From positions 275,549 to 339,548 of the forward strand of contig JAJTYH010000003.1 of assembly GCA_021463465.1 (NCBI GenBank): DNA of 64,000 nucleotides, written 5' to 3'. This stretch comes from a bacterium (lineage in GTDB: Bacteria > Patescibacteriota > Dojkabacteria > SC72). The translations under genes and the position numbers were made by a program. Position 1 is the first letter of the stretch; each line of letters begins with the position of its first letter. Under the pieces are notes generated by a model. That model saw only the letters and a list, made by a program, of their open reading frames with translations. It was not told the DNA's origin and searched no databases. Below, piece after piece: positions 1-64,000 of the stretch.

Positions 1-482
1 TCTATGAGGTTTTTCATGTCTTCAAGTGCGGCACTACTACCCCAATTGGCACCATGCATATTTGATGCTGCAAAAGCAAAACCTTGGGTAGTGAAAAACT
101 CACCGTAAGCTTGCATATCCTTCATGAAAGGGTCGCTGAAATCTTTGGTCACGGTAGTGTTTGAACCGTGAGAATAAAGAATTAAGCGTGGAGGAGCATC
201 CTTATCTATTGTTATTGGAAATGCTAAGTACGCTACTTGGCTCTTGATTGTAGGTCTTTTTTCAAAATATGAGGCCTCTGGTTTTGCTGGTTCTTCATCG
301 TACGTGAACAAACTTGTCACAGGCTCGGGTTCTGGTACCACTACGGCAGGAGGTTTAATGTTTGTAGTATTGTTAACTGGTTGATTTGCTGGTGGCTGAT
401 TTCGTTTGTAAACAGTATGGCTAAAAAGTGCAATTGAGATGAGAGATATAAGTATTAAGCATGTTAACAAGATTTCCTTCAT
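1..482 (-). CDS. Partial secreted protein, possibly an alpha/beta-hydrolase-like esterase; the 3' part lies outside the window
   Basis: Minus-strand ORF whose ATG is the reverse complement of 480-482. The N-terminus MKEILLTCLILISLISIALF is signal-peptide-like, and ...LILYSHGSNTTV... GFAFAASNMHGANWG resembles a hydrolase. It is not in the supplied ORF track because it is truncated at the window edge. Confidence 0.4.
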   Translation of the reverse strand, partial: MKEILLTCLILISLISIALFSHTVYKRNQPPANQPVNNTTNIKPPAVVVPEPEPVTSLFTYDEEPAKPEASYFEKRPTIKSQVAYLAFPITIDKDAPPRLILYSHGSNTTVTKDFSDPFMKDMQAYGEFFTTQGFAFAASNMHGANWGSSAALEDMKNLI

Positions 483-563
483 GAGTTCATTATACTGTTA
501 TTGACTTATACTATTCAATAATTTAAGCTGATACCACATTTAATAATTTTACATGATTCCATA

Positions 564-1418
564 ATGAAGGATAGAAAAAGTAAGGAGATGAGAGCTCAAT
601 CCCCCGTTCAGTCAACACTCTCAGCTAATAAGAGTGATTCTTTGGTGATTGATTTTGAGACAATGCTTGTACCAGGAGCTATATTGATTGCTGGATTGAT
701 GGTCTCGTTGGCAATTGTATTCTCATTCAGAGGTACAACTCTTCCAACTAATACGGGTACTAATACAGGAACAAACACTGGAACAAATACTGGCGCGGAG
801 ACCCCAACTACTGCGGATGATAATGACGGCAAGATTACTGAAGTGGGTTTGGACGATGATCCTTTCTTAGGAAATAAGAATAAGGCAAAAGTGGCTATTG
901 TTGAGTTCACGGATTTTGAGTGTCCATTCTGCAAGCGACACTTTGAAGAGGTATATCCTCAAATTAAAAAGAATTACATAGATACAGGTAAAATTGTATA
1001 TGTAACTCGTGATCTTCCACTCCCTATGCATGACCCAGGTGCAACTTACGATGCCTTAGCTGCACAGTGTATTTTTGATCAGAAGGGTAATGAGGCTTAT
1101 TACAAGTTCCATGACATAGTCTTTACTAAAACTGACGGTAACGGATCAACAATAACCAAAGCTAAGTTGAAAGAGTTTGCTAAAGAGGTCGGAGGGATCA
1201 ATTTGAGCAAGTTCAATAAGTGCTTGGATGATGAAACATTTAAGGATGAGATTGCAAAGGATACTCAGGCTGCCGCCCAGATCAAAATCACTGGTACACC
1301 AGGATTTGTGATTGGTAAGCTTTCTGATGATGGAAAGAGCGTCAAGGATGGTACCTTTTTAGGAGGTGCTTACCCTTATGAGAACTTTGTTGCAACCCTT
1401 GATTCATACTTGAAGTAA
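564..1418 (+). CDS. DsbA-like thiol:disulfide oxidoreductase with a thioredoxin fold and an N-terminal membrane anchor
   Basis: An N-terminal TM helix is followed by a (TNTG)x4 linker and a thioredoxin-like domain with the active-site motif FECPFCKRH (CPFC). Confidence 0.8.
   Translation: MKDRKSKEMRAQSPVQSTLSANKSDSLVIDFETMLVPGAILIAGLMVSLAIVFSFRGTTLPTNTGTNTGTNTGTNTGAETPTTADDNDGKITEVGLDDDPFLGNKNKAKVAIVEFTDFECPFCKRHFEEVYPQIKKNYIDTGKIVYVTRDLPLPMHDPGATYDALAAQCIFDQKGNEAYYKFHDIVFTKTDGNGSTITKAKLKEFAKEVGGINLSKFNKCLDDETFKDEIAKDTQAAAQIKITGTPGFVIGKLSDDGKSVKDGTFLGGAYPYENFVATLDSYLK
747..794. repeat. Imperfect 12-nt tandem repeat x4 encoding the (TNTG)4 linker of the DsbA-like protein
   Basis: actaatacgggt / actaatacagga / acaaacactgga / acaaatactggc, read directly from the sequence. 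Confidence 0.6.
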
Positions 1419-1859
1419 ATGAGTAAGAATTGGATTGAAAAAAGTATGCTCCTACTAACGCTAGTAGGAGCACTTCTCTCTTTTTATCTTTTCTATACAG
1501 ATGTTTTCAATGTTCCTACAATATGTCCCAATGAAGGGTGTGCGGTAGTTGCTGCCAGCGAGTACTCTCGGTTTATTGGCGTTCATGTATCACTTTGGGG
1601 ATTGTTATACTACATGGTTTTAGCTCTTTTATTTATTTTCAAAGATAATTTTGAATTGCTTGCTCGAAACTTCAACAAAGTTGTGGGATTATTTTTGGGA
1701 GTTGGAATTCTCTTTACCCTTTATCTACGACTAGTTGAGTTTTTTATAATTAAGGCTATTTGCATTTGGTGCTGGGGATCAGTTGTAATTGTGATATCAT
1801 TGACTGTCCTATACTTCTTATATATTCGGCCAAATGAACAAGCTCCAGCAGCAAACTAA
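1419..1859 (+). CDS. VKOR-family (vitamin K epoxide reductase-like) membrane protein, the likely DsbB-type partner of the upstream DsbA
   Basis: Polytopic small membrane protein with the loop Cys pair CPNEGC and the C-terminal membrane CXXC motif CIWC. Its start is adjacent to the DsbA stop. Confidence 0.7.
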   Translation: MSKNWIEKSMLLLTLVGALLSFYLFYTDVFNVPTICPNEGCAVVAASEYSRFIGVHVSLWGLLYYMVLALLFIFKDNFELLARNFNKVVGLFLGVGILFTLYLRLVEFFIIKAICIWCWGSVVIVISLTVLYFLYIRPNEQAPAAN

Positions 1860-3864
1860 TCTTCCTCTTTTTGAATTTATTTGGGTGTATTTGGGGTTAC
1901 TTACCCTTATTAGTGTTGGCTTGCTTACTGCTAAGATTTTCACCCCTCTTTTGTCTCTTATTATTACTACTTTACTAACCGCTCTTCTTTTTTGGAAGTT
2001 CCAGATTAAGGTTGAGCTTAAAGATTTGAGGTTTGACAAGTATATCCTGCTTATTTTGCTCTTCGCTGTGGTTGTAAGGTTTGGTCCATGGATTTATTTA
2101 GAAGGAGGGCAAGATCAGGGCGTGTATGTCATGATGTCGCAACAGTTTGAACGGTCTGGTAGTTTGCGTTTTGAAGATAATTTGATTGATGATTTGAGTT
2201 CCGATTTGAAGAGCCAGTATCTTTCTGAACGTGGGTGGTTCTCATTAGGTTTTAACCTTGATAAGGTTAGTGGAGAATTGCATACCAACTTCTATCCTGC
2301 ACATCCCGCTTTGATGTCGGTAGCTGGTTTCCTTTTCGGAGATGAAAATCGCGTGGTTACACTAACTTTGTTCGGATTATTGTCGATTATCGCTGGATAT
2401 CTATTAGCTTACGAAATAACGGGTAAAAGGCTTGCTGGGTATATTACAGCTTTGTTTTTAGCTACATCTCCTTTACACATCTATTTCTCGAAGTTCCCAA
2501 CAACTGAAATAATGGCTTTGGCCATAACATTATCTACATTGTATTTCATATACAAGGCATACAAGGATAAGACATACGTCTATCTATGGATTTCCTTGCT
2601 TCTGATTAATCTCTTCCTCTACACCCGTTTAACCTGGGTAATTGCCTTGCCATTCTATCTAGTTTTGATTTTATGTGTTCTGACTTTTGAAAAAGATAAG
2701 GAAAAGTACAAACAGTGGGGTGTTTGGGGGGTAGGTATTCTTTTGTCGTTTCTAGTATCGACTCTATTCTACTACTTCAATATCAAGTTCCTCTATACAC
2801 ACTTCTATTCGGATATTTTCAAATTTATACCCGATTGGCTATTTTATTCATTACTCTTTGCTTCGCCTTTGGTTCTTTATCTACTTTCAACCCGTTATCA
2901 AGCATTAACTTCTAAAGTACTCAAATGGGTGTTTGAAAAAAGAATGGTTTGGTTAGTTACGGTATTGATTTTGATTTTAGGTTTCAGTGCTAAGCACTTC
3001 TACGACATGGTATTTACTGATCGATTTTTGGGAACTCGATTCGACTATTTCTGGGGGATGGCCAGAGGGGGTTGGGTTACTCTAAAAGATATGGCTCTAT
3101 CAAGTGTAGTGATATATCTCACACCCTTCGGGATTTTAGCTTACTTGCTTAGTCTGAAAAGCACAAATAATCCTCATAAGCTACTGCTGACTTTGTTCAT
3201 GCTGCTTTATCTGGGCTTTAACATAGTGATTGTAAGGTATATCCCGTACCACTACTATTATGCGAGATATCAGCTATCCGAAATAATTCCGCTACTTTAC
3301 GTTTTAATCTCGATGTATCTAGTTACATTACTTCCACTCAAAAAGTGGCTTTTTTACCTTTTACTAATTCCAATGTTAGCTTACAACATAATATATATTC
3401 CATTCCTTACTCAAGGTCCTGTGGGTATTACTCCCAGAATTTTCAATGAAATAGAGGAGCGAGTGGGAGAGGACTCCATACTCATATATTACAATCCTAC
3501 AGAGTGGGCTGATAATTTCTTCTTTGCACCTTTGAAGTATTACTACGATTTCAAAAGTGTAAATGTAGAGAATCTGGAAAGCGCAATAAAATATGCTCAG
3601 TATTTTGAAAATCAGGGTAGGCAGGTATTTGTACTCTCGACAGTAGTATTGAATGATTCGAGATTCCTTTCAACTGAAACCCTTAATTTCCAGAAGGGTT
3701 TTTATGCTAATTCCTTGGAGAATAATCAGCCAATGCACTACATCATAAATGATTGGCAAATTCCTTATTGCAAGTATTTTATACCTGAGAAGTTCTGTTC
3801 TGGAGCTATACCAATTAAGTACCATAAGGCGAGTTTGGATATTTACCTGTATAATTACAAATAA
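1834..3864 (+). CDS. Polytopic GT-C-type membrane glycosyltransferase (ArnT/PMT-like)
   Basis: 676 aa with at least 12 predicted TM segments. The acidic first loop GQDQGVYVMMSQQFERSG resembles the DE..Y..RE loop of ArnT/PMT_2 enzymes. It also has a long C-terminal soluble domain. Confidence 0.5.
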   Translation: MNKLQQQTNLPLFEFIWVYLGLLTLISVGLLTAKIFTPLLSLIITTLLTALLFWKFQIKVELKDLRFDKYILLILLFAVVVRFGPWIYLEGGQDQGVYVMMSQQFERSGSLRFEDNLIDDLSSDLKSQYLSERGWFSLGFNLDKVSGELHTNFYPAHPALMSVAGFLFGDENRVVTLTLFGLLSIIAGYLLAYEITGKRLAGYITALFLATSPLHIYFSKFPTTEIMALAITLSTLYFIYKAYKDKTYVYLWISLLLINLFLYTRLTWVIALPFYLVLILCVLTFEKDKEKYKQWGVWGVGILLSFLVSTLFYYFNIKFLYTHFYSDIFKFIPDWLFYSLLFASPLVLYLLSTRYQALTSKVLKWVFEKRMVWLVTVLILILGFSAKHFYDMVFTDRFLGTRFDYFWGMARGGWVTLKDMALSSVVIYLTPFGILAYLLSLKSTNNPHKLLLTLFMLLYLGFNIVIVRYIPYHYYYARYQLSEIIPLLYVLISMYLVTLLPLKKWLFYLLLIPMLAYNIIYIPFLTQGPVGITPRIFNEIEERVGEDSILIYYNPTEWADNFFFAPLKYYYDFKSVNVENLESAIKYAQYFENQGRQVFVLSTVVLNDSRFLSTETLNFQKGFYANSLENNQPMHYIINDWQIPYCKYFIPEKFCSGAIPIKYHKASLDIYLYNYK

Positions 3865-3887
3865 ACTTAGTTAAAACAGTCATAATA

Positions 3888-4865
3888 ATGAAATTAATTG
3901 TTATCTCCTCCTGCCATAACGAAGAAAAAACTATAGGCGAGGTACTTGATAGAGTACCAAAAAAGATTCCTGGGATAACTAGTATTGATAAGGTAGTTGT
4001 TGATGATGGTAGTACTGATAATACAGTTGAAGTTGCTCGGAAACATGGAGCCACTGTCATTCAAAATGGACAACGTAAAAGGGTAGCATATTGTTTTCAG
4101 GTAGCCGTCGAATATGCCTTAGAACACGGTGCCGATATTGCCGTAAATATTGATGGGGATAATCAATTTGATGCTACCGAAATTCCTTTGCTTGTAGAAC
4201 CGATTCTAAAAGGGGAAGCTGATTTTGCGGCTGCAGATAGGTTCACTGATGCAAAAACCGGAAAATTTAGACGTTTGGAGAACATGCCTGTTTCCAAATA
4301 CATTGGCAATCTCTTAGGAGCTTGGATTGTTGGCAAAATGAGTGGACAGAAATTTGCAGATGTTACGTGTGGTTTTCGTGCTTATAATCGAAAGGCACTC
4401 CTTCATATCAATATAAATAACAAATTTACTTATACTCAAGAGACTTTTCAGGTAATGGCTGCAAAGAATCTTAATATCAAGAGTATTCCAGTCACTGTTA
4501 GATATTTCCAGGGCAGAAAGTCTCGAGTCGTTGAGAATATTCCTGTTTATGTTTTCAAATCCGCACTTAATATTATGAAAGCATTCAGAGATTACTCTCC
4601 TTTTAAATTTTTCGGATGGTTAGGTGCAGTACCTTTTGTTCCCGGTTTTTTCTGTTTACTGTTTGTAGGAATTCACTACATAAATACCCAAAGCTTCAGT
4701 CCTTACAAATTTGTTGGAGGTATAGGTGTGTATTTAGTGAGTTTAGGACTACTTTCATGGTTGATTGGTGCATTCGCCGATATATTAAACCGGGTCTTAC
4801 ATAATCAAGAGAAGATAATGTACTACGCTAAGTCAATTTACTTTGATAAAAAGCGAAAGGAGTAA
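3888..4865 (+). CDS. GT2-family glycosyltransferase (polyprenyl-phosphate sugar synthase-like, GtrB/DPM1-like) with C-terminal TM helices
   Basis: VISSCHNEEKTIGEVL...VVDDGSTDNT... shows a GT-A DXD signature. Two C-terminal TM helices are typical of Dpm1/GtrB-like enzymes. Confidence 0.8.
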   Translation: MKLIVISSCHNEEKTIGEVLDRVPKKIPGITSIDKVVVDDGSTDNTVEVARKHGATVIQNGQRKRVAYCFQVAVEYALEHGADIAVNIDGDNQFDATEIPLLVEPILKGEADFAAADRFTDAKTGKFRRLENMPVSKYIGNLLGAWIVGKMSGQKFADVTCGFRAYNRKALLHININNKFTYTQETFQVMAAKNLNIKSIPVTVRYFQGRKSRVVENIPVYVFKSALNIMKAFRDYSPFKFFGWLGAVPFVPGFFCLLFVGIHYINTQSFSPYKFVGGIGVYLVSLGLLSWLIGAFADILNRVLHNQEKIMYYAKSIYFDKKRKE

Positions 4866-4867
4866 GG

Positions 4868-5941
4868 ATGAGAGTTCTCTTCTTTATTGTTCATCCTGCT
4901 AAGTTCTGGTTATTTCGTTACGTCACCTTGGGTCTTCGCAAGCTTGGACATACTGTAGATTGGGCAATTGTAGATAAAGATGTCCTAGTGGAATTATTGG
5001 AACGTGAGGGTTGGGAGTACACCAATATATTTCCTGAAGGTAGAAGGTCTAAGAAACTTCCAAAAGTGGTTTCTCTTTTTGTATACACTTGGAAGACACT
5101 TGTACGTTGTTTCAAATTACTCAAAGGAAAGAAATATGATTTAGTGATTTCGGGAGATATCATTACCTTTGTTGCTTGGCTTAAAGGGATTAAATCAGTA
5201 GTTCCAATTGATGATGGTTTTGATATTGTGCCTGAATATTCGGTGAGCTGGGCTTTTGCGAATAAATTAGTGTCACCGCAAGGTACTGATTTAGGGCCTT
5301 TCAATTATAAACGTCTTGCATATACCTCAAATCATGAATGGGCATATCTTAATCCCAAATATTTTAAACCAAATTCCAAAATCGTAAAAAAGTTTAATCC
5401 AACTCTAGAGCGGTATTTCATTATAAGACTAGTCTCTCTGACAGCATCACATGATGGAGGGAAAAGAGGACTTAGTGACGAGCAAGTAGATTCTTTAATT
5501 GAGTTATTAAGTCAACACGGCAAGGTATTTATTAATGCAGAGAAGGGGCGAGACTTGCGTGATAGCCTTAAACAGTACTTGATTAATGTGAGTCCTTACG
5601 ATATGCACCATGCAATGTATTATAGTGATTTGTTTATCGGGGATAGCCAGACAATGGCATCCGAAGGCGGGCTGATGGGAGTTCCCACTTTTAGATGTAA
5701 TGATTTTGTAGGGAAAGTCCCTTACTTGCAAGAAGAGGAAGATTACGGTCTTATTTTCAACTATAAACCCGAAGAGTTCGAATCTATGTATCAAAAAATT
5801 AAGCAAGTATTGAAGATGAAAGATGCAAAGAAAGTATGGAAAGAAAGAGTTGAAGCATTTGCTAAATACCATATCGATACTACTCAGTTTTATATTGATT
5901 TGATACAAAAGTATGACAAAAAAGGTCAGTCTAAAAAGTAA
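4868..5941 (+). CDS. Hypothetical protein, possibly a GT-B-like or capsule-synthesis-like enzyme
   Basis: 357-aa soluble protein inside the glycosylation locus with no diagnostic motif that I recognise. Confidence 0.3.
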   Translation: MRVLFFIVHPAKFWLFRYVTLGLRKLGHTVDWAIVDKDVLVELLEREGWEYTNIFPEGRRSKKLPKVVSLFVYTWKTLVRCFKLLKGKKYDLVISGDIITFVAWLKGIKSVVPIDDGFDIVPEYSVSWAFANKLVSPQGTDLGPFNYKRLAYTSNHEWAYLNPKYFKPNSKIVKKFNPTLERYFIIRLVSLTASHDGGKRGLSDEQVDSLIELLSQHGKVFINAEKGRDLRDSLKQYLINVSPYDMHHAMYYSDLFIGDSQTMASEGGLMGVPTFRCNDFVGKVPYLQEEEDYGLIFNYKPEEFESMYQKIKQVLKMKDAKKVWKERVEAFAKYHIDTTQFYIDLIQKYDKKGQSKK

Positions 5942-7100
5942 AAACATCCTTTATGTTACTCACAGCTATAATAACTTCATTAAGTTTCAGGTTGAAATTC
6001 TGGCCAAACAGTTCAAGCATGTTTACGTGCTGGTTCGACATAAACCTATCACTGCTCTGTCGAAGGTTTTTAAAATACCGGAATTGAAGTTTCACTCGAA
6101 AGAATACAAGATTGATGTAAGAGATACTCCTACAAACATTACTGTTATACCTGTACCCTTGTGGTATCTTCCCTTTGATTGGTTTTACAGAAGGTTGGGC
6201 AAATGGCATTTAAAAGGCGTTTTAAAAATCATTCGAAAGTTAAATATCGAATTTGATTTAGTGCATGCTCATATGTTGTGGAGTGCAGGTTTTGTAGGTA
6301 TGCAGTTGGCAAAGCAATATAATGTACCTTTTATTGTTACTGGACACGGCAGCGATGTATATGTGAAGCCTTTTATTGATAAGTGGTGGAGGCGGAGCAT
6401 TACGGATGTTTTGAAAAGTGCTGATGAAATCATTACTGTAAGTCAAAATAACCTGAGAGTTATTAAGGAATTAGGAATTAAACAGAAAGTTCATGTCATA
6501 CCTAACGGTTTTGATACGCATAAATACAAGAATGTTGATAAATCTAAATTGAGAAAAACCCTGGGTTTGCCTGTTAAGAAGGAAGTCTTTCTAACCGTTG
6601 CTAACCTTGAAAAGGTTAAGGGCCATGAGGTTTTACTTGATTCGATTAGATTATTGGGAAATAGGTCTAAGAAGTTATTGTTTGTTTGGGTAGGTGGTGG
6701 GACGTTGTTTACCAAACTAAAACAACAAATCAAAAACAAACAACTCGAAGATTTAGTTGTAATGACTGATTTCAAACAGCATGAGGATGTCGTGAAATAT
6801 GAGCTAGCTGCTGATTACTTTGTGTTACCAAGTTATAACGAGGGTGTGCCCACTGTTATGTTTGAGGCTTTGGCTGCCGGAACTCCTTTCATTTCAACCA
6901 AGGTTGGAGGTATTCCTGAAATTGCTCGAGATTTTACGGGAATTTTGATTGAGCCAGGAAACTCGCTTGCGCTTAAAGAGGCGATTGTTAAGGCTTTAGA
7001 AATGAAATGGAGTAGAGCTAAAATTCAGTCATATTCAAAAGAATTTACATGGGAGAATATTTGCAAGAAAATTGCCAGTATTTACAAGAAATTATGCTAA
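5913..7100 (+). CDS. GT4-family (GT-B fold) glycosyltransferase
   Basis: The C-terminal signature EGVPTVMFEALAAGTPFISTKVGGIPEI is the E-X7-E motif region of GT4. Confidence 0.8.
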   Translation: MTKKVSLKSKNILYVTHSYNNFIKFQVEILAKQFKHVYVLVRHKPITALSKVFKIPELKFHSKEYKIDVRDTPTNITVIPVPLWYLPFDWFYRRLGKWHLKGVLKIIRKLNIEFDLVHAHMLWSAGFVGMQLAKQYNVPFIVTGHGSDVYVKPFIDKWWRRSITDVLKSADEIITVSQNNLRVIKELGIKQKVHVIPNGFDTHKYKNVDKSKLRKTLGLPVKKEVFLTVANLEKVKGHEVLLDSIRLLGNRSKKLLFVWVGGGTLFTKLKQQIKNKQLEDLVVMTDFKQHEDVVKYELAADYFVLPSYNEGVPTVMFEALAAGTPFISTKVGGIPEIARDFTGILIEPGNSLALKEAIVKALEMKWSRAKIQSYSKEFTWENICKKIASIYKKLC

Positions 7101-7112
7101 AATGACCAAGAT

Positions 7113-7925
7113 ATGAAGGTAACTGTAATCAAACCAAAAAGGTCGATATTCCACATTAATTGGCAAGAACTTTGGGAATATCGCGAATTGTTTGTAGTAC
7201 TTGCGCTAAAAGAATTCCAAATTCGATATAAACAAACAGTTATAGGTGTACTTTGGGCTTTGATTAGGCCTTTGCTTACTATGGTTGTCTTTACCTTTCT
7301 TTTCGGCCAGATAGCCAAACTACCATCTCAAGGTGTACCTTACCCAGTCTTTTCTTATGCTGGTATCCTACTATGGTCGTTTTTCTCAACTGCAATTACT
7401 CAAGCTTCCAGTAGTATGACTAACAATTCGAAGTTGATTACCAAGATTTATTTCCCAAGGATTATTATTCCAGCATCTACTACAATTGTGTCGTTGATCG
7501 ATTATCTGATAGCTTTTGGTATTATTTTCGGCTTGGCTAAATACTTTGATGTCCCGATTACAAGTAGCGTGATTTATATCATCCCTGCGCTGTTTGGAAC
7601 GTGGCTGCTTAGTTTAGGAGTTAGCTTCATATTTGCCGCATCGAATGTTAAATACCGCGATATACAGTATGCCTTGCCGTTCATAATTCAGATGCTTATG
7701 TACGCGACTCCGGTTATCTATCCTGTGACTTTTGCTGGTAAGTATGACTGGATTTTGAAGCTTAATCCCATGAGTGGTCTAATTGAGATGCACCGCGCTG
7801 CTATTTTGGGGCTTCCGATTGATTGGCCACTTTATGCGCTTTCAATGGGAGTAACTTTGGTTGTATTTCTTGGTGGATATTTCTACTTTAAGAGTGTTGA
7901 ACGCTATTTTGCTGACCTTATATAG
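7113..7925 (+). CDS. ABC-2 type polysaccharide export permease (Wzm/TagG-like)
   Basis: 270 aa with 6 TM segments. REFQIRYKQTVIGVLWALIRP matches the conserved N-terminus of ABC-2 permeases. Confidence 0.8.
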   Translation: MKVTVIKPKRSIFHINWQELWEYRELFVVLALKEFQIRYKQTVIGVLWALIRPLLTMVVFTFLFGQIAKLPSQGVPYPVFSYAGILLWSFFSTAITQASSSMTNNSKLITKIYFPRIIIPASTTIVSLIDYLIAFGIIFGLAKYFDVPITSSVIYIIPALFGTWLLSLGVSFIFAASNVKYRDIQYALPFIIQMLMYATPVIYPVTFAGKYDWILKLNPMSGLIEMHRAAILGLPIDWPLYALSMGVTLVVFLGGYFYFKSVERYFADLI

Positions 7926-7927
7926 AT

Positions 7928-9184
7928 ATGGAGACAATCGTAAAGATTGAAAATTTGGGTAAGGAGTACGTAATAGCTGAGAAAAGCCGTTACTTAGCGC
8001 TACGTGATACTTTTGTGAAAGTACTCAAACTACCTGTTAATTTGCTGAAAGGTAAGAAGTTTAGGAAGAAAGAGAAGTTTTGGGCTCTAAGAGATGTGAA
8101 CTTAGAAGTTAAAAAGGGCGAAGTTATTGGTATAATCGGACGCAATGGTGCTGGTAAGAGTACATTGCTTAAAATCCTTTCTCGTATAACTGATCCTACT
8201 GAAGGCAAGATTACCTATCAAGGAAGTGTTGCCTCTTTATTGGAAGTTGGCACAGGTTTCCACCCTGAACTAACCGGGAGGGAGAATGTTTTCCTAAACG
8301 GTTCAATACTAGGCATGTCTCAGAAAGAGATCTCTAAGAAATTCAATCAGATTTTGGAATTTGCGGGAGTAGAGGATTTTATTGATATGCCAGTAAAGCG
8401 ATACTCTTCTGGTATGCAAGTACGCCTAGCATTTTCGGTGGCAGCTCATTTGGAAGCAGACATCATGATTATTGATGAAGTGCTTGCTGTCGGAGATGCT
8501 GAGTTTCAACGTAAGTGTTTGGGTAAGATGGATGAAGTGACCCGAACCAGTGGACGTACGATTTTCTTTGTGAGTCATGACATGGGAGCCATTAGACGAA
8601 TCTGCACTAGAGCTGTAGTGCTTTCAAATGGTAAGGTAGTTAAAGATGGTAATGTTGAAGAAGCAATCTCTTACTATCTAGACGATGTAAGAAGTATTTC
8701 CCAAAAGAACCTTAAGAATCGTGAAGATAGAAGAGGCAAGGGGAATGTACGCTTTACGGGGTTGCATTTGGAAAATGATGAGTGTAAATCTATGGCGAAT
8801 GCGATTTCAGGTGAACCCGTGAATATAGTATTAGAATATGAATCTCAAAAGAATTACTCCCTGAAGAACTGCAGGGTCTCGATTGTTTTTTCGGACAAAA
8901 TTGGACAAGAACTCTTCAAGTGTTGCACTAGTGTGACTCATGATGGCAATCTTGAACTTCCATCCTCAGGAAAGGTTAAATGTCGAATTGACCGATTACC
9001 ATTTGGTAGGGGAGACTATCTTATGAAAATCTTCTTTGAAGTAAATGGCGTAGTTGAGGATGAAGTTGATGGAGGTGGATTGTTAGAGGTTCTATCTGGG
9101 AAGTTTTATGAGACTGGGAAAGGTTCTCCACAAGGTTGGGATGGTAAAGGGGTATTAGTCGATCACAGTTGGAAAACAAATTAA
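7928..9184 (+). CDS. ABC transporter ATP-binding protein (Wzt/TagH-like) with a C-terminal extension of about 170 aa
   Basis: Walker A GRNGAGKST, signature YSSGMQVRLAFS and Walker B IMIIDE are present. The extra C-terminal beta-rich domain is analogous to Wzt carbohydrate-binding domains. Confidence 0.85.
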   Translation: METIVKIENLGKEYVIAEKSRYLALRDTFVKVLKLPVNLLKGKKFRKKEKFWALRDVNLEVKKGEVIGIIGRNGAGKSTLLKILSRITDPTEGKITYQGSVASLLEVGTGFHPELTGRENVFLNGSILGMSQKEISKKFNQILEFAGVEDFIDMPVKRYSSGMQVRLAFSVAAHLEADIMIIDEVLAVGDAEFQRKCLGKMDEVTRTSGRTIFFVSHDMGAIRRICTRAVVLSNGKVVKDGNVEEAISYYLDDVRSISQKNLKNREDRRGKGNVRFTGLHLENDECKSMANAISGEPVNIVLEYESQKNYSLKNCRVSIVFSDKIGQELFKCCTSVTHDGNLELPSSGKVKCRIDRLPFGRGDYLMKIFFEVNGVVEDEVDGGGLLEVLSGKFYETGKGSPQGWDGKGVLVDHSWKTN

Positions 9185-10077
9185 ATCGAATCAGTATGTC
9201 TGTTAAAACCTCAAAGCATCCAAGAGTTTATGCCTTAATGTCAGTCAAAGATGCTAAACATGTAACTTTGGAATGTATTAAGGCTTTGAAGGGCCAAACC
9301 TATCCAAATATCCAAATTGTATTGGTTGATGATGGCTTAACTGATGGATTGGAAGAGGAATTGAAGGAGAAACACTCTGAAGTACAAATTATCAAGGGTA
9401 ATGGTAATCTTTGGTTTGGTGGTGCAATGCGATTAGGACTGTCGGAAATCCTTAAGGTAGCTAAGAAACAAGAATTTGTTCTCTTTTTGAATAATGACAC
9501 ACACTTTGACTTGAATTTCGTGACGACGCTTGTGTCCGAGTCGGAGCAATACGGGAGGATAACCATAGGTTCCACAGGTCGCTCCTTTAAGACCAAACAA
9601 GTACTATACAATACGCATCAATTTAAACTTGGAATGATGGTGCCAAGAAAGGTTGAAGTGAACGAAGGGGAAGTTAACTTCAATACGCAATGTCTTCAAA
9701 CACGAGGGACGTTGGTACCTATTGAAGTAGTTTGGAAGGTTGGTAATTTCTCAAAACTCTTCCCTCATTACAGTGCTGATTACGATTATTTTTTTAGAGT
9801 TGTTAAAGCTGGTTTCAAAGTAGGGGTGAGTACCAAGGCTTCAACTTATGTGTTGGATGATGATTTCAAATTTGTAGCCAAGACTCTTGCTAAACCGGCA
9901 ATTTCTCTCCGGGAGTATTTCAAACTTTTCTTTCACCGCCGATCGTATATGAATCTATACTCAAGGCCTCTAGCAGTGATTCTACATACTGTGCCGTTCT
10001 ATATGAAAGTCTTTGCCTTGATTAGAATCTACGTCTATACCATTTACATATTTTTTAAGAAAGTCAGGAGTATTTAA
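9169..10077 (+). CDS. GT2-family glycosyltransferase
   Basis: IVLVDDGLTDG shows a GT-A DXD-type motif, consistent with the context. Confidence 0.65.
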   Translation: MENKLNRISMSVKTSKHPRVYALMSVKDAKHVTLECIKALKGQTYPNIQIVLVDDGLTDGLEEELKEKHSEVQIIKGNGNLWFGGAMRLGLSEILKVAKKQEFVLFLNNDTHFDLNFVTTLVSESEQYGRITIGSTGRSFKTKQVLYNTHQFKLGMMVPRKVEVNEGEVNFNTQCLQTRGTLVPIEVVWKVGNFSKLFPHYSADYDYFFRVVKAGFKVGVSTKASTYVLDDDFKFVAKTLAKPAISLREYFKLFFHRRSYMNLYSRPLAVILHTVPFYMKVFALIRIYVYTIYIFFKKVRSI

Positions 10078-10108
10078 CTTTGAATTTTTAGGTGCTAACA
10101 TTAAAGAT

Positions 10109-10849
10109 ATGAATATTAAACCACTTGCCAGCTATATCTTTTGGAAATTGAAATACAGTCATAAATTACTGAAGTATCATGGAATCCACAAAGGAAAGTC
10201 TTGCTTTATCATTGGCAATGGACCTTCGCTCAACAAAATGGATCTATCGAAACTTCAAGCCCATTATACTTTTGGGCTTAACAAAATATATTTGATGGAG
10301 CAAAAGGTTAAGCTCAACCTTTCGTATTTGGTGAGTGTGAATGATTTGGTCATCGAGCAGAGTGTGAATGAGTTTGAGGGCATGAAAATTCCTACATTCT
10401 TATCGTATCGTCCTGCCTCTAAAATTAATTTCCGGAATCCCAATATTGAATATATATATACTGGGGCAAAGAAACCTTTTCAAAAAAACATAATGGGTAA
10501 AATTCGCGAAGGTGCGACGGTTACTTATGTTGCTATGCAAATTGCATACTGGATGGGCTTTGAGAAAGTCATTTTAATTGGTGTTGACCATAGCTTCAAG
10601 GCAGAGGGTAAACCTCATGAGAAGCAGGTTATGAAAGGAAATGACATTAACCATTTCGATCCTAACTATTTCAAAGGTCAGATGTGGGGATTGCCTGATT
10701 TGGAAACGTCCGAAATATATTACAATGTAGCTAAGCAGGTGTATGCTGAGAATGGTCGTGAAATCCTGGATGCCACCGTAGAAGGTAAGTTAGAAGTGTA
10801 TCCCAAAATTACTTTTGAAGATGCTCTTAAGCAAGCTTCATTAAAATAG
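10109..10849 (+). CDS. CstII-like (GT42) or DUF115/MptE-like family protein, a putative nonulosonic-acid or other sugar transferase
   Basis: CFIIGNGPSLNKMDLSKL and ...VAMQIAYWMGFEKVILIGVDHSF parallel the CstII/DUF115 GNGPSL and G(I/V)D motifs. Confidence 0.5.
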   Translation: MNIKPLASYIFWKLKYSHKLLKYHGIHKGKSCFIIGNGPSLNKMDLSKLQAHYTFGLNKIYLMEQKVKLNLSYLVSVNDLVIEQSVNEFEGMKIPTFLSYRPASKINFRNPNIEYIYTGAKKPFQKNIMGKIREGATVTYVAMQIAYWMGFEKVILIGVDHSFKAEGKPHEKQVMKGNDINHFDPNYFKGQMWGLPDLETSEIYYNVAKQVYAENGREILDATVEGKLEVYPKITFEDALKQASLK

Positions 10850-11779
10850 TTGAAAGCATTAATGAAGGACTTAGTCAGTGTGGTAATTCCGGTTTTCAAT
10901 GGTGAATCAAGTGTTTTGCGAGCGGTTAATTCCGTACTGAGTCAAACATACACTGAAATAGAGGTGATAGTGGTAGACGATCTATCTACTGATGGTACAT
11001 GGAAGCTTCTTGAAGAGATACAAGATTCAAGAGTTAAAGTTCTACGAGTGGATAAGAAAGTGAGCGCCTCTTATGTACGTAACCGTGGCATCAATAATGC
11101 CAAAGGAAAGTTTGTCGCTTTTCTGGACGACGACGACGAGTGGATGTCCGAAAAAGTTGAGAAACAGTTAAAGTTTCTTCAAACTAATTCAGACTATGGA
11201 ACCGTACTTTGTAATTTTGGTTATGTATATCCTGGAGGAACGGAACAGGTGTATTCAGTACAAAGTAAAGACTATGTAAAAGATATTCTTCTAATGGAAA
11301 AAAAGTTTGCGGCAGGATCATCTATGTTTGTTCGCAAAGATTTACTTATGCACCTTGGAATGTTTGATGACCGATTTCAAGGTCAACAAGACTTGGAAAT
11401 GCTTATTCGATTAGGTCAAGCTAGTAAGATTGGATTCATCCCCGAAAAGCTTCTTCGTATTAATGGAAGTTCAGGCCGGGTGATTGTAAATGTTGATCGA
11501 CTGATTAGTGTAAAAGAGATGTTTTTAAATAAATTTAAAGATGTAATTGAACAGTACCCTAAATCAGTCAGGAATAAGGTTTATGCGAGGCATTGGTTAC
11601 AAGTAGCTAGGATGTATGCAGTAAATGGCCAGAATCAAGAGTCAATGCAATATCTGAAAAGATCGCTGAGAGAAGCTTTCCTTTTTTCCAATTTATTGTT
11701 GATTACACCTTTTGAAAGTTATTTTGTAATACTTTTTTACTTACTGAAAAATGCAATTTTTAGAAAAAATAAAAAGTAA
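10850..11779 (+). CDS. GT2-family glycosyltransferase
   Basis: VSVVIPVFNGES...EVIVVDDLSTDGT and DDDDEW show a canonical GT2 N-terminus and DXD. Confidence 0.8.
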   Translation: MKALMKDLVSVVIPVFNGESSVLRAVNSVLSQTYTEIEVIVVDDLSTDGTWKLLEEIQDSRVKVLRVDKKVSASYVRNRGINNAKGKFVAFLDDDDEWMSEKVEKQLKFLQTNSDYGTVLCNFGYVYPGGTEQVYSVQSKDYVKDILLMEKKFAAGSSMFVRKDLLMHLGMFDDRFQGQQDLEMLIRLGQASKIGFIPEKLLRINGSSGRVIVNVDRLISVKEMFLNKFKDVIEQYPKSVRNKVYARHWLQVARMYAVNGQNQESMQYLKRSLREAFLFSNLLLITPFESYFVILFYLLKNAIFRKNKK

Positions 11780-13562
11780 TCCGACCATTCTATTTAAAGC
11801 GTTGTTGTTTTTGCTTTTGTTAGTTTATCTAGCCTTTATCTATTATAGATTTCCTGCTCGGGATGAAACATATTATTTACGTGAGACATTGATAATGTCC
11901 GACGTGATTAAAAATGGACGATGGTTTGGTGATTATGCTGTGGGATTGCACGGATTCCTGTTTAAGCTTCCATTAGCTTTAGTATTTATATTTACAGGAC
12001 CTTCAGTCTTAGCGGCGACACTTTATAATTATTTACTCGCAATTCTAACTTTGTGGTTTACTTATAGAACATCTAAATATTTTTTCAAAGAAGAGTTTTG
12101 GCGATGGGGATTAGTTGTTCTTTTGGCATGTTCTTTTGAATTTGTACGGTCAACACCAACCTATCTACGTGAAATTCCATCCTTGCTCTCGGTGATATTC
12201 TTTACTTATCTATATTTGAAGAACGGTTCCAAATGGTTACTTGGACTAGGGTTATTACTAGTGCTAGATGCTAAAGAGTATATGTTCTTTATTGTAGGAC
12301 TAGGTTATGTACTTAGTGAGGGAGTCCTTTTCTGGAGAAGAGGAATCTCAATACAAAACTTCAAAACTTTGGTATGGGATTTGGCTCGTGTATTCAGCTT
12401 TTCCTTTGCATATGTAGCATTGATGTTTACGACCTCACTCGTCCCTCTCAATACTTTCCTCGCTTCGATATTGGGTTTGATTGACCGAGGGTTTGCATGG
12501 AATGCCCAGCAGCTTTCAACTGGTACGGTAAATGTCGCAATAACAGGAGATTACAAAGAAATTTTTCAAATAGGGTTGCAAACCGATTATCCTATCATCA
12601 ATTCTTTGATTTCTTTGGTCAATCAAGTAATAGGGTACTTAGGAAAGTTCTTGTACCCTAGATCCTTCTCATACATATCCATACCTAGGATATTAATGGT
12701 GCCTGCTCTTATTGTTGGTTTTATTAAAACTAAAGAGTGGATTCAAAAGTCAGATAAACGTGTCTTGATATTATCCATTCTCATCGTATTTCTGGCAGTT
12801 TTCCTGCTTCGTAGTTCGCATGGACGGTATCTTTTCCCTATGTCACCTTTTATTTTCATTTTCCTGCTTTATTTCTTCAAAGACTATACTAATAATATAA
12901 AACTGAGTTTATGGATTCTTTTTGCCGCTTGGCTAGTAGAAAGCTTAGGATTGTATTTTGAAACCTCTATGGAGGAAGTTAAGATGTTGATTTCACTTTG
13001 TCTTCTTGGACTGTTTGTAACTGTAGTATATGTCCGAAAAAAACAACCTGAGTGGAACCTACTAGCCAGTGGGGTAGTGGTGACAAGTATAGCTGGGATT
13101 AGCCTTTTTTCGGCTTTATTATTTAGTTATACCCAAGGACAGATAGCACAAATGCTTGAATACGGAAGACATTTTGAAATCAGAAGTATAACTAAGGAAC
13201 TCAGTGGTTACGATAAGGTATATATCAATGACACAGATACTAATCATTTGATTCACTTTTATATGTCAGACCTTTCACTCAACCCGCAGTGGAAGTGGAA
13301 TATTAAATCCAATCTCCCTAAGAGCCAACTTGTAAAGATTTATGAAGAGCCTGAGATTATAAATATTGTACCTGGTAGTTCATTGGAAATGTCGCCTGAT
13401 GGAAGTGCTTTGGTTATAATCGAATCAAAGATAGGACGTGACCCTTTTGGAAGTCAGGAGCTACTACCAAATTTGCTATCATCAAGTCAGCTGAATCTAG
13501 TTAAAAAAGTGGAGCTTAAAAATAAGATAATGTATATCTTTGAGAATGCAGGTAGTAATTGA
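11751..13562 (+). CDS. ArnT/PMT-type (GT83/GT39-like) GT-C membrane glycosyltransferase
   Basis: The first loop RDETYYLRETLIMSDVIKNGRWFG matches the DE..Y..RE....G(D)W motif of the PMT_2/ArnT family. About 12 TM segments are followed by a C-terminal soluble domain. Confidence 0.65.
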   Translation: MQFLEKIKSNPTILFKALLFLLLLVYLAFIYYRFPARDETYYLRETLIMSDVIKNGRWFGDYAVGLHGFLFKLPLALVFIFTGPSVLAATLYNYLLAILTLWFTYRTSKYFFKEEFWRWGLVVLLACSFEFVRSTPTYLREIPSLLSVIFFTYLYLKNGSKWLLGLGLLLVLDAKEYMFFIVGLGYVLSEGVLFWRRGISIQNFKTLVWDLARVFSFSFAYVALMFTTSLVPLNTFLASILGLIDRGFAWNAQQLSTGTVNVAITGDYKEIFQIGLQTDYPIINSLISLVNQVIGYLGKFLYPRSFSYISIPRILMVPALIVGFIKTKEWIQKSDKRVLILSILIVFLAVFLLRSSHGRYLFPMSPFIFIFLLYFFKDYTNNIKLSLWILFAAWLVESLGLYFETSMEEVKMLISLCLLGLFVTVVYVRKKQPEWNLLASGVVVTSIAGISLFSALLFSYTQGQIAQMLEYGRHFEIRSITKELSGYDKVYINDTDTNHLIHFYMSDLSLNPQWKWNIKSNLPKSQLVKIYEEPEIINIVPGSSLEMSPDGSALVIIESKIGRDPFGSQELLPNLLSSSQLNLVKKVELKNKIMYIFENAGSN

Positions 13563-14775
13563 TGCTCGGACAACTCAAGACGAAGTCAAGTTTAATGGGA
13601 TAGGAAGATATTCTAGATTTATCATTGAATACCTAATCAAACTTAATCCAAATACTCATTTCATACTGCTCATGTATGATGGGCCTTCAACAATTGACGG
13701 GTTGTTAAATAGGAGTGTCCGAAATATTGAAGTCAAAAGAATGGGTAAACATTATAACGGAAGCGGGTTAGAATTGATTAGACATAATCTCGACCTTTTC
13801 TTTCATGTAGGGTTAAACAGAGTTTTAAGGAAAATCAAGAAAGATAACGCGGTTTTCTTTTCGCCTTATTTCTGGAGAGGCATACCTGTTTTCAAACTCC
13901 CAACAGTATTGCTCATTCACGATTTTGCCCTACCCAAATTTCATAGCTATTCAACAATTTCTCCAGTTCACAATATTCTCAGAGCAATTCATTATTGGTT
14001 TGAATTGTATAGAGTGCTTTGGGCAAAAAAAGTTATATGTAACTCTCAAAACACTTATAAGGATTTTCTGGAATACTTTTCCAAATTTGATAAGTCAAAA
14101 GTAGAGGAAGTGCTTCTGGGCGTAGAAGAAGATGATATAGGTAGTCAGGAAGTTGATAAATACTTACCCTCTGATTGGCAGAAGCGGGGTTATCTTTTAT
14201 ATATGGGAGGCGGTTTGACTAAAAATAAGAACTCAGAAGGTGTCGTAAGCGGTTTTGCACAATTTATAAAACGTTTAGAGGCAGAGGGTAAATCAAGAAA
14301 TGAATGCCCTTATCTGGTAATTGCAGGAAAGAATTTCAAGGATGAGGTGGTTGCAGATGCAGTAAAGTTTAGGTCATATGTGGAGTCTAAGGGTGTTGCG
14401 GATTTGGTTCATTACGCTGGTTTTTATGAAGATGTCCACCGTTGGCCTTTAATGAGAAAGGCTTTTGGCTTTATACATCTATCATTATTTGAAGGGTTTG
14501 GATTTGCCGTAGCGGAAGCTATGCGTGCTGGAGTACCTGTGATTGCACATAATGGAAGTACATATCCTCAAGTGGTTGGAGATGGTGGTCTGCTTGTAAA
14601 CGGAGAAGATTTTGAAGCAGTTGGTCAAGGCATATACAAAATATATTCAGATAAGGAGTTTGCCCGATCACTCGGGAAAAAAGGCTTAGCAAAGAGTTTA
14701 GAATATAATTGGATAAAAACCGCTAAGAAGACATACAATATTTTAGAAGAATCATTAGATGGAAATATTAAGTAG
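13540..14775 (+). CDS. GT4-family glycosyltransferase
   Basis: EGFGFAVAEAMRAGVPVIAHNGSTYPQVVG is the GT4 E-X7-E region. Confidence 0.8.
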   Translation: MRMQVVIDARTTQDEVKFNGIGRYSRFIIEYLIKLNPNTHFILLMYDGPSTIDGLLNRSVRNIEVKRMGKHYNGSGLELIRHNLDLFFHVGLNRVLRKIKKDNAVFFSPYFWRGIPVFKLPTVLLIHDFALPKFHSYSTISPVHNILRAIHYWFELYRVLWAKKVICNSQNTYKDFLEYFSKFDKSKVEEVLLGVEEDDIGSQEVDKYLPSDWQKRGYLLYMGGGLTKNKNSEGVVSGFAQFIKRLEAEGKSRNECPYLVIAGKNFKDEVVADAVKFRSYVESKGVADLVHYAGFYEDVHRWPLMRKAFGFIHLSLFEGFGFAVAEAMRAGVPVIAHNGSTYPQVVGDGGLLVNGEDFEAVGQGIYKIYSDKEFARSLGKKGLAKSLEYNWIKTAKKTYNILEESLDGNIK

Positions 14776-15247
14776 TATTGTGGAGTATGCATCATACTTC
14801 TTAGCCCTTATTGGTGTTCTTATAACACTCGTTGGATTACCTGGAATCTGGGTTATATTCACATCGGTTATGATGTGGGGTGTAAGTACGGGTTTTGAAC
14901 AGCTTACCGTTCAGTGGATTCTATTGTTTTTGGCCATAACCCTGGCTTCTACCTTTATAGATAATCTCACAATTATTTTGGGAGCCAAAAAATCAGGTGC
15001 TTCCAATTGGGGAATTGTAGGTGCAATCGTCGGTATGATGATTGGAACCTTAGTTGGCAATATACCAGGGATGATTATAGGAGCATTTGTAGGTGCAGTT
15101 ATGGTTGAAGTCTTTATAGCTAAGAAAGAAGGTTCAGAAGCGATAAAGGCAGGGATAGGAACAATGGTAGGTTTTTTCTTAGGAATCCTCCTCAAATTTG
15201 TTGTAGCAATACTGATGATATATTTGTGGGCAGTTTTAGCCAAATAG
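14759..15247 (+). CDS. Small polytopic membrane protein (DUF456-like)
   Basis: 162 aa, entirely hydrophobic and Gly-rich TM helices. It is the last gene of the locus. Confidence 0.45.
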   Translation: MEILSSIVEYASYFLALIGVLITLVGLPGIWVIFTSVMMWGVSTGFEQLTVQWILLFLAITLASTFIDNLTIILGAKKSGASNWGIVGAIVGMMIGTLVGNIPGMIIGAFVGAVMVEVFIAKKEGSEAIKAGIGTMVGFFLGILLKFVVAILMIYLWAVLAK

Positions 15248-15330
15248 CTATCTAATCTGACTGATCAAGTTGGCAATTGTCATGATTAGTTTTATGATGA
15301 TTAGTAATTTCATATAGTTAAAAGCTTAGT

Positions 15331-16218
15331 TTAAATATCAATTATATGTTTGGGGTCGATAACCAGATTTTGAGATTGGCCTGTTCTTATCTCAAAATGT
15401 AAGTGATATCCCAAGGGTTTACACTTTTGTGCTCCTGAATTTCCACTTACACCTATCTTTTGTCCTCTTCTAACTGAATCACCTTTTTCAAGATCTCCGA
15501 AGCTATCTAAATGGAAATAGCTGGAGTAGAAGCCGTTGCTATGTTTAATCCTTAAAATTCTTCCACCGTTATCGCATTTAGAAGAGAAGTTATCCCATCC
15601 TATGTAATCGATCCTACCATCTCCAATTGAATAGACATTCTGGTGTTTGATTAGAAAGTCTATACCAGTGTGATTGAAGCTGAAGTTTGTCTCGCCGAAT
15701 TCCTGGCTAATCTTCGGAGTACCCTTAAGTGGGGAGGTAAAATCCGTAGTGGGGTATTGGGCTTTTGGAACTGTCACGAAGATAGTTTTCTTCCATCCAG
15801 AAGTGCTTTCTGTAAAAGTGAAACTGAGTTTCCTAGAGTAAGGGTTTTCGTCGTCTTTGTACTCTCTTGGCAAGATCCACTCTGCAGAGGTGCTATCCCT
15901 GCTGACCTTTTCGATTTTGTCAAAACACTCTTTAAACAGAAAGAAGGTATAACGACAAGTTCTAACTCTGGTGATATCCGTGTAATAGAATGGCAAGTTC
16001 GCTTTTACTGTAACTACATAATTGCCATCAATCCATCGATTTTTTATTGATTTGATATCAATTTGAAACTCACAATCTCTTTTAGTTGTCATGGTAGTGG
16101 CATCCATGATTTCTTCGCAATAGTTTTCTGGATAGGATATGGGGTTGAAATATACTGCGTTTGCGGAACTTAAGGAAAAAATGAAAATAAGGACAGTGTA
16201 TATGAACACTTTTTGCAT
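15331..16218 (-). CDS. M23-family (LytM-type) metallopeptidase, secreted
   Basis: HxxxD (SYFHLDS) and HxH (YHLHFEI) M23 motifs are present. The supplied ORF extends to 16305, but the Met at 16218 begins a canonical signal peptide MQKVFIYTVLIFIFSLSSANA and leaves a 111-nt divergent promoter region before secA. Confidence 0.75.
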   Translation of the reverse strand: MQKVFIYTVLIFIFSLSSANAVYFNPISYPENYCEEIMDATTMTTKRDCEFQIDIKSIKNRWIDGNYVVTVKANLPFYYTDITRVRTCRYTFFLFKECFDKIEKVSRDSTSAEWILPREYKDDENPYSRKLSFTFTESTSGWKKTIFVTVPKAQYPTTDFTSPLKGTPKISQEFGETNFSFNHTGIDFLIKHQNVYSIGDGRIDYIGWDNFSSKCDNGGRILRIKHSNGFYSSYFHLDSFGDLEKGDSVRRGQKIGVSGNSGAQKCKPLGYHLHFEIRTGQSQNLVIDPKHIIDI

Positions 16219-16329
16219 AGGCAATGCATTTATGAATTTAGTATTTACATTGTAAAAACCGTGTGTGAAAACCAAGTGAAATGTTAAAAGTGGTACTAAA
16301 AGCAAGAGTTTGATGTATAATGCAATGCT

Positions 16330-19275
16330 ATGTGGAATCTCATCTCCAAATTTTTTGATAGTAATGAGCGACAGCTCAAGAAAATAGCTCCGTTAATCGC
16401 GCAAATCAATGCGCTTGAAGAAGACTTTGCCAAATTAAGTGACGATAAACTTAGGGATAAAACTAGTGAACTGCGCAAGAAACTGGGTGTTAATATAGAG
16501 TTTAGCAGGCAAGAATTTTACGATCTCAATGAAGTTGAGATGAATGCCAAACTAGCTGACGAAAAGAAACGTTTAAATGAAATTTTACCTCAAGCTTTCG
16601 CTACCATTCGTGAAGCCTCTAAGCGTGCTACCAACCATAGGCATTTTGATGTGCAGATGATTGCGGGATACTTCCTTTTTAACAATAAAGTTACAGAGCT
16701 CTTTACGGGTGAGGGCAAAACTTTAGCAGCTAATATGCCATTATATCTTTATGGATTGACCGGAAGAGGTGCGCATTTAGTTACTGTTAATGATTATCTT
16801 GCGAGACGTGATGCTCAATGGAATGGAAGAATTTTAGAAAGATTAGGACTTACTGTTGGAGTTATAAATAATGGAGCACAGTATAAATATATAACTGATG
16901 AAGAAGTCGTTAAACTTAAAGGTGCTAACGCTAAGAAGCTAATTAAAGAGAGAGATGCTAAGGCTAAGAGTGAAGGTAGGCTTAAGTATGATCATATGAA
17001 TGGAGTTAACCTAATTGCTTGCTCCAAAACTGAAGCTTATGCCTGCGATGTAGTGTATGGAACTAACAATGAATTTGGCTTTGACTATTTGAGAGATAAT
17101 ATGACCTATTCAATTAGTGAGATCGTGCAAGGTCCATTATACTTTGCCATTGTTGATGAGGCTGACTCTATTTTGATTGATGAAGCCAGAACGCCTCTTA
17201 TCATCTCGTCAAGTGCACAGGAATCAAATCAGCTGTATAAGCAGTTCGCTCAAATAGTTGAGAAATTGAGTAAGGAGCGTGACTATACTGTAGATGAAAA
17301 GTCGCATGCCGTTTCAATTAATGACGAGGGTATTGATAGAGTTGAAAAACTTTTGGGAGTTAAGAATATTTATGAGAATGCACAATTCGCATATCACCTT
17401 GAAAACTCATTGAAAGCCAAAGAGTTGTATCGAAGAGATCAAGAGTATCTCATCAGAGAGGGAGAAATCCTCATTGTTGATGAATTTACAGGAAGGGTCA
17501 TGGCAGGTAGAAGGTACAGCGAAGGATTGCATCAGGCAATTGAAGCGAAAGAAGGTGTTGAAGTGAAGCGAGAGTCTCAAACTGTAGCGACAATTACCCT
17601 TCAGAATTATTTCAGACTGTATAAATACTTGTCCGGAATGACAGGTACCGCCCTAACTGAAGCAGAAGAGTTTGCGAAAATCTATAATCTAGACACTGTA
17701 GTAATCCCCACAAATAGGGAGGTTGTACGAAAAGATATGCCAGATGTCGTATTTAGAACGCAAGAAGGCAAATTCCGAAACATTATCAAGGATATTATGG
17801 AGCACAATAAAAAAGGACAACCTGTGTTGGTTGGGACAACCTCAGTCGAGAAGTCCGAAGTGCTGTCCGAAATATTGTCGAAAGAGGGGGTAGAGCACAG
17901 AGTGCTTAACGCCAAACAGCATGAGATGGAAGCCCAAGTAGTTTCTATGGCTGGTCAAAGAGGAGCAGTTACAATTGCGACAAATATGGCGGGTCGAGGA
18001 ACCGATATCGCCTTGGGCGAAGGAGTTAGAGAACTAGGAGGTCTTTATGTTATTGGTTCTGAACGTCACGATGCACGAAGAATAGATAACCAGCTTAGAG
18101 GTAGATCGGGTCGACAAGGTGACCCAGGAGAGTCTAGATTCTATGTCTCGTTTGAAGATGAATTGATGAGGTTGTTTGGTGGAGAGAATATGAAGACAAT
18201 CATGGGCACAGTAGGGATGTCGGATGATATGCCTGTATCATTGGGAATCTTAGGTCGTTCTATTGAAACGGCACAAAAGCGTGTTGAAGCTCACAACTAC
18301 GATATTCGGAAAAACCTTGTTGAGTATGATGATGTGCTTAATCAACAGCGTGAAATTGTCTACAATTTACGTAGAAAGATTTTGGCATTGACTGATAGAT
18401 CAGATTTCAAATTCTCCAAAGCTAAATTCGATTCTAAGGAATTGGCTAAAATTGATATTGTTAATCTCCTTTATGATTTAGACTCTTTTTCTCTACTAGA
18501 TAAACAGACTTGGGATATAGCTCAACTCGAAAAGTTTCCTCACTTCAAACATCCTTTACTTCTGTGGATTTTAAAGAAAATTGTTGACGATGTGCGATTT
18601 ACTCTTAGTAGTCAGTTAGCGGATGATATGAAGATTGATGCTCTTGAAGAGCGTACAAGTATCATGCATATCAAATCGATAGTAACAGATGAACTGATTG
18701 ATTTAGTTGTTAAGGCGTTGGGATACAAAGATCAGGTGAGTTTCTTTAGAGAGCTGGATTCAATCAAGGATTTGGCACCTAAAGAAGATATGTTGCTTAA
18801 ACTTGTTGTAACATCTTTTGTCTTCCACGTTTATACCTTAAGTGCTCAGGGCTCATTTGAAGTATTCAAGGTTCTTGTGCTGGAAGGAATTCGGACATTT
18901 TGGATGCAACACCTAGACACAATGACAGATTTACGAGAAGGAATATCACTTCGCAACTTTGCACAGAAGAATCCTCTGGTGGAATATAAAAATGAAGGGT
19001 TCGCCTTGTTTGATAATATGATTGCTAGTATTGATACCAACTTGGTTAACAGAGTGTTTAAAGTAAGAGTTATACGGGAAGAGAGAGATATTCCAGTCGA
19101 AGCTATACATGAAGAGGCGCAATCACTTCTTGAAAAACAATTAGATAAGCGGCCTGGAGAGGTGGGTAAGCAAACAACAGTCAAAAAAGGCATACAAAAA
19201 GTTGGCAGAAACGATCCATGTCCTTGTGGAAGTGGAAAAAAATACAAGAAATGTCATTATCCACTCTACGGTTAA
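16330..19275 (+). CDS. secA: Preprotein translocase ATPase SecA
   Basis: DEAD-like motor motifs and the C-terminal zinc-binding tail [13 protein letters not shown] are present. Collinear with SecA throughout. Confidence 0.97.
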
Positions 19276-19351
19276 GAGAATAATATAGGTCAATTGACAC
19301 CACTATAACTCCCATATATGCTGATAATTAGTAACCTATTGCTTTGTATTT

Positions 19352-19849
19352 ATGACTGCCTCAAACACAAAGTTCAAAGACGACGAGAAAACGACTAAGA
19401 AAATAAACAGCATACATATCGTAGTTTTCGCATGTACTAACTGCGGAGAAGAGTTTGAAGAGCTTCGCCTTTGCAAAGAATGTAAATCTCCTATGAAAGT
19501 GGTTCAAGTTACTGAGAAGTTTGGTAATGAGGCAGATGAGTATTTGGCTAAGTTAAAACGTGAGGGCGTTTGGGATGACACATCCGTTCACCCTAAACAT
19601 GATGAAAACAGTGATGGTGGAATTGCAGGAAGTAGTGATGAACTTGATGATATTGATATAAAGATTGCTGGGCAAGAGAGTACTGAAGAAACAATAGAAG
19701 ATTTAGAGTTAGGAGACATCTATCCTGACGATGAGTCAGGTGAGCGAACTACCAAAAATGTTACTGATATGGATTGGTCTGAGGCGTTGGATAAGCTTGA
19801 TGAAGAAGAAGACACCTCCGATCTCAATGAAGAGTTGCCAGAGTTGTAG
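19352..19849 (+). CDS. Small zinc-ribbon protein with a highly acidic C-terminal tail, function unknown
   Basis: The CTNC...17 aa...CKEC C4 ribbon is followed by a D/E-rich tail (DEEEDTSDLNEELPEL). It lies immediately downstream of secA on the same strand. Confidence 0.5.
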   Translation: MTASNTKFKDDEKTTKKINSIHIVVFACTNCGEEFEELRLCKECKSPMKVVQVTEKFGNEADEYLAKLKREGVWDDTSVHPKHDENSDGGIAGSSDELDDIDIKIAGQESTEETIEDLELGDIYPDDESGERTTKNVTDMDWSEALDKLDEEEDTSDLNEELPEL

Positions 19850-19879
19850 ATTTTTCAGTGTAAATGCTAAACTCATTGC

Positions 19880-21001
19880 ATGAGTTTGAGACCTTTTTCA
19901 GAGCTAAGAGTTGCTTTCATTACCGATTCAATGACGGCATTTGGTGGAGCAGATCGTGAACTTATAGCCTTATTGAAACTTTTTCCAAATTCTGTCATTT
20001 TCACCTCTGTCTATAACAAAAAGGCTTACAATATTACTAATGAAGTAAGGATAAGTTTTTTACAGAAGATACCTATACTGAGGCGACACCTGAGTTTTCT
20101 GACGCCTTTAGCTTTTGAGCAGTTCGATTTGAAGGGTTATGATTTAGTGGTATCACTTAGTGCAGGTCCAGCAAAAGGTGTTGTAACAAGGGTTTATCAG
20201 CCACATATAGGAATTATACTTACTCCTCCGCGCCATCAGTGGGATAGAGAGATAAATGCTAGAGGGTCAATACTTTTCAGAATATATCAATTGGGTTCTT
20301 TTTTTATCTCTCACTACTTAAGACTTTGGGATAGTATAGCTATTAAGCGTGTTGATCATTTCATAACAATCTCAAAGTATATTCAGTCCAAAGTTAAACA
20401 TGTTTACAATCAGGATTCTGAAGTAATCTATCCTGGAGTCAGTGAATATTGGTTTGAAAAACCAACTTCGAAAGAACTATCTGCTGTTAAAGATAAATAC
20501 CGACTCCCTGATGATTTTATTTTGTCAGTCGGTCGGCTGTATGATCATAAGCGGGTTGATTGGGCTATAAAGGCATGTATGGAAAACAAACAACATCTCT
20601 GCATAATTGGAAGCGGTCCTGATGAAAAGTTTCTTAGAAAAATGAGTAAAGGAAGTGAGTATATCCATTTCTTGGGACATATACCTGATGACGAGATGCG
20701 AGCGACCCATGCTTTAAGTGAAGCATTTGTTTTCCCGGCGGTAGAAGACTTCGGATATGTTACGGTAGAGGCGCAAGCACAAGGCAAGCCAGCATTAGTT
20801 TGTGCTGAAGGAGGGTCAAAAGAGATTGTGGTTAACGGCAAAACAGGGGCCACATTTAGGACTATGGATGAGCTAAATGATTTGGTTTCGAAAAAGATTT
20901 GGAAAAGGTATAATTCGAAGGATATTGTTTTACAGGCAAGGAAGTTCTCTGAAACTAAATTTCTATCCTCAATAGAAAAATTTGTTAGAAAGATCCTATG
21001 A
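19880..21001 (+). CDS. GT4-family glycosyltransferase
   Basis: EDFGYVTVEAQAQGKPALVCAEGGSKEIV is the GT4 E-X7-E region. Confidence 0.8.
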   Translation: MSLRPFSELRVAFITDSMTAFGGADRELIALLKLFPNSVIFTSVYNKKAYNITNEVRISFLQKIPILRRHLSFLTPLAFEQFDLKGYDLVVSLSAGPAKGVVTRVYQPHIGIILTPPRHQWDREINARGSILFRIYQLGSFFISHYLRLWDSIAIKRVDHFITISKYIQSKVKHVYNQDSEVIYPGVSEYWFEKPTSKELSAVKDKYRLPDDFILSVGRLYDHKRVDWAIKACMENKQHLCIIGSGPDEKFLRKMSKGSEYIHFLGHIPDDEMRATHALSEAFVFPAVEDFGYVTVEAQAQGKPALVCAEGGSKEIVVNGKTGATFRTMDELNDLVSKKIWKRYNSKDIVLQARKFSETKFLSSIEKFVRKIL

Positions 21002-22158
21002 AATCTGATAAAAAACCTTTAAGAGTTGCGATTGTTTCTGACGCGATTGATGCTAGGGGTGGGGTTGAGAAGGTAATCTTAAGCCTGTTGAAAGCTTTCC
21101 CTAATGCAACAATTTATACCGTTCGATCTAATCGAAAGTATACCAAAGTAGAATTTCCTGGAGTTAAGATTCGAAATTCTTTTATTCAGTATATTCCTTT
21201 CGAGAAACTATTGCGCAGGGAGTTATATCTTTTATATCCATGGGCTTATCGAAGTTTTTCTTTTTTTGGATACGACGTTGTTATATCAGTATCTTCCTCA
21301 TTTGCAAAATTTATTAAACCTTGGAGGAAGCAAACGAAACATATTGGGTATATTCAGACTCCTCCGAGATTTTTTTGGATGCATGATATTCGAACTATTA
21401 AAGGTATGAGTCGATTCTCTTTCAAGTTTTATTCTTTCTTTGTCTCGACATTCTTAGAAAAGTTGTGGCAGAAATGGGATAGAAATGCTGCTAGAAAAAT
21501 AGACAAGGTGGTTGTTATCTCTAAAGAGGTACAGCGTAGGGTTAAGAAATTTTATGATTTAGACAGCGAGGTGATCTACTCCCCAGTTGAAGTCAAAGAA
21601 ATGAAATTTAACAAAGATATGGGTAAGCGTGAGAACTGGTTTTTGTACTTTGGAAGAGTGGAAACGTATAAGGGTGTTGAGTTGGCGATTCGCGCCGCAG
21701 TTCTAGCCCACAAACCGATAAAGATTGCAGGTACAGGACAGGATATGGATCGTATGCAAGAACTAGTGACGGAGTTAAACGCTAAAGGTACTGTTAAATT
21801 CCTAGGATATGTGAGTGATGAGTTGAAGCTTGAACTTTTTAGCAAATGCAAGGCCTTACTTTTTCCTGTGCAAGACGAGGATTTTGGAATTGTGCCAGTT
21901 GAGGCAAATGCTTCTGGAGGGCCGGTCATTGCATATCGTAGCGGCGGAGTTTTGGAGAGTATTTCTGAAGATAACCCTAAGACAGGTGTATTTTTCGATG
22001 AGTATACTCCCGAAGCCTTGGCTGAAATTCTAAAGACTTTCGATCCTCGGGAATTTAATCCTGCTAATTGCCGAAAACAGGCAAGCAACTTTGCCAGTGA
22101 AATTTTTGAGTACAAAATGAAAAATCTGGTGAAAGAGGTTGCTGATAATGGTAAATAG
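20998..22158 (+). CDS. GT4-family glycosyltransferase
   Basis: EDFGIVPVEANASGGPVIAYRSGGVLESI. Its start overlaps the upstream stop by 4 nt, implying translational coupling. Confidence 0.8.
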   Translation: MKSDKKPLRVAIVSDAIDARGGVEKVILSLLKAFPNATIYTVRSNRKYTKVEFPGVKIRNSFIQYIPFEKLLRRELYLLYPWAYRSFSFFGYDVVISVSSSFAKFIKPWRKQTKHIGYIQTPPRFFWMHDIRTIKGMSRFSFKFYSFFVSTFLEKLWQKWDRNAARKIDKVVVISKEVQRRVKKFYDLDSEVIYSPVEVKEMKFNKDMGKRENWFLYFGRVETYKGVELAIRAAVLAHKPIKIAGTGQDMDRMQELVTELNAKGTVKFLGYVSDELKLELFSKCKALLFPVQDEDFGIVPVEANASGGPVIAYRSGGVLESISEDNPKTGVFFDEYTPEALAEILKTFDPREFNPANCRKQASNFASEIFEYKMKNLVKEVADNGK

Positions 22159-22792
22159 AGTTATTGATGTCTGTGTTTCTCTGCTGGTTATAGTTCTGTT
22201 GTCTCCTTTTATGCTGTTTGTGGCTCTGATGATCAAGCTTTATGATGGCGGTCCAGTGTTTGCTGACAATCCTTATCGATTAGGTAAGAACCAAAGACCT
22301 TTTCTGATGTATAAATTTCGATCAATGGTGCCTAATGCTCATGAAAAGATAATGACAGATCCTAGATATTCAGCTGTGAAAAAGAAATGGATTTTGCAAG
22401 ATAAGTTGAGTATAGATGAAGATCCAAGGATAACCGGTATAGGGAAGTGGTTAAGAAGGTGTGACATTGATGAACTAGCGCAGTTTTTTAATGTATTAAA
22501 TGGCTCTATGACTTTAGTTGGACCGAGACCTTGGTTTGAACTAGAATTTAAAAAACGATTAAAAGAAAATCCGGAATGCAGTCAGTATGTTGATTCTATC
22601 TTTAGTGTCAAGCCAGGTATCACAGGTTTGTGGCAGGTTTCAGGACGAAATAGTAACACTGCCAGACAACGTTTTATGCTTGAATATCGATATGTAAAGC
22701 GTAGATCTTTCTTCTATGATTTGGGGATAATTTTGAAGACGCCTTGGGTAGTTTTACAGCATATTATTGAAGGGGAAAGATATGAGAAGTAA
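22139..22792 (+). CDS. Monotopic phosphoglycosyl transferase (PglC/WbaP C-terminal-domain-like bacterial sugar transferase)
   Basis: A single N-terminal re-entrant helix is followed by the PF02397-like core ...LVGPRPW...GITGLWQVSGR. At 217 aa it matches small PglC-type initiating enzymes. Confidence 0.85.
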   Translation: MLIMVNRVIDVCVSLLVIVLLSPFMLFVALMIKLYDGGPVFADNPYRLGKNQRPFLMYKFRSMVPNAHEKIMTDPRYSAVKKKWILQDKLSIDEDPRITGIGKWLRRCDIDELAQFFNVLNGSMTLVGPRPWFELEFKKRLKENPECSQYVDSIFSVKPGITGLWQVSGRNSNTARQRFMLEYRYVKRRSFFYDLGIILKTPWVVLQHIIEGERYEK

Positions 22793-23414
22793 GCGAGACA
22801 GGGTTTTTGTAATTAAGTCTATTAACTATTCTGAAGCAGATAAAGTGGTAACTGTTTTTGGGAGATATCGAGGGAAGTTTGCTATGCTGGCAAAGGGAAT
22901 AAGGAAACTGACTAGTAAGAATCGAGGCAATATCCAAACTTTTTCAATCTCAGACGTTGCATACTATCAGGCTTTGGGTTTACCTCTATTAATTGAGAGC
23001 GAGCAGAAAGCTTATGTGGATTTTGCGCAGTTGAAATCTGTTAATGCTCAACGGGTACTTTTGATGCTGAATAAATTGCTACCGGAGGAGGCATCTAACG
23101 AGAAACTTTTTGATAGTTTAGAAGTTATTGTTAACAAGGGGGTAACAATAGAATATGTAAATAAGTTTAGAATAATTTTCCTTATTGCCGAGGGATTGCT
23201 TTCTGATTTATCTTTATGTAGCAAGTGTGGTGATAAGACTCAGCCAATGCATATACATAAAGGTTCAATCGAATCCATCTGTAATAATTGTCTGGTAAAT
23301 GATAATTTAGAACAAGATAAATATCTGACAGCCAGTCCTCAACTTTATAGTGAAACTGATTTTACTCTGGCATTGGATAGGTATGTAAAAAAACTAATAG
23401 AAGAAACGACTTGA
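22767..23414 (+). CDS. recO: DNA repair protein RecO
   Basis: N-terminal OB-fold-like region and C-terminal Cys4 zinc motif (CSKCGDK...CNNC). The length and order are typical of RecO. Confidence 0.7.
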   Translation: MKGKDMRSKRDRVFVIKSINYSEADKVVTVFGRYRGKFAMLAKGIRKLTSKNRGNIQTFSISDVAYYQALGLPLLIESEQKAYVDFAQLKSVNAQRVLLMLNKLLPEEASNEKLFDSLEVIVNKGVTIEYVNKFRIIFLIAEGLLSDLSLCSKCGDKTQPMHIHKGSIESICNNCLVNDNLEQDKYLTASPQLYSETDFTLALDRYVKKLIEETT

Positions 23415-25228
23415 TGGTTCAAAAACTCCTCATAACAACATTACTGTTTCTGTGTGGAGTGTTACCCTTGTTCGCAGGTGAAACGGTTGTAGATATCTTC
23501 GATGTAGGTGTCGACGGTTTTATTGATGAAGATAACACTTCCGTCATCAGTTTAAACCCTACTGTAAATGAGGTGGGGATATTTTCTGACGTTTTAGTAA
23601 GAATTTTGGATAGAAATAATAACCCTATATCAGGTAGAAGCGTTGAACTTTTTGTGACAGGTAATCCTTCTGAGATAACTTTGGTTCAGCCTACTGCGGT
23701 TACAGACTCGGATGGGTATGTAGTGGGGAAAGTGAAGTCAATTGCTCAAGGTACCTTTGTTGTCCGAGCAAGGGATACAAGTTTTAGCCAGGATATTTTG
23801 ATCTCTGATTCAGATACTCTCACAGTCTTTCCTATTCCCACACCTTCAATTGCTGACGAGCCATATTATACAAAAGGTTTATCAAATAAGATTTTTTGGA
23901 GTAAACCTGATGGGCTTAGTTCCTATACTTATTATATTGAAATTTCCAAGTCTTCGAACTTCAGCACAGTGTTGAAAAACAGTAGGTGGATTTCAGAGCT
24001 CTCCTATACTTTTGAAAATTTGGATTCAGAGGAACTTTATTATTACCGTATTAAAGCCAAGAATGCGGGAGGAATTGAGAGTAATTGGTCGAGTACGGTT
24101 TTTAGTACTCAGGATGATATCCCTCCCGTCATTAATTATATTGAAATTGCTAGAATTACCTCTAGGAATATATTTTCGGGTATTTCAGTGAAGTTTGATG
24201 TCACTGATAATTTTGAAATCCTTACAGTCAAATTCTTCTGTAAGCTACAAAATGGCGATATGGAAGAGTGTGGGACGATGGAGCATAGTGGAGCACGCTA
24301 TTACTTAAACATATCCACCGATGAATTAGAAAGAGGCGGTTTCGGAGCATATCTTGATAAATATGATTTCTGTGTTGAAGGCTACGATAAAGCAGGAAAC
24401 CTGGCAAGTAACTGTAACTTTTCGATAGAAGTAGCGCAGTTTGTTGATTCTCCCGTACCTCTTTTTACTAATCTAATCAATTCAATAATCAAAGTAGTTA
24501 ATGACTATTTTAGAAATATCGGGGATACTCTCAATACTTTGTTCGCTAGTTCGCAGGAGGTTGTACTGCAGCTGTCGTCTATCCTCTTTTATCTAATAAT
24601 TATAGTCATATCGCTTTCAATTCTAGCTCAGAGTATATTTGTCGTTCCTACTTACCTACTTTTCCAGGCAATTGAGTTAATGAGAAGAATTGGAATTAAG
24701 AAACCGGGAACGAACTTAGGGTTAGTGTATGACGCCATTTCGGGTAAACCTGTTCGTTTTGCCCAGGTTAAAGTTTATGATGGTACCAACAACTTGGTAA
24801 CAGCTGATGTTACTGATAAAAATGGTAGGTTTAAAGGTAATTTAGAGGTAGGTAAGTATAGAGTTTGGGTTCAACGGGCTCACTACTTATTCCCTTCCGA
24901 ATTATATAAGGAGTATGAAGTTCCTAAATCATTAGGAAAACTATATCGTGGTGAGTTTTTTGTCTCTTCAAAGCGTAGTCACATATCACTTGCCATTCCT
25001 ATCGATCCTATCAACATATATTCCAAATTTGAAAGAGACTTCAAACTGGAGAGAAAGATGATAGGATTTCTTAAAGCTCTTGTTTTTCTTTTCCTCACTT
25101 TTGGTCTTGCAGTTTCAGCGTTTACCTTTGAGCGGTTCCCGAATATTCTTAATATGGTTTTACTTCTTATGTATATACCTGCGTTTGGAGTTTTCTTAAA
25201 GTCAGTTGTGAACTTAAAGTTTAGGTAG
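23411..25228 (+). CDS. Secreted or membrane protein with Ig/FN3-like repeats, a membrane segment and a C-terminal CarboxypepD_reg/Cna-B-like domain
   Basis: It has a signal peptide and beta-rich repeats, with a hydrophobic block near residue 390-410. The C-terminal VYDAISGKPVRFAQVKVYDGTNNLVTADVTDKNGRFKGNLEVGKYRVWVQRAHYLF is paralogous to domains in the 28924-30267 product. Confidence 0.5.
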   Translation: MMVQKLLITTLLFLCGVLPLFAGETVVDIFDVGVDGFIDEDNTSVISLNPTVNEVGIFSDVLVRILDRNNNPISGRSVELFVTGNPSEITLVQPTAVTDSDGYVVGKVKSIAQGTFVVRARDTSFSQDILISDSDTLTVFPIPTPSIADEPYYTKGLSNKIFWSKPDGLSSYTYYIEISKSSNFSTVLKNSRWISELSYTFENLDSEELYYYRIKAKNAGGIESNWSSTVFSTQDDIPPVINYIEIARITSRNIFSGISVKFDVTDNFEILTVKFFCKLQNGDMEECGTMEHSGARYYLNISTDELERGGFGAYLDKYDFCVEGYDKAGNLASNCNFSIEVAQFVDSPVPLFTNLINSIIKVVNDYFRNIGDTLNTLFASSQEVVLQLSSILFYLIIIVISLSILAQSIFVVPTYLLFQAIELMRRIGIKKPGTNLGLVYDAISGKPVRFAQVKVYDGTNNLVTADVTDKNGRFKGNLEVGKYRVWVQRAHYLFPSELYKEYEVPKSLGKLYRGEFFVSSKRSHISLAIPIDPINIYSKFERDFKLERKMIGFLKALVFLFLTFGLAVSAFTFERFPNILNMVLLLMYIPAFGVFLKSVVNLKFR

Positions 25229-25276
25229 TTTGAGATTGAAAAAAGAGTGTTATGTTGATATCATCGTGTTCGTTAT

Positions 25277-25349
25277 GGGTGTGTAGCTCAATCGGTAGAG
25301 CAAGCGGCTCTTAACCGTTAGGTTCAGGGTTCGATTCCCTGCACACCCA
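25277..25349 (+). tRNA. tRNA-Lys (anticodon CTT); no CCA encoded
   Basis: Cloverleaf folded by hand: acceptor GGGTGTG/CACACCC, D-arm GCTC/GAGC, anticodon stem AGCGG/CCGTT with loop CTCTTAA, T-arm CAGGG-TTCGATT-CCCTG. Confidence 0.85.
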
Positions 25350-25366
25350 TTTACATTGACATTTTT

Positions 25367-25852
25367 ATGGATCAATATAGGAAAGTTGCGAAATATATTT
25401 CTGATTGTCACAGAAAGTCTCTTAAAGTTGTATTACTTCATGGTGTTTTTGATTTACTGCATGTTGGCCACCTTAACGTTTTGACTGAAGCAAAAAAACT
25501 TGGTGACATACTAGTCGTTGGAGTTGATTCGGATGATCTAGTTAAATCGATAAAAGGCACGAGTCGACCAATTGTTCCATTAGAAAATCGAATGCAACTT
25601 GTTGAAGGTTTGAAACCCGTTGACATGGTTTTTGGAGTTGAATTGGATCTTAAAACAAGAGAGTTAAGAGAAGAGTACTTTCAAGAGCTATATGGATATC
25701 TAAATATTGATGTTGTAGCCTCAGGTAAGCCTGATTATTGGAGTCCAGTACAACTTAAAATATGCAATAATTTGGGTATACAGTATGTGGTTATTGGAGA
25801 TTTTGGAGGTAGCACGTCGGAAATAATTGCTCGTGTCGCTTCCAAAAGTTAA
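25367..25852 (+). CDS. Cytidylyltransferase-like nucleotidyltransferase (RfaE/HldE domain II or TagD family)
   Basis: VLLHGVFDLLHVGHLNVLTEAKKLGDILVVGVDSDD...RP carries the H-x-G-H signature and aligns well with the HldE adenylyltransferase domain. Confidence 0.75.
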   Translation: MDQYRKVAKYISDCHRKSLKVVLLHGVFDLLHVGHLNVLTEAKKLGDILVVGVDSDDLVKSIKGTSRPIVPLENRMQLVEGLKPVDMVFGVELDLKTRELREEYFQELYGYLNIDVVASGKPDYWSPVQLKICNNLGIQYVVIGDFGGSTSEIIARVASKS

Positions 25853-25892
25853 ATATGCTACAGTACAAGGATAAGTTGTAATACAAATTTTA

Positions 25893-26606
25893 ATGAAAGA
25901 GATGTTTCTATCAATTTCAATCCCAGTTTTAATTATTTCACTTGTTGTTGCTGCTGTGGTTGTGGGTATTAGAATGTTTAAAGATAAAGGAAAAAATCTT
26001 TTCACAATGAAGATGCTTTGGGTAGCTTATCTTTATATAATGTGTCTTATATCTCTTATGCTTTTCTTGTATGGAGGTATAAGATTTACAACAGCAATAT
26101 TTGCACACTATACGTCTGCACAATTTTCTTATCAAACCTATGAGTATGTAACACCAATTCCTGAACCTGGAACAGATAAACCGTTGATGGAGCCTGGCTA
26201 TGATATTTTAAAAGACCCTGATCAGAAATTGATTGAAGTCGATGGGAAGAAATATACTTACAATTACGGTGAGTACAAAGCAGATATGGTAGACGGTCTT
26301 GTTATGTTTTTTTCTCTACTAATTATTTATGCGATTCATAGATATCTTGTTTCAAAAGCAGATACGGATAAGGATTCATTTATGCGAAAAATTTATGACT
26401 TCATAGGGCTCGCTCAGTACGGTATTTTGAGTATCATTGCAATTCCAAGTGGGATTTATGCATTAGTTAAATACCTAATGGATGATATAAATCTAAGTAG
26501 CTATACTCGGCCAGTTCCTGGTACCGCAATTGCTCTATTACTATTTGTAGTGCCTGCTTGGATTATTTTCATGCTACGAATGATAAAGGAGAATAAAACG
26601 AAGTAG
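25893..26606 (+). CDS. Hypothetical polytopic membrane protein
   Basis: 237 aa with at least 5 hydrophobic helices and no recognised motif. Confidence 0.45.
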   Translation: MKEMFLSISIPVLIISLVVAAVVVGIRMFKDKGKNLFTMKMLWVAYLYIMCLISLMLFLYGGIRFTTAIFAHYTSAQFSYQTYEYVTPIPEPGTDKPLMEPGYDILKDPDQKLIEVDGKKYTYNYGEYKADMVDGLVMFFSLLIIYAIHRYLVSKADTDKDSFMRKIYDFIGLAQYGILSIIAIPSGIYALVKYLMDDINLSSYTRPVPGTAIALLLFVVPAWIIFMLRMIKENKTK

Positions 26607-26616
26607 CTTATTTCAA

Positions 26617-28038
26617 ATGAAAACTGTGCATAAAACACAAAAGTGTAGGTATTATGTTGAAGGGATGCACTGTTCTTCATGTGAAATATTGATTGAAAAG
26701 AAACTAAAAAAGCTTGAAAATATTCATGCAGTTAATGCTTCCTTGAGTAGGGGTGAGATTGATATTGAGTTTTCTGGGAAGTCTCCTGATCCTAAGTTAA
26801 TTGATCAGATGTTTCTTGATAATGGTTATACTTTTTCACTTAACCCCAAAAGTGCACCGCCTCTACCTTTTTTGTTCAAATTTGCTGAGGGTAGGCTTAT
26901 TTTCAGTAAAAGTGGACTTTTCAGTGCCTTTAAAGGAAGCTTTTTAATATTGTTGATTCTCATGGGCGTTCTACTTATTGATGGCTCAAAGCTTGGGGGA
27001 TATATTTCAATTTCGAACACGTCTTCACTACCGACTTTTTTTATTTTTGGTTTGATTGCGGGTATTTCTAGCTGTGCCGCATTGGTTGGAGGACTCTTGC
27101 TTTCTGTGTCCCGAAATTGGAGTGATATGTATATTGATCAAGATACATTTTGGAAACGGAGCATTCCTTTTATACTTTTTAATCTAGGAAGGCTAATCGC
27201 ATTTGCATTACTAGGTGGATTACTCGGATATTTGGGTTTAAATCTGGGATTTGGCTTTGTACTAAAGCCAGCTGTCACCGCTGTCGTTATCAGTTTGATT
27301 TCAATTTATATGTTGATTTTAGGAATGGGTCTTCTCGGTTTTGATTTTGTGAAGAAGCTTCGATTAAGCTTACCAAAGAGAATCACCTCAAAGATTGTCA
27401 GTATGGAAGATTTGAAAGGGAAATATGTCCCATTTGTAGTTGGCTTACTAACATTTTTCCTGCCTTGCGGGTTTACACTTAATGCCCAGGCAATTGCATT
27501 AACTTCTGGCTCCGTTTTGGATTCCATGTTAATGATGTTATTCTTTGCTTTAGGAACTTTACCAATACTACTTCTAATTAGTTTTAGCTCTGTAAAGATA
27601 GCCCAAAACCCTAAACTTAATGCAACATTTAATTTTGTTGCAGGTGTAGTCGTTGTTATTTTTGCAGTCTATAATTTTAATGCCCAACTAAATGTACTAG
27701 GCTTACCAAGCTTTTCAGACTTCAAAGTTAAAAGTGTCGGAAATAGTTATACATCTATAATTAATGATTCTACGCAGCTACTAAAAACCACAGCAACTTC
27801 AGAAGGATATTCACCTTCTGAAGTGATTGTAAAAGCTGATGTACCAATCGATTGGGAAATTACAGATACAGGTGCATCAGGTTGTACTAATGCGATTATT
27901 TCAACTCAGCTTCTTGGTGATAAAAGGGTAACGCTGGTGCCAGGGGTAAATAGTGTAAAGTTACCTGCATTGAAGGCGGGAGTTTACAAATACAGTTGTT
28001 GGATGGGAATGTATCAGGGTGTAATTAAAGCGATATAG
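26617..28038 (+). CDS. Heavy-metal-associated (HMA) domain fused to a polytopic membrane domain (TauE/DsbD-like) and a C-terminal Cys/Met-containing beta domain
   Basis: The N-terminal GMHCSSCEILIEKKL shows the HMA MxCxxC motif. About 8 TM helices follow, then a C-terminal domain of about 100 aa with SGCTNAI...YSCWMGMYQGV. Confidence 0.6.
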   Translation: MKTVHKTQKCRYYVEGMHCSSCEILIEKKLKKLENIHAVNASLSRGEIDIEFSGKSPDPKLIDQMFLDNGYTFSLNPKSAPPLPFLFKFAEGRLIFSKSGLFSAFKGSFLILLILMGVLLIDGSKLGGYISISNTSSLPTFFIFGLIAGISSCAALVGGLLLSVSRNWSDMYIDQDTFWKRSIPFILFNLGRLIAFALLGGLLGYLGLNLGFGFVLKPAVTAVVISLISIYMLILGMGLLGFDFVKKLRLSLPKRITSKIVSMEDLKGKYVPFVVGLLTFFLPCGFTLNAQAIALTSGSVLDSMLMMLFFALGTLPILLLISFSSVKIAQNPKLNATFNFVAGVVVVIFAVYNFNAQLNVLGLPSFSDFKVKSVGNSYTSIINDSTQLLKTTATSEGYSPSEVIVKADVPIDWEITDTGASGCTNAIISTQLLGDKRVTLVPGVNSVKLPALKAGVYKYSCWMGMYQGVIKAI

Positions 28039-28444
28039 GCAAAGCAAACTTTTTTAATATAGCTTCCCCCTTCTCTTTACTTGGTCTGCGATTTGGGTCT
28101 TGCTGTATGATACCGACTTGCGTTAAAGCTTTCTTCCAATCGTTATCCTCCCCATTGTGTGGGATTAAATGTGTGTGTGCATGAGGAACTAGTCGTCCGA
28201 AAGTCGCACTATCAACGAACTCGTATCCTAAACCTCTGTAATGGTTCGCAATCTTGCTTACGATTTCAAAGTATTTATTTTGACCTATATCCCATACAAA
28301 ACGAACATGTTTTTTGGGGATGATTAAAGTATGTCCCTCAGTAAATTGTGAAATATCTAGTATCGCAAGATAATCGTTGTCCTCATATATTTTGAAGGAG
28401 GGAATTGTTCCACTTACTATTTTACAAAAGATGCAACTATCCAT
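28025..28444 (-). CDS. HIT-family (histidine triad) hydrolase
   Basis: The HIT motif HAHTHLIPH is present near the C-terminus. Confidence 0.8.
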   Translation of the reverse strand: MDSCIFCKIVSGTIPSFKIYEDNDYLAILDISQFTEGHTLIIPKKHVRFVWDIGQNKYFEIVSKIANHYRGLGYEFVDSATFGRLVPHAHTHLIPHNGEDNDWKKALTQVGIIQQDPNRRPSKEKGEAILKKFALPISL

Positions 28445-28471
28445 AACTTAAATATATCAAATCGTGCAATA

Positions 28472-28903
28472 ATGTGTGATATGTATCATGTGGCAATAAT
28501 GAATAAGAAGGTAGGTACGATTGAAAGGATTCTTTCTGGGATTAAAAAGGTTGAAAGTCGATGGTATGTAACAAGGAGAGCGCCATACAAGAAAATTAAG
28601 AGAGGTGAAAAGATATATTTCAAATATTCAGGTAAAGAGGTCATAGCAAAGGCAGAAGTTGAAAAAGTTATCTTTACTGACGATTTGAACATCAATAAGA
28701 TTGGTGAAATTGTAAAAAAGTATAGTAAGGAGATTGATTTTATAAACCCAAATTATACAGAGTGGGGGATTGGAAAGAAGTACGTTGTTTTAATATGGCT
28801 GAAGAGTGCTCATAAGGTGATTCCTTTTTATGTAAACAAGTCAGGTTTTGGTCTAGGAACGGGATGGATGTGTCTTAAGGAAGATCCGATGAAGAAAGTT
28901 TGA
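28472..28903 (+). CDS. Hypothetical protein, possibly ASCH/PUA-like
   Basis: 143 aa with weak resemblance to ASCH-domain small beta-barrel proteins. Low confidence. Confidence 0.3.
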   Translation: MCDMYHVAIMNKKVGTIERILSGIKKVESRWYVTRRAPYKKIKRGEKIYFKYSGKEVIAKAEVEKVIFTDDLNINKIGEIVKKYSKEIDFINPNYTEWGIGKKYVVLIWLKSAHKVIPFYVNKSGFGLGTGWMCLKEDPMKKV

Positions 28904-28923
28904 GTTTTTGTTAAACTGTTAGT

Positions 28924-30267
28924 ATGACACCACGTTCTAAGAGATTACTTTTCCTAGCGTTCTCTTTTTTTCTGCTACTGTGGTACTTTTTACCTGAAAT
29001 CACATTAGTAACTAAAAGTATATTCATAAATAGGGCTAATACTTTAAGTGCTGAAATTAAGCCATTTGTGATGAGTCAAGGAGATAGGTATAAGATTGAA
29101 ATTGAAATTCCAGCTAATTTTAATCTTGACATTTCGCAATCTAAAATTGTACTCACAGGGTCGGAATATATTCTAAAAAGTGATATCGAAGATTACGTAT
29201 CTTTTCTGAGTCGTAATATTGTTCTAAACAGAGTGAGTATGGGACAAATGAATAGTCAGTTGGAAGAGGATAGGCTTAAGCTAGCCTTTGAGGATCAAAA
29301 CACTATTCCAAAAGGGTACTCACTGATTGCAGAGGTATACTTAGTTTCTAAGGATGGAAGGGTTGAATATTACCCCCAAGTTGTCAGCTTTGATCCTGAT
29401 TTTATTGAATACTTTGTATCACGGTTTTCGTATTTAATTCAGTACTACATATGGTTTATAGCCATCTTTGGCTTCACGTTAAGTAATAGCGTTTGGTCGA
29501 CAGTGTACGACTCTAAAAGCAAGAAGCCGCTTTCAGGGGCAATTGTCCGAGTTAGTTCAAAGGGCTCATTGTTACATACTGTAGTTACTGGTGTTTCTGG
29601 GGTAATAAACATGAAATTGAAAAAGGGTAAATACAAAATTCATGTAACAAAGGCTGGATATACTTTCCCAAGTAATCTTAAACCCCTTGCAAATGACGGC
29701 TACTACCAGAATCTCTACTACGGGAGTGACTTCCAAATGGGGTCAACTTCAAATATGAAACTAAACATTCCTCTTGATCAATTAGGTGTTCTGCGAGAAG
29801 TAAAGCTGGGAGATAAAGTAAGCTCTTTTGCTGTGTCAGTGGTTAGTGGATTGAGTCCTTTATTGCTTGTTTTTATCACCATCTCGCAAATTATTGTATG
29901 GCCAAATTATATTGATTCTTGGATTTTCGCTTCTGTAAGTGCGTTACTTTTATCATTAAGGTACATTCTAAATGCAGAAGGGAAAGTTTATCCAGGTAAG
30001 GTGGTAGATTTAAATGGTAAACCAGTCTCAAATGTCCAGATTGTAATTTATAATCGTGAATGGAATAAGGTGGTAGATAGGGTGATTAGTAATAGCGAAG
30101 GTGAGTATGAAGCCCTACTACTAAAAGATAAGTACTACGTTAAAATTGCTAATCCTGATTTAGAATTAGTCGGAGTGGGACCTGAGGGCAAACTTAAGGT
30201 GAAAGGCTTGCTTAAAGGTCAGATTCAATATATTAATGACAGACTGGTAGTCAGACCTAAAAGCTAA
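28924..30267 (+). CDS. Membrane protein with two CarboxypepD_reg/Cna-B-like domains flanking TM segments
   Basis: VYDSKSKKPLSGAIVRVSSKGSLLHTVVTGVSGVINMKLKKGKYKIHVTKAGYTF and VVDLNGKPVSNVQIVIYNR...GEYEALLLKDKYYVKIAN are paralogous to the C-terminus of the 23411-25228 product. Confidence 0.5.
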   Translation: MTPRSKRLLFLAFSFFLLLWYFLPEITLVTKSIFINRANTLSAEIKPFVMSQGDRYKIEIEIPANFNLDISQSKIVLTGSEYILKSDIEDYVSFLSRNIVLNRVSMGQMNSQLEEDRLKLAFEDQNTIPKGYSLIAEVYLVSKDGRVEYYPQVVSFDPDFIEYFVSRFSYLIQYYIWFIAIFGFTLSNSVWSTVYDSKSKKPLSGAIVRVSSKGSLLHTVVTGVSGVINMKLKKGKYKIHVTKAGYTFPSNLKPLANDGYYQNLYYGSDFQMGSTSNMKLNIPLDQLGVLREVKLGDKVSSFAVSVVSGLSPLLLVFITISQIIVWPNYIDSWIFASVSALLLSLRYILNAEGKVYPGKVVDLNGKPVSNVQIVIYNREWNKVVDRVISNSEGEYEALLLKDKYYVKIANPDLELVGVGPEGKLKVKGLLKGQIQYINDRLVVRPKS

Positions 30268-30428
30268 TTTTGACAAGACATTTTTAAGAGAATATAATCC
30301 TCTAATCATGAATATTATTTTGATTCATAGATTCGTTCCAAAGATGACTTACGTCCTTGATATATGGACAAGTGTCGGGGAGGAATCAGATTCAATGTAG
30401 TTTCAAAAAGAATACAAAGTAAATGATA

Positions 30429-30458
30429 CCTCCCAGAAAATGGGAGGTTTTTTGTTTT
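30429..30458 (+). terminator. Rho-independent terminator
   Basis: Hairpin CCTCCCA-gaaaa-TGGGAGG followed by TTTTTTGTTTT, downstream of the 28924-30267 gene. Confidence 0.6.
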
Positions 30459-30519
30459 AGCTACTCAAATTTATGAAAACTAATGTATGCGTATCACAAA
30501 GGGAAGGAGGTATATTGTA

Positions 30520-30600
30520 ATGAATGATGAAGAAGGTACAGTGGTTGTGACTCCAGGTCCAATTGACCCTGGTGACACATCCAACCCCGACCAATTCTAG
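30520..30600 (+). CDS. Candidate 26-codon small ORF (MNDEEGTVVVTPGPIDPGDTSNPDQF)
   Basis: A near-perfect Shine-Dalgarno GGAAGGAGGT lies 9 nt upstream of the ATG. The ORF sits in an otherwise non-coding 400-nt gap after the terminator and is below the 60-aa cutoff of the ORF track. Confidence 0.3.
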   Translation: MNDEEGTVVVTPGPIDPGDTSNPDQF

Positions 30601-30671
30601 ATAACGGGGTAATATAGCACTGTGCTAAAATCATCTAAGCGCTTAGATAAATAAATTTATGAAATATTTTA

Positions 30672-32003
30672 ATGGATGTGGAAAAGTATAAGTCATTGCT
30701 TAATGAGTATGTTAGCTTTCAGAGCATATCGACAGATCCGGATAAAAAGTCAGGCATAACTGATACAGTTAGTTGGCTGAAAAGTCTTTTTGAAATGAGT
30801 GGCTTTGAAGTGACCATACTCCAAAAAATGGGAATTAATCCTGTGGTTTTTGCAGAATACAAAAATAAAGATGCAATGGAAAGTGTTCTAGTGTATGGAC
30901 ACTACGATGTTCAACCAGCTTCTAAGGAAGACGGATGGGACTTTGAACCTTTTAAATTGATAGAAAAGAATGATCGACTATATGCTAGAGGAGTTGTAGA
31001 TAATAAGGGTCAAAATTTGATTCATATATTTACAGTTATAGAGCTCATTAAGCAAGGAAAACTCAAATATACTGTTAAGTTTCTTTTGGAGGGGGATGAA
31101 GAGACTGGTGGTGTCGAACAGATGCGTGAAATTATGATTGAAAATAAAGCAATTTTAGAGTCAGATTATGTAATTGTATCTGACGGTGAAATGGTTGCTG
31201 GAAAACCAGCAATTGAAGGCTCATATCGAGGTGGCTTTAATCTAACGGTAAAGTATCAAACTGCAAACAACAACGTTCATTCTGGTCTTTACGGAGGAGC
31301 TGTTCCGAACGCATTATTTGAACTTTCTAAGCTACTAGGTAAGTTATACGGTGAAGATAATCGAGTAGCTGTTGAAGGTTTTTACAACGGTGTTGACGAA
31401 ATTAATAAGACTGTATTAGAGAATAATAGGAAGCTTTCTGAAATGGGTCAGGAGCAAGCATTAGCTCATCCGGGCTTTAAACAGCTTCATGCTGAAGAAG
31501 GATTTGATTTTTATACCCAAACTGGGCTTAGACCTACTCTACAAATCACAGGTGTTAAAGGTGGGTATGTTGGCAATGGCTATTCAAATATTATCCCGGC
31601 GATGGTAGAAGCCAGGATTAACTTTCGATTAGTTGCTTCGCAAAGTCCAAATGAAGTTCTTAAGTTATTTAAAAAGTTTGTATCGGAGAACACTCCTGAA
31701 TATGTGAGTTATACAATTGAAGTGTCTGGCATGCATGACCCAGTTAAACTTCATACTAACAGTCCAATTTTCAAAAAAGTTAAAGACATTCTTAGGAGCT
31801 CATATGATAATGAAGTTTTTAATTATTATGTCGGAGGTGCTATCCCTTTTATTGCTAATGTGAAAGAGATTTTTGGAGTAGATACAATTTCAATTGGTCT
31901 CGCAAATGAGGATTGTAATATGCACGGTGCCAATGAGAACTTTGATATAAAACTAATTGAAAAGGGGTTGAAATTTTCAAAGAAGTTTTTTAGTCTAGAT
32001 TGA
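30672..32003 (+). CDS. M20-family metallopeptidase (dipeptidase / DapE-ArgE-like)
   Basis: VLVYGHYDVQPA...DGW..EPF, GVVDNKGQ and LLEGDEETGG match the M20 metal-ligand regions. Confidence 0.8.
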   Translation: MDVEKYKSLLNEYVSFQSISTDPDKKSGITDTVSWLKSLFEMSGFEVTILQKMGINPVVFAEYKNKDAMESVLVYGHYDVQPASKEDGWDFEPFKLIEKNDRLYARGVVDNKGQNLIHIFTVIELIKQGKLKYTVKFLLEGDEETGGVEQMREIMIENKAILESDYVIVSDGEMVAGKPAIEGSYRGGFNLTVKYQTANNNVHSGLYGGAVPNALFELSKLLGKLYGEDNRVAVEGFYNGVDEINKTVLENNRKLSEMGQEQALAHPGFKQLHAEEGFDFYTQTGLRPTLQITGVKGGYVGNGYSNIIPAMVEARINFRLVASQSPNEVLKLFKKFVSENTPEYVSYTIEVSGMHDPVKLHTNSPIFKKVKDILRSSYDNEVFNYYVGGAIPFIANVKEIFGVDTISIGLANEDCNMHGANENFDIKLIEKGLKFSKKFFSLD

Positions 32004-32061
32004 AGTAACAAAAGTAAGTTTTTTAAGATATAATGTACTAATTAGCTATTAAGATAGCATT

Positions 32062-33615
32062 ATGGACAAGGCAAAAGCTGAAAATATCAATTCAGAAATC
32101 GCTCAAAACGAGAGCCCTTTAGATGTACAATCAATTATTACAGAGGAAGTTGTACGCGCTTACCCTGAGTCAAACGATATTGCTGATTTGACACAATTCT
32201 ACTCAAAAGTAGGTGAGCTTTTGGAAACAGGGGAAACGATTTTTTCAAAGGATCAAGGTAGAGAGTGGAAGCTTATGAGAGCCATTGTTCATAGCGGTAG
32301 AGAAGCGTTAAGAAACGAATCAACTCACTTTCATGTTGAAAATATGCTAAGAGGGGTTTTTACACCTGAAGAAGTAAATAAGTATTTGGACAATGAAATT
32401 AATCAGCTCGTAACGCCACTAGGAATAATTGTGTTTTCTGAAGATGGCCGTATGGAGTTAAAACCTGGTAATTTCAGAGAATCAGTCGCTTCTAATGATG
32501 GAGTGATATTTAGCATTTTACCTGTTGAAGAAGATTTAGCTCCTAATGTGCAACCAGTATCAATGCGGTCACATGTCGGAGGTCAACCCCCTGTGCGGAG
32601 TGTAGGTAAACAAAGAAGGGACATTAGGTCTTCGCCTGCGGCGGTTCTAAGTTCGTTTGCTTTGATGCTGGGTAGTATCACCAGCTTAAATCAAGCTGTG
32701 AATGCAATCCCAGTTCATCAATCAAGGGGTGAAGCTATTAAAAATGTAATAACAGTCAGTCCATTAGAACAAAAGCCAAGTGATACTGTTAAAATTGTTA
32801 GAAGGTACGAGGGTGGTATAAGAAAAGATTCCAAAGAGGAGATAGATTTAGGTGGTATCAATTTTATGAGTCCAGAACCTTTAACGATAAAGGAAAAGCG
32901 TAATTTAGTACAGCTTCAAGCAGATCTAGAGTGCCCAAGGAATGTAGTACCACTTCCCGCAGGTGTAATTGAGGTACCAAATATGCCTCAAGGAACGTCT
33001 GCCTGTGTTTTCCTTAATCCTATTATTGATGAAGAGGGAGTGATTATTGGGCACGAACCTAATAGTGGCCGGCTCATTGTACATATAGACGATGGTAGCT
33101 CCTTAGATGTTTTCAACGTATGCAAGTCGAGAGTCTTAAACGATGAAGATTTAACAGGCCGTTGTGTTAGACAGTTTGAACTTGGTACAAAGGATAAACT
33201 TATTGCAATGCAATACGCTTCTGGTCCAACGAAAATAGTTTTGAAATTTGAAAATCGAATACTGAAACTGAAAGAAGGTGGATTTTTCGGCGAAGATAAA
33301 GGGGTTGATATTGAGGAGCTTGTCGAAGGGATAAGGACAGTTGGTTCATTAACTGATGAGCAACGAAATCAAATTTTATCTACACCAACACCTATCTTAA
33401 CCCCTAAGCCTACAAAAACACCAAAAGTTTTTGCAACTGAAGTAGATGAATTAGACGATCCATCTCTTTCGGCTGAAGAGAGGGCTGAGATAATTAGGAT
33501 TAGGCAAGAAAAAAAAGATAAAGCCAACAGCTTTTGGCTTGGCACTGCAATTACTATCTTTGCACTTCTTGGGGTAGGTACAGCTGTCTATAACTCTCGT
33601 CACCAAGTAGGGTAA
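32062..33615 (+). CDS. Hypothetical protein with a single C-terminal TM anchor (tail-anchored)
   Basis: 517 aa, soluble and charged, ending in FWLGTAITIFALLGVGTAVY. First gene of the surface-protein locus. Confidence 0.5.
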   Translation: MDKAKAENINSEIAQNESPLDVQSIITEEVVRAYPESNDIADLTQFYSKVGELLETGETIFSKDQGREWKLMRAIVHSGREALRNESTHFHVENMLRGVFTPEEVNKYLDNEINQLVTPLGIIVFSEDGRMELKPGNFRESVASNDGVIFSILPVEEDLAPNVQPVSMRSHVGGQPPVRSVGKQRRDIRSSPAAVLSSFALMLGSITSLNQAVNAIPVHQSRGEAIKNVITVSPLEQKPSDTVKIVRRYEGGIRKDSKEEIDLGGINFMSPEPLTIKEKRNLVQLQADLECPRNVVPLPAGVIEVPNMPQGTSACVFLNPIIDEEGVIIGHEPNSGRLIVHIDDGSSLDVFNVCKSRVLNDEDLTGRCVRQFELGTKDKLIAMQYASGPTKIVLKFENRILKLKEGGFFGEDKGVDIEELVEGIRTVGSLTDEQRNQILSTPTPILTPKPTKTPKVFATEVDELDDPSLSAEERAEIIRIRQEKKDKANSFWLGTAITIFALLGVGTAVYNSRHQVG

Positions 33616-33674
33616 AGGACAAGTCACTGCCACTACGAAAATCTTCTTTTTTTTGGTATTGTAATTGTGAAATT

Positions 33675-36600
33675 ATGATGTCGTGGAGAACAAAAAGAAG
33701 GTTAATGCGTCTATGGGTCGCACTGCAATCTACCTTATCAATGAATGGGTATAATCAACGCCGCAAATTTCCCCAGAATCGCTTAGGTATCCAGTCAAAT
33801 ATACGAGTTGTTGGTAAAACTTTAAAGTTTGGTACAGCTATAGTGCTTGCTATCTTGATTAGCACTTTTCTGTTTAGAATTGTTAGCGCCGAAATCCTTT
33901 TAACTAACGAACGTAATCGACTTGAGTTTAAATCAAAAAGTAACAGTTTCCTTTTTGATCAAATTCCTATTGTGGAAATAAAGGATACAAGATACGTATT
34001 AGGAAGTATTAAGAATGTACTAGGTGCAACTACTCAAAACATAAATGAAGGAACAAGCGTAAAACTTATTGATCCAATTGGAAATCAAGTAAGCGGTGCT
34101 ACTATCTTTAATGTTTTGGGAAATAAATATCAGGTCAAAGTACCTGAAAACGTAGATTTTGTCCCAGGTAAATATCGTCTTTTGATTGACTCTCAAGGTA
34201 GGCATGTTGAGAAGGACTTTACCTGGGGAGTTTTAGCCGTCAATACAAATAAAAGTGTTTTCACACTCGGAGAAAATGTGTTTTTGCAATTGGCCTCATT
34301 AGACGAAAAGGGTCATACACTTTGTAACTCCAATCTAAAATTAAAGATAACCTCTCCAAATGGTGGAGTTGAATACACTGAAGTTCGTAAGAGCGGCGAT
34401 TGTTTTGATGATAACGTTACACTTAAGGCAGATTATTATAGTAACTTCGAACCAACCCAGATAGGATCCTATGTTATTCAATTAACAAATTCAGACTTAG
34501 GCTATACTATTTCAGATTCATTTAGAGTGGAAAAGTCTGTACCATTTATTATTGAGCGGTTTGGTCCAACTCGTATCTTTCCTAAGTCAGATTACAAGAT
34601 GAAGATATTCGTAACAGCGAATACTGATTACGTTGGAAAGGTAGAGGAGCTGGTCCCGAGTTCTTTTAAGGTTAATCAAAAAACAATGGAAGGTCTAAAT
34701 GGTAAGTTGTTAACTTGGGATGTTAACCTTAAAAAAGGTGAATCTAAAAGCGTAGAGTATATTTTTGACGCTCCAGATATCTCACCCGAACTTTATGTAA
34801 TCGGTCCGTTGAGAATAGGGGAATTTTCTGAATATAGAACATGGAAAGTTGCTTCGGATATTGTCGCAACATTGACTGATACTTATTTGCAAACAGGTAC
34901 TTGGGTTGCACCAGATGGTGTGACAAGTGCAAGTGTTGAGGTTTGGGGAGGTGGCGGAGCTGGTGGTGGTGCAACAGGGAACCCAGCTGCGGGGGGAGGA
35001 GGTGCTGGTGGTACATACGCTAAAAAAGCTAACTTTTCGGTTACTGCTGGAAATTCGTATACAACAACAGTAGGAGCAGCTAAAACTGCAACAACGACTA
35101 GCAGCGCTTCTACAAATACTGGAAATGTATCTTGGTTTAGTTCGAATGATACTAATGGAGTAGTAGGTGAAGGTGGTCCTGGAGGCGCTCCAGTTTCAGC
35201 TAATAGTTCAAACGGAAACGGTGGTACTGGTAGTACAGCAAATAGCTTTGGTGATGGAGGGTCAGTTTTTGCAGGTGGAAATGCATCAAATGGTAACTTT
35301 ACATCGGGCACACCGGGAGGTGCTGGTGGAGGAGGAGCAGGGAGTAGTGGAGTTGGTGGTAATGCATCCGCAGGAACTGGAGGAACTGGTTCAAGCACTG
35401 GTGGTGGAAATGGAGCCAATGGTGTAGCTAATAGTACTGCCGGCGCGGCAGGTACAACTTACGGTGGAGGTGGGTCTGGTGGAAAGGCTAATAGTACGAC
35501 TGATAGGGCAGGTGGTACAGGTGCAGCGGGAGCAGTTGCTGTTACATATTCAGCAGATTTCCCAAAAGTGGAAGCTACATCTACTGGCCGTGACTCCACT
35601 GATGCGACAAGCCATACGATTACAATGCCATCTGGAATAAATGTTGGGGAACTACTTATTATCGTATTTTCAGTTGATGGCAATCCTACTGTAACAATTG
35701 GCTCTGGTAACTGGACTAAATTGGGTCAGGCAAGCAATGGTACTACAGTTACTCAAGCCATATTTTATAAAGTAGCTGAGGGTAGCGATACGGCAACTGT
35801 GTCTACATCCTCAACCCAAGAAGCCTCTCATATTGTGTATAGGATTAGTGGTGCTGGTGATACAATTAGCGGTACATCTGCAAATGGTAGTAGTACAAAC
35901 TCAAATCCTCCAAACCACAATCCTGGTACCACCAATAATTACTTATGGATTGCTACTCGAGGTGGTGATGCTCAGGTTGTAGCTTCAGTTCCACCAACGA
36001 ATTTCGCCAATTATAAAAGTATTGGAGCACAAAATTCGACAGGTGCATCATCAAATACCTCAACTAGAGTACATCAGGCATCGAGTTTAGACCCAGGTAC
36101 GTGGACAAGTACGACTGAACAGTGGGTAAGTTATACGATATCCGTTCCGCCTCCAGTAACCTTAAGCGGAGCAGTTTACACAGATGAAATAGGGACAAAT
36201 ATTGGAGCAAATAAAACCGTCGATATACGGATTAATGGTACAGGATCGTATACCGATGAAACAGACAATAGCGGAGCCTGGACTATAAATGTGCCATCAA
36301 TAGCATCAGGGGCTGTAATTACTGCATATCTTGATGACGAAACAGAAGAAGGTACCATCGTTATGGTCTCTGATGGTACATCAAAAAGTGATATCCATAT
36401 AGTACAAAATAGGGTTTTTGTTAGGCATGATACTGGATCTTCCATTACACCTGACAATCTATTTAGTGGAGATGATGGAGATGATGATGTTAAGTACTCT
36501 GTTTCAGCTTCTTCGAATGGCAATTTAACAGTCGACTCTGGATTTGAGTTACATGTTTGGCCTGGTGATACTTTTGATGCAAGTGGTGGTAGCATTACTC

Positions 36601-39600
36601 TTCAGGGTGGAGCAAATCTGCATGTTGACGATACTGCTTCGGTTTACTTAGACACGAGTACAAACACTATTGCTGGTGATGCACTGATTGATGGAAGTGC
36701 TACATTGCGAATCAATGCAAATACGGATATCAATGGAGGTGACATAACAACTAGTGGTACTAATGCTAATGTTACAACCACGTCAGGTTCGCCCACTGTT
36801 ACGATTTCAGGAACAGGGAGTATTGGTGGTGGAACGACTCCGTCTTTTACATTTCATAACTTGAATACATCCGGCACAGGTACGACAACCCTCTCAAATG
36901 CTGTTACGGCAAATAACGATGTTACAGTTGGGAGTGGTACAACGCTTAGAATTAATTCAAATTTGAATGTTAATGGTGGAGATTTAGTAAATACAACTAC
37001 CGGAATTATTGATTACACTTCTGGAACGCCAACAGTCACTCTAACTGGCGCAGGAACTCTTGGTGGTGGGTCTGGTGGAATATCTATTTACAATTTAACT
37101 ACGAATGGGAGTAGTAACAGTACAACGCTTGCAACAAATAATATTGTAATCTCAAATGCTTTAAACGTTGGTACTTCTCATACTTTTGCTATGAGCACAA
37201 ATTCTCTAACAATAGGTTCTACTTCGATAAGTGATTCTGGAGATATTACAATGGCGACTGGGAGTTCTACCTCTCAATCAGCTTCAGGTACAGTAACAAT
37301 TTTAGGGTCTAGTAATGCCGCTGATTGGGCTGGTCCTGGGATATTCACCGCATACAACCTTACAATTGGTAACGGTAGTAATACATTATCTGTGGACAAT
37401 GAAACTGCTGATTTATCAATTGATGTTAATAATGATTTTAATATAACGGCAAATGCCACATTTAGTGCATCATCAAGTTCTTCTTTTACAGTTGGAAATA
37501 GTTATAGTAACTCAGGTACATTTACCGCAAATAGTGGTTTAGTAACGATGGACGCAGGAGATAGTGGGAACACACTCTCAGGATCTATGACCGGCAGTAG
37601 TACTTTCTATAATCTCAGGTTTAATAATAGTGCTGGATCCTGGACGTTTTCAAACAATGCAGATGTAGGTAATGACTTTACAATTACCGATGCAACGGCA
37701 GTAAATGCCCCTTCATCTTTAAGTGTTGCCAGAAATTTTACTGGTAGTAGTGCATTCACCCCGGGCAGTGGAACGGTAACACTTAGTGGCGCAGGTGGTA
37801 CCACACAAACATTGTCGGGCAATACGACTTTTTATAATCTAACTGCTAACGCCAGTTCCTCAAGAATAATTCAATTTACAGCAAGCTCAACAAACACGAT
37901 TAACAATAACTTAACACTAACAGGAACAAATTGTGATGCACTTATGCTTTTAAGGTCTACATCTAAGGGTACTGTTTGGAACATTGATGATAACACTGGT
38001 GGGACAACAACTGTAAGTAATGTTGATGTTCAAGACTCAACTGCAACAGACCAAGCAGTGACTGCGACATCGTCAAATAATTCTGGAAATAATGGCAATT
38101 GGACAATTGCGGCTTCGGCTTGTGAAGGGGGGAGCACCTCAATCACTCCTGTTTCGTATGGATTTCAGAGGAAAACTTTCTTTGATGATACAAATGATGT
38201 TTATTGGATGCTTTACCATGATGGTGATGAGATTGAGGTCAGATACTCAAGTGATACAGGAACAACATGGAATCTTCCTTCAACTTCAAGTAGTGCACAT
38301 CTTGCATATGATACAAGTGACTTTTCAGTATGGAATAAAACAATTAGCTCTACAGAGTATATATTTTTAGCACTAAAAGACGGCTTTGATATAAAAGTAT
38401 TGGTAGGTACTCTTTCCGCCTCAAATGTCACGTGGGATAATGATATCGATACCGTATTTGACGGTACTAGTAGTGGTGATACATTTTCATATCCGTACGT
38501 ATCGTTAGACTCTTCAAACTATGTTTGGGTGGGCGCAAGGTATTATGATGGGACCAATTACGTTTATCGTACATCTGATAGCAACGCTATCGGTAGTACC
38601 GACTTGTCATCGGTAGGTTGGAATCCATTCAAGCAGGTTATCAATAATCAAACAAATTCTAATGTCTATGGGAATATTGTTCCGCTTGCTTCTCAAGCTA
38701 TGTATTTAACAGTTGCAGTTGGAACCGCACTTCGTGGGTGTATTTGGGATGACAGTGCAAATGATTGGGTCGATTCAAATGATGTTAGTTGTACTACAGA
38801 ATCTGAGGAGTACTACTCAACACTAAATAATGGACTTATTTCATATTGGAGGATGGATGAGACCAGCTGGAATGGGACTAGTAATGAAGTTGTTGATTCA
38901 TCTGGTAATGGATTACATGGAGTTAGAGTAGGTGATGCTACGACAGAAAATAGTGGATTTTTAAGGTCAGGAACATTTGATGGATCTGGTGACTATATTG
39001 ACGCAGGCTCGCCAGCATCTCTTGATGATTTACCTAACAGTGATTTTACAGTCTCATTTTGGCATAAGTATAGTGAGACAGGTTCAGCAAATTTCCCAGT
39101 TTTTGTCGGTAAACGTAATTACTTGGGAAGTTATGGGTGGAATATAAGCACAGAAAAAACAAATAAGTATGTTAAATTAAACGTTTTGTATCCGGGTGGT
39201 ACTGATGCTCAATTTACAACCGATGACGATGCTTTTGCCGATGGTGTATGGTCACAGGTTACAGTCACATGGGATGCTTCAACGAAAACAGGTGAAATCT
39301 TTATCAATGGAATACAACCAAGTATGTATAACGAGGTTTCAGGCAGCGGGACCTACACCTCAGATGCATCTGAAATACTAAGGGTAGGACATGATAATGT
39401 GGGATCCCCATATAAAGGGAATTTAGATGAATTCAGAATATATGATAGGGTTTTGAGTACAAGCGAAATTTCGCAACTATATCAATATTATCCAGGCCCA
39501 ATTAATATTGATAATTCTTCTGACTTTGGTTCAATGCCCGGAGCGGGGAGGCAGATAATCAGGGCTGGTGATGGTGATATATACGCTTTTGTAAATGATG

Positions 39601-42600
39601 GTGGGAATTGTGAGATGTGGAAATCCACTAATAGTTTTACATGGACGCAGCAACAGCCAGGAACAACAATTACATGCAGTAACAGTAATGCAATCTCTAC
39701 TTCAATTGACGGAAATGCAGATATACATGTAGCCTATTTTGATGGTACTTCTTCATTAAAGTATCGACTTTATGATACTGCGACAGATAACTGGGACGGT
39801 GGTGTTGGGGAAGAGAATATCGTTACGGGTGACACTTATAGTTCTGTAGTAGTGTCAATTGACAGTAATAATATCCCTCATATTGCAGTTAGAACTACAA
39901 CAGGGGCCATAATCGGATACAACAATAGAATCGGTGGTACATGGAATGGTTCTTTAACTACGGTTGAGTCTACTTCAGTCACAGATTATTTAGATTTAAC
40001 TATAAATGAAAATAACTATCCTGCAATCTCATATATTACGAGCACATCGCTTGTTGCAAAAGAAGGGAATGCAAACGATGCTTCGTCATTTAACAGCTCA
40101 GGGACTATCGATTCAACTGTGAATACAACAGCTGGTCAAGCTGGCATTTCAATTGCGGTAGACAGTGCAAATGGCGATGAATGGGTAGCGTATATTGACT
40201 CGGGTGGGTCAGTAGCTCTCGCAAAACATAGCGGAGGAACATGGGGATCGGGATGGAGCACAGTTACAACTAAATCAGATATAGGCTCAGAACCGAGCAT
40301 AGCTCTTGCGTGGTCAAACGGGGTATATGTGTTCTATCAGGATGACAGCACTGATCAGAAAATTGTGTACGATTTCTACAATAGTAGTGGGAGTAGTCCT
40401 GCCTGGGTGGGGGAAAAAGTCCTTCTAACCCCAAGTAGTGGAGTTGATTATAAAGATGTAAAGGTGAGGTGGTCTTATTTAAATAACCCTTCTTATTCAA
40501 ACTATTCTTTTGAGTATTTAATTAGTGATAATACGGACTTATATTTCGGACAACTTTCTCTCCCAGATTGGTTAACTAACTGGAGTAAAAGGGTCCCGAT
40601 TGTTATCTCCAACTCAAACATTGATGCTGATTTGACTGCTTTTCCATTAAACTTGACCGTAACTTCAACTTCAGGGACCGCTGACGATGATATGACCCTA
40701 CTTTTTGATTCGCTTGGTGCAAATAGCAAAAAGATTGCAATTACAAAATCTGATGGTACTACAGAGTTATACGCTGAAGTACAACGCTGGGACACTACTA
40801 ATGAAATTGGACAACTGTGGGTTTCAAAAGAAGATTTCGTGCTTTCTGGCTCAACGGATACCACCTTGTACTTATATTATGATAGTAATCACGCTGATAA
40901 TACAAACTATGTTGGGGATACAGGTTCCACAATCGCCGGTAAGGTGTGGGAACCTGGATATAAAGTTGTGGCGCATTTGGATGAAGCAGATGATACATCG
41001 AGGGTCGATGCATCAGGAAATGGGAATACAATGTCAGAAAGTGCTTCTGATACTGTAACCCAATATACCTCTGGGACACGAATTGGTGCGGATTTTGAGA
41101 GGGGTGATACAGAGTTCCTTGAAGTATCTGATAACTCAAGTCTTGAAATGAGTAATTTTACCTTTACTGCCTGGCTTAATGTTGAAAGCACTCAGAGCTC
41201 AGGAGGTGCGTATCAGGCTATTTTCACAAGGGGTGATGGAGGTAATTGGGCATACGGTTGGGCGACTGAATCGGATTCTATCGGAACGTTAATAGATGCT
41301 GATGGGTTTGCGGGGGGAGGAGCTTTGCCAGTGAGCGCTTCTTCTACATTTAATACAGGTGAATGGAATCTATTTCATGTCACTTATGATGGTTCGAATA
41401 TACGGCTGTATAAAAACGGTGTAGAGCTAACTTCTGGAGATTATCCATACGCTACAACTATTTCTATAAATCAAAATAGTACATCAAGTCTAAGATTAGG
41501 AAATTGGCAATCGCAATCTGGTTACTTTGATGGGATTATGGATGAAGTTATGCTTAATAGTGGAGCTAAATCTTCCGCATGGCTAAAGACAGATTATCAC
41601 TCAATGACTGACAATCTTGCGAACTGGGGGACTTCTGAAAGTGTTGCTTTTAGCACCTCCTCCCAAGATACAATTGATACTATCCCAGCTAATATAGATG
41701 ATAATTTTTCAGCAACAGTCGATTCTAGTAATAATGTCCACATTGCATATGTAGACGATGAAAGTACCGATCAAATTTCACATCGAAAGTGGACTAACTC
41801 TACTCAGACATGGGGTAGTGCAACACTTGTTCCAAGTGGAGCAAGTAATACTCATACGAATATAAGTATTGCAATAAACACATCGGCGGCAGATCTGAAT
41901 GATTTGTATGTTTCCTGGATTGATTCTTCAAATAACCACATATATTACCGACAGTATGATAGTTCGGCCACAAGTTGGTTAACTGTTCAGGATTGGAAAA
42001 CAACCGGTACTAATGTCTATCCGACTCTAAACTTCAGTGGTAGTGGAAGAGTATTTGCCCTTTGGAATCAAGGTACTTCTTCTCCTACTACTATTGATTG
42101 GGGTTCAATTTTAGCCCCGTCAGGAGGGAGTGCACCAACAGTTACAAGTGTAAGCTTAAATGGAGGGTCAACGATAACATTAACTGAAGGAACAACAACA
42201 AATATTTCAGTTGTCGGGACAGTTACTGACTTAGATGGTCATGCAAATATATCTACTGCAACAGCAAAGATTTATAGATCAGGTGTATCAGGTGCTCAAT
42301 CATGTTCAAATAGTGATAATAATTGTTACACAGTTGCTAGCTGTTCACTTAGCTCATGTGCTGGAAATACTTGTACAGCAACATGCACTGCACCATTAGC
42401 ATTTCATGCTGATGCAACTGATACTGGGAGTACATATGCATCAGAGTACTGGAGAGGTTGGATTGAAGCTACAGATGATGATTCAAATACAGGTTCTGGG
42501 TTTAGTAGCGTAGGGTCACCTGACCTTGCAAGTACTGCTGCTATGGATATAAGCTCTTCACTTGCTTTTGGCACGCTTTTAGCTGGTGATGACACCGGTG

Positions 42601-42932
42601 CATCTCCTCAGAATACTACTGTCACAAATACTGGAAATACAACACTTGATTTTGAAGTTTCAGGAGATGATTTATGTACTAACTATCCGACCTGTAGTGG
42701 GTCGCAAATAGGTGTTGGGTATCAGGAGTATAAGATTACAACTTTTACATACGGTGCAGGGACTGGATTAACTACTTCCCCAGTGACAGTTGATTTGAAT
42801 CTGAACAAATCTACTGCCGTCCCGTCTAATTCAACATCCTCCTTTTACTGGGGCATAGGAATTCCATCTCCAAAAGAGACTGGGGCGTATACAGGTGCTA
42901 ATACAGTAACGGCGTTAAATGGTGGTTCTTAG
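33675..42932 (+). CDS. Giant (3085 aa) multi-domain cell-surface protein with an N-terminal anchor, a Gly-rich module, beta-helix-like repeats, a BNR motif, 2 LamG-like domains, a DUF2341-like segment and a Cys-patterned C-terminal module
   Basis: A single uninterrupted ORF with an N-terminal TM or signal anchor. The Gly-rich block VEVWGGGGAGGG...GGGGAGGTY is at about 34900-35560. Degenerate repeats of about 65 aa (…TVT(I/L)(S/T)G.G.(I/L)GGG…FYNLT…) run from about 36780 to 38000. An Asp-box SSDTGTTW is near 38250. LamG-like jelly rolls lie at about 38835-39495 and 40960-41600. The DUF2341-like segment WLTNWSKRVPIVISNS...LYLYYDS is at 40560-40910. Confidence 0.8.
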   Translation: MMSWRTKRRLMRLWVALQSTLSMNGYNQRRKFPQNRLGIQSNIRVVGKTLKFGTAIVLAILISTFLFRIVSAEILLTNERNRLEFKSKSNSFLFDQIPIVEIKDTRYVLGSIKNVLGATTQNINEGTSVKLIDPIGNQVSGATIFNVLGNKYQVKVPENVDFVPGKYRLLIDSQGRHVEKDFTWGVLAVNTNKSVFTLGENVFLQLASLDEKGHTLCNSNLKLKITSPNGGVEYTEVRKSGDCFDDNVTLKADYYSNFEPTQIGSYVIQLTNSDLGYTISDSFRVEKSVPFIIERFGPTRIFPKSDYKMKIFVTANTDYVGKVEELVPSSFKVNQKTMEGLNGKLLTWDVNLKKGESKSVEYIFDAPDISPELYVIGPLRIGEFSEYRTWKVASDIVATLTDTYLQTGTWVAPDGVTSASVEVWGGGGAGGGATGNPAAGGGGAGGTYAKKANFSVTAGNSYTTTVGAAKTATTTSSASTNTGNVSWFSSNDTNGVVGEGGPGGAPVSANSSNGNGGTGSTANSFGDGGSVFAGGNASNGNFTSGTPGGAGGGGAGSSGVGGNASAGTGGTGSSTGGGNGANGVANSTAGAAGTTYGGGGSGGKANSTTDRAGGTGAAGAVAVTYSADFPKVEATSTGRDSTDATSHTITMPSGINVGELLIIVFSVDGNPTVTIGSGNWTKLGQASNGTTVTQAIFYKVAEGSDTATVSTSSTQEASHIVYRISGAGDTISGTSANGSSTNSNPPNHNPGTTNNYLWIATRGGDAQVVASVPPTNFANYKSIGAQNSTGASSNTSTRVHQASSLDPGTWTSTTEQWVSYTISVPPPVTLSGAVYTDEIGTNIGANKTVDIRINGTGSYTDETDNSGAWTINVPSIASGAVITAYLDDETEEGTIVMVSDGTSKSDIHIVQNRVFVRHDTGSSITPDNLFSGDDGDDDVKYSVSASSNGNLTVDSGFELHVWPGDTFDASGGSITLQGGANLHVDDTASVYLDTSTNTIAGDALIDGSATLRINANTDINGGDITTSGTNANVTTTSGSPTVTISGTGSIGGGTTPSFTFHNLNTSGTGTTTLSNAVTANNDVTVGSGTTLRINSNLNVNGGDLVNTTTGIIDYTSGTPTVTLTGAGTLGGGSGGISIYNLTTNGSSNSTTLATNNIVISNALNVGTSHTFAMSTNSLTIGSTSISDSGDITMATGSSTSQSASGTVTILGSSNAADWAGPGIFTAYNLTIGNGSNTLSVDNETADLSIDVNNDFNITANATFSASSSSSFTVGNSYSNSGTFTANSGLVTMDAGDSGNTLSGSMTGSSTFYNLRFNNSAGSWTFSNNADVGNDFTITDATAVNAPSSLSVARNFTGSSAFTPGSGTVTLSGAGGTTQTLSGNTTFYNLTANASSSRIIQFTASSTNTINNNLTLTGTNCDALMLLRSTSKGTVWNIDDNTGGTTTVSNVDVQDSTATDQAVTATSSNNSGNNGNWTIAASACEGGSTSITPVSYGFQRKTFFDDTNDVYWMLYHDGDEIEVRYSSDTGTTWNLPSTSSSAHLAYDTSDFSVWNKTISSTEYIFLALKDGFDIKVLVGTLSASNVTWDNDIDTVFDGTSSGDTFSYPYVSLDSSNYVWVGARYYDGTNYVYRTSDSNAIGSTDLSSVGWNPFKQVINNQTNSNVYGNIVPLASQAMYLTVAVGTALRGCIWDDSANDWVDSNDVSCTTESEEYYSTLNNGLISYWRMDETSWNGTSNEVVDSSGNGLHGVRVGDATTENSGFLRSGTFDGSGDYIDAGSPASLDDLPNSDFTVSFWHKYSETGSANFPVFVGKRNYLGSYGWNISTEKTNKYVKLNVLYPGGTDAQFTTDDDAFADGVWSQVTVTWDASTKTGEIFINGIQPSMYNEVSGSGTYTSDASEILRVGHDNVGSPYKGNLDEFRIYDRVLSTSEISQLYQYYPGPINIDNSSDFGSMPGAGRQIIRAGDGDIYAFVNDGGNCEMWKSTNSFTWTQQQPGTTITCSNSNAISTSIDGNADIHVAYFDGTSSLKYRLYDTATDNWDGGVGEENIVTGDTYSSVVVSIDSNNIPHIAVRTTTGAIIGYNNRIGGTWNGSLTTVESTSVTDYLDLTINENNYPAISYITSTSLVAKEGNANDASSFNSSGTIDSTVNTTAGQAGISIAVDSANGDEWVAYIDSGGSVALAKHSGGTWGSGWSTVTTKSDIGSEPSIALAWSNGVYVFYQDDSTDQKIVYDFYNSSGSSPAWVGEKVLLTPSSGVDYKDVKVRWSYLNNPSYSNYSFEYLISDNTDLYFGQLSLPDWLTNWSKRVPIVISNSNIDADLTAFPLNLTVTSTSGTADDDMTLLFDSLGANSKKIAITKSDGTTELYAEVQRWDTTNEIGQLWVSKEDFVLSGSTDTTLYLYYDSNHADNTNYVGDTGSTIAGKVWEPGYKVVAHLDEADDTSRVDASGNGNTMSESASDTVTQYTSGTRIGADFERGDTEFLEVSDNSSLEMSNFTFTAWLNVESTQSSGGAYQAIFTRGDGGNWAYGWATESDSIGTLIDADGFAGGGALPVSASSTFNTGEWNLFHVTYDGSNIRLYKNGVELTSGDYPYATTISINQNSTSSLRLGNWQSQSGYFDGIMDEVMLNSGAKSSAWLKTDYHSMTDNLANWGTSESVAFSTSSQDTIDTIPANIDDNFSATVDSSNNVHIAYVDDESTDQISHRKWTNSTQTWGSATLVPSGASNTHTNISIAINTSAADLNDLYVSWIDSSNNHIYYRQYDSSATSWLTVQDWKTTGTNVYPTLNFSGSGRVFALWNQGTSSPTTIDWGSILAPSGGSAPTVTSVSLNGGSTITLTEGTTTNISVVGTVTDLDGHANISTATAKIYRSGVSGAQSCSNSDNNCYTVASCSLSSCAGNTCTATCTAPLAFHADATDTGSTYASEYWRGWIEATDDDSNTGSGFSSVGSPDLASTAAMDISSSLAFGTLLAGDDTGASPQNTTVTNTGNTTLDFEVSGDDLCTNYPTCSGSQIGVGYQEYKITTFTYGAGTGLTTSPVTVDLNLNKSTAVPSNSTSSFYWGIGIPSPKETGAYTGANTVTALNGGS

Positions 42933-42986
42933 TTGACTTTGTGAGAATTTAATTAGTATATTGTAGGGATTAAATAGGAATAATTA

Positions 42987-44678
42987 ATGAAGCAGTTTCG
43001 TGTGGCAACAACCAAGTTTCTCCTTGTTATTGGGCTAACTGCTTTACTTATTCCAAACCTCTTCATTATATGGAATGTTATTGCAGATAGTGTTACGACA
43101 TCAGTTACTGTTGGGAATACGTCTCCTAGTTTTACGGTAGGACCAGCTGAAAATCCCGAGAGTTCGAATACCACCCCTACAAACGTTGGTGCTAATACGA
43201 CTTTCCAGGCTACTGCGACTGATAGCAATTCGGAAAATTATTACTTGATTTTATGCTCTACAAACTCAGTTTCTGCAACCAATGGCGGTGCTCCGACTTG
43301 TGGTGCGACTCAGTTTTGTGTTAGTTCCTCAACCGCAAGCGGAAGCCAGGCTTCATGCAATCGTTCTGCACAGGCTGGCGATGCTGAAAATGTTGCCTGG
43401 TACGCATTTGTTTGTGACGGAAATGCTTCAGCAGCAGCGTGTTCAAGCTCCAGTCAAGGGAGTGGTGCTACAGGATCACCCTTTGCTGTTAACCATGTTC
43501 CAGGCTTCTCTTCGGTAAGTAACGATGGGCCTAAAAATCCTGGCCAAACCGTTACATGGTCAACTACAGCTTCAGACACTGACTCAGCAGGTTCTGCTGA
43601 TACAGTTAAGCTAATTGTTTGTAAGACAACTGGACTTTCGGGAGATGCCTGCGATGGAGGTGGAAGTGATACATGGTGCTCAAGTTCTTTTGTTTCGTCA
43701 GATCCAACATGTGGATATGCCGTTCCCACGCCAACTGCTGATGGGGCAAATAATGCATATGTTTATGTAGTTGATAATCATAATTTTGGAGCTTCCTCAG
43801 GTAACCAAGGTAGTAATAGCTCCTTTACTGTAAACAATATTGCTCCAGTTGTATCTGGGGTAACATTTAATGGTGGTAGTGCCATAACTTTAACTGAAGG
43901 TACTACTACAAATATAACCATTGGCGCCACAATTACTGATAATAATAGCTGTACTGGTGGTGAAATTGCTACAACATATGGTTATGCATATAGGTCTGGG
44001 GTTGGATTTTCTGGGTGTGACACTTCTGGAGAATCTAATAATAACCATTGTTATGCGGAGGTCACATGTACTGTAACTGGTGGTACCTGTTCTGGCGCTT
44101 CGGATGCATCAGCTGATTATACCTGCACAGTAGCAATGCAGCACTATGCTGACCCAACGGATGTTGCGACCATATACCCTACGGAGAATTGGTTGGCATC
44201 GTTTAGGGCAATTGATGATGATAGTGCTGCTCATACAGTTGAAGTCTCGTCAGGCGTTGAAATGAACTCACTTACTGCTCTGAATGTCACTGGTTCAGTT
44301 AACTACGGAACATTAGATGTAAACCAAAGCAATGACCCACTTGATAAGATTACGACAGTTACACCTACAGGAAATGTTGGACTCGATGAAGAACTCTCGG
44401 GCGCAAATATGTGTACGGACTATCCAACATGTTCAGGTGGAATAATTGCTGTAGGTCAACAAAAGTATGCACTAGCAACATCAACTGCCTATGCAAGCGG
44501 TACAGCCTTGACAACTTCACCCGTAGAGCAAGAGTTAAATGTTCCGAAAGCTACATCCGGTTCCCCCACAACAAAAAATACATGGTGGGGTATATTAATC
44601 CCGCTTGGAACTACTCCGGGATCATATAGTGGAAGCAATACAGTTACTGCAGTCAAAGGTGAAACGGGAGGTTGGTGA
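42987..44678 (+). CDS. Secreted Cys-rich protein whose C-terminal roughly 280 aa are paralogous to the C-terminal module of the giant protein
   Basis: Signal peptide MKQFRVATTKFLLVIGLTALLIP. Residues from about 285 (nt 43838-44675) align at roughly 40-45% identity by eye with giant-protein residues at nt 42110-42929. Both include LNGGS.ITLTEGTTTNI and C(T/M)(N/D)YPTCSG. Confidence 0.7.
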   Translation: MKQFRVATTKFLLVIGLTALLIPNLFIIWNVIADSVTTSVTVGNTSPSFTVGPAENPESSNTTPTNVGANTTFQATATDSNSENYYLILCSTNSVSATNGGAPTCGATQFCVSSSTASGSQASCNRSAQAGDAENVAWYAFVCDGNASAAACSSSSQGSGATGSPFAVNHVPGFSSVSNDGPKNPGQTVTWSTTASDTDSAGSADTVKLIVCKTTGLSGDACDGGGSDTWCSSSFVSSDPTCGYAVPTPTADGANNAYVYVVDNHNFGASSGNQGSNSSFTVNNIAPVVSGVTFNGGSAITLTEGTTTNITIGATITDNNSCTGGEIATTYGYAYRSGVGFSGCDTSGESNNNHCYAEVTCTVTGGTCSGASDASADYTCTVAMQHYADPTDVATIYPTENWLASFRAIDDDSAAHTVEVSSGVEMNSLTALNVTGSVNYGTLDVNQSNDPLDKITTVTPTGNVGLDEELSGANMCTDYPTCSGGIIAVGQQKYALATSTAYASGTALTTSPVEQELNVPKATSGSPTTKNTWWGILIPLGTTPGSYSGSNTVTAVKGETGGW

Positions 44679-44698
44679 AGTTTATTTAAAGAAATTGT

Positions 44699-46105
44699 AT
44701 GATGTTTAGTATATTTATAGAAAGAATGAAAACTTTAGGAAAAACGATTACGACAATTGCATGCTTCTTATTAATGATGTCCCCGTCATTAGCGGGTTTT
44801 GGTGTCTCACCTACTAATATTTATAATGAATACTTAAAGCCCGGAGCACATTTTGAGAAGGTGGTGACACTTTCAAGATCTGATCCGTTTGAAGATTTAG
44901 ATATTGTTATCGAACCCAGTTTAGGAGAGATTAACTCTTGGTTTAGATTTGATCCAGGTCTTACCTTTGTTTTCCCTAAAGGCGAGAGTAGGAAAACTTT
45001 TAAAATAATCGTTGATGTACCACAAAGTGCTTCATATCGGGGATATGAAGGAGTTATTCGTGTAAAAGCTCTAGCTCGTGGTCAAGCTGTACAGGGGGTT
45101 TCAATTGTCAAGGGTGCAAGGTTAGATGTAGATTTGGTAACTACAGAGGTTTCAATCAGTGAATTGCAGATTAAATCACTAAAAATGCTTGATGCCAATG
45201 AGGGAGACCCTTTGAAGTTGGAAATTCTTGCAGAAAATCTTGGAAACGTTGCGGTATCACCTGATGCGAAGGTTGCAATAAAAAATCTACAGATGGAAGA
45301 TTTGGAGGAGCATGTTGACAATGATCTTGAATTTGTGCAACCAAACGAGAGTAAAACTTTATATGCTGAATTTAAATCATCACTTCCTCAAGGCGAGTAC
45401 TTTGTGGATGCATTTGTTCTAGTAGATGGTTCAGTGGTAAGGAAAGAAAGATTAGTTTTTAGAATTAATGCACCAGGAGAGAAAAGTGCAGATACTAGTG
45501 GTGGGTTAAGTACTGCTTTTGCAAACGGGATTTCTTTGTTGAGAGACAATGCTTCAATGATTGGGGTTTGCCTGCTATTTGCTATTGTTGCGTACTTCTT
45601 GATGAGCAAGCTGTGGAAGCAGGAGAGTATGGAAGATAAAAAGAATGAGTTATGGGCACCACTACTTGGCGTCAGAGCTAGTTCAAGAATTATTGTTTCC
45701 ATCCTAATTGGAATTTTATCAGCCGGAATATTCTGGTGGTTTAGTTCACACCCAATTCAGTTTGAAAAAGAGAGTAAAAAGAGCGACATTTCAGTACAGC
45801 CTAGTGGTGGAATCCCTTTGGAAGTTGTTGTATCAGAAGGTACAGATGTTAAAGGTGTGAAAGAGAAGATTGATAAATCTGATCCACTTGTGGTAAGTGA
45901 TAGGGATAAGGACGGAAAGGCGAAATATCCGATTTACGAAAGCCCAGATCTTAACTCAAATATTGTCTACTATGCTCTAGAAGATGAAAAGTTGGATGTA
46001 GTGGAGGAAAATGCTGATTGGTATAAGGTTGAAGTCGGGGATGGCGATATGGGGTGGCTTGAGAAATCAAAAGTAAAATCTAGTGTATCTCAAGAGATTC
46101 AATAG
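44699..46105 (+). CDS. Secreted or membrane protein with an N-terminal beta domain, two TM helices and a C-terminal SH3b-like domain
   Basis: The signal peptide is followed by TM helices near residues 280 and 330. The C-terminal DWYKVEVGDGDMGWLEKSKV is a bacterial SH3-like motif. Confidence 0.45.
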   Translation: MMFSIFIERMKTLGKTITTIACFLLMMSPSLAGFGVSPTNIYNEYLKPGAHFEKVVTLSRSDPFEDLDIVIEPSLGEINSWFRFDPGLTFVFPKGESRKTFKIIVDVPQSASYRGYEGVIRVKALARGQAVQGVSIVKGARLDVDLVTTEVSISELQIKSLKMLDANEGDPLKLEILAENLGNVAVSPDAKVAIKNLQMEDLEEHVDNDLEFVQPNESKTLYAEFKSSLPQGEYFVDAFVLVDGSVVRKERLVFRINAPGEKSADTSGGLSTAFANGISLLRDNASMIGVCLLFAIVAYFLMSKLWKQESMEDKKNELWAPLLGVRASSRIIVSILIGILSAGIFWWFSSHPIQFEKESKKSDISVQPSGGIPLEVVVSEGTDVKGVKEKIDKSDPLVVSDRDKDGKAKYPIYESPDLNSNIVYYALEDEKLDVVEENADWYKVEVGDGDMGWLEKSKVKSSVSQEIQ

Positions 46106-46108
46106 TAA

Positions 46109-46555
46109 TTAAGGATTTTTTATACCTTCCCAAATATTCTTTAAATCTGATATCGCTTTGGATTGTGGAATCATCCAGAAGTATAACCAGCCAGAAAGAC
46201 TTTTAGCTGTTGACTGAATATCCCATGTCAATCCTTTTGATTTGATATATTCAATTGCGGAGGAAATGGCCAAGATCTCTTCTTTATAACGAAACTCACG
46301 ATTGATTAAATACTTTAGCCCCCATTTAAATAATCCTATTGTTTGCTGGCGATCGATGTGTGTTTGCTCGTGTAGAATTCTAGATTGATGATAAAGGTTA
46401 GGTGTTTTAGATATGAGATTTTGGTAGACAGCTGGTGGAATATATATATTTGGATAAATAGCTGTTGCAGTGCTAAATCCAATCCATGGAATTAAATTCC
46501 AGTACCAATCTTTGACTTTAACGTTTTTAGATAGGTTATAAACGGTACTAGACAT
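46109..46555 (-). CDS. Hypothetical protein
   Basis: 148-aa ORF convergent with the surface locus, with no recognised motif. Confidence 0.4.
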   Translation of the reverse strand: MSSTVYNLSKNVKVKDWYWNLIPWIGFSTATAIYPNIYIPPAVYQNLISKTPNLYHQSRILHEQTHIDRQQTIGLFKWGLKYLINREFRYKEEILAISSAIEYIKSKGLTWDIQSTAKSLSGWLYFWMIPQSKAISDLKNIWEGIKNP

Positions 46556-46631
46556 AAGTACTTTGGAATACTTGAATCAAACTAACTCAGGGTTCATCTA
46601 GACCTTATTTCTAATCCGTTCGCAAGTATGG

Positions 46632-47042
46632 TTACTGTATACAAGTGACCCCGTTTAGTTTTTCGAATGTTTTAATTGCGCCCTTACGGAGACAATCAGA
46701 TTGTATATATTCAATCTTTCCTTTGCATCCACCTTTGCCACATTCAGAACAGCTATAAGTCCCTTTTTTCTTATCAAATTTGCTCTCTGATTTATTCGAT
46801 AAAGCAATACCTGCACGCTTACTCCACTTACATGAGTATTTATAGGTTGGTTGCGACCAACAGGTATACACTTTGCATGCAGCACTTGCTGAGCCAGCAG
46901 CTTCTGAGTCTGTTTCGGACACATTTTTATTAATCAAAAGCTGATTAAGGGATAGCATTGTACCGAAAAAAATTATGATACCTGCTATTAAGAGGATGAA
47001 TGTAGGGGAGGATAGTTTGCTTGCTACTTTTCTTCTGGGCAT
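46632..47042 (-). CDS. Small Cys-rich secreted or membrane-anchored protein
   Basis: N-terminal TM/signal FILLIAGIIIFFGTMLSL, then 12 Cys within about 90 aa (…CSECGKGGCKGK…). Confidence 0.45.
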   Translation of the reverse strand: MPRRKVASKLSSPTFILLIAGIIIFFGTMLSLNQLLINKNVSETDSEAAGSASAACKVYTCWSQPTYKYSCKWSKRAGIALSNKSESKFDKKKGTYSCSECGKGGCKGKIEYIQSDCLRKGAIKTFEKLNGVTCIQ

Positions 47043-47143
47043 ATTAATATGACTTATGTTATATTACCAATATAATTGATTACGAAATTGAAAGTCAAGT
47101 CCCAGTTCAGCTATGCGTATTTTGATTTAATGAGGCCACTTTT

Positions 47144-48238
47144 ATGACTTTAGATAAAGAGATTTCAAACTTCATAACGGAAGCTGATGATTATAAAAAA
47201 ACTTTTTTAGGATTCCCTATCAATTTATCATACGAGTGGAATGGTGTTATCAAGTCAGGCTCAGTGTATTTGAATAATTGTGGAGATCCATTTTACCCAC
47301 CATCCTGGCATAATCACTCAAAACGATTCGAAATAGAAGTTATCAAATATTTTTTAAAATGGTTTAAATCGGATTTTAAAAAAGGTTGGGGATATGTTAC
47401 CTCAGGTGGGACTGAAGGTAATATGGAGGGCTTATTCATAGCTCGCGAGAAGTTCCCTGATGGGGTTCTATATTTTTCTAAAGATACTCATTACTCAATG
47501 GAAAAGATTGCAAATATTTTGAAAATTAAGTATGAGATCATAGATTCTTCGGAAAATGGTGAGATAGACTATGTGATGCTTGAGGATAGGATTAAATCTA
47601 ATCTCAAGTATCCTGTGATACTTTCATTAAATTGTGGAACCACATTTAAAGGAGCTTATGACGATATAAATAAGGTGAAAGCAATTTTGGATAAACTTAA
47701 AGTGAGGGAGAGATATATTCATGTTGACGGTGCGCTTTCAGGCATGCTCCTTCCTCTTATTGATCAAAACCAACCTTTTACCTTTGAAAACGGAATGGAC
47801 AGTATTGCTGTTTCAGCTCATAAGTTTCTTGGGTGCCCAATTATCTCAGGTATCATTTTGACCAGGAGGGAGTATGTGAATATGATTAAAAGCAAAGTCG
47901 AGTATATTAATTCCCATGACACGACAATAATTGGCTCTAGAAACGGTCAGGCACCGCTATACATTTATTATGCAATTAAAAAGTATGGTTTTAATAGGTT
48001 TCGGTCTGATGCACTCGACTCGATTAAGAATGCAAAATACTTAAAAGAGAAACTGGCTGAAATTGATTACGAACCGATTCTGCATCCAAATTCAGTAACG
48101 GTGTATTTTAAAAGGCCAGATGATTCTATTATGGAAAAATGGCAGTTATCAGGGCAAGGTAAGCAAGCGCATGCTGTAGTAATGCCCCATGTGACGAAAG
48201 AAATGATTGATAATCTGATTGAAGATCTAAAAAAGTAG
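47144..48238 (+). CDS. hdc: Pyridoxal-phosphate-dependent decarboxylase of the bacterial histidine decarboxylase (HDC) type
   Basis: GWGYVTSGGTEGNM, FPDGVLYFSKDTHYS, ALSGMLLPLIDQNQPFTF and the PLP-lysine motif SAHKF.GCPI are collinear with Gram-negative PLP-type histidine decarboxylases. Substrate specificity is not proven. Confidence 0.7.
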   Translation: MTLDKEISNFITEADDYKKTFLGFPINLSYEWNGVIKSGSVYLNNCGDPFYPPSWHNHSKRFEIEVIKYFLKWFKSDFKKGWGYVTSGGTEGNMEGLFIAREKFPDGVLYFSKDTHYSMEKIANILKIKYEIIDSSENGEIDYVMLEDRIKSNLKYPVILSLNCGTTFKGAYDDINKVKAILDKLKVRERYIHVDGALSGMLLPLIDQNQPFTFENGMDSIAVSAHKFLGCPIISGIILTRREYVNMIKSKVEYINSHDTTIIGSRNGQAPLYIYYAIKKYGFNRFRSDALDSIKNAKYLKEKLAEIDYEPILHPNSVTVYFKRPDDSIMEKWQLSGQGKQAHAVVMPHVTKEMIDNLIEDLKK

Positions 48239-48401
48239 GTCTTCTTGATTTGCTTTTGCCTAAAGTCTTGAAGTTATATTAGAGTATTCCTTATAAATCC
48301 GATGCAAAAATTCTGAACGATTTGTGAGACTAATGTTGTAATCCTTGGGTACTTATCCTTTTGTAACTTACTTTTTTGGCTATAGCGGAGTATAATACCC
48401 T

Positions 48402-49442
48402 ATGGGATACTTTGCGGATGAATTGAAAATAAGGGAAGCTGATGTTGAAAGAGCCAATATTAGTTGGCCAATTATAGATGCAACCAATCCATTTTTACAT
48501 GGTCTCGAAGATAGTTTTGACACTGTTTTAGGTTCCCTTGAAAACTTGGTTATAAAGAGGAGCAATCTAGGTGCAGCAGGTATATATTTGCCCAAAATTG
48601 ACTCAGATATGTTGGAAGCATTGAAGTGTCAAGCAATAAAGCAGGAAGCACTACCTGTAATTGATAGTCATATGGGTGTTAATTTCATTGAAAACGGGTC
48701 TCAAGTTTGGCGGAGACTCCTCTTCCTAACATTCAAAGGGACTAAGTTGTGGAGTGAAGTTATTGAGCCTCATTTCAACCATATATTACTAGGTCCCATC
48801 CTTAGGGGAAGAAAAACAGAAGATGTATTTGTCTATGATATAGATGTTGAAGATCAGCTTTTTTTTGGAGTCCCGAGTAGTACGAAAAAAATAGCAGGAT
48901 GGATTGACTCACTGATGAGTAGGGTAGATCTTAATTCAAAATTCAGTACAAATCTATGGTCACTACACGCACATATTTCAGATGAAATTCGGAAATCTCA
49001 TGGTATATCTCGTCCTGACGAAAACTTAGAGGAGTGGGAGAGGTTGTATGAATACTATTGGAGATTAAACGAATCTCGGCTAGTAACGAATGAAATGAGA
49101 GAGTTTATGATTGGTCGAACCTTAGTGACTATTTCGGTTGACCTACCTTCAGTATACTCTGGGCAACAAATGGCTGAGTATTTTCTTAGCCCAAAAATCA
49201 AAAGGTACTTTGTTAGTCAATTAAAATCAGGCAAGTTAATAAACTCTGAATACTTTACAGATCCATTACTTAAGCATTATGCAAATAATATGTATAGCTA
49301 CCTAATGTCGATGAGTGATGTAGGTGGAAGGCAGCTTACAGTAGAAAGTATTGGAGAGTATATCCAGAGCTATTTAAATGGTATAACCTCAAAATACACC
49401 TTTATTGCAGCGGTACGAAATGAATATTTAGAGAGGGTATAG
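48402..49442 (+). CDS. Hypothetical protein
   Basis: 346-aa soluble ORF immediately downstream of the HDC-like gene, with no recognised motif. Confidence 0.5.
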   Translation: MGYFADELKIREADVERANISWPIIDATNPFLHGLEDSFDTVLGSLENLVIKRSNLGAAGIYLPKIDSDMLEALKCQAIKQEALPVIDSHMGVNFIENGSQVWRRLLFLTFKGTKLWSEVIEPHFNHILLGPILRGRKTEDVFVYDIDVEDQLFFGVPSSTKKIAGWIDSLMSRVDLNSKFSTNLWSLHAHISDEIRKSHGISRPDENLEEWERLYEYYWRLNESRLVTNEMREFMIGRTLVTISVDLPSVYSGQQMAEYFLSPKIKRYFVSQLKSGKLINSEYFTDPLLKHYANNMYSYLMSMSDVGGRQLTVESIGEYIQSYLNGITSKYTFIAAVRNEYLERV

Positions 49443-49506
49443 AGACTTTCTAACCTGTTACTCGCATTTGTAGTACAATGTTCATCCTTAGGTTATTAGT
49501 AGAATT

Positions 49507-50130
49507 ATGAAAAAGCATATTGTTTTTGATTTTGACGATACAATCGCTCCGACGTATAAAACAAATCAGCAACTTTTTTACGAAACCCTTAGACCTTATG
49601 GAGAGAATATTGACGAGGCATATGTAAAAACTCTGCATAAATCTCAAAGAGGAGCCTCAATTAAAGATCTATTCGAGACCGTAGTTAATGAATTTGGATT
49701 GAATGTTAAGGTTGACGCATTGTTATCAAAAAATGAAGAAATGCAAAAAGATAATGCATTAGATATGGCTGCTTTTACGGGAGTGAGACCGTTCCTTTCT
49801 TATTTAAAAAGTAAAAATAAGATTGTTTCTATTTGCACAAATAGAAGTAGGGGGTCGTTGGATATAATTCTTAATAAAAATAACCTATTCGATTATTTTG
49901 ATAATATTATTTCGTGTTTTGATTTAGGTTTTGAAAAGCCAAACCCTAAATGTTTGATTGATTTAATGTCCATGTATCCCGACATTAAAAAAGAGGAGTA
50001 TATTTATATTGGTGATTCAGAGACTGATACCCATTTTGCTGCAAATGCAGGAATTGATTTTATTATAGTTGATCAGTATTTCAATAATGGAGCTTTTTTT
50101 GATTTGATATTGCAGCTGTTTGTTGAGTAG
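49507..50130 (+). CDS. HAD-superfamily hydrolase
   Basis: Motif I VFDFDDTIAPT (DxDxT). A later GDSETD matches motif IV. Confidence 0.75.
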   Translation: MKKHIVFDFDDTIAPTYKTNQQLFYETLRPYGENIDEAYVKTLHKSQRGASIKDLFETVVNEFGLNVKVDALLSKNEEMQKDNALDMAAFTGVRPFLSYLKSKNKIVSICTNRSRGSLDIILNKNNLFDYFDNIISCFDLGFEKPNPKCLIDLMSMYPDIKKEEYIYIGDSETDTHFAANAGIDFIIVDQYFNNGAFFDLILQLFVE

Positions 50131-50251
50131 ATTGGACGTAGTGATGAAATATTCGCCAATATTGTTTCGTAGGGCACGAGCTTTTAACCATTTTGATTTT
50201 AAATCAACGCTTTACGCCTTCTTAAAATATAGGTATGGAGGAGAGTATTGA

Positions 50252-50809
50252 ATGAAGTTAGAAAGGATTTCGTATATAATGCCTTATATGGCAAAAGGAT
50301 TTCAAATTAGGGTAATTGGCTCAGAACCATTACAAAGTGTTGATAATAATACTGTTATTGATGAAAAAGCCCTTGCAAATATTCACAAAGAAAAGGCTAT
50401 GGATGGAGACGCTCCTTTTCCCATCAGAGAATGGTTATCAATTGATGGAGGGCAGGAAAAGGCAAGAATTGATTCACTAAAAGATGAGATTGTCCAAAAT
50501 GCCGGCGAATATTTCTATCATCAAAATGATGCTCAAATTTGTTTTAGTCACAGCGTAGTTCATGCCTTAGGAGTTGTTGCTTTGATGGAAGGTAAAGTGG
50601 ATTCTTTGGATTTACCGCACCCCATTGATTTACATAAGTCTATTCCAATTGAGTATAAAGATTCAATTACAGGTATGGTAACTGGAGTTGCTGAAAAAGG
50701 GAATGCCATTGGCTATATGATTAAACTAATTAACTTTTTAGGTAAAAAAGAAAATAACTTAGAATTCACACTAGAAAGTGGATTTAACAGTAGAGAACAA
50801 ATATTATAG
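50252..50809 (+). CDS. Hypothetical protein
   Basis: 185-aa ORF with no recognised motif. Confidence 0.4.
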   Translation: MKLERISYIMPYMAKGFQIRVIGSEPLQSVDNNTVIDEKALANIHKEKAMDGDAPFPIREWLSIDGGQEKARIDSLKDEIVQNAGEYFYHQNDAQICFSHSVVHALGVVALMEGKVDSLDLPHPIDLHKSIPIEYKDSITGMVTGVAEKGNAIGYMIKLINFLGKKENNLEFTLESGFNSREQIL

Positions 50810-50851
50810 GAAGTTAAAAGAGGGAATATTGCAATTTTAGTTTTACCAGGA

Positions 50852-51064
50852 ATGAAGCACGCTGTTCTTGCCGTTAAGGCTACCGACGATGGTATGTTTG
50901 TATGCATTGATTCGTTAAGTGAAAATAACGTAGGAAACTATTCAGCCAAAGATATATCAACTGAAACAGCGATTATTATTTCTCCTTCAAAAAGTATTTC
51001 AAGGAAACTCATTAAACCAGCTGATACTGGCTGGTTAAAAGTTATATCCAGCACAAAGCTTTAG
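50852..51064 (+). CDS. Hypothetical small protein
   Basis: 70-aa ORF following the 50252-50809 gene on the same strand. Weak support. Confidence 0.25.
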   Translation: MKHAVLAVKATDDGMFVCIDSLSENNVGNYSAKDISTETAIIISPSKSISRKLIKPADTGWLKVISSTKL

Positions 51065-51233
51065 TTTAGGGTAATCAACGGAGTTAACTGAGAAAACGGA
51101 GATAAATATTGCGGAGGGTGTGAAAGTGTACGCGAATAATTCAGAGCTCTGACATTTTAGATTATTCTTTGAGAAAGTTAATAACCAACTCAATCAATGC
51201 TAAAATTATTCAATAAGTTATTAAAAAGTATGA

Positions 51234-51578
51234 ATGAAACTTTCTCAAAACGATGATCATATGATTTTGGTATATGTTACATGTGATAGTGTTAAGCAGG
51301 CTGAAGAGATTGGAAAAGGTGTAATGAATAAGAAATTATGTGCTTGTGTAAATATATTTGAAAACATGCGACCAATGTTTTTTTGGCCTCCAAAATCCGG
51401 GAAGATCGATAAAAGTAAGGAGGTGGTGCTTATACTAAAAAGTGTAAAGTCAAAGTATGATGAAATTGAGAATGAAGTTAAAGCTCTACACACTTATGAT
51501 GTTCCATGCATCTTTGCTATACCAGTTATATCAGTTGTTGATTCGTATTGGGATTGGCTGAACGGGGAGATGGAATAG
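51234..51578 (+). CDS. cutA: Divalent-cation tolerance protein CutA
   Basis: A CutA1-like protein of about 110 aa: ...CACVNIF...MFFWPPKSGKI...EVVLILKS... Confidence 0.75.
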   Translation: MKLSQNDDHMILVYVTCDSVKQAEEIGKGVMNKKLCACVNIFENMRPMFFWPPKSGKIDKSKEVVLILKSVKSKYDEIENEVKALHTYDVPCIFAIPVISVVDSYWDWLNGEME

Positions 51579-51601
51579 TAAATAATTTACAAACTACACA
51601 T

Positions 51602-52102
51602 ATGAAAATAATGGTTTTTACAGAAGGAACGATTCTTATGCATAGAGCTGGAGTAAATGTATCTAGGGAGGAAAGAGTTAAGCAAGTTGTCGAGGGAGAG
51701 GAGTCAGTACATGACTATAATAGCTATGTACCAAACGGTAATGCTAAGCAGAAAATCAACGAATGGGTTTCTAATGGGGCGGAGATATATTACCTAACAT
51801 CTCGCAGAGGAAAACAGGTTAAGGAAATAAAAGAAATTCTGGAAAAGTATGGATTTCCAGCTATTGGCAATCTTTGTTATAGAAAATTGCTTGATAACTA
51901 TGCTGATGTTGCAGTGCGTGTAATGCCAGATATTCTTATTGAAGATGATTGTGAAAGTATTGGAGGTGAAATAGAAATGACGTATCCGCATATACCCGAA
52001 AAGTATAGAAGCAAAGTTAAATCAGTAATTGTAAAAGAATTTGATGGGATTGATAGTTTACCTGATAGTTTAAACGAGTTATCCACGAAGTTCACGAAAT
52101 AG
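51602..52102 (+). CDS. Hypothetical protein
   Basis: The supplied ORF starts at 51548 and overlaps cutA. The Met at 51602 (MKIMVFTEGT...) avoids the overlap. Function unknown. Confidence 0.4.
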   Translation: MKIMVFTEGTILMHRAGVNVSREERVKQVVEGEESVHDYNSYVPNGNAKQKINEWVSNGAEIYYLTSRRGKQVKEIKEILEKYGFPAIGNLCYRKLLDNYADVAVRVMPDILIEDDCESIGGEIEMTYPHIPEKYRSKVKSVIVKEFDGIDSLPDSLNELSTKFTK

Positions 52103-52267
52103 AAACGGGACTCTCACCGAGCAGTGAATTTTCAATAAGGCGAAATAAACAAGCCATTAAGGGATTCTACCTTCGAACCTAGGGTTATCCAAATTCATCA
52201 AAATTTAGCCTCTTTTCATCCACTAGGCTATTTATTTGAAATAACTGAATTTCAAATCAAAATAGCT

Positions 52268-52351
52268 CAATCCCTACAAAGGTTTTGAAGCATAACAAAC
52301 GAGTCTTGTGGGAACATATGAAGTATGGCGGGACATACGAGTCTGGAACCC
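52268..52351. repeat. Direct repeat copy A, carrying a degenerate copy of the tRNA-Asp 3' end plus downstream flank. Similarity extends upstream to about 52213.
   Basis: caatccctacaaaggttttgaagcataacaaacgagtcttgtgggaacatatgaagtatggcgg is near-identical to 56589-56652. The next 20 nt are a decayed match to the tRNA T-arm. Confidence 0.65.
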
Positions 52352-52434
52352 AAAATGAGAATGAGACAAATGAGACACATAAAAAAGAATGATTGAAAAA
52401 TCTCAATTGATCAAAATAGGAATAGTTGTTTACT

Positions 52435-53289
52435 CTATAATTTTGACAATTCAAACCCTGTTAACCCATTTATGACACTAATTTTCTCATTAATATTATT
52501 TTTAAACGGTATTTCTTGAGCTGAAAGTGTCTCATACGTTGAGGTATATTCATCAAACATAGCCCAGTCACGATGACCTCTTACGGCTTCATTATTAAGA
52601 TATGCAATTACCAATTGAGAATTAAACTCATTATATTCTTTTAGATCCTTAACTAATAAAGACAAATTATTAGCTAGACTTTCGTCACTAATGCTTGCAA
52701 TAGCCTTGTACAAGTTCTCAATTTCATTTTGACAATCTAAACAATCCTTAGGTTCCACATATATTTTGTCATCATCAAATAATCCTTCGCGATGATAATC
52801 CAGTTTAGTATTATATTCGTAGATTTCATCACGAACTTTGTTGCAGAACATATCAAAATTAATCTTACTCAAGCAGTTGTTCTCTTCAAGCTCTTTTACT
52901 TTCGCCGCTCTTTCCTTTGTGAGAATTCCTCTTGGATTCTTAGGATCGCTACCAGGGTTACCAAATCCCCAATCCTGATATCCTAATGATATTGAATAAT
53001 AATTTGAGTCAATAATAAAACTTTCAAAGCTAGTTTTAAAAGCTAATTTTGAGTGGTAGTCTGAATCAATAAGTTCATAATACTTCCTTGTAACCGTAGA
53101 CTTAAGATCATCAAACTTATCTCTATAAATATATCCCACTATCACTATTAATAGAACAAGTAGGGAAAGAACAAAAAATAAGGATAAGCCTTTCTTACTA
53201 GTTCTATACTTGTTCTTGTACCCACACTTTGGACAAATTTTAATATTCTTTTTTAAATCACTTCCGCATTGTGAACAATATTTGGTCAT
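52435..53289 (-). CDS. Zinc-ribbon membrane protein: N-terminal C4 ribbon, single TM and an extracytoplasmic domain
   Basis: MTKYCSQCGSDLKKNIKICPKCGYKN, then a TM helix LSLFFVLSLLVLLIVIVGYIY, then a domain of about 230 aa with the Cys pairs C..C. Confidence 0.6.
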   Translation of the reverse strand: MTKYCSQCGSDLKKNIKICPKCGYKNKYRTSKKGLSLFFVLSLLVLLIVIVGYIYRDKFDDLKSTVTRKYYELIDSDYHSKLAFKTSFESFIIDSNYYSISLGYQDWGFGNPGSDPKNPRGILTKERAAKVKELEENNCLSKINFDMFCNKVRDEIYEYNTKLDYHREGLFDDDKIYVEPKDCLDCQNEIENLYKAIASISDESLANNLSLLVKDLKEYNEFNSQLVIAYLNNEAVRGHRDWAMFDEYTSTYETLSAQEIPFKNNINEKISVINGLTGFELSKL

Positions 53290-54407
53290 CTAATAATAGA
53301 TAAATTTAAACCATATTTACCATTAATAATATTTGCATATGTTCTGATTTGATCATTTAAAATCGATTCCTTATCAGTAAGCTTAGACAAATTATTGATA
53401 ACTTGTTTTTTTTGATCACGAATTCTTTGTATATTTCCGTTTAAATCGTTAATTACACATGTCTTGCTAAATGATGGGCAATTTGATTTCAGCATATCTA
53501 TGTTAAATGAACCAAATTCCTCTTTTTTGTAGTAGGATAATAATTTTGTTACAGAACCATCCTTAACGATCCTAAGTTCGTTTTCATTCCCTCCAATTGC
53601 ATTATCCCATTCAAGTATCTCTTTGTGTTTTTCAATAATCTTTGAGCTGGTTTCATTATAATCCTTTAAAATCATAGTGTATTCAAGCAATACTTGCGAT
53701 AGATCCGGATCTTTAATTTCGGAAGAAAGTTTTATTAATTCTTCAATCTTCTCGTCACAATTTCGACATGTTGTATAGATATTATGGTTGATTGCCCAAT
53801 TTTGTGAGTTTTCGCATGTACTTATAAAATGTGGAAAGTTTGTACTTCCACAAAATCGGGATTCCGTAGATTTCGTATCAATCTTAATGTAGATTTTTCT
53901 GTCCAAATCAATAATTTCATTTCTCAGTTGATCACAATAATTGTCGACATTGAGTAAGCTGTAACAATTTCCCTCATCAATTTTTTTCAATACAGATAGC
54001 CGGTTATTTATTAGTTCCGTAGAGGTTAGAGGTGTATCACCGTCTAATTTATAATTTACAGTATCAAAATCTTTAGCATTTTCTACATTTATATCGTAAC
54101 CGAAAGAAGATTCGAACCAATACAAATTCATTAGGTATTTCTCATGCGAAATTTTGTAATTTCTCTTTGCATCAAAATCCACATCGTTTATTTGAGCAAT
54201 TATGTCTTTATAATTTGTAAAAAAATAGATAATTTTGTCTTTTAAAATGAATCCTCCGCTAAGGAGTAAGACAATAATTATTAAAGAAATGTAAAGGCCA
54301 ATGTTATTCTTAATGGTTTTTATTTTACTGTTTTTATGTCCGCATTTAGGACAAATGCTAATATTTCTTTTTAGTGGAGTTGCACATTGTGAGCAATATC
54401 TGTTCAT
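53286..54407 (-). CDS. Zinc-ribbon membrane protein, a paralog of the 52435-53289 product
   Basis: MNRYCSQCATPLKRNISICPKCGHKN, then a TM helix, then an ectodomain with CRNCDEKIEELIK, analogous to CLDCQNEIENLYK in the paralog. Confidence 0.6.
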   Translation of the reverse strand: MNRYCSQCATPLKRNISICPKCGHKNSKIKTIKNNIGLYISLIIIVLLLSGGFILKDKIIYFFTNYKDIIAQINDVDFDAKRNYKISHEKYLMNLYWFESSFGYDINVENAKDFDTVNYKLDGDTPLTSTELINNRLSVLKKIDEGNCYSLLNVDNYCDQLRNEIIDLDRKIYIKIDTKSTESRFCGSTNFPHFISTCENSQNWAINHNIYTTCRNCDEKIEELIKLSSEIKDPDLSQVLLEYTMILKDYNETSSKIIEKHKEILEWDNAIGGNENELRIVKDGSVTKLLSYYKKEEFGSFNIDMLKSNCPSFSKTCVINDLNGNIQRIRDQKKQVINNLSKLTDKESILNDQIRTYANIINGKYGLNLSIIR

Positions 54408-55255
54408 AGTTGTTTTCCACAGAATTCACAAAATTTAGATCCCGATTCACTTAATTCTCCACATTCTTTACACGGTCGGATATTGTATTTGAAATCAAAT
54501 TTATTTATTTCCCAGATTCTTTTGAGAATATAAGGATGGCTTCCGAGAGTTTCTCCAAGCTTTCCCATTATTTTTGACTCGACTCCTTGAAGTTGTTCTG
54601 ACAATTCATCAATATCTATGTCTTTCGCACAATTTGGGCCAGCAGATATTTTAAGAAGTGTTCTAATTAATGTGCTTTTGTCCTTTGTGCAAATGTAGGC
54701 ACATCTGTCAGATGTATATTCTGTTCTTCTGCCCCAAAATCCAAAAAGAAGCTCTGCAAATGTAAAGTAATTTCCGAGAGGAGAGATTATAGAAAGAAAT
54801 ACAGTATGACGATATTTAATATGACCCAATTCATGTGCTATTACTACCCGTATTTCTTCTGTTTCCAGATTTTCAATTATTGCAGAGTTTATGACAATTG
54901 CGTAACTTCTACCAAATCCCATTGTATAAGCATTCAAGTTAGGATTTTGAGTTATATATACATTTGGCACTCTCTTAATTTCCAAAATCTCGCAACATTC
55001 TTTTACTAATTTGTAAATATGTGGTAGCTGTGTATTCGATATTTGCAAGCTATTTCCTAGCTGTTGCATTTGAAGAAGTCTTATATAGAAAAGCCCAAAT
55101 AACAGTGAAAAGATTAATATTAGTAGATTAACTTTCAAAAGTAAGAATACGAGTAGTAAAGATATTATTAATACAACTAAGAAGGATAACGTTTCTCCCT
55201 TATATCTCAAAATTGATTTTGTCCGATTAGAAAAACGGGACATATTTATTTCCAT
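54404..55255 (-). CDS. M48-family (HtpX-like) zinc metalloprotease with a C-terminal zinc ribbon
   Basis: HEXXH in IAHELGHIKYRH, two N-terminal TM helices and the C-terminal CKECGELSESGSKFCEFCGKQL. Confidence 0.8.
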   Translation of the reverse strand: MEINMSRFSNRTKSILRYKGETLSFLVVLIISLLLVFLLLKVNLLILIFSLLFGLFYIRLLQMQQLGNSLQISNTQLPHIYKLVKECCEILEIKRVPNVYITQNPNLNAYTMGFGRSYAIVINSAIIENLETEEIRVVIAHELGHIKYRHTVFLSIISPLGNYFTFAELLFGFWGRRTEYTSDRCAYICTKDKSTLIRTLLKISAGPNCAKDIDIDELSEQLQGVESKIMGKLGETLGSHPYILKRIWEINKFDFKYNIRPCKECGELSESGSKFCEFCGKQL

Positions 55256-55379
55256 TTAGATAATAATCAATGATACGATATAAAGGTTTATTCATCAAAT
55301 TATTTTCATTTTGGGATAATAGAAAAACTATGAAAAAGATAAGGTTTCAGAAAATAAAGGATTGTGATAGATTGTAATT

Positions 55380-56318
55380 ATGAAGACAACAAAATTCTTT
55401 AGTAAGGAAATCAAACTAGGCAGAGTATTTAAAGGATTAGGTGTCTCATTAGCTTGCTTCATAATGTTAGGATTTATCTCATTCTTTGGTATAGATTCAA
55501 CTTTAAATCTGTTCGACAGATATTCCGCTACGACACTTACTCAAAAATCAGAAGTTCTTGGCGTAAATGACGAGGCTAAGTTAGTCGGAACTTATGGAGA
55601 TGTATATCCAAACGATCCTAAAACAGAATTTGTTTGGGATTGGGAGAGATCTCGAGAAGATTATTATCTATTAGAAAAGTTTATAGAAAATCCTGAATAC
55701 TTTTTACCAAGATGGAAGGGAATTGTTTCTCAAACTTGGTTGTTAAAGAATCAAAAAGAACTTAAATTAGTTTGCCCTGATCTTACAAAGGAATTAGTGA
55801 TTGCTGGAAATTATTATAACTGCACTCTTTCGTATAATGGAAAGGTTTTAAAGAAGGATGTAAGGATGACTGGAAGCTGTAAAGATTTCGATAAGCAGAA
55901 TGATTGTAGTGCTGAAGTAGCTTTCACAGTTTATTCTAATCGATGGGGAGATCATAATTCAGATGAATACATTGTAGCTAATACTTGGGCTTCTGGCTCT
56001 AAGGATTGGGCAACAGTATTCAAACTTAATAACGGAAAGTCCACGAAGCTAATGTTTACAAATGGCTATAAATCTACGGACAAACTCTACATATCGTCGT
56101 ATTCGTTTGATTTGTATGGGAAATCTTCAACTTGGGAGAATGAACAGAACTTTAATGATGAAATTGTATTTATGACAATGTTCCATGAGCCAAGTATGGG
56201 AAGTGATAATAATGTAGAAAATATTTTTGAATATTGGATGATTAAAGGAAATAATCTCGAATTTCAAAAGAAAGTAGTTGATTTATATCGGGAAGGTGAA
56301 GAACCGCATTGGTTGTAG
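55380..56318 (+). CDS. Hypothetical secreted or membrane-anchored protein
   Basis: N-terminal signal anchor GVSLACFIMLGFISFFGI and multiple Cys. No recognised motif. Confidence 0.45.
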   Translation: MKTTKFFSKEIKLGRVFKGLGVSLACFIMLGFISFFGIDSTLNLFDRYSATTLTQKSEVLGVNDEAKLVGTYGDVYPNDPKTEFVWDWERSREDYYLLEKFIENPEYFLPRWKGIVSQTWLLKNQKELKLVCPDLTKELVIAGNYYNCTLSYNGKVLKKDVRMTGSCKDFDKQNDCSAEVAFTVYSNRWGDHNSDEYIVANTWASGSKDWATVFKLNNGKSTKLMFTNGYKSTDKLYISSYSFDLYGKSSTWENEQNFNDEIVFMTMFHEPSMGSDNNVENIFEYWMIKGNNLEFQKKVVDLYREGEEPHWL

Positions 56319-56588
56319 TATCACATATAACTCTCTGGAGAAGTCGTTGTATTGAGAAGAGATTTCCGTGTCTTAGATACGTGTATAAACTTGGTCAAAT
56401 TTCTCTAATATTGCTGAACTATAAAACTTTCTGGGCTCTCAGCTTATAATTTTACATAGGTCGAATTAATCAAGCCACAAAAGGCTTTATACATCGAACC
56501 AAGAGGTGTCGAAATCTAGGCTGAAAACGACTAATTTCATCCACCAGGCTATAATTTCTGAAACTTCGATATTTGCTCAAAACTAACA

Positions 56589-56672
56589 CAATCCCCATAA
56601 AGGTTTTGAAGCATAGCAAACGAGTCTTGTGGGAACATATGAAGTATGGCGGAATGGACGGGGCTCGAACCC
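56589..56672. repeat. Direct repeat copy B, overlapping the authentic 3' end of tRNA-Asp and its downstream flank. Similarity extends upstream to about 56535.
   Basis: Matches 52268-52351. It includes the encoded CCA and acceptor/T-arm 3' half of tRNA-Asp. Confidence 0.65.
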
Positions 56673-56723
56673 GCAACCTTCGCAGTGACAGTGCGATGCT
56701 CTAACCAGTTGAGCTACCACTCC
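56647..56723 (-). tRNA. tRNA-Asp (anticodon GTC), CCA encoded
   Basis: The reverse complement GGAGTGGTAGCTCAACTGGTTAGAGCATCGCACTGTCACTGCGAAGGTTGCGGGTTCGAGCCCCGTCCATTCCGCCA folds as a canonical cloverleaf with anticodon loop CTGTCAC. Confidence 0.9.
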
Positions 56724-56797
56724 AAAAATGCTTTGAAAGTATATCAAAGTGAGTGTGTATTTACAATAAAACGTTGAGTGAGGTATTCTAATAATGC

Positions 56798-57538
56798 ATG
56801 AAAATCTACACACTAATCTTCGATAAGAAATTCGAACTCCAAACAGAATCAGGATTCTTAAATGAGAATCTCATCCAAAAAATTGCTGATAAGCTTGAAG
56901 AAGGAAAATTAGAAGGCAAACTACGTTATAAAGGTGACCACCTTTACTGGCATGTGGTTAAACACAAAAGTAATTATGTGGTTTCTGTTGTTGATGTTAC
57001 GGAGTTTATACAATACAAGAGAGAGGCAATGCTTGACCAACTCACAGGGCTATACACACGACATGCGTATTGGAGGTTGTTGGGCAATGAGGTTGATGAA
57101 GCAGTGCGTCTTAAGCACCTCTTAGGGGTTGTGTTCATCGATATTGACAACCTAAAATCAATTAACGCTGAAAGAGGATATCTTGGTGGTGACTTTGTAA
57201 TCCAGGGAATTGCACACCTTGTATTAAAAGTTATACGAAAATACGACAATGCTGTTAGACTTGGTGGCGATGAATTTTTGGTTTTGATTAATTTGAAAGA
57301 CGAGCATCGAACTTTGTTTGAAAAAACTGTCATTCGTATTTACAAAAAGATTCACGAAAAAGCAAAAGAGTTCTCTTCGGCCACTGTGGTTGGAACTGTC
57401 CTTGAACCCAGCGTACTAGAGAAACTTCATAAGGCCAGAAATCTCAAAGAGGAATGGGAGAAAGTTATTGAAAGTTTAGATAATCAGGTTATAAGTGCTA
57501 AACGAAGTGGAAAAGATAATTATCGAATAATTCCCTAG
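56798..57538 (+). CDS. GGDEF-domain diguanylate cyclase with a short N-terminal domain of unknown function
   Basis: An intact GGDEF active site RLGGDEFLVLI and an upstream DxDxLK-like VFIDIDNLKSINAERGY. Confidence 0.8.
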   Translation: MKIYTLIFDKKFELQTESGFLNENLIQKIADKLEEGKLEGKLRYKGDHLYWHVVKHKSNYVVSVVDVTEFIQYKREAMLDQLTGLYTRHAYWRLLGNEVDEAVRLKHLLGVVFIDIDNLKSINAERGYLGGDFVIQGIAHLVLKVIRKYDNAVRLGGDEFLVLINLKDEHRTLFEKTVIRIYKKIHEKAKEFSSATVVGTVLEPSVLEKLHKARNLKEEWEKVIESLDNQVISAKRSGKDNYRIIP

Positions 57539-57858
57539 CCTAAATACTTATTTATTGTTTCAATGTAGTTTTGCTTAGGTTGTAAACCAATCATTTGGTC
57601 CACTAATTTCCCATCCTTAAAAAACATAATCGTAGGAATACTCATGACTTGATACTGCATTGATGTATTAGGGTTTTGATCTACATTAAGTTTGTAAACC
57701 TTAATTTTCCCTTCTAATTCTTGAGCTATTTCATCAATCAACGGACTTAGCACAACGCATGGAGTACACCATGCTGCCCAGAAATCAACAAGCACAAGTC
57801 CTTTGCTCTCAAGGATTTCTTTTTTAAAATCGTTATCTGTTACTGCTAAATCTGACAT
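57535..57858 (-). CDS. trxA: Thioredoxin
   Basis: 107-aa thioredoxin fold with the active site WAAWCTPCV (CTPC rather than the canonical CGPC). Confidence 0.85.
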   Translation of the reverse strand: MSDLAVTDNDFKKEILESKGLVLVDFWAAWCTPCVVLSPLIDEIAQELEGKIKVYKLNVDQNPNTSMQYQVMSIPTIMFFKDGKLVDQMIGLQPKQNYIETINKYLG

Positions 57859-57925
57859 AATATGTGGTAAAATCTTACACTTATACTATATTTTAAACGT
57901 TAAACATCCTTTTACGCAAGTGTGT

Positions 57926-59026
57926 ATGGAAATTTGCAAGTTAAATGCTGACAATTTAGATGAAATAGTCGCTAAAGCTGTAAATGTACTAAAAAACGGT
58001 GGTTTTATTATCTATCCTACTGAAACTTGCTACGGTATAGGTGCTGATGCTACTAATCAAGAGGCGGTCAATAAACTCTACGATTATAAAGGTTTTAGAG
58101 GTCAGAAACCTTTTTCAATGGCCGTAAAAGATAGAAAAATGGCTGAAAAGTATGTTGAGATTAATGACATTGCTGATAATCTCTATAAAAATTATCTACC
58201 TGGGCCAGTGACTGTAGTTTCAAACAGTAAAGGTGGAGTTGCAGTGGGAGTGGAAACTCCTTGGAAAACTATCGGAATTAGAATTCCTGACCATGTTATA
58301 CCTATTGCAATTGTAACAGCATACGGTAAGCCAATTACAGCAACCTCTGCCAACGTCTCATACAAACCGATTGCATATTCAATTGAGAGTTTGTTAGCCC
58401 ATACTCCTAAAAAATCTCAGAAATATCTTAATTTAATAATTGATGCGGGAGATTTGCCTAAAAATGTGCCCTCTACCGTCTTGGACACCACTTTAAACAG
58501 TCTGACTGTTCTCAGACAGGGAAAGGATGAGTTTAAAAACGCAATCAAAAAGTCCAACCTAGTTGTAACCAAAGTTACCAATTCTACTGATGAAACAATA
58601 CAGATGGGCAAAGAGGTAGCCAATAAGTTTGTGCCAATACACGATAACGGTCCCCTTGTGTTTGCATTAAGCGGTGAGCTTGGGGCAGGGAAGACTCAGT
58701 TTACAAAAGGGATAGGGGAGTATTTAATGGTTGAAGATATAGTAAATTCGCCCACGTATACGATTATAAATGAATACAAGGGAAGTACTGTAGAGTTAGC
58801 CTTTATCCATATGGATACATGGAGGATAGCAAATCACGGTGAGTTTATGCGGTCAGGTTTGCAACAGTACCTAGCCACAAGTGAGATTGTTGTTGTGGAG
58901 TGGGCAGATAAGTATTACAAAGAGCTAGAGGAGTTGGTAAGCGAATTTGGAGGGAAAATTGTGAAGGTAGACTTCAAATACTTAGATCAAAACACAAGGG
59001 AGATTTCAGTCTATGAAAACAGGTGA
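57926..59026 (+). CDS. Fusion of L-threonylcarbamoyladenylate synthase (TsaC/YrdC domain) and TsaE (P-loop ATPase of the t6A pathway)
   Basis: The N-terminal YrdC fold IIYPTETCYGIGADATNQEAV...STVLDTTLNSLTVLRQG is followed by C-terminal TsaE with LVFALSGELGAGKTQFTKGI and SPTYTIINEY. The supplied ORF begins at 57803, but the Met at 57926 avoids overlapping trxA. Confidence 0.7.
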   Translation: MEICKLNADNLDEIVAKAVNVLKNGGFIIYPTETCYGIGADATNQEAVNKLYDYKGFRGQKPFSMAVKDRKMAEKYVEINDIADNLYKNYLPGPVTVVSNSKGGVAVGVETPWKTIGIRIPDHVIPIAIVTAYGKPITATSANVSYKPIAYSIESLLAHTPKKSQKYLNLIIDAGDLPKNVPSTVLDTTLNSLTVLRQGKDEFKNAIKKSNLVVTKVTNSTDETIQMGKEVANKFVPIHDNGPLVFALSGELGAGKTQFTKGIGEYLMVEDIVNSPTYTIINEYKGSTVELAFIHMDTWRIANHGEFMRSGLQQYLATSEIVVVEWADKYYKELEELVSEFGGKIVKVDFKYLDQNTREISVYENR

Positions 59027-60083
59027 AGTTAAAATTTTAGCCTTTGATACTAGTTGCGATGAGACTTCGGTAGCTGTGGTTCAGGGTCGTAAAGTTCTAT
59101 CAAAAGTCAGGTTTTCTCAAGTAAATTTACATGCACAGTGGGGCGGAGTTGTACCTGCTATTGCACGTAGAGCTCATCAAGAAACTATTGGTACTGTTTA
59201 TGAAGAAGCCTTGAGAAAAGCTAAATGTCAGATTGATGAGGTGGATTACATTGCGGTTACCTATGGACCGGGCTTGGCAATTGATTTGGAAGTAGGGGTA
59301 GAATTTGCCAAAAATTTAGCATTACGATATTCCAAGCCATTAATTCCAGTAAATCATATGGAAGGTCACCTGCTCTCTTCCCTTGCACTTAATTCCAAAG
59401 GTAACGGTTTTATAAGTGAAGCCAAGCTAAAAACAATTTTTCCTGCTTTAGGTTTATTAGTCTCTGGTAAACATACCGAGCTTATTTATGTAAAAGGTTT
59501 TGGGGAATACAAGAAATTAGGTCAGACGTTGGATGATGCCGCCGGAGAAGCCTTTGATAAGGTAGGAAGGATGCTTAACTTCGGTTATCCTGGTGGTCCA
59601 GTAGTCTCAGAATTTGCTAAGAGAGGTACACTTGGAGTGATTGACCTTCCCATTCCAATGGAAAAATCTAAGGACTTAAACTTTAGCTATTCAGGACTTA
59701 AAACAGCGTGTTTGTATAAGATAAAGGTTCTAAGAGAATCTAGGCTATCAGAAAAAGACTGGGTTTATGATTTCTGTCGGAGTTTTGTAGAGAGTGTCAC
59801 TCAATCTTTGCTCATTAAGCTTGAGATGGCACTTGAAATGCACCCAGAAATTAAGACAGTATTGGTAGGAGGGGGTGTAATTGCTAATGAGCATATTTTA
59901 CGAGCCTTAGGTAAGGTTACTAAATTGAGAAATAAAGATTATTTCTATCCTTTAGCTGAGGACAGAGGAGATAATGCTGCTATGATTGGAGTTGCTGCCT
60001 ATTACAATTTTAAACAAAATATCATTTTAAAGTCTGATAGTGATATTAATTCTCTAGAGAGGAATCCTAGATTAAGCCTATGA
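59013..60083 (+). CDS. tsaD: tRNA N6-adenosine threonylcarbamoyltransferase TsaD (Kae1/Gcp family)
   Basis: ILAFDTSCDETSVAVV N-terminus, the metal-binding HMEGHLL motif and an ASKHA fold length of about 350 aa. Overlaps the upstream gene by 14 nt. Confidence 0.85.
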   Translation: MKTGEVKILAFDTSCDETSVAVVQGRKVLSKVRFSQVNLHAQWGGVVPAIARRAHQETIGTVYEEALRKAKCQIDEVDYIAVTYGPGLAIDLEVGVEFAKNLALRYSKPLIPVNHMEGHLLSSLALNSKGNGFISEAKLKTIFPALGLLVSGKHTELIYVKGFGEYKKLGQTLDDAAGEAFDKVGRMLNFGYPGGPVVSEFAKRGTLGVIDLPIPMEKSKDLNFSYSGLKTACLYKIKVLRESRLSEKDWVYDFCRSFVESVTQSLLIKLEMALEMHPEIKTVLVGGGVIANEHILRALGKVTKLRNKDYFYPLAEDRGDNAAMIGVAAYYNFKQNIILKSDSDINSLERNPRLSL

Positions 60084-60584
60084 CTTTTTTCTTGTCAAAG
60101 TTTGGATTGTAGCTTTTGTCCCTCCTGTTAAAGGCTTTTTATAGATTAAAACGTTTGAACTAAAATTTGGATCTACGGCTATACCTATCTCCATATCGCT
60201 ATGTGTATCAGCGATAACTATCCCAAAGTGACTTGCTTTAACACTATTCTCAACTTGAGGCGCTAGATTCTTGTCCATCATCCCCATTCGTACATGTGAC
60301 TTTGATTGTTCGTCAAAAACTTCTAAAGTTAGGGTTTTAGGGTCATAAGTATATCTGATATGAGGCATAGATAATGAATAACCATCCTCTGCCTCATTTG
60401 CACCAACTGTTTTTAGATATTTATGGACATCTAGCATTGTGCGTGTAACATTCTCAATATGCCTGCTATCATCTGGTCCAATTTTCTCTCTTACTTTGGG
60501 ATGTAATACTGCCTGCGTGAGAACCCCTGTGGCTACGTTTGCCTTTTCGTATTGATTAAGTAGTGTGTCAGCTAAAAGTGCCAT
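60078..60584 (-). CDS. Hypothetical protein
   Basis: 168-aa ORF immediately downstream of eno on the minus strand, with no recognised motif. Confidence 0.45.
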   Translation of the reverse strand: MALLADTLLNQYEKANVATGVLTQAVLHPKVREKIGPDDSRHIENVTRTMLDVHKYLKTVGANEAEDGYSLSMPHIRYTYDPKTLTLEVFDEQSKSHVRMGMMDKNLAPQVENSVKASHFGIVIADTHSDMEIGIAVDPNFSSNVLIYKKPLTGGTKATIQTLTRKKS

Positions 60585-61856
60585 TTACGATATTTCATCT
60601 TCAATTTCAAGTAGTCTATTGTACTTAGCAAGTCTTTCACCTCTGTCGGGTCCACCAAACTTAGTTATTGGGGCGTTTGTGCCAACCGCTAAATCCGCAA
60701 TCATACTATCATTCGTTTCTCCACCTCGATGAGAAACTATTGGCAACCAACCTGTGTCGTTTGTTAGTTTAATTGCCTCTAGTGTCTCTGTTACGCTACC
60801 TATTTGATTAAGCTTGATAAGGACAGAATTGGTAGCGTTTGAAGCAATACCTTTCTTAATTCTTTCTACATTAGTCGTATAGAAGTCGTCACCAACAATT
60901 GTATATTTATCTCCGAACTCTTTAGTGAATTTCGACCAAGTCGCCCAATCTTCCTGATCGAAAGGATCTTCAATTGATTGTACTGGATACTGAGCATACA
61001 GCTCTTTTTGGAAGTCATACCACTCCTGTGAGGTTAGGGATAAACCTTCACGTTTTGGATTGTACTTTTCTGTCTTTTTATCATAGAACTCAGATGAGGC
61101 TACATCAAAAGCTAATTTGAAATCGTCGTCTGGTTTATATCCTGCTTTTTCGATTCCTTTAAGTATTATTTCAAATGCTTCCTTATTTGATTTGATTTCT
61201 GTTGGGGCAAATGCACCTTCGAATCCAACGGTTGCGCTATATCCCATGCCATGAAGTATGTCGTGAGTAGAATGAAAGATTTCAGCTCCTGCTCGCAACT
61301 GCTCTCGAAAGTTAGGAAATCTGTTTTTTTGTGGAACAATCATAAACTCTTGGAAATCGGTTGCCCAATCTCCATGTGCCCCTCCCTCCATTAAAAGAAT
61401 AAGTGGGGTGGGCATAACCATTTTAACTTGAGACGTTGCACCAAAGTATAATTGTTGGAAATATTCGTAAAGCTGTAAACCTTTTGATTTAGCTGTTGCT
61501 TGGCAAAAGGCCATGGACACAGATAGGATACTGTTTCCACCTAGTACTTTCTTAAGCTTAGTACCATCTAACTCTATAAGAAAACGATCAAGTTCTACTT
61601 GGGAGTTAAAGGTCTTTCCTATTAAATTTTTAGAAATTTCATCATTGACAACTTCTACTGCTTTGAGTACCCCTTTGCCAAAGTATCGCTTTGGATCACC
61701 ATCTCTGAGTTCAAGTACTTCTGTGTCACCTGTGGAGGCTCCTGACGGTATTTCTGCTTTGCCAATTGACCCATCACTAAGCCATAATGTAGTTGAAACA
61801 GTAGGTATCCCTCTGGAGTCAAGAATTTCATGAGCTTTTATCTTCGTGATAGTCAT
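60585..61856 (-). CDS. eno: Enolase (phosphopyruvate hydratase)
   Basis: N-terminal HEILDSRGIPTV..., the enolase signature VSHRGGETND and the metal-binding residues are collinear with enolase. Confidence 0.95.
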   Translation of the reverse strand: MTITKIKAHEILDSRGIPTVSTTLWLSDGSIGKAEIPSGASTGDTEVLELRDGDPKRYFGKGVLKAVEVVNDEISKNLIGKTFNSQVELDRFLIELDGTKLKKVLGGNSILSVSMAFCQATAKSKGLQLYEYFQQLYFGATSQVKMVMPTPLILLMEGGAHGDWATDFQEFMIVPQKNRFPNFREQLRAGAEIFHSTHDILHGMGYSATVGFEGAFAPTEIKSNKEAFEIILKGIEKAGYKPDDDFKLAFDVASSEFYDKKTEKYNPKREGLSLTSQEWYDFQKELYAQYPVQSIEDPFDQEDWATWSKFTKEFGDKYTIVGDDFYTTNVERIKKGIASNATNSVLIKLNQIGSVTETLEAIKLTNDTGWLPIVSHRGGETNDSMIADLAVGTNAPITKFGGPDRGERLAKYNRLLEIEDEIS

Positions 61857-61873
61857 ATGGGCAGATACAAGTT

Positions 61874-62719
61874 CTATTTTTTAAGATCAATCAAAAAGGA
61901 AGCGTTATTGTCAGTCATCGTGGTAGGTAGTATGCCATTCCACTTTTCAATCCAAAGCTTTTTAATTAGTGCGTTACTTAGAGTTTGTTGTTGTAATCTT
62001 TGTGCGGCTGCATCACCCTCTGCTTTTGTGATGGTAGCTTTCTTTCTAAACTCTTCCTGTTGTGCTATATACTGCTCAGTGATGACTTTCTCTTTCTCAA
62101 TCTGCTTCTGTTCTACTGCATCAACGTAATCCGATTGGAAATTGATTGATCGAATTCCGAATTCGTCCAAAATGAGTCCGTTCTGTTCGAATCGTGGCTT
62201 TAGAGCTTCGGCTATTTTGATTGAGGCCTCTTCGATGTTGCCTGAGTAGAGATCAATAGCTTCAAAATCTCTAGGGATATTTCGCGTCCAGATTCTTGCA
62301 TCAGTTTTTACAATTTTTTCAACCAATTCCTCCTCAGTGCCTAAGTTTTCAGCTACCTCTCTCACCTTCGTTGGATTTACTGAAAAACGGACAGAGAATC
62401 TGACTGATACCTGCTGTCCATCTTTAGTCGTTGTATCAACTGGGAAATCTTGATAATCAGCATTTGAGGCTCCTTCGTTTGGGTTAGCAAGGGTTTCGTA
62501 AATGATTTTTTGAGTCCGATAAACAATTACGGTATCAACAAAGGGGATTTTAACATGCAAGCCAGGCACTACTGGTTCCCCAACGATTTGTCCGAATCTT
62601 GTAACTACACCAATTGTGCCGTACTTAACGGTATATAGGGTGTCCGTGACGATACCTAAGACAAAAAGTCCTAGCACAATGTATCCGAACACTTTGATTC
62701 CTGATGTGAACTTATCCAT
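61874..62719 (-). CDS. SPFH/band-7 (prohibitin/stomatin/HflC-like) membrane protein
   Basis: An N-terminal TM helix, then the SPFH core YTVKYGTIGVVTRFGQIVG... and a coiled-coil C-terminus. Confidence 0.8.
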   Translation of the reverse strand: MDKFTSGIKVFGYIVLGLFVLGIVTDTLYTVKYGTIGVVTRFGQIVGEPVVPGLHVKIPFVDTVIVYRTQKIIYETLANPNEGASNADYQDFPVDTTTKDGQQVSVRFSVRFSVNPTKVREVAENLGTEEELVEKIVKTDARIWTRNIPRDFEAIDLYSGNIEEASIKIAEALKPRFEQNGLILDEFGIRSINFQSDYVDAVEQKQIEKEKVITEQYIAQQEEFRKKATITKAEGDAAAQRLQQQTLSNALIKKLWIEKWNGILPTTMTDNNASFLIDLKK

Positions 62720-62772
62720 TAATTAATTTTTGAATTTAATTACTTATATTTAACCACTAAATAAGCAAAATC

Positions 62773-63480
62773 TCAATTTCCAATGAGGCTTAGAAGTTCT
62801 AAAATATTATGAATTGTGTGCTGAGGATATACTTCTTTGAGCATCTCTCGGTTATCGTCTCGGTCTGTTTTCAGCCATACGGAAGGAATTTTTGCGGCAT
62901 TAGCACCTTCTACATCAGTAGCAAGAGAATCTCCGACCATAAATACTTCATGAGGTGAAAGTTCCATTTTATTTAATGCCATTAGAAATATTGCAGGATG
63001 TGGTTTTTCTACACCAGCTTCTTGGCTTGTAACAAGGTAGTCAACTTCAGTCGTTATACCGAGTTTTACAATTTTACGAAGTTGGACAAAAGAAGTTAGA
63101 TTACTTACGATACACACTTTTAATCCTCTTTTTTTTAACTCGATTAAAACCTCTTTTGTGTTTGGTAAAAGCTCTAGGTGATTAATGAGAGTATCCCAAT
63201 AAGCTAAGTAATGTCTGATTATCAGTTCAGGAATAACCGTGTTGTGGGTCTTCTCAATCATTCTTTGTATATAAAAAAGTCGCTCATGTGAGGCTGCCAT
63301 GCCCTTATGCTCCCTTTTTATTTCAGATCTTGCCTCTTTGAATAACAGGTCGAATGAATCCTTTTCGATTGGAAATTCTTTTGAGTATGACTCGTACATG
63401 GCTTGAAGTCCAAAATCGTGTGCTTTACCTTCAGAGTCACACAGTGTTGAGTCCAAATCAAAAATAACACCCTTTGTCAT
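62773..63480 (-). CDS. HAD-superfamily hydrolase
   Basis: Motif I GVIFDLDSTLCDS and motif IV MVGDSLATDVEGA. Confidence 0.75.
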   Translation of the reverse strand: MTKGVIFDLDSTLCDSEGKAHDFGLQAMYESYSKEFPIEKDSFDLLFKEARSEIKREHKGMAASHERLFYIQRMIEKTHNTVIPELIIRHYLAYWDTLINHLELLPNTKEVLIELKKRGLKVCIVSNLTSFVQLRKIVKLGITTEVDYLVTSQEAGVEKPHPAIFLMALNKMELSPHEVFMVGDSLATDVEGANAAKIPSVWLKTDRDDNREMLKEVYPQHTIHNILELLSLIGN

Positions 63481-63577
63481 TTTGTTATGTCTTAAAAGTA
63501 ATCATTTTGATTTAATCACGATTATGCCTCGCTTTCAATATTTATTTGATTTTGATATCATCAGAGAATTACTTTTT

Positions 63578-63661
63578 GCCGAGGTGGCGAAATTGGCAGA
63601 CGCACTACCTTGAGGTGGTAGCGGGAGCAATCCTTTGCAGGTTCAAGTCCTGTCCTCGGCA
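63578..63661 (+). tRNA. tRNA-Leu (anticodon GAG), type II with a long variable arm; no CCA encoded
   Basis: Acceptor GCCGAGG/CCTCGGC, anticodon stem CTACC/GGTAG with loop TTGAGGT, a long variable arm and T-arm GCAGG-TTCAAGT-CCTGT. Confidence 0.85.
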
Positions 63662-63767
63662 GTTTCTTCAAGGACATTAATCACCTTTAATTATCAGATT
63701 TAGTTAAAATTCTGCATATTATTTTGAATGATTCGGTCGTAAATACATTCAATATTTATACAGTAAC

Positions 63768-64000
63768 ATGTATAGTGTAAGCGTGAATAGAAGGGACTTT
63801 TTAAAATTAGGTGGGGCAAGTATTGGTGCAGCTGCAGGTTTATGGTATGAAGCGAAACAGAAACTTTCTCCGACAGGTGTAGTTGAAAGTGTCATTAACT
63901 CAGTACCAGAGCCAAAAGAGAATTCAGCGAATACAGATATAATTTTGATTGAAGATTTAGAAAAGGAAGTTGAATTTAAACTTCGAGATTGCCCATATTC
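63768..64000 (+). CDS. Partial CDS for a protein with a twin-arginine (Tat) signal peptide; the 3' end lies outside the window
   Basis: MYSVSVNRRDFLKLGGASIGAAAGLWYEAK contains the RRxFLK Tat motif followed by an A-rich hydrophobic region. Confidence 0.45.
   Translation, partial: MYSVSVNRRDFLKLGGASIGAAAGLWYEAKQKLSPTGVVESVINSVPEPKENSANTDIILIEDLEKEVEFKLRDCPY

Follow-up and report, generated by a model that had tools for sequence, protein, structure and literature searches.

The 4.3-kb segment on the 3′ side of tRNA-Asp in the DNA analyzed here, a 64-kb stretch (the window) of a 453-kb source contig, is probably an integrated, recombinase-less cassette, CIME-like or satellite-like in form, belonging to a family of large serine recombinase (LSR)-encoding islands. 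The family probably also inserts at one fixed position, immediately after the 3′-terminal CCGCCA of tRNA-Asp in Dojkabacteria-like CPR bacteria. We favor this reading because a conspecific contig carries an empty site and at least four alleles occupy the same position; because the two arms of the element are common to other organisms and an LSR island; because homology in independent pairs breaks off at CCGCCA; because a full-length LSR lies in an island that starts at a flank unit; because the cargo has the lowest GC content in the window and the cassette has no recombinase; and because a sister MAG holds the cassette in tandem and a conspecific contig carries a gene akin to an island backbone gene. 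Coordinates are collected in Table 1.

Table 1. Features of the tRNA-Asp locus (window positions)
Feature	Position	Strand	Basis or remarks
184-aa HAD-like protein gene, far-side neighbor	51548-52102	+	Stop codon abuts flank A
Far repeat copy (flank A)	52099-52331	-	nhmmer E value, 7.1e−46; L002 empty site
Conserved element end (class-1 pseudo-end, P arm)	52332-52387	-	Family comparison
Inserted unit, 4321 nt	52332-56652	-	L002 versus window; L010 unitig; GC 31.1%
284-aa cargo gene	52435-53289	-	Zinc ribbon and TM segment, architecture as in 373-aa gene
373-aa cargo gene	53286-54407	-	N-terminal zinc ribbon, then TM segment, then Cys-rich domain
283-aa M48-family zinc metalloprotease gene	54404-55255	-	Pfam PF01435; E value, 1.8e−23
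312-aa cargo gene	55380-56318	+	N-terminal membrane anchor; no Pfam family
Near repeat copy (flank B)	56433-56652	-	nhmmer E value, 5.7e−45; alignments; identity by segment
Intact tRNA-Asp(GTC)	56647-56723	-	ARAGORN and Rfam RF00005, 68.6 bits
GGDEF protein gene, conserved neighbor on tRNA-Asp 5′ side	56798-57538	+

Repeats, alleles, and cargo at the tRNA-Asp locus

The sequence-only reading had proposed that att-type direct repeats bound an insertion at the 3′ side of tRNA-Asp, and a repeat search, BLASTN, and a profile agreed on the repeats. The repeat search paired 52259-52351 with 56580-56672 (93 nt, 86%; spacing, 4321) and, as a further piece, 52214-52231 with a stretch from 56535. BLASTN of one copy against the window gave 73.5% identity over 230 nt (E value, 6e−32) and identified no third copy there, and both copies were matched by an nhmmer profile built from 30 copies of the repeat family. 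The repeat proved longer than first described, at ∼230 nt, far beyond chance, reaching back to the stop codon of the 184-aa gene. At an offset of 4321, ungapped identity was 92/151 over 52127-52277, 53/54 over 52278-52331, 13/20 over 52332-52351, and 14/49, or background, over 52352-52400. The near-identical block (56599-56652 in flank B and 52278-52331 in flank A, with the sole mismatch at 52295) consists of the last 6 nt of tRNA-Asp (CCGCCA, 56647-56652), the sole part of the tRNA within it, and 48 nt downstream. The adjoining 20 nt that had been taken as tRNA-derived are those matching at 13 positions. This end of the tRNA serves as the left (B) arm for insertion. Flank B is the element-borne right arm (P′), which forms an attL-like junction with tRNA-Asp, and flank A is the resident right arm.

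The expected empty site was found in a conspecific metagenome contig (L002), which is 97.7 to 98.9% identical to the window and carries the 184-aa gene, flank A, the intact tRNA-Asp, and the GGDEF gene in that order. The native tRNA 3′ end is directly joined to flank A in this allele; the pseudo-end therefore came with the element, inside the inserted DNA. The limits in Table 1 are one of several equivalent frames, as the boundary can be placed anywhere within the 54-nt block. A second allele, flank B plus the 4.3-kb cassette, is shared by the window and L010, whose unitig of 4351 nt equals 4321 + 30. A third has flank C, a 141-aa gene, and an LSR C-terminal fragment (L005/L008), and a fourth has yet another flank (L007), so that the tRNA-proximal position holds at least four alleles among conspecific strains. 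In the sister MAG (L103), the junction order is 312-aa gene, flank B, block, and P arm, then different cargo; the window cassette therefore sits behind a second cassette, in tandem.

Four ORFs fill the interval between the repeats. None carries a recombinase domain according to Pfam, PADLOC, and PHROGs, in agreement with the earlier observation of no integrase between the repeats, and neither the cassette nor the other parts of the window that were searched yielded a recombinase. The 283-aa metalloprotease has HELGH, TM segments at its N terminus, and a zinc ribbon at its C terminus, and its gene heads a three-gene operon in which stop and start codons overlap. A 308-aa paralogue of the 312-aa gene was found in the neighboring cassette of L103. 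The GC content of the cargo (31.1%, versus 37.4% in the window) was the lowest among all 4.1-kb stretches there, in keeping with the inserted origin first suspected.

Beyond the GGDEF gene lie genes for thioredoxin, Sua5/TsaE, TsaD, and enolase, and this side is syntenic across related species. The far side may be an older, fixed island, because a 53%-identical homologue of the 184-aa protein sits inside an array of another species (L123).

Shared element ends and arrays in other organisms

The far tRNA end, which had been described as decayed, is instead a conserved element arm, the P arm (GTCTCATTTT-GGTTCCAGAC-GTATGTCCCGCCA; in the tRNA sense, GTGTCTCATTTGTCTCATTCTCATTTT-GGGTTCCAGACTCGTATGTCC and then CGCCA). 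Other organisms have it in near-identical form on at least 11 contigs, where it departs from the tRNA-Asp genes compared by the same fixed differences. Over its last 20 nt (52332-52351) it mimics tRNA-Asp from the T-loop to the acceptor part, and the 52352-52387 stretch was seen again at the end of the neighboring L103 cassette. The P arm also forms the distal end of a ∼24-kb phage-like island with an apparently intact LSR, and the window copy differs from the distal end of an LSR island (L135, 508-543) at 2 of 32 positions.

A crossover in the T-arm had been proposed as well, and in its place four independent comparisons put the switch between alternative left arms at the terminal CCGCCA of the tRNA, with homology breakpoints there in the window versus L103, L125 versus L130/L104, and L005 versus L111. 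The tRNA was therefore never split. The tRNA-like stretch of the element arm extends only as far as the T-arm, which is why similarity stops at that point. A classical tyrosine-integrase tRNA island, with T-arm crossover, a far copy that is the decayed, displaced native fragment, and a deleted integrase, is highly improbable for this locus. It would account for similarity between far copy and tRNA that ends in the T-loop (GGGTTC), where tyrosine integrases usually act, and for an intact tRNA at one end with a partial copy at the other, which is the standard Islander-type signature (PMC4383910). However, the tRNA-like 20 nt are a conserved, family-specific sequence and not local decay, the pseudo-end lies within the inserted DNA, and no tyrosine recombinase was found in the cassette or window, nor did one recur among 121 ORFs of related loci, surveyed for domain families matching at least two ORFs, which held three LSRs and three LSR remnants.

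The flank family was present in 26 further contigs, with eight copies following an intact tRNA-Asp and the remainder following P arms. Co-oriented flank arrays at 13 loci comprise 24 cassettes, in which flanks of ∼230 nt separate one to seven genes beside tRNA-Asp or, once, tRNA-Ser. Flank units in the arrays are spaced 719 to 7568 nt apart (median, ∼1.4 kb), half of the cassettes are single-gene, gene orientation is mixed (17 same and 42 opposite), and truncated flank units also occur. Cassettes shared between arrays have differing neighbors in each (L112/L117). RNAalifold predicted no conserved hairpin in the repeat unit (−2.2 kcal/mol).

The sequence-only reading had left three alternatives, of which a decayed island and an element mobilized in trans are both viable. 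The third, a segmental duplication of the tRNA-Asp locus in which the second tRNA decayed, the four genes are ancestral, and the "empty" strain is a deletion, would explain why the copies have ∼230 nt of downstream flank in common, above the need of a minimal att core. It was rejected as barely credible because the far tRNA-like arm is a member of a cross-species family, the cargo is compositionally foreign, the cassette sits behind a different neighbor in L103, and a related species (L125) has the same architecture with unrelated cargo. Moreover, flanks A and B are just 61 to 73% identical beyond the 54-nt block, no closer to each other than either is to copies from other genera.

Serine recombinase islands and a proposed model for insertion

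A full-length LSR of 433 aa, with Resolvase, Recombinase, and Zn-ribbon domains and YARKSS..Q and DRLSRN motifs, matches SPbeta and TP901-1 integrase structures. It lies within an island beginning at a flank unit (L125/L130), where its neighbors are large terminase, ParB-methylase, OLD nuclease, and type I R-M genes. One of the backbone genes of this LSR island shares 76% identity with the 141-aa gene of L005. The LSR family gave 42 matches, none on a contig as long as the source contig of the window, and no LSR was found in the window itself, which leaves a cognate enzyme for this genome unproven.

Each family element has two conserved ends, a P arm of ∼50 nt, whose final ∼25 nt imitate the tRNA 3′ end, and a P′ arm, which is the flank of ∼230 nt. 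In the model that we propose, recombination of the element (P-CCGCCA-P′) with the chromosomal tRNA-CCGCCA-(resident flank), with exchange presumably at CCGCCA, would seat the element between tRNA and resident flank and leave the tRNA intact. The resulting order would be tRNA, flank B, cargo, P arm, and flank A, as observed. Autonomous members are the phage-like islands of ∼24 kb encoding the LSR, which we infer to be the enzyme and which is the most likely catalyst. The window element, having lost or never had an LSR gene, would be mobile only with LSR supplied in trans, and otherwise stranded; we infer that it may still be mobile.

Insertion and deletion could instead proceed by homologous recombination. 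Circular or linear donor DNA would then enter via the 54-nt block (Campbell-type), or whole alleles would be swapped by transformation, with the tRNA/GGDEF side and the flank/184-aa side as arms; loss would follow from recombination of the two block copies. The block is the sole near-identical stretch, with either side at 61 to 65%, and resembles a recombination substrate or conversion tract; strains ∼2% apart make within-species allelic replacement plausible, and the window yielded no recombinase. Over their first 48 nt, flanks A and B are 98% identical to each other, and their shared block variant differs from flank C, the flank beside the LSR in L005, whose start resembles them far less. 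The L005 LSR may not be cognate, and the block could equally serve homologous recombination. This explanation is nevertheless unlikely, since left-arm breakpoints coincide at CCGCCA in independent pairs, drawn from different organisms, whose flanks are only ∼70% identical, and it leaves unexplained both the origin of a P arm conserved across genera and the strictly co-oriented arrays anchored at the tRNA 3′ end.

Tentatively, the cassette may be a dead remnant in an att-site graveyard, a deletion leftover of a complete LSR island that is now fixed and immobile, with the arrays of relatives as remnant accumulations. The N-terminal 72 aa of the 312-aa protein resemble the product of a 263-aa gene that, in intact island L125, adjoins the serine recombinase gene (36% identity; E value, 5e−10), a likeness limited to those residues. 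Many LSR homologues are truncated at the N terminus, truncated flank units occur in arrays, and the source contig gave no LSR match. Against a remnant, both cassette ends are complete, with a P arm so close to that of an LSR island, the four or more alleles in one species indicate ongoing turnover at the position, and cassettes are shared between arrays with different neighbors.

Several observations run against an LSR-mobilized cassette. No LSR was found in the window, flank C is mismatched, and no dyad symmetry typical of LSR sites is obvious in the att region. To our knowledge, attL-like sites are not integration targets of classical LSRs, and tandem arrays require exactly such integration. 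The L005 LSR ORF runs off its contig, and its closest homologues (P0001, P0002, and P0020) have no catalytic domain. At the one complete LSR-island distal end seen, the P arm is followed by ...CCCG and TATTACGG instead of CCGCCA and flank. The check for tyrosine recombinases at related loci was confined to families matching at least two ORFs.

Comparison with known integrative elements

The cassette would be a familiar kind of hitchhiker island, here in an uncultured Dojkabacteria-like CPR bacterium, with both host and format unusual. IMEX arrays at dif (CTX/TLC/VGJ) resemble it in recombinase-less tandem integration in which each insertion regenerates a usable target. IMEXs rely on host XerCD at the 28-bp dif site, whereas nothing dif-like or Xer-like was seen in the window family. 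Integrons share one-to-few-gene cassettes split by a recurring recombination-site unit, one fixed anchor, and entry of new units at the anchor-proximal position. However, the window family yielded no IntI-type tyrosine recombinase, its unit is ∼280 nt of conserved sequence without a conserved hairpin, versus the structure-defined attC, and its genes point in both directions.

CIMEs (cis-mobilizable elements) and site-specific accretion are known from the ICESt1/ICESt3 family and streptococcal tRNA-Lys elements. The term is used in PMC3146451, PMC5704250, and PMC7563491. CIMEs likewise are bordered by att sites akin to those of autonomous elements, carry genes for neither recombination nor transfer, and occur in tandem with other elements at one site. 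The CIMEs known to date differ in that they stem from Firmicutes ICEs or IMEs, which use tyrosine integrases or else DDE or serine recombinases, and no conjugation genes were seen in the window's element family. Mobilization of CIMEs has been demonstrated experimentally, whereas the window family is known here from sequence.

The closest analogues are the SCC/psiSCC elements and the Dehalococcoides ssrA islands. SCC and pseudo-SCC elements sit at rlmH (orfX) in staphylococci. Like the window family as modeled here, SCC elements show serine-recombinase-mobilized insertion at the 3′ end of a conserved gene, which stays functional, and tandem composites separated by short direct repeats, and pseudo-SCC units are ccr-less and retain end repeats. 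They differ in using CcrAB or CcrC pairs and 15- to 18-bp integration-site sequences, in unit size (3 to 60 kb), in having no long conserved arm and no tRNA target, and in host, staphylococci versus a CPR bacterium.

The ssrA-specific genomic islands (ssrA-GIs) of Dehalococcoides were described by McMurdie et al. in 2011 (PMC3146451), where SCC elements are also discussed. They too lie in tandem after a small stable-RNA gene, downstream of it, and its 3′ end is repeated at their boundaries, with a conserved motif beside the repeat that has no match to the RNA gene; in what appears a further likeness, autonomous members encode an LSR (DsiB, CcrB-like) on the reverse strand near the RNA-proximal end (PMC3146451). 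The differences lie in the target (tmRNA in ssrA-GIs versus tRNA-Asp, or tRNA-Ser at one locus), the exchange point (mid T-loop versus terminal CCGCCA), and the repeated unit (20 bp versus ∼280 nt, P arm plus 230-nt flank). Unlike ssrA-GIs, the window family has much smaller cassettes, judging by the spacing above, a 433-aa LSR with no second small recombinase seen, and an autonomous member that has a terminase and looks phage-derived. Fifteen ssrA islands have no integration module and were read as cis-mobilizable elements (PMC3146451), and the window element would be the counterpart of these integrase-less ssrA-GIs.

Extent and nature of the repeat beside tRNA-Asp

The intact tRNA-Asp(GTC) lies at one end of the island. 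A repeat search identified pairs at a constant offset of 4,321 nt (52259-52351 versus 56580-56672, 93 nt, 86% identity; and 52214-52231 versus 56535-56552), and BLASTN of one copy against the whole window returned its partner as the sole match (73.5% identity over 230 nt; E value, 6e-32). The copy limits defined by a family profile carry the repeat as far as the stop codon of the gene at 51548-52102. The sequence-only reading had reported direct repeats on the 3' side of the tRNA; these exist but are longer than it proposed. Identity between the copies is highest in a 54-nt block, to which the tRNA contributes only its last six bases (CCGCCA, tRNA sense), the other 48 nt lying downstream.

Coordinates of the repeat, tRNA, cassette genes and family recombinase (window positions unless a contig is named)
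Feature	Position	Strand	Detail
tRNA-Asp(GTC), intact, one island end	56647-56723	minus	ARAGORN and Rfam
Far repeat copy (flank A)	52099-52331		profile from 30 family members
Near repeat copy (flank B)	56433-56652		profile from 30 family members
Repeat, ungapped stretch	52127-52277		92 of 151 positions identical
Repeat, near-identical block	52278-52331		53 of 54 positions identical
Stretch aligned with tRNA T-arm and acceptor	52332-52351		13 of 20 positions identical
Stretch beyond the repeat	52352-52400		14 of 49 positions identical; background
Protein with N-terminal zinc ribbon and TM segment	52435-53289	minus
Protein with N-terminal zinc ribbon and TM segment	53286-54407	minus
M48 metalloprotease, C-terminal zinc ribbon	54404-55255	minus
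312-aa membrane-anchored protein, no family	55380-56318	plus
Large serine recombinase (LSR), 433 aa	L125 10390-11691; L130 10001-11302		PF00239 and PF07508 (Resolvase, Recombinase and Zn-ribbon)

At an E value of ≤10, Rfam matched only the tRNA between 51900 and 56900, leaving the flank with no match to any known RNA family. The sequence of the flank unit is conserved across 34 aligned units, for which RNAalifold gave a consensus of −2.24 kcal/mol with eight pairs and essentially no covariation. A structured RNA or tRNA-like processing signal was therefore dropped as an explanation, and the unit was treated as a DNA site. The flank starts with a degenerate tRNA-Asp 3' half (AAGGTTGCGACAAGACCCGTCCACTATC) at 52099-52331 of the window and in all units of the flank alignment, and two more T-loop-like motifs lie within it (GGTTCGAAGG) and at its end (GGTGAGAGTCCCGTTTCTGT). 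A near-invariant inverted pair, CCGTCCAC ... GTGGATG, ∼70 nt apart, was present in all flank copies. These T-loop-like motifs and the inverted pair could be sites for accessory proteins. Inspection by eye for dyad symmetry around CCGCCA found nothing convincing, and a promoter and terminator scan was uninformative, with counts the same as in shuffled sequence.

Insertion polymorphism and the ends of the cassette

An exact-protein look-up with the neighboring GGDEF protein retrieved nine metagenome or metagenome-assembled genome (MAG) contigs. One conspecific contig, L002 (97.7 to 98.9% identical to the window), carries the 184-aa gene, flank A, the intact tRNA-Asp and the GGDEF gene in direct succession, and thus provides the empty site. 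Two others, L005 and L008 (98.2 to 98.5% identical), have a third version of the flank beside the same tRNA; behind it come a 141-aa gene and part of an LSR (its C-terminal 220 residues), so that an LSR fragment occupies the same site in a conspecific strain. In L007 (positions 1-90; SRR30163053), the flank next to this tRNA-Asp is a fourth allele, whose core conforms to the family consensus (TTCTTTCAAGGTTGCGACAAGACCCGTC), and the GGDEF protein is identical to that of the window. Five more contigs break off in or beside the repeat block, as does a contig of 244 kb that reaches it from the opposite direction; a repeated or polymorphic site has this effect on de Bruijn assembly, and the repeat accounts for the breaks at this tRNA in metagenome assemblies of these organisms. 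The cassette also assembles alone, as a unitig of 4,351 nt (4,321 + 30) in L010. This was not taken as evidence of a circular form, since the 30-nt end overlap equals the assembler's k−1 and a repeat-bounded unitig fits equally well.

Species-representative contigs searched with the GGDEF neighbor yielded only distant GGDEF domains (≤42% identity) and no close relative, and the nearest named homologues of the enolase were from Candidatus Dojkabacteria/WS6 (60 to 65% identity). Contig L120, considered as the empty site of a sister species, was set aside because its 184-aa ORF is unrelated to that of the window, so that synteny holds on the GGDEF/thioredoxin side only.

Two motifs conserved in flanks A and B and in the L005/L008 version were used to search public contigs, and one IMG/VR and 25 metagenome contigs were retrieved. 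In every retrieved case the flank starts directly after ...CCGCCA. Eight flank copies are preceded by an intact tRNA-Asp and the others by one of a few conserved pseudo-ends, of which the commonest class (class 1) includes the far copy in the window: (C)TTTTTATACTGTCTCwTTTGTCTCATTTTrGGTTCCAGACnyGTATGTCCCGCCA. Class-1 pseudo-ends are common to L103, L111, L112, L115, L117, L118, L119, L123, L125 and L126, and their fixed differences from the tRNA-Asp genes used for comparison are also the same. This conservation across contigs identifies the 20 seemingly decayed tRNA bases as a conserved element arm, P, whose last ∼25 nt imitate the T-loop-to-CCA part of the tRNA, with the ∼230-nt flank as the other arm, P'. 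These 20 tRNA-like bases of the far copy had been described as decayed; comparison with the empty site shows them to be part of the inserted DNA. An IMG/VR search with the class-1 P arm joined to CCGCCA gave no exact match. Short tandem repeats of GTCTCATT(T) lie ahead of the P arm at 52352-52387, with three copies in the window and two in most relatives; in L103, one repeat has been deleted (6 nt, ATGAGA).

A segmental duplication at the tRNA locus, offered earlier as an alternative, is rejected, as the far arm belongs to an element family and is not derived from the local tRNA, and the two copies, uneven in identity, are not closest relatives along their whole length. The window cassette is read instead as an insertion bounded by attachment sites.

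A tandem arrangement was found in L103, from contig 46 of the sister MAG GCA_020853275.1. This contig carries the 312-aa gene, flank B and the block, and then no tRNA; beyond the block lies the pseudo-tRNA end with ∼35 nt, the same sequence in which the cassette of the window terminates, and the genes after it are entirely different. The window-type cassette there thus sits behind a second cassette.

The GC content of the cassette interval is 31.1%, compared with 37.4% for the window, and is the lowest among all 4,081-nt windows, a compositional check that agrees with insertion. All four cassette ORFs lack a recombinase domain, and recombination or transfer genes are likewise absent from the cassette; together with the empty site in L002, this upholds the original proposal of an att-bounded insertion with no integrase of its own. 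PADLOC and PHROGs returned no defense-system or phage-function call on the cargo apart from the metalloprotease, and an exact look-up of the M48 protein found no record with this start codon. The 312-aa protein resembles a recombinase-adjacent island gene over its N-terminal 72 residues only. The three-gene M48/zinc-ribbon operon recurs at 96.4% identity in L102 (1-2426 versus window 54786-52366; contig 66 of GCA_020853275.1), where the homology ends 15 nt short of the pseudo-end and is followed by a glycosyltransferase cluster absent from the window; L102 represents either another genomic setting of the operon or a mis-join in the MAG. Elsewhere in the window, a single 3,085-aa ORF with Gly_rich_2 and Laminin_G_3 domains occupies 33675-42932 (precomputed annotation of the identical Logan contig L101).

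Recombinase-bearing islands and the point of exchange

The flank family adjoins LSR islands in L005, L116, L092 and L125/L130, and the succession tRNA-Asp, flank, one gene, recombinase is found again in both L116 and L092. Among 121 ORFs of the related loci, three full serine recombinases were identified, with fragments in L005, L092 and L111. The apparently intact 433-aa LSR carries the motifs YARKSS..Q and DRLSRN and matches the structures of the SPbeta and TP901-1 integrases. It lies on an island found in L125 and, 94 to 98% identical, on an IMG/VR contig (L104/L130/L135). On the latter (L130 3-9959 and L135 8260-19957; IMGVR_UViG_3300023207_001384), the island encodes a small-terminase-like HTH protein, a large terminase, a ParB-methylase, an OLD-family nuclease and a complete type I restriction-modification system, and looks like a prophage or phage-derived defense island of a CPR bacterium. 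Its far end, ∼24 kb on, is formed by a class-1 P arm in which only 2 of 32 positions differ from that of the window (L135). The 141-aa gene of L005 is 76% identical to a backbone gene of this island.

No such recombinase was identified in the window by tblastn with the L005 recombinase fragment or by Pfam on 34 of 54 ORFs, and tblastn with the L005 141-aa protein likewise gave no matches. None of the 42 LSR-family matches lay on a contig as long as the 452,990-nt source contig or longer. Tyrosine recombinases formed no family with at least two members among the 121 ORFs of related loci, and none was found in the window ORFs scanned. With no LSR gene in the cassette and no homologue found in the window, the cassette would be mobilizable only in trans, or stranded.

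The catalytic resolvase domain is missing from most proteins closely homologous to the L005 recombinase (P0001, P0002, P0008 and P0020; L100 2568-3569; L092 10001-10507), and P0020, a chimera of 168 aa, matches L005 at 93% identity over its last 113 residues. They have the appearance of decayed integrase genes, widespread next to tRNA-Asp in these lineages. The contexts of P0020 and P0002 were discarded as leads: as truncated remnants they inform on decay alone, the gene order in L092 aside. In another relative, a JGI contig (3300072015) carries a 279-aa truncated recombinase, 65% identical to that of L005, ∼4 kb from thioredoxin, Sua5/TsaE, TsaD and enolase genes, an arrangement by which the hotspot beside this conserved gene block spans genera.

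The sequence-only reading had put the crossover in the T-arm. Compared with the empty site, the frame of the inserted DNA can slide anywhere in the 54-nt block, the P arm always being included. Three further independent comparisons of breakpoints were available: the window against L103 (tRNA versus P arm), L125 at 7289 against L104/L130 (class-1 arm versus a near-perfect tRNA-like arm), and L005 at 1327 against L111 at 1925 (tRNA versus class-1 arm). In each, the alternative left arms switch at CCGCCA and the tRNA is never interrupted, which places the exchange at or just past the tRNA 3' terminus rather than in the T-arm.

In the mechanism that we propose, P-CCGCCA-P' on the element would recombine with tRNA-CCGCCA and the resident flank, giving the order tRNA, P', cargo, P, resident flank. 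The catalyst would most likely be the LSR of the family, given its co-occurrence with these ends and the position of the breakpoints at CCGCCA. The insertion polymorphism, the shared ends, the tandem arrangement, the arrays and an apparently intact LSR in family members are observations; the LSR as the enzyme, the exact crossover and any current mobility are inferred. To our knowledge, classical LSRs do not use attL-like targets, which stacking needs. For this particular insertion, homologous recombination through the block common to flanks A and B is a live alternative, since that 98%-identical block differs from the flank beside the conspecific LSR.

One complete distal end of an LSR island was found; past its P arm come ...CCCG|TATTACGG and a DUF5320 gene, with no flank. 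We read the flanks as element-borne and the native right arms as unrelated to them; flank A would then be the leftover P' of an older, fixed element. A 53%-identical homologue of the 184-aa gene beside flank A, located inside the L123 array, is consistent with this. To the left of flank A, GC is lowered (0.31 to 0.35) at window positions 49250-52102, where CutA1 and small ORFs lie together with the 184-aa HAD-like gene; an older island whose distal end has been lost may account for this side.

Cassette arrays and comparison with known systems

A profile search showed that flank units form co-oriented arrays, with 24 cassettes in 13 loci. Copies number five in L114, which is anchored at tRNA-Ser, four each in L125, L121 and L127, and three each in L126, L117 and L123. 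The units are spaced 719 to 7,568 nt apart (median, ∼1.4 kb), half of the cassettes consist of one gene, and the genes point both ways (17 in the same orientation as the unit, 42 opposite). L125 is the syntenic locus of a related organism, in which Sua5/TsaE, thioredoxin, GGDEF and tRNA-Asp are followed by the cassettes: flank, methyltransferase, flank, two small genes, flank, RuBisCO large subunit, and then a P arm with flank. Beyond this array lies the larger island, in which the full-length LSR is the sixth gene.

The RuBisCO large-subunit gene (514 aa; L125 5484-7028; JACDJA010000164.1) is a single-gene cassette between two flank units in this Dojkabacteria-like genome, and may represent a physical vehicle of lateral RuBisCO transfer. 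Such transfer in the CPR group has been inferred phylogenetically, in a study that makes no mention of tRNA, integrases or recombinases (PMC6389311). In L114, five units lie within 4.7 kb (81-4842), with tRNA-Ser(gct) as the anchor in place of tRNA-Asp. Its pseudo-ends, ATTTCGGAAATCATTCCATAyCCTCCGCCA, are similar to the 3' end of tRNA-Ser and were also found in L105, L108/L113 and L127, which suggests a second subfamily using the same flank.

Genomes of CPR/Patescibacteria are tiny. The tRNA-Asp site is a concrete, recurrent hotspot of gene flux in this Dojkabacteria-like lineage, with at least four alleles at one tRNA-Asp within a species, and relatives carry arrays of small cassettes, one of them the single-gene RuBisCO cassette. 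That the ∼280-nt unit, made up of the tRNA-mimicking P arm, CCGCCA and the 230-nt P' flank, belongs to an active integron-like gene-cassette system of Dojkabacteria/CPR, run by a phage-type LSR, seems to us improbable. If it does, the 3' end of tRNA-Asp or tRNA-Ser would be a site of capture and shuffling for single genes and small operons bounded by the unit, with RuBisCO, methyltransferases, defense genes and the M48 operon of the window as candidates. As P' resembles the resident right arm, each insertion would regenerate the target tRNA-CCGCCA-P' and leave an attP-like P-CCGCCA-P', which would let elements stack without limit and perhaps also be excised in the absence of a directionality factor. 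Were the cassettes still mobilized in trans, they would constitute a capture system akin to integrons but based on a serine recombinase, of which we know no described example. The conserved P and P' arms offer a simple search key for such cassettes, and genome engineering might gain a new integrase/att pair in the 433-aa recombinase and the att sites proposed for it.

The family was compared with known types of integrated element. As in the classical Islander type, the tRNA end is intact and an empty site exists; a displaced tRNA 3' fragment with crossover in the tRNA, and an internal integrase, were not found. Integron membership failed because no IntI was found among the recombinase families with at least two members in the 121 ORFs or in the window ORFs scanned, and there is no hairpin attC among the 34 units and no common gene orientation. 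Shared with cis-mobilizable elements (CIMEs) are ends homologous to those of autonomous elements, the lack of recombination or transfer genes, and tandem occurrence. Shared with the ssrA-island and SCC type are LSR-encoding autonomous members, an intact target gene and tandem stacking between repeats. Literature searches found few descriptions of CPR/Patescibacteria mobile elements and none of the present system. The closest described system is the ssrA genomic islands of Dehalococcoides, which lie in tandem behind the tmRNA with 20-bp repeats and are integrated by a serine recombinase of the CcrB-like kind. Fifteen of these islands have no integrase, and that study considers them cis-mobilizable elements (PMC3146451). 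A similar logic underlies SCC/pseudo-SCC composites and streptococcal CIMEs. The family differs from these known systems in its ∼280-nt conserved unit, its very small and often single-gene cassettes, a probable crossover at the CCA end of the tRNA, a phage-like autonomous member and a CPR host.

Follow-up and report, generated by a model that had tools for sequence, protein, structure and literature searches.

The three genes at positions 52435 to 55255 of the window, meaning the whole 64,000-nucleotide stretch of DNA analysed here, are carried by a small mobile islet and would together encode one membrane module, in which an M48 metalloprotease is paired with two paralogous surface proteins at the cytoplasmic face of the membrane, either as a receptor-protease split into separate chains or as a protease with its client. 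We put the probability of this reading at roughly 45%; the physical interaction, the cleavage target and the biological role that it assigns to these proteins are what we infer.

The operon lies on the minus strand and comprises the genes for a short paralog of 284 aa (52435-53289), confirmed as an open reading frame and characterised by BLASTP, Pfam and topology; a long paralog of 373 aa (53286-54407), confirmed in the same way and followed by a family alignment and an AF2 model; and an M48 gluzincin protease of 283 aa as annotated (54404-55255), confirmed and matched to Pfam and NCBIfam profiles. Both junctions are 4-nt ATGA overlaps between stop and start. The sequence-only reading of this DNA had described three consecutive genes with overlapping ends and proposed a tightly coupled operon, and these overlaps support that proposal; the same ATGA translational coupling is kept in several loci of the module. 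The three genes oppose the otherwise almost uniform plus-strand orientation of the window, and a scan of the operon region for promoters and terminators stayed at background level, giving no usable operon boundaries. A C4 ribbon-like motif is found in five of the 58 non-overlapping open reading frames of the window, three of the five being the adjacent genes of the operon. The dN/dS values, calculated against a relative that is 94-99% identical, are 0.01 for the protease, 0.32 for the 373-aa protein and 0.13 for the 284-aa protein, which shows that the three are genuine genes kept under selection.

The third protein belongs to the family Peptidase_M48 (PF01435; E=1.8e-23, 83.8 bits against a cutoff of 20.3). 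Its HELGH motif lies at 54821-54835, and the residues H141, E142, H145, E179, H240 and P241 are invariant in an alignment of 28 sequences of the family, E179 being the third zinc ligand downstream of HExxH. The chain starts with two TM helices and finishes with a CX2CX10CX2C ribbon (54419-54472), its end being CKECGELSESGSKFCEFC. The Pfam match, the motif and the ribbon confirm the earlier description of an HtpX-like M48 protease with HELGH and a C-terminal C4 ribbon. The true start is probably 55243, which would give a protein of 279 aa, and is likelier than 55255 because all homologs begin with MS(K/R); no database entry matched the 283-aa form exactly, probably because another start codon is annotated there. 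The AF2 model (pLDDT 81.6, pTM 0.84) has its best fold matches in the PDB with ZMPSTE24, BlaR1, 3C37, the minigluzincins, BepA and an HtpX domain, with probabilities of 0.97-1.0 yet modest E-values (2e-3 to 0.15). Based on the domain matches, the motifs and this model, the protease is predicted to be intact and catalytically competent.

As in HtpX (M48B), the two N-terminal TM helices are accompanied by HExxH, a hydrophobic hairpin, the third glutamate ligand and an HPxxxxR motif, and the active site is predicted from the model to face the cytoplasm. Contrary to HtpX, this protease has a C-terminal zinc ribbon, has its gene on a mobile islet that is dispensable, and belongs to a set of ribbon-bearing M48 loci with ribbon-bearing membrane neighbours (14/16). 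Orthology with HtpX is ruled out by the NCBIfam equivalogs, which score 47-65 bits against cutoffs of 245-422 (best, 65 versus 285). Membership of the BlaR1/MecR1 family (M56) was likewise rejected: the M56 profile PF05569 scores 29.6 bits (E=5e-7), under its cutoff of 31, and blaR1_generic 27.9 bits against 400, while the chain has no C-terminal penicillin-binding sensor domain and there is no repressor. No M50 match was obtained with the Pfam and NCBIfam profiles. M48 gluzincins such as HtpX, Ste24 and the relatives of BlaR1 have active sites that face the cytoplasm and do not belong to the site-2 (M50) intramembrane proteases; the nearest folds of the model, with active sites facing the cytoplasm or a chamber, agree with this, and the earlier grouping of M48 with site-2-type proteases has to be abandoned.

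The other two proteins are paralogs (29% identity over 266 aa in BLASTP, E=8e-24) in which, after the ribbon, come a basic linker, a single TM helix and a cysteine-containing ectodomain. Their N-terminal ribbons are CSQCGSDLKKNIKICPKC in the 284-aa protein and CSQCATPLKRNISICPKC in the 373-aa protein, and the identity of 18 of the first 26 residues bears out the near-identical C4 ribbons that had been noticed before. In the 284-aa protein, the CX2CX10CX2C ribbon (53224-53277) and the TM helix (53134-53190) precede a helical ectodomain with the cysteine pairs C139/C149 and C183/C186. In the 373-aa protein (AF2 model with pLDDT 84.4 and pTM 0.74), the ribbon (54342-54395) and the TM helix (54243-54299) precede an all-helical ectodomain with three conserved cysteine pairs, conserved at 83-100% in the family alignment, and a C-terminal INGxxGLNLS motif. 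In both, the net charge is +4 to +6 on the N-terminal flank of the TM helix and about 0 on the C-terminal flank, so the positive-inside rule predicts an N-in topology with a cytoplasmic ribbon, as the sequence-only reading had assumed. The cytoplasmic part of each partner would then amount to about 33 residues, that is, the ribbon and the basic linker.

The ribbons match only PF13240, PF13248 and PF12773, with E-values of 7e-5 to 3e-3 that stay below the gathering score, each match being to a single short domain; the ribbon profile also matches the ribbons of RpoM and L32 in the PDB. Both paralogs consist of a PF13240-type ribbon, a TM helix and an outside domain, the architecture of Llmg_0526 and TcaA. 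For Llmg_0524 and Llmg_0526 from Lactococcus lactis, which carry a CX2CX10CX2C ribbon before the TM helix, zinc binding and N-in orientation were shown experimentally, together with envelope-related phenotypes (PMC4628341), and this precedent makes the ribbons of the two paralogs putative zinc binders. The N-terminal spacing is identical to that of these proteins and of TcaA from Staphylococcus aureus, which also share the TM helix and the long outside domain, and Llmg_0524 and Llmg_0526 likewise come as two such proteins per operon. However, no protease has been reported in the operons of these proteins, their ectodomains are unrelated, with no detectable sequence relationship beyond the ribbon, and their genes are chromosomal, whereas those described here are part of a mobile islet.

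The ribbon is the most conserved and constrained part of the partners. Its four cysteines are 100% conserved, and its mean pairwise identity is 59%, versus 12-24% for the ectodomain. None of the 21 amino-acid differences between the window and its close relative L001 falls in the ribbon, and the ribbon residues of the two paralogs in locus L013 are identical despite at least six synonymous differences; the near-identity of ribbons within one locus also extends across the closest loci. The ectodomain dN/dS is about 30 times that of the protease. The family of this ectodomain is very small and lineage-restricted: when the 373-aa protein was the query, a word-indexed homology search returned only a copy that is 94% identical, and the family emerged by exhaustive profile search, with about 17 of 1.84 billion cluster representatives. 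Comparison of the ectodomain with known folds gave no match, and neither profile nor fold searches found an enzymatic or metabolic domain, the kind of match that the sequence-only reading would have counted against signalling. For both partners, PADLOC, PHROGs and NCBIfam matched nothing outside the ribbon and TM region.

An argument for a functional pair is the conservation of the gene association. Counted over 66 M48 loci (16 with a ribbon and 50 without; further loci were added later), a zinc-ribbon membrane ORF lies within 3 kb of the M48 gene in 14 of the 16 loci whose protease has a C-terminal ribbon (7 non-redundant), one of the two exceptions sitting 264 bp from a contig end, whereas the ribbon-less M48 lacks such a partner in 49 of 50 loci and has one in the remaining locus. 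The genes are therefore kept together, an association on which the earlier proposal of a module had been made to depend. Among the ribbon-motif ORFs near M48 genes, 23 are within 3 kb and one is further away. An M48 gene followed by at least one zinc-ribbon membrane partner recurs in about nine independent loci (the window with L001, then L002, L004, L006, L008, L012, L013, L081 and L083), all of them from the phylum Patescibacteria, and adjacency among mobile cargo may partly reflect shared descent.

This pairing survives rearrangement, in that the order of the genes, the place of the ribbon and the kind of partner all vary. Both the short and the long paralogs are present in L013; in L020, two ribbon-TM proteins come after an M48 that has no ribbon; and in L084, L086 and L087, a partner ending in a C-terminal ribbon precedes a ribbon-less M48. 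The M48 domain, three ribbons and a TM segment are fused into a single chain in protein P0099, the ribbon is joined to unrelated bodies in L012 and L006, and as many as five different proteins with a ribbon tag are found in variants of the locus. P0041 is a further M48 that also ends in a ribbon and is more distantly related. Since the ribbon of the protease is dispensable in the relatives from L020 and L084-L087, it is not the sole coupling element. A search of the literature for a described system of M48 and zinc ribbon found nothing relevant.

The islet itself has a length of 4,321 bp (52295-56615) and is absent from a near-identical strain, in which contig L069 has an empty site. It is associated with two att-like direct repeats of about 200 nt (left copy, 52150-52352; right copy, 56471-56673), 80-86% identical and spaced by 4321 nt. 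The left repeat is chromosomal, downstream of the tRNA-Asp, up to 52294, the point to which the left flank is colinear with the empty-site contig with 0 mismatches, and is islet sequence from 52295; the right repeat is islet-borne at 56471-56598 and chromosomal from 56599. The crossover core of 17 nt, AAAGGTTTTGAAGCATA (52278-52294, identical to 56599-56615), is the one segment that L069 shares with both flanks of the window. The integration target is a tRNA-Asp (GTC) gene on the minus strand (56647-56723), identified with ARAGORN and Rfam, and the islet carries on the same strand an imitation of its 3' end, GGGTTCCAGACTCGTATGTCCCGCCA (52326-52351), which aligns with the real 3' end, GGGTTCGAGCCCCGTCCATTCCGCCA. 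In the empty site, the order is a 184-aa gene, the tRNA-Asp and a GGDEF gene, and the two protein-coding genes lie 375 bp apart. The GC content is 31.6% in the islet versus 37.8% in the rest of the window, and none of its four genes encodes a recombinase or integrase. With the presence/absence polymorphism and the direct repeats including the tRNA 3' end, the islet is a small non-autonomous integrative element at the 3' end of tRNA-Asp, and its copy of the module is dispensable, because the sister strain has the empty site. Mobility, which had been considered before only as a condition, is shown by this empty site and the exact 4,321-bp insert, and the filled and empty pair shows that an element has moved recently in a CPR lineage.

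In the mechanism that we propose, the M48 catalytic domain and its C-terminal ribbon would face the cytoplasm, and the protease would be co-translated with two type-II membrane proteins, each with its conserved ribbon directly under the membrane on the inside and a fast-evolving helical domain of disulfide type outside the cell. Protease and partners would be physically paired on the cytoplasmic side of the membrane, where the ribbon and the juxtamembrane segment would act as a shared docking or recognition element, and one may conjecture that the ribbons of both sides touch each other. The partner would be either an outside sensor controlling the protease or a dedicated client of it. The islet encodes no substrate or output gene such as a repressor or a sigma factor.

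A close analogue of this arrangement would be BlaR1, where a cytoplasm-facing metalloprotease is coupled to an outside sensor (PMC9834060). Along the operon, the parts follow the domain order of BlaR1 (TM, cytoplasmic protease, TM, outside sensor), so that TM-TM-protease-ribbon and then ribbon-TM-ectodomain would represent its layout split into two chains. As in BlaR1 and MecR1, the M56 beta-lactam receptor-proteases of staphylococci, a TM-anchored gluzincin domain on the cytoplasmic face would be associated with extracytoplasmic parts, here borne by the partners, and the protease model has BlaR1 chains among its best-ranking folds (E 7e-3 to 5e-2, probability 0.99-1.0). Contrary to those receptors, however, the sensor-like part forms a chain of its own, of which there are two paralogs, zinc ribbons stand on both sides of the junction, the ectodomain is an all-helical novel family and not PBP- or beta-lactamase-like, the enzyme scores as M48 and not as M56, and there is no BlaI/MecI-type repressor, nor any HTH gene in or beside the islet.

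As for its role, the module would most likely serve conflict, exclusion or envelope interaction for the element, and neither housekeeping nor sigma-factor signalling. The context makes an exclusion, defence or envelope-related role probable, since the module is accessory, travels with serine-recombinase elements, and is near a Shedu-domain (SduA_C) gene in two loci (L002 and L008). In L008, L081 and L083, a large serine recombinase adjoins the module, a position that recalls the ImmA/ImmR-type (M78) pairs, in which a metalloprotease gene beside the recombinase of an ICE or prophage acts on a small partner. Nevertheless, ImmA is soluble and its partner is an HTH repressor, whereas here a membrane-bound M48 is found with surface partners that have no DNA-binding domain. 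Other neighbours include DUF4411 and M78 genes of conflict type in L006, and restriction-modification genes.

This same context would also fit superinfection or surface exclusion, or anti-phage defence, as the primary function, with the ectodomains coating the surface to block an incoming phage or element and the protease maturing them or turning them over. In temperate phages of Gram-positive hosts, sie genes are often located beside the recombinase at the element end, which is where the module adjoins integrase-type recombinases in the three loci above, and the mobile location, the Shedu-domain and restriction-modification neighbours, the fast evolution of the ectodomains relative to the protease and their restricted distribution all point in this direction. 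However, the PADLOC defence models match neither the two partners nor ORF312, the fourth protein of the islet, and the protease only weakly (E at least 0.003); PHROG matches are limited to the ribbon and TM region, and a scan of the IMG/VR viral contigs with the protease alignment returned no relative. Moreover, a dN/dS of 0.32 indicates relaxed rather than positive selection. We consider exclusion as the primary function unlikely, even though it overlaps with the paired model rather than excluding it.

A looser explanation, which we find rather improbable, would be that the protease performs generic HtpX-type quality control of membrane proteins, the ribbon is a general means of fixing topology or of anchoring, and the genes merely hitchhike together as island cargo. 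The HtpX-type matches speak for it, all of them far under the equivalog cutoffs, as do the proteases of some relatives that lack a ribbon and the PF13240 ribbon-TM units found on many unrelated domains (TIR, DUF805, TM2); because such a unit anchors a TIR domain in P0086, for instance, the ribbon-TM may indeed be a generic anchor and not a specific docking element. Against it stand the ATGA coupling kept in several loci, the pairing that persists through the rearrangements and the single-chain fusion described above, and the dispensability of the islet copy. In addition, the 363-aa chromosomal M48 of Saccharibacteria, with its housekeeping look, lacks a ribbon, and in about 35 loci none of its neighbours bears one.

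That the ribbon-TM-ectodomain proteins are anti-sigma-like sensors, destroyed through regulated intramembrane proteolysis so that a transcription signal is set free, as the sequence-only reading had suggested, is very improbable: even though the single-pass architecture is sensor-like, the paper on YARHG hypothesised such proteins to be membrane-tethered transcription factors (PMC3355149), and the distant locus L006 opens with a 56-aa HTH_17 gene, the 4.3-kb islet holds no sigma factor (none had been visible before either), HTH gene or other DNA-binding gene, no such gene is beside the module in L002, L004, L008, L012, L013, L081 or L083, the cytoplasmic part of the partners is very short, and their ribbon is a PF13240-type rubredoxin knuckle and not a zf-HC2 anti-sigma domain. 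The analogy is inexact and unsupported, since there is neither a sigma or DNA-binding output nor an M50 protease, M48 enzymes not being intramembrane proteases of the M50, rhomboid or presenilin type, and neither an ECF sigma factor nor a zf-HC2 or RskA-type anti-sigma domain was found.

Returning to the paired protease and surface partners, a more specific and distinctly speculative version, to which we give little credence, would see the paired ribbons as a non-covalent joint through which interchangeable surface sensor chains plug into one M48, forming a surface-triggered switch of CPR mobile elements. If this were true, contact with a phage or host would be sensed and lead to exclusion, abortive responses or excision of the element, and the up to five ribbon-tagged proteins of a locus would be a set of exchangeable chains serving one protease. 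Among the Patescibacteria, whose genomes are tiny and in which few regulatory or defence systems have been recognised, the module is a concrete candidate for surface sensing or blocking by the cells or their mobile elements, and it would give the widespread ribbon-TM-ectodomain architecture (TcaA, Llmg_0526-like proteins, Firmicutes) its first candidate partner enzyme.

Two minor observations concern the rest of the islet and its integration site. The remaining gene, ORF312 (55380-56318, plus strand), encodes an N-terminally anchored protein of 312 aa and is separated from the operon by a divergent intergenic region of 124 nt (55256-55379). Its homologs sit divergently beside M48 in L002, L008, L013 and L081, and they also occur without M48 in L077 and L079, beside serine recombinases or elsewhere; ORF312 was rejected as a part of the module because its family is also found without the protease, and it is probably islet co-cargo. 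Finally, tRNA-Asp also borders other elements in L072, L075, L079 and L013, and in L072 the same tRNA-Asp site is occupied by a serine recombinase related to those linked to the module.

Three consecutive minus-strand genes of the window form an operon that encodes an M48 protease (54404-55255, 283 aa as first called, for which homologs indicate a start at 55243, probably the correct one, rather than 55255), a long partner of 373 aa (53286-54407) and a short partner of 284 aa (52435-53289). The two gene junctions, M48/373 aa and 373 aa/284 aa, each consist of an ATGA overlap. The two partners are paralogs (29% identity, E=8e-24), and both start with a CX2CX10CX2C zinc ribbon, after which come a basic linker and a single hydrophobic helix. 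The net charge is +4 to +6 on the N-terminal side of this helix versus about 0 on the other side, a bias that places the ribbon, by prediction, in the cytoplasm and the remainder outside. C4 ribbon-like motifs are present in only 5 of the 58 ORFs of the window, three of which are the operon genes. Measured against a relative with 94-99% identity (L001), dN/dS amounts to 0.01 (protease), 0.32 (long partner) and 0.13 (short partner), which marks all three ORFs as real, expressed genes under selection.

The protease belongs to the M48 metalloproteases (PF01435, E=1.8e-23), and the CX2CX10CX2C spacing of its C-terminal ribbon is that of its partners. It is predicted to face the cytoplasm. Its catalytic site looks intact: the HELGH motif is present, and neither E179, the third ligand, nor the HP...R motif varies among 28 relatives. 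In its AF2 model (pLDDT 81.6, pTM 0.84), two N-terminal helices are combined with a mixed sheet, the helix of the active site and a C-terminus that resembles a ribbon, and its nearest structures are ZMPSTE24/Ste24, BlaR1 from S. aureus, an M48 structural-genomics entry, the minigluzincins, BepA, and the Vibrio HtpX domain. The enzyme is an M48 gluzincin that misses the equivalog cutoffs for HtpX, BlaR1 and MecR1 by a wide margin. Its relatives with 50-65% identity come from Patescibacteria metagenomes and from MAGs labelled Moranbacteria and Patescibacteria group. The sequence-only reading of three tightly coupled minus-strand ORFs, comprising a paralogous ribbon-TM-ectodomain pair and an M48 protease with a C-terminal C4 ribbon, is upheld by these data.

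The ribbon is by far the most constrained segment of the partners, with a mean pairwise identity in the family of 59%, versus 22% for the linker and TM helix and 12-24% for the ectodomain. Its cysteines are invariant across the family alignment, and 0 of 21 substitutions between the window and L001 fall in it. In L013, a locus where the pair of short and long paralogs is repeated as in the window, the ribbon residues of both paralogs are identical despite at least 6 synonymous differences, which is better explained by selection than by recent gene conversion. In the part outside the cell, the cysteine pairs C148/C158 and C214/C217 (additionally C186/C198 in the long forms) and a C-terminal INGxxGLNLS motif are conserved. 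Only about 17 relatives of the ectodomain emerged when 1.84 billion cluster representatives were searched exhaustively with a profile, the other matches being confined to the ribbon and TM region. The AlphaFold model of the long partner, computed from the family alignment, is confidently all-helical (pLDDT 84.4, pTM 0.74) and had no significant structural match in the PDB or BFVD, and the partner profile retrieved nothing beyond classic ribbons from PDB sequences.

The pairing of protease and partners is conserved. In every evaluable locus of the window-protease clade (L002, L004, L008-10, L012, L013, L081 and L083), one or two ribbon-TM-ectodomain genes lie downstream of the protease gene, in many cases with a start/stop overlap. 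In a distant clade (37% identity), an HTH_17 gene precedes five consecutive ribbon proteins and a ribbon-bearing protease (L006 2933-6861, equal to L085 4912-8840). The bodies of these five proteins are unrelated: soluble helical, tail-anchored, two TM with a C-terminal ribbon, (type IV) pilin-like ectodomain, and multi-TM. Next to this array are a DUF4411 and M78 (ImmA/IrrE-like) pair and four clustered tRNA genes. Among 66 loci, a ribbon ORF lies within 3 kb of the protease gene in 14 of the 16 with a ribbon-bearing protease (2 with none), compared to 1 of the 50 with a ribbon-less one (49 with none), an outcome in favour of the sequence-only reading. The 14 positive loci correspond to 7 non-redundant ones, and one of the two exceptions is cut off by a contig end, the other being a distant actinobacterial enzyme. 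Independence is overstated by these counts, given that a single orthologous group, the chromosomal 363-aa enzymes of Saccharibacteria, makes up about 35 of the 49 ribbon-less loci. In qualitative terms the association is nonetheless robust, because the pairing persists where the genes are rearranged: L020 has two ribbon-TM genes downstream of a ribbon-less protease; in L084, L086 and L087, a protein with a signal peptide, an ectodomain, three TM helices and a terminal ribbon is encoded upstream of a ribbon-less protease; and in the protein match P0099, a soluble-type M48 domain, three ribbons and a TM segment (two TM helices) share a single chain. Another match, P0086, combines a TIR domain, four PF13240 ribbons and a TM2 domain. 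From their domain make-up, ribbon-TM units tether cytoplasmic enzymatic domains to the membrane, including a typical defence effector domain. That the genes are adjacent merely through hitchhiking, with no coupling between protease and partners, would agree with the PF13240-TM unit being a common anchor for other domains and with the few independent loci in the sample, and we assign it a low probability. The MAGs of L015 and L020 are titled 'uncultured Gammaproteobacteria bacterium'; by gene content they look patescibacterial, which points to bins that were mislabelled or that combine a host with its epibiont.

The operon is carried by a mobile islet at tRNA-Asp(GTC) (56647-56723, minus strand). 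An att-like repeat of ~200 nt is found at 52150-52352 and, with a spacing of 4,321 nt, at 56471-56673, the right copy overlapping the last 26 nt of the tRNA gene. In a closely related strain (L069, found via the flanking GGDEF protein), a 184-aa gene, tRNA-Asp and the GGDEF gene follow one another without any insert. This empty site is colinear with the window with 0 mismatches up to 52294 and again colinear from 56599, which defines an insert of 4,321 bp and bears out the mobility that had been raised conditionally; only a 17-nt core, AAAGGTTTTGAAGCATA, is common to both junctions. The islet brings along an imitation of the tRNA 3' end, has a GC content of 31.6% versus 37.8% for the remaining window, and contains four genes, none of them a recombinase. 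Its operon is the sole minus-strand one within a long stretch of plus-strand genes. A pure housekeeping HtpX role is unlikely for an M48 protease whose islet is dispensable. The tRNA-Asp is an integration hot spot: sister strains carry there a different element that encodes a large serine recombinase and a 141-aa protein (L072 and L075), or a prophage-like element with a terminase, RM genes, a serine recombinase and an ORF312 homolog (L079), and in L013 tRNA-Asp lies about 3.4 kb from the M48 module. Serine recombinases directly adjoin the module in L008/L009, L081 and L083, in the last of which the recombinase abuts tRNA-Gln, and SduA_C (Shedu) genes lie near it in L002 and L008.

We propose that protease and partners would cooperate on the cytoplasmic side of the membrane, via the ribbon and the juxtamembrane region. 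The module combines tight translational coupling, a pairing kept across several architectures, carriage on mobile elements, and partners whose only strongly conserved part is the membrane-proximal, predicted cytoplasmic ribbon. Along the operon, the order TM-TM-protease-ribbon, then ribbon-TM-ectodomain, resembles the layout of BlaR1 (PMC9834060) cut in two and split over separate chains, so that the module could be read as a split receptor-protease or, alternatively, as a protease acting on dedicated clients. In Lactococcus lactis Llmg_0524/0526, which share the CX2CX10CX2C-TM design of the partners, the motif binds zinc stably and the N-terminus is cytoplasmic, as determined experimentally, and the authors of that study suggested a function in protein stability and perhaps in interaction with other proteins (PMC4628341). 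By analogy, this work supports the cytoplasmic zinc-module part of the proposal. A role in exclusion, defence or envelope interaction for the element is favoured by the context, which is mobile, close to recombinases and in part that of a defence island, and by the faster evolution of the ectodomain. The initially suggested anti-sigma factor subject to regulated intramembrane proteolysis was dropped, as the module has no intramembrane protease class, no anti-sigma domain, and no sigma factor or DNA-binding output.

The ribbon-TM-ectodomain architecture is already known from YARHG proteins (PMC3355149), as well as from TcaA and Llmg_0526, and the M48 fold is known too. In the literature searched, no description was found of an M48 protease and ribbon-bearing membrane partners as a conserved pair, of a ribbon on both members of such a pair, of the helical ectodomain family, which is new, or of the module on tRNA-targeting, serine-recombinase-associated Patescibacteria elements.

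Divergent to the operon, the islet encodes the N-terminally anchored ORF312 (312 aa, 55380-56318, plus strand), which has no Pfam match and whose homologs are labelled Dojkabacteria. Members of its family (40-56% identity) occur in Dojkabacteria and other CPR, repeatedly next to a large serine recombinase or an M48 module, and also alone; a second paralog, IT417_03375, is present in the same assembly. Three diverged versions of the att-like region downstream of tRNA-Asp are present (window 52150-52260 and 56471-56580; L072 1140-1260), all of which keep the short motifs AAGG..TT....TCGAACC.A.G.GT and TTTCATCCAC.AGG, either candidate recombinase binding sites or a candidate small structured RNA, with no Rfam family at gathering score. 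Strand bias in the window is extreme, nearly all long ORFs being on the plus strand until about 60 kb with the minus-strand operon of the islet as the main exception, and GC skew is persistently positive. A giant plus-strand ORF of 3,085 aa (33675-42932) contains Laminin_G_3 (ConA-like lectin) domains, which are typical of large CPR surface proteins, and the 563-aa and 468-aa (SH3-bearing) ORFs downstream may belong with it. At 57803-59026 (plus strand), a single ORF fuses TsaC/Sua5-YrdC to TsaE, with TsaD downstream of it, and this neighbourhood of tRNA-Asp, TsaC-TsaE and TsaD is also present in L079 and L080.
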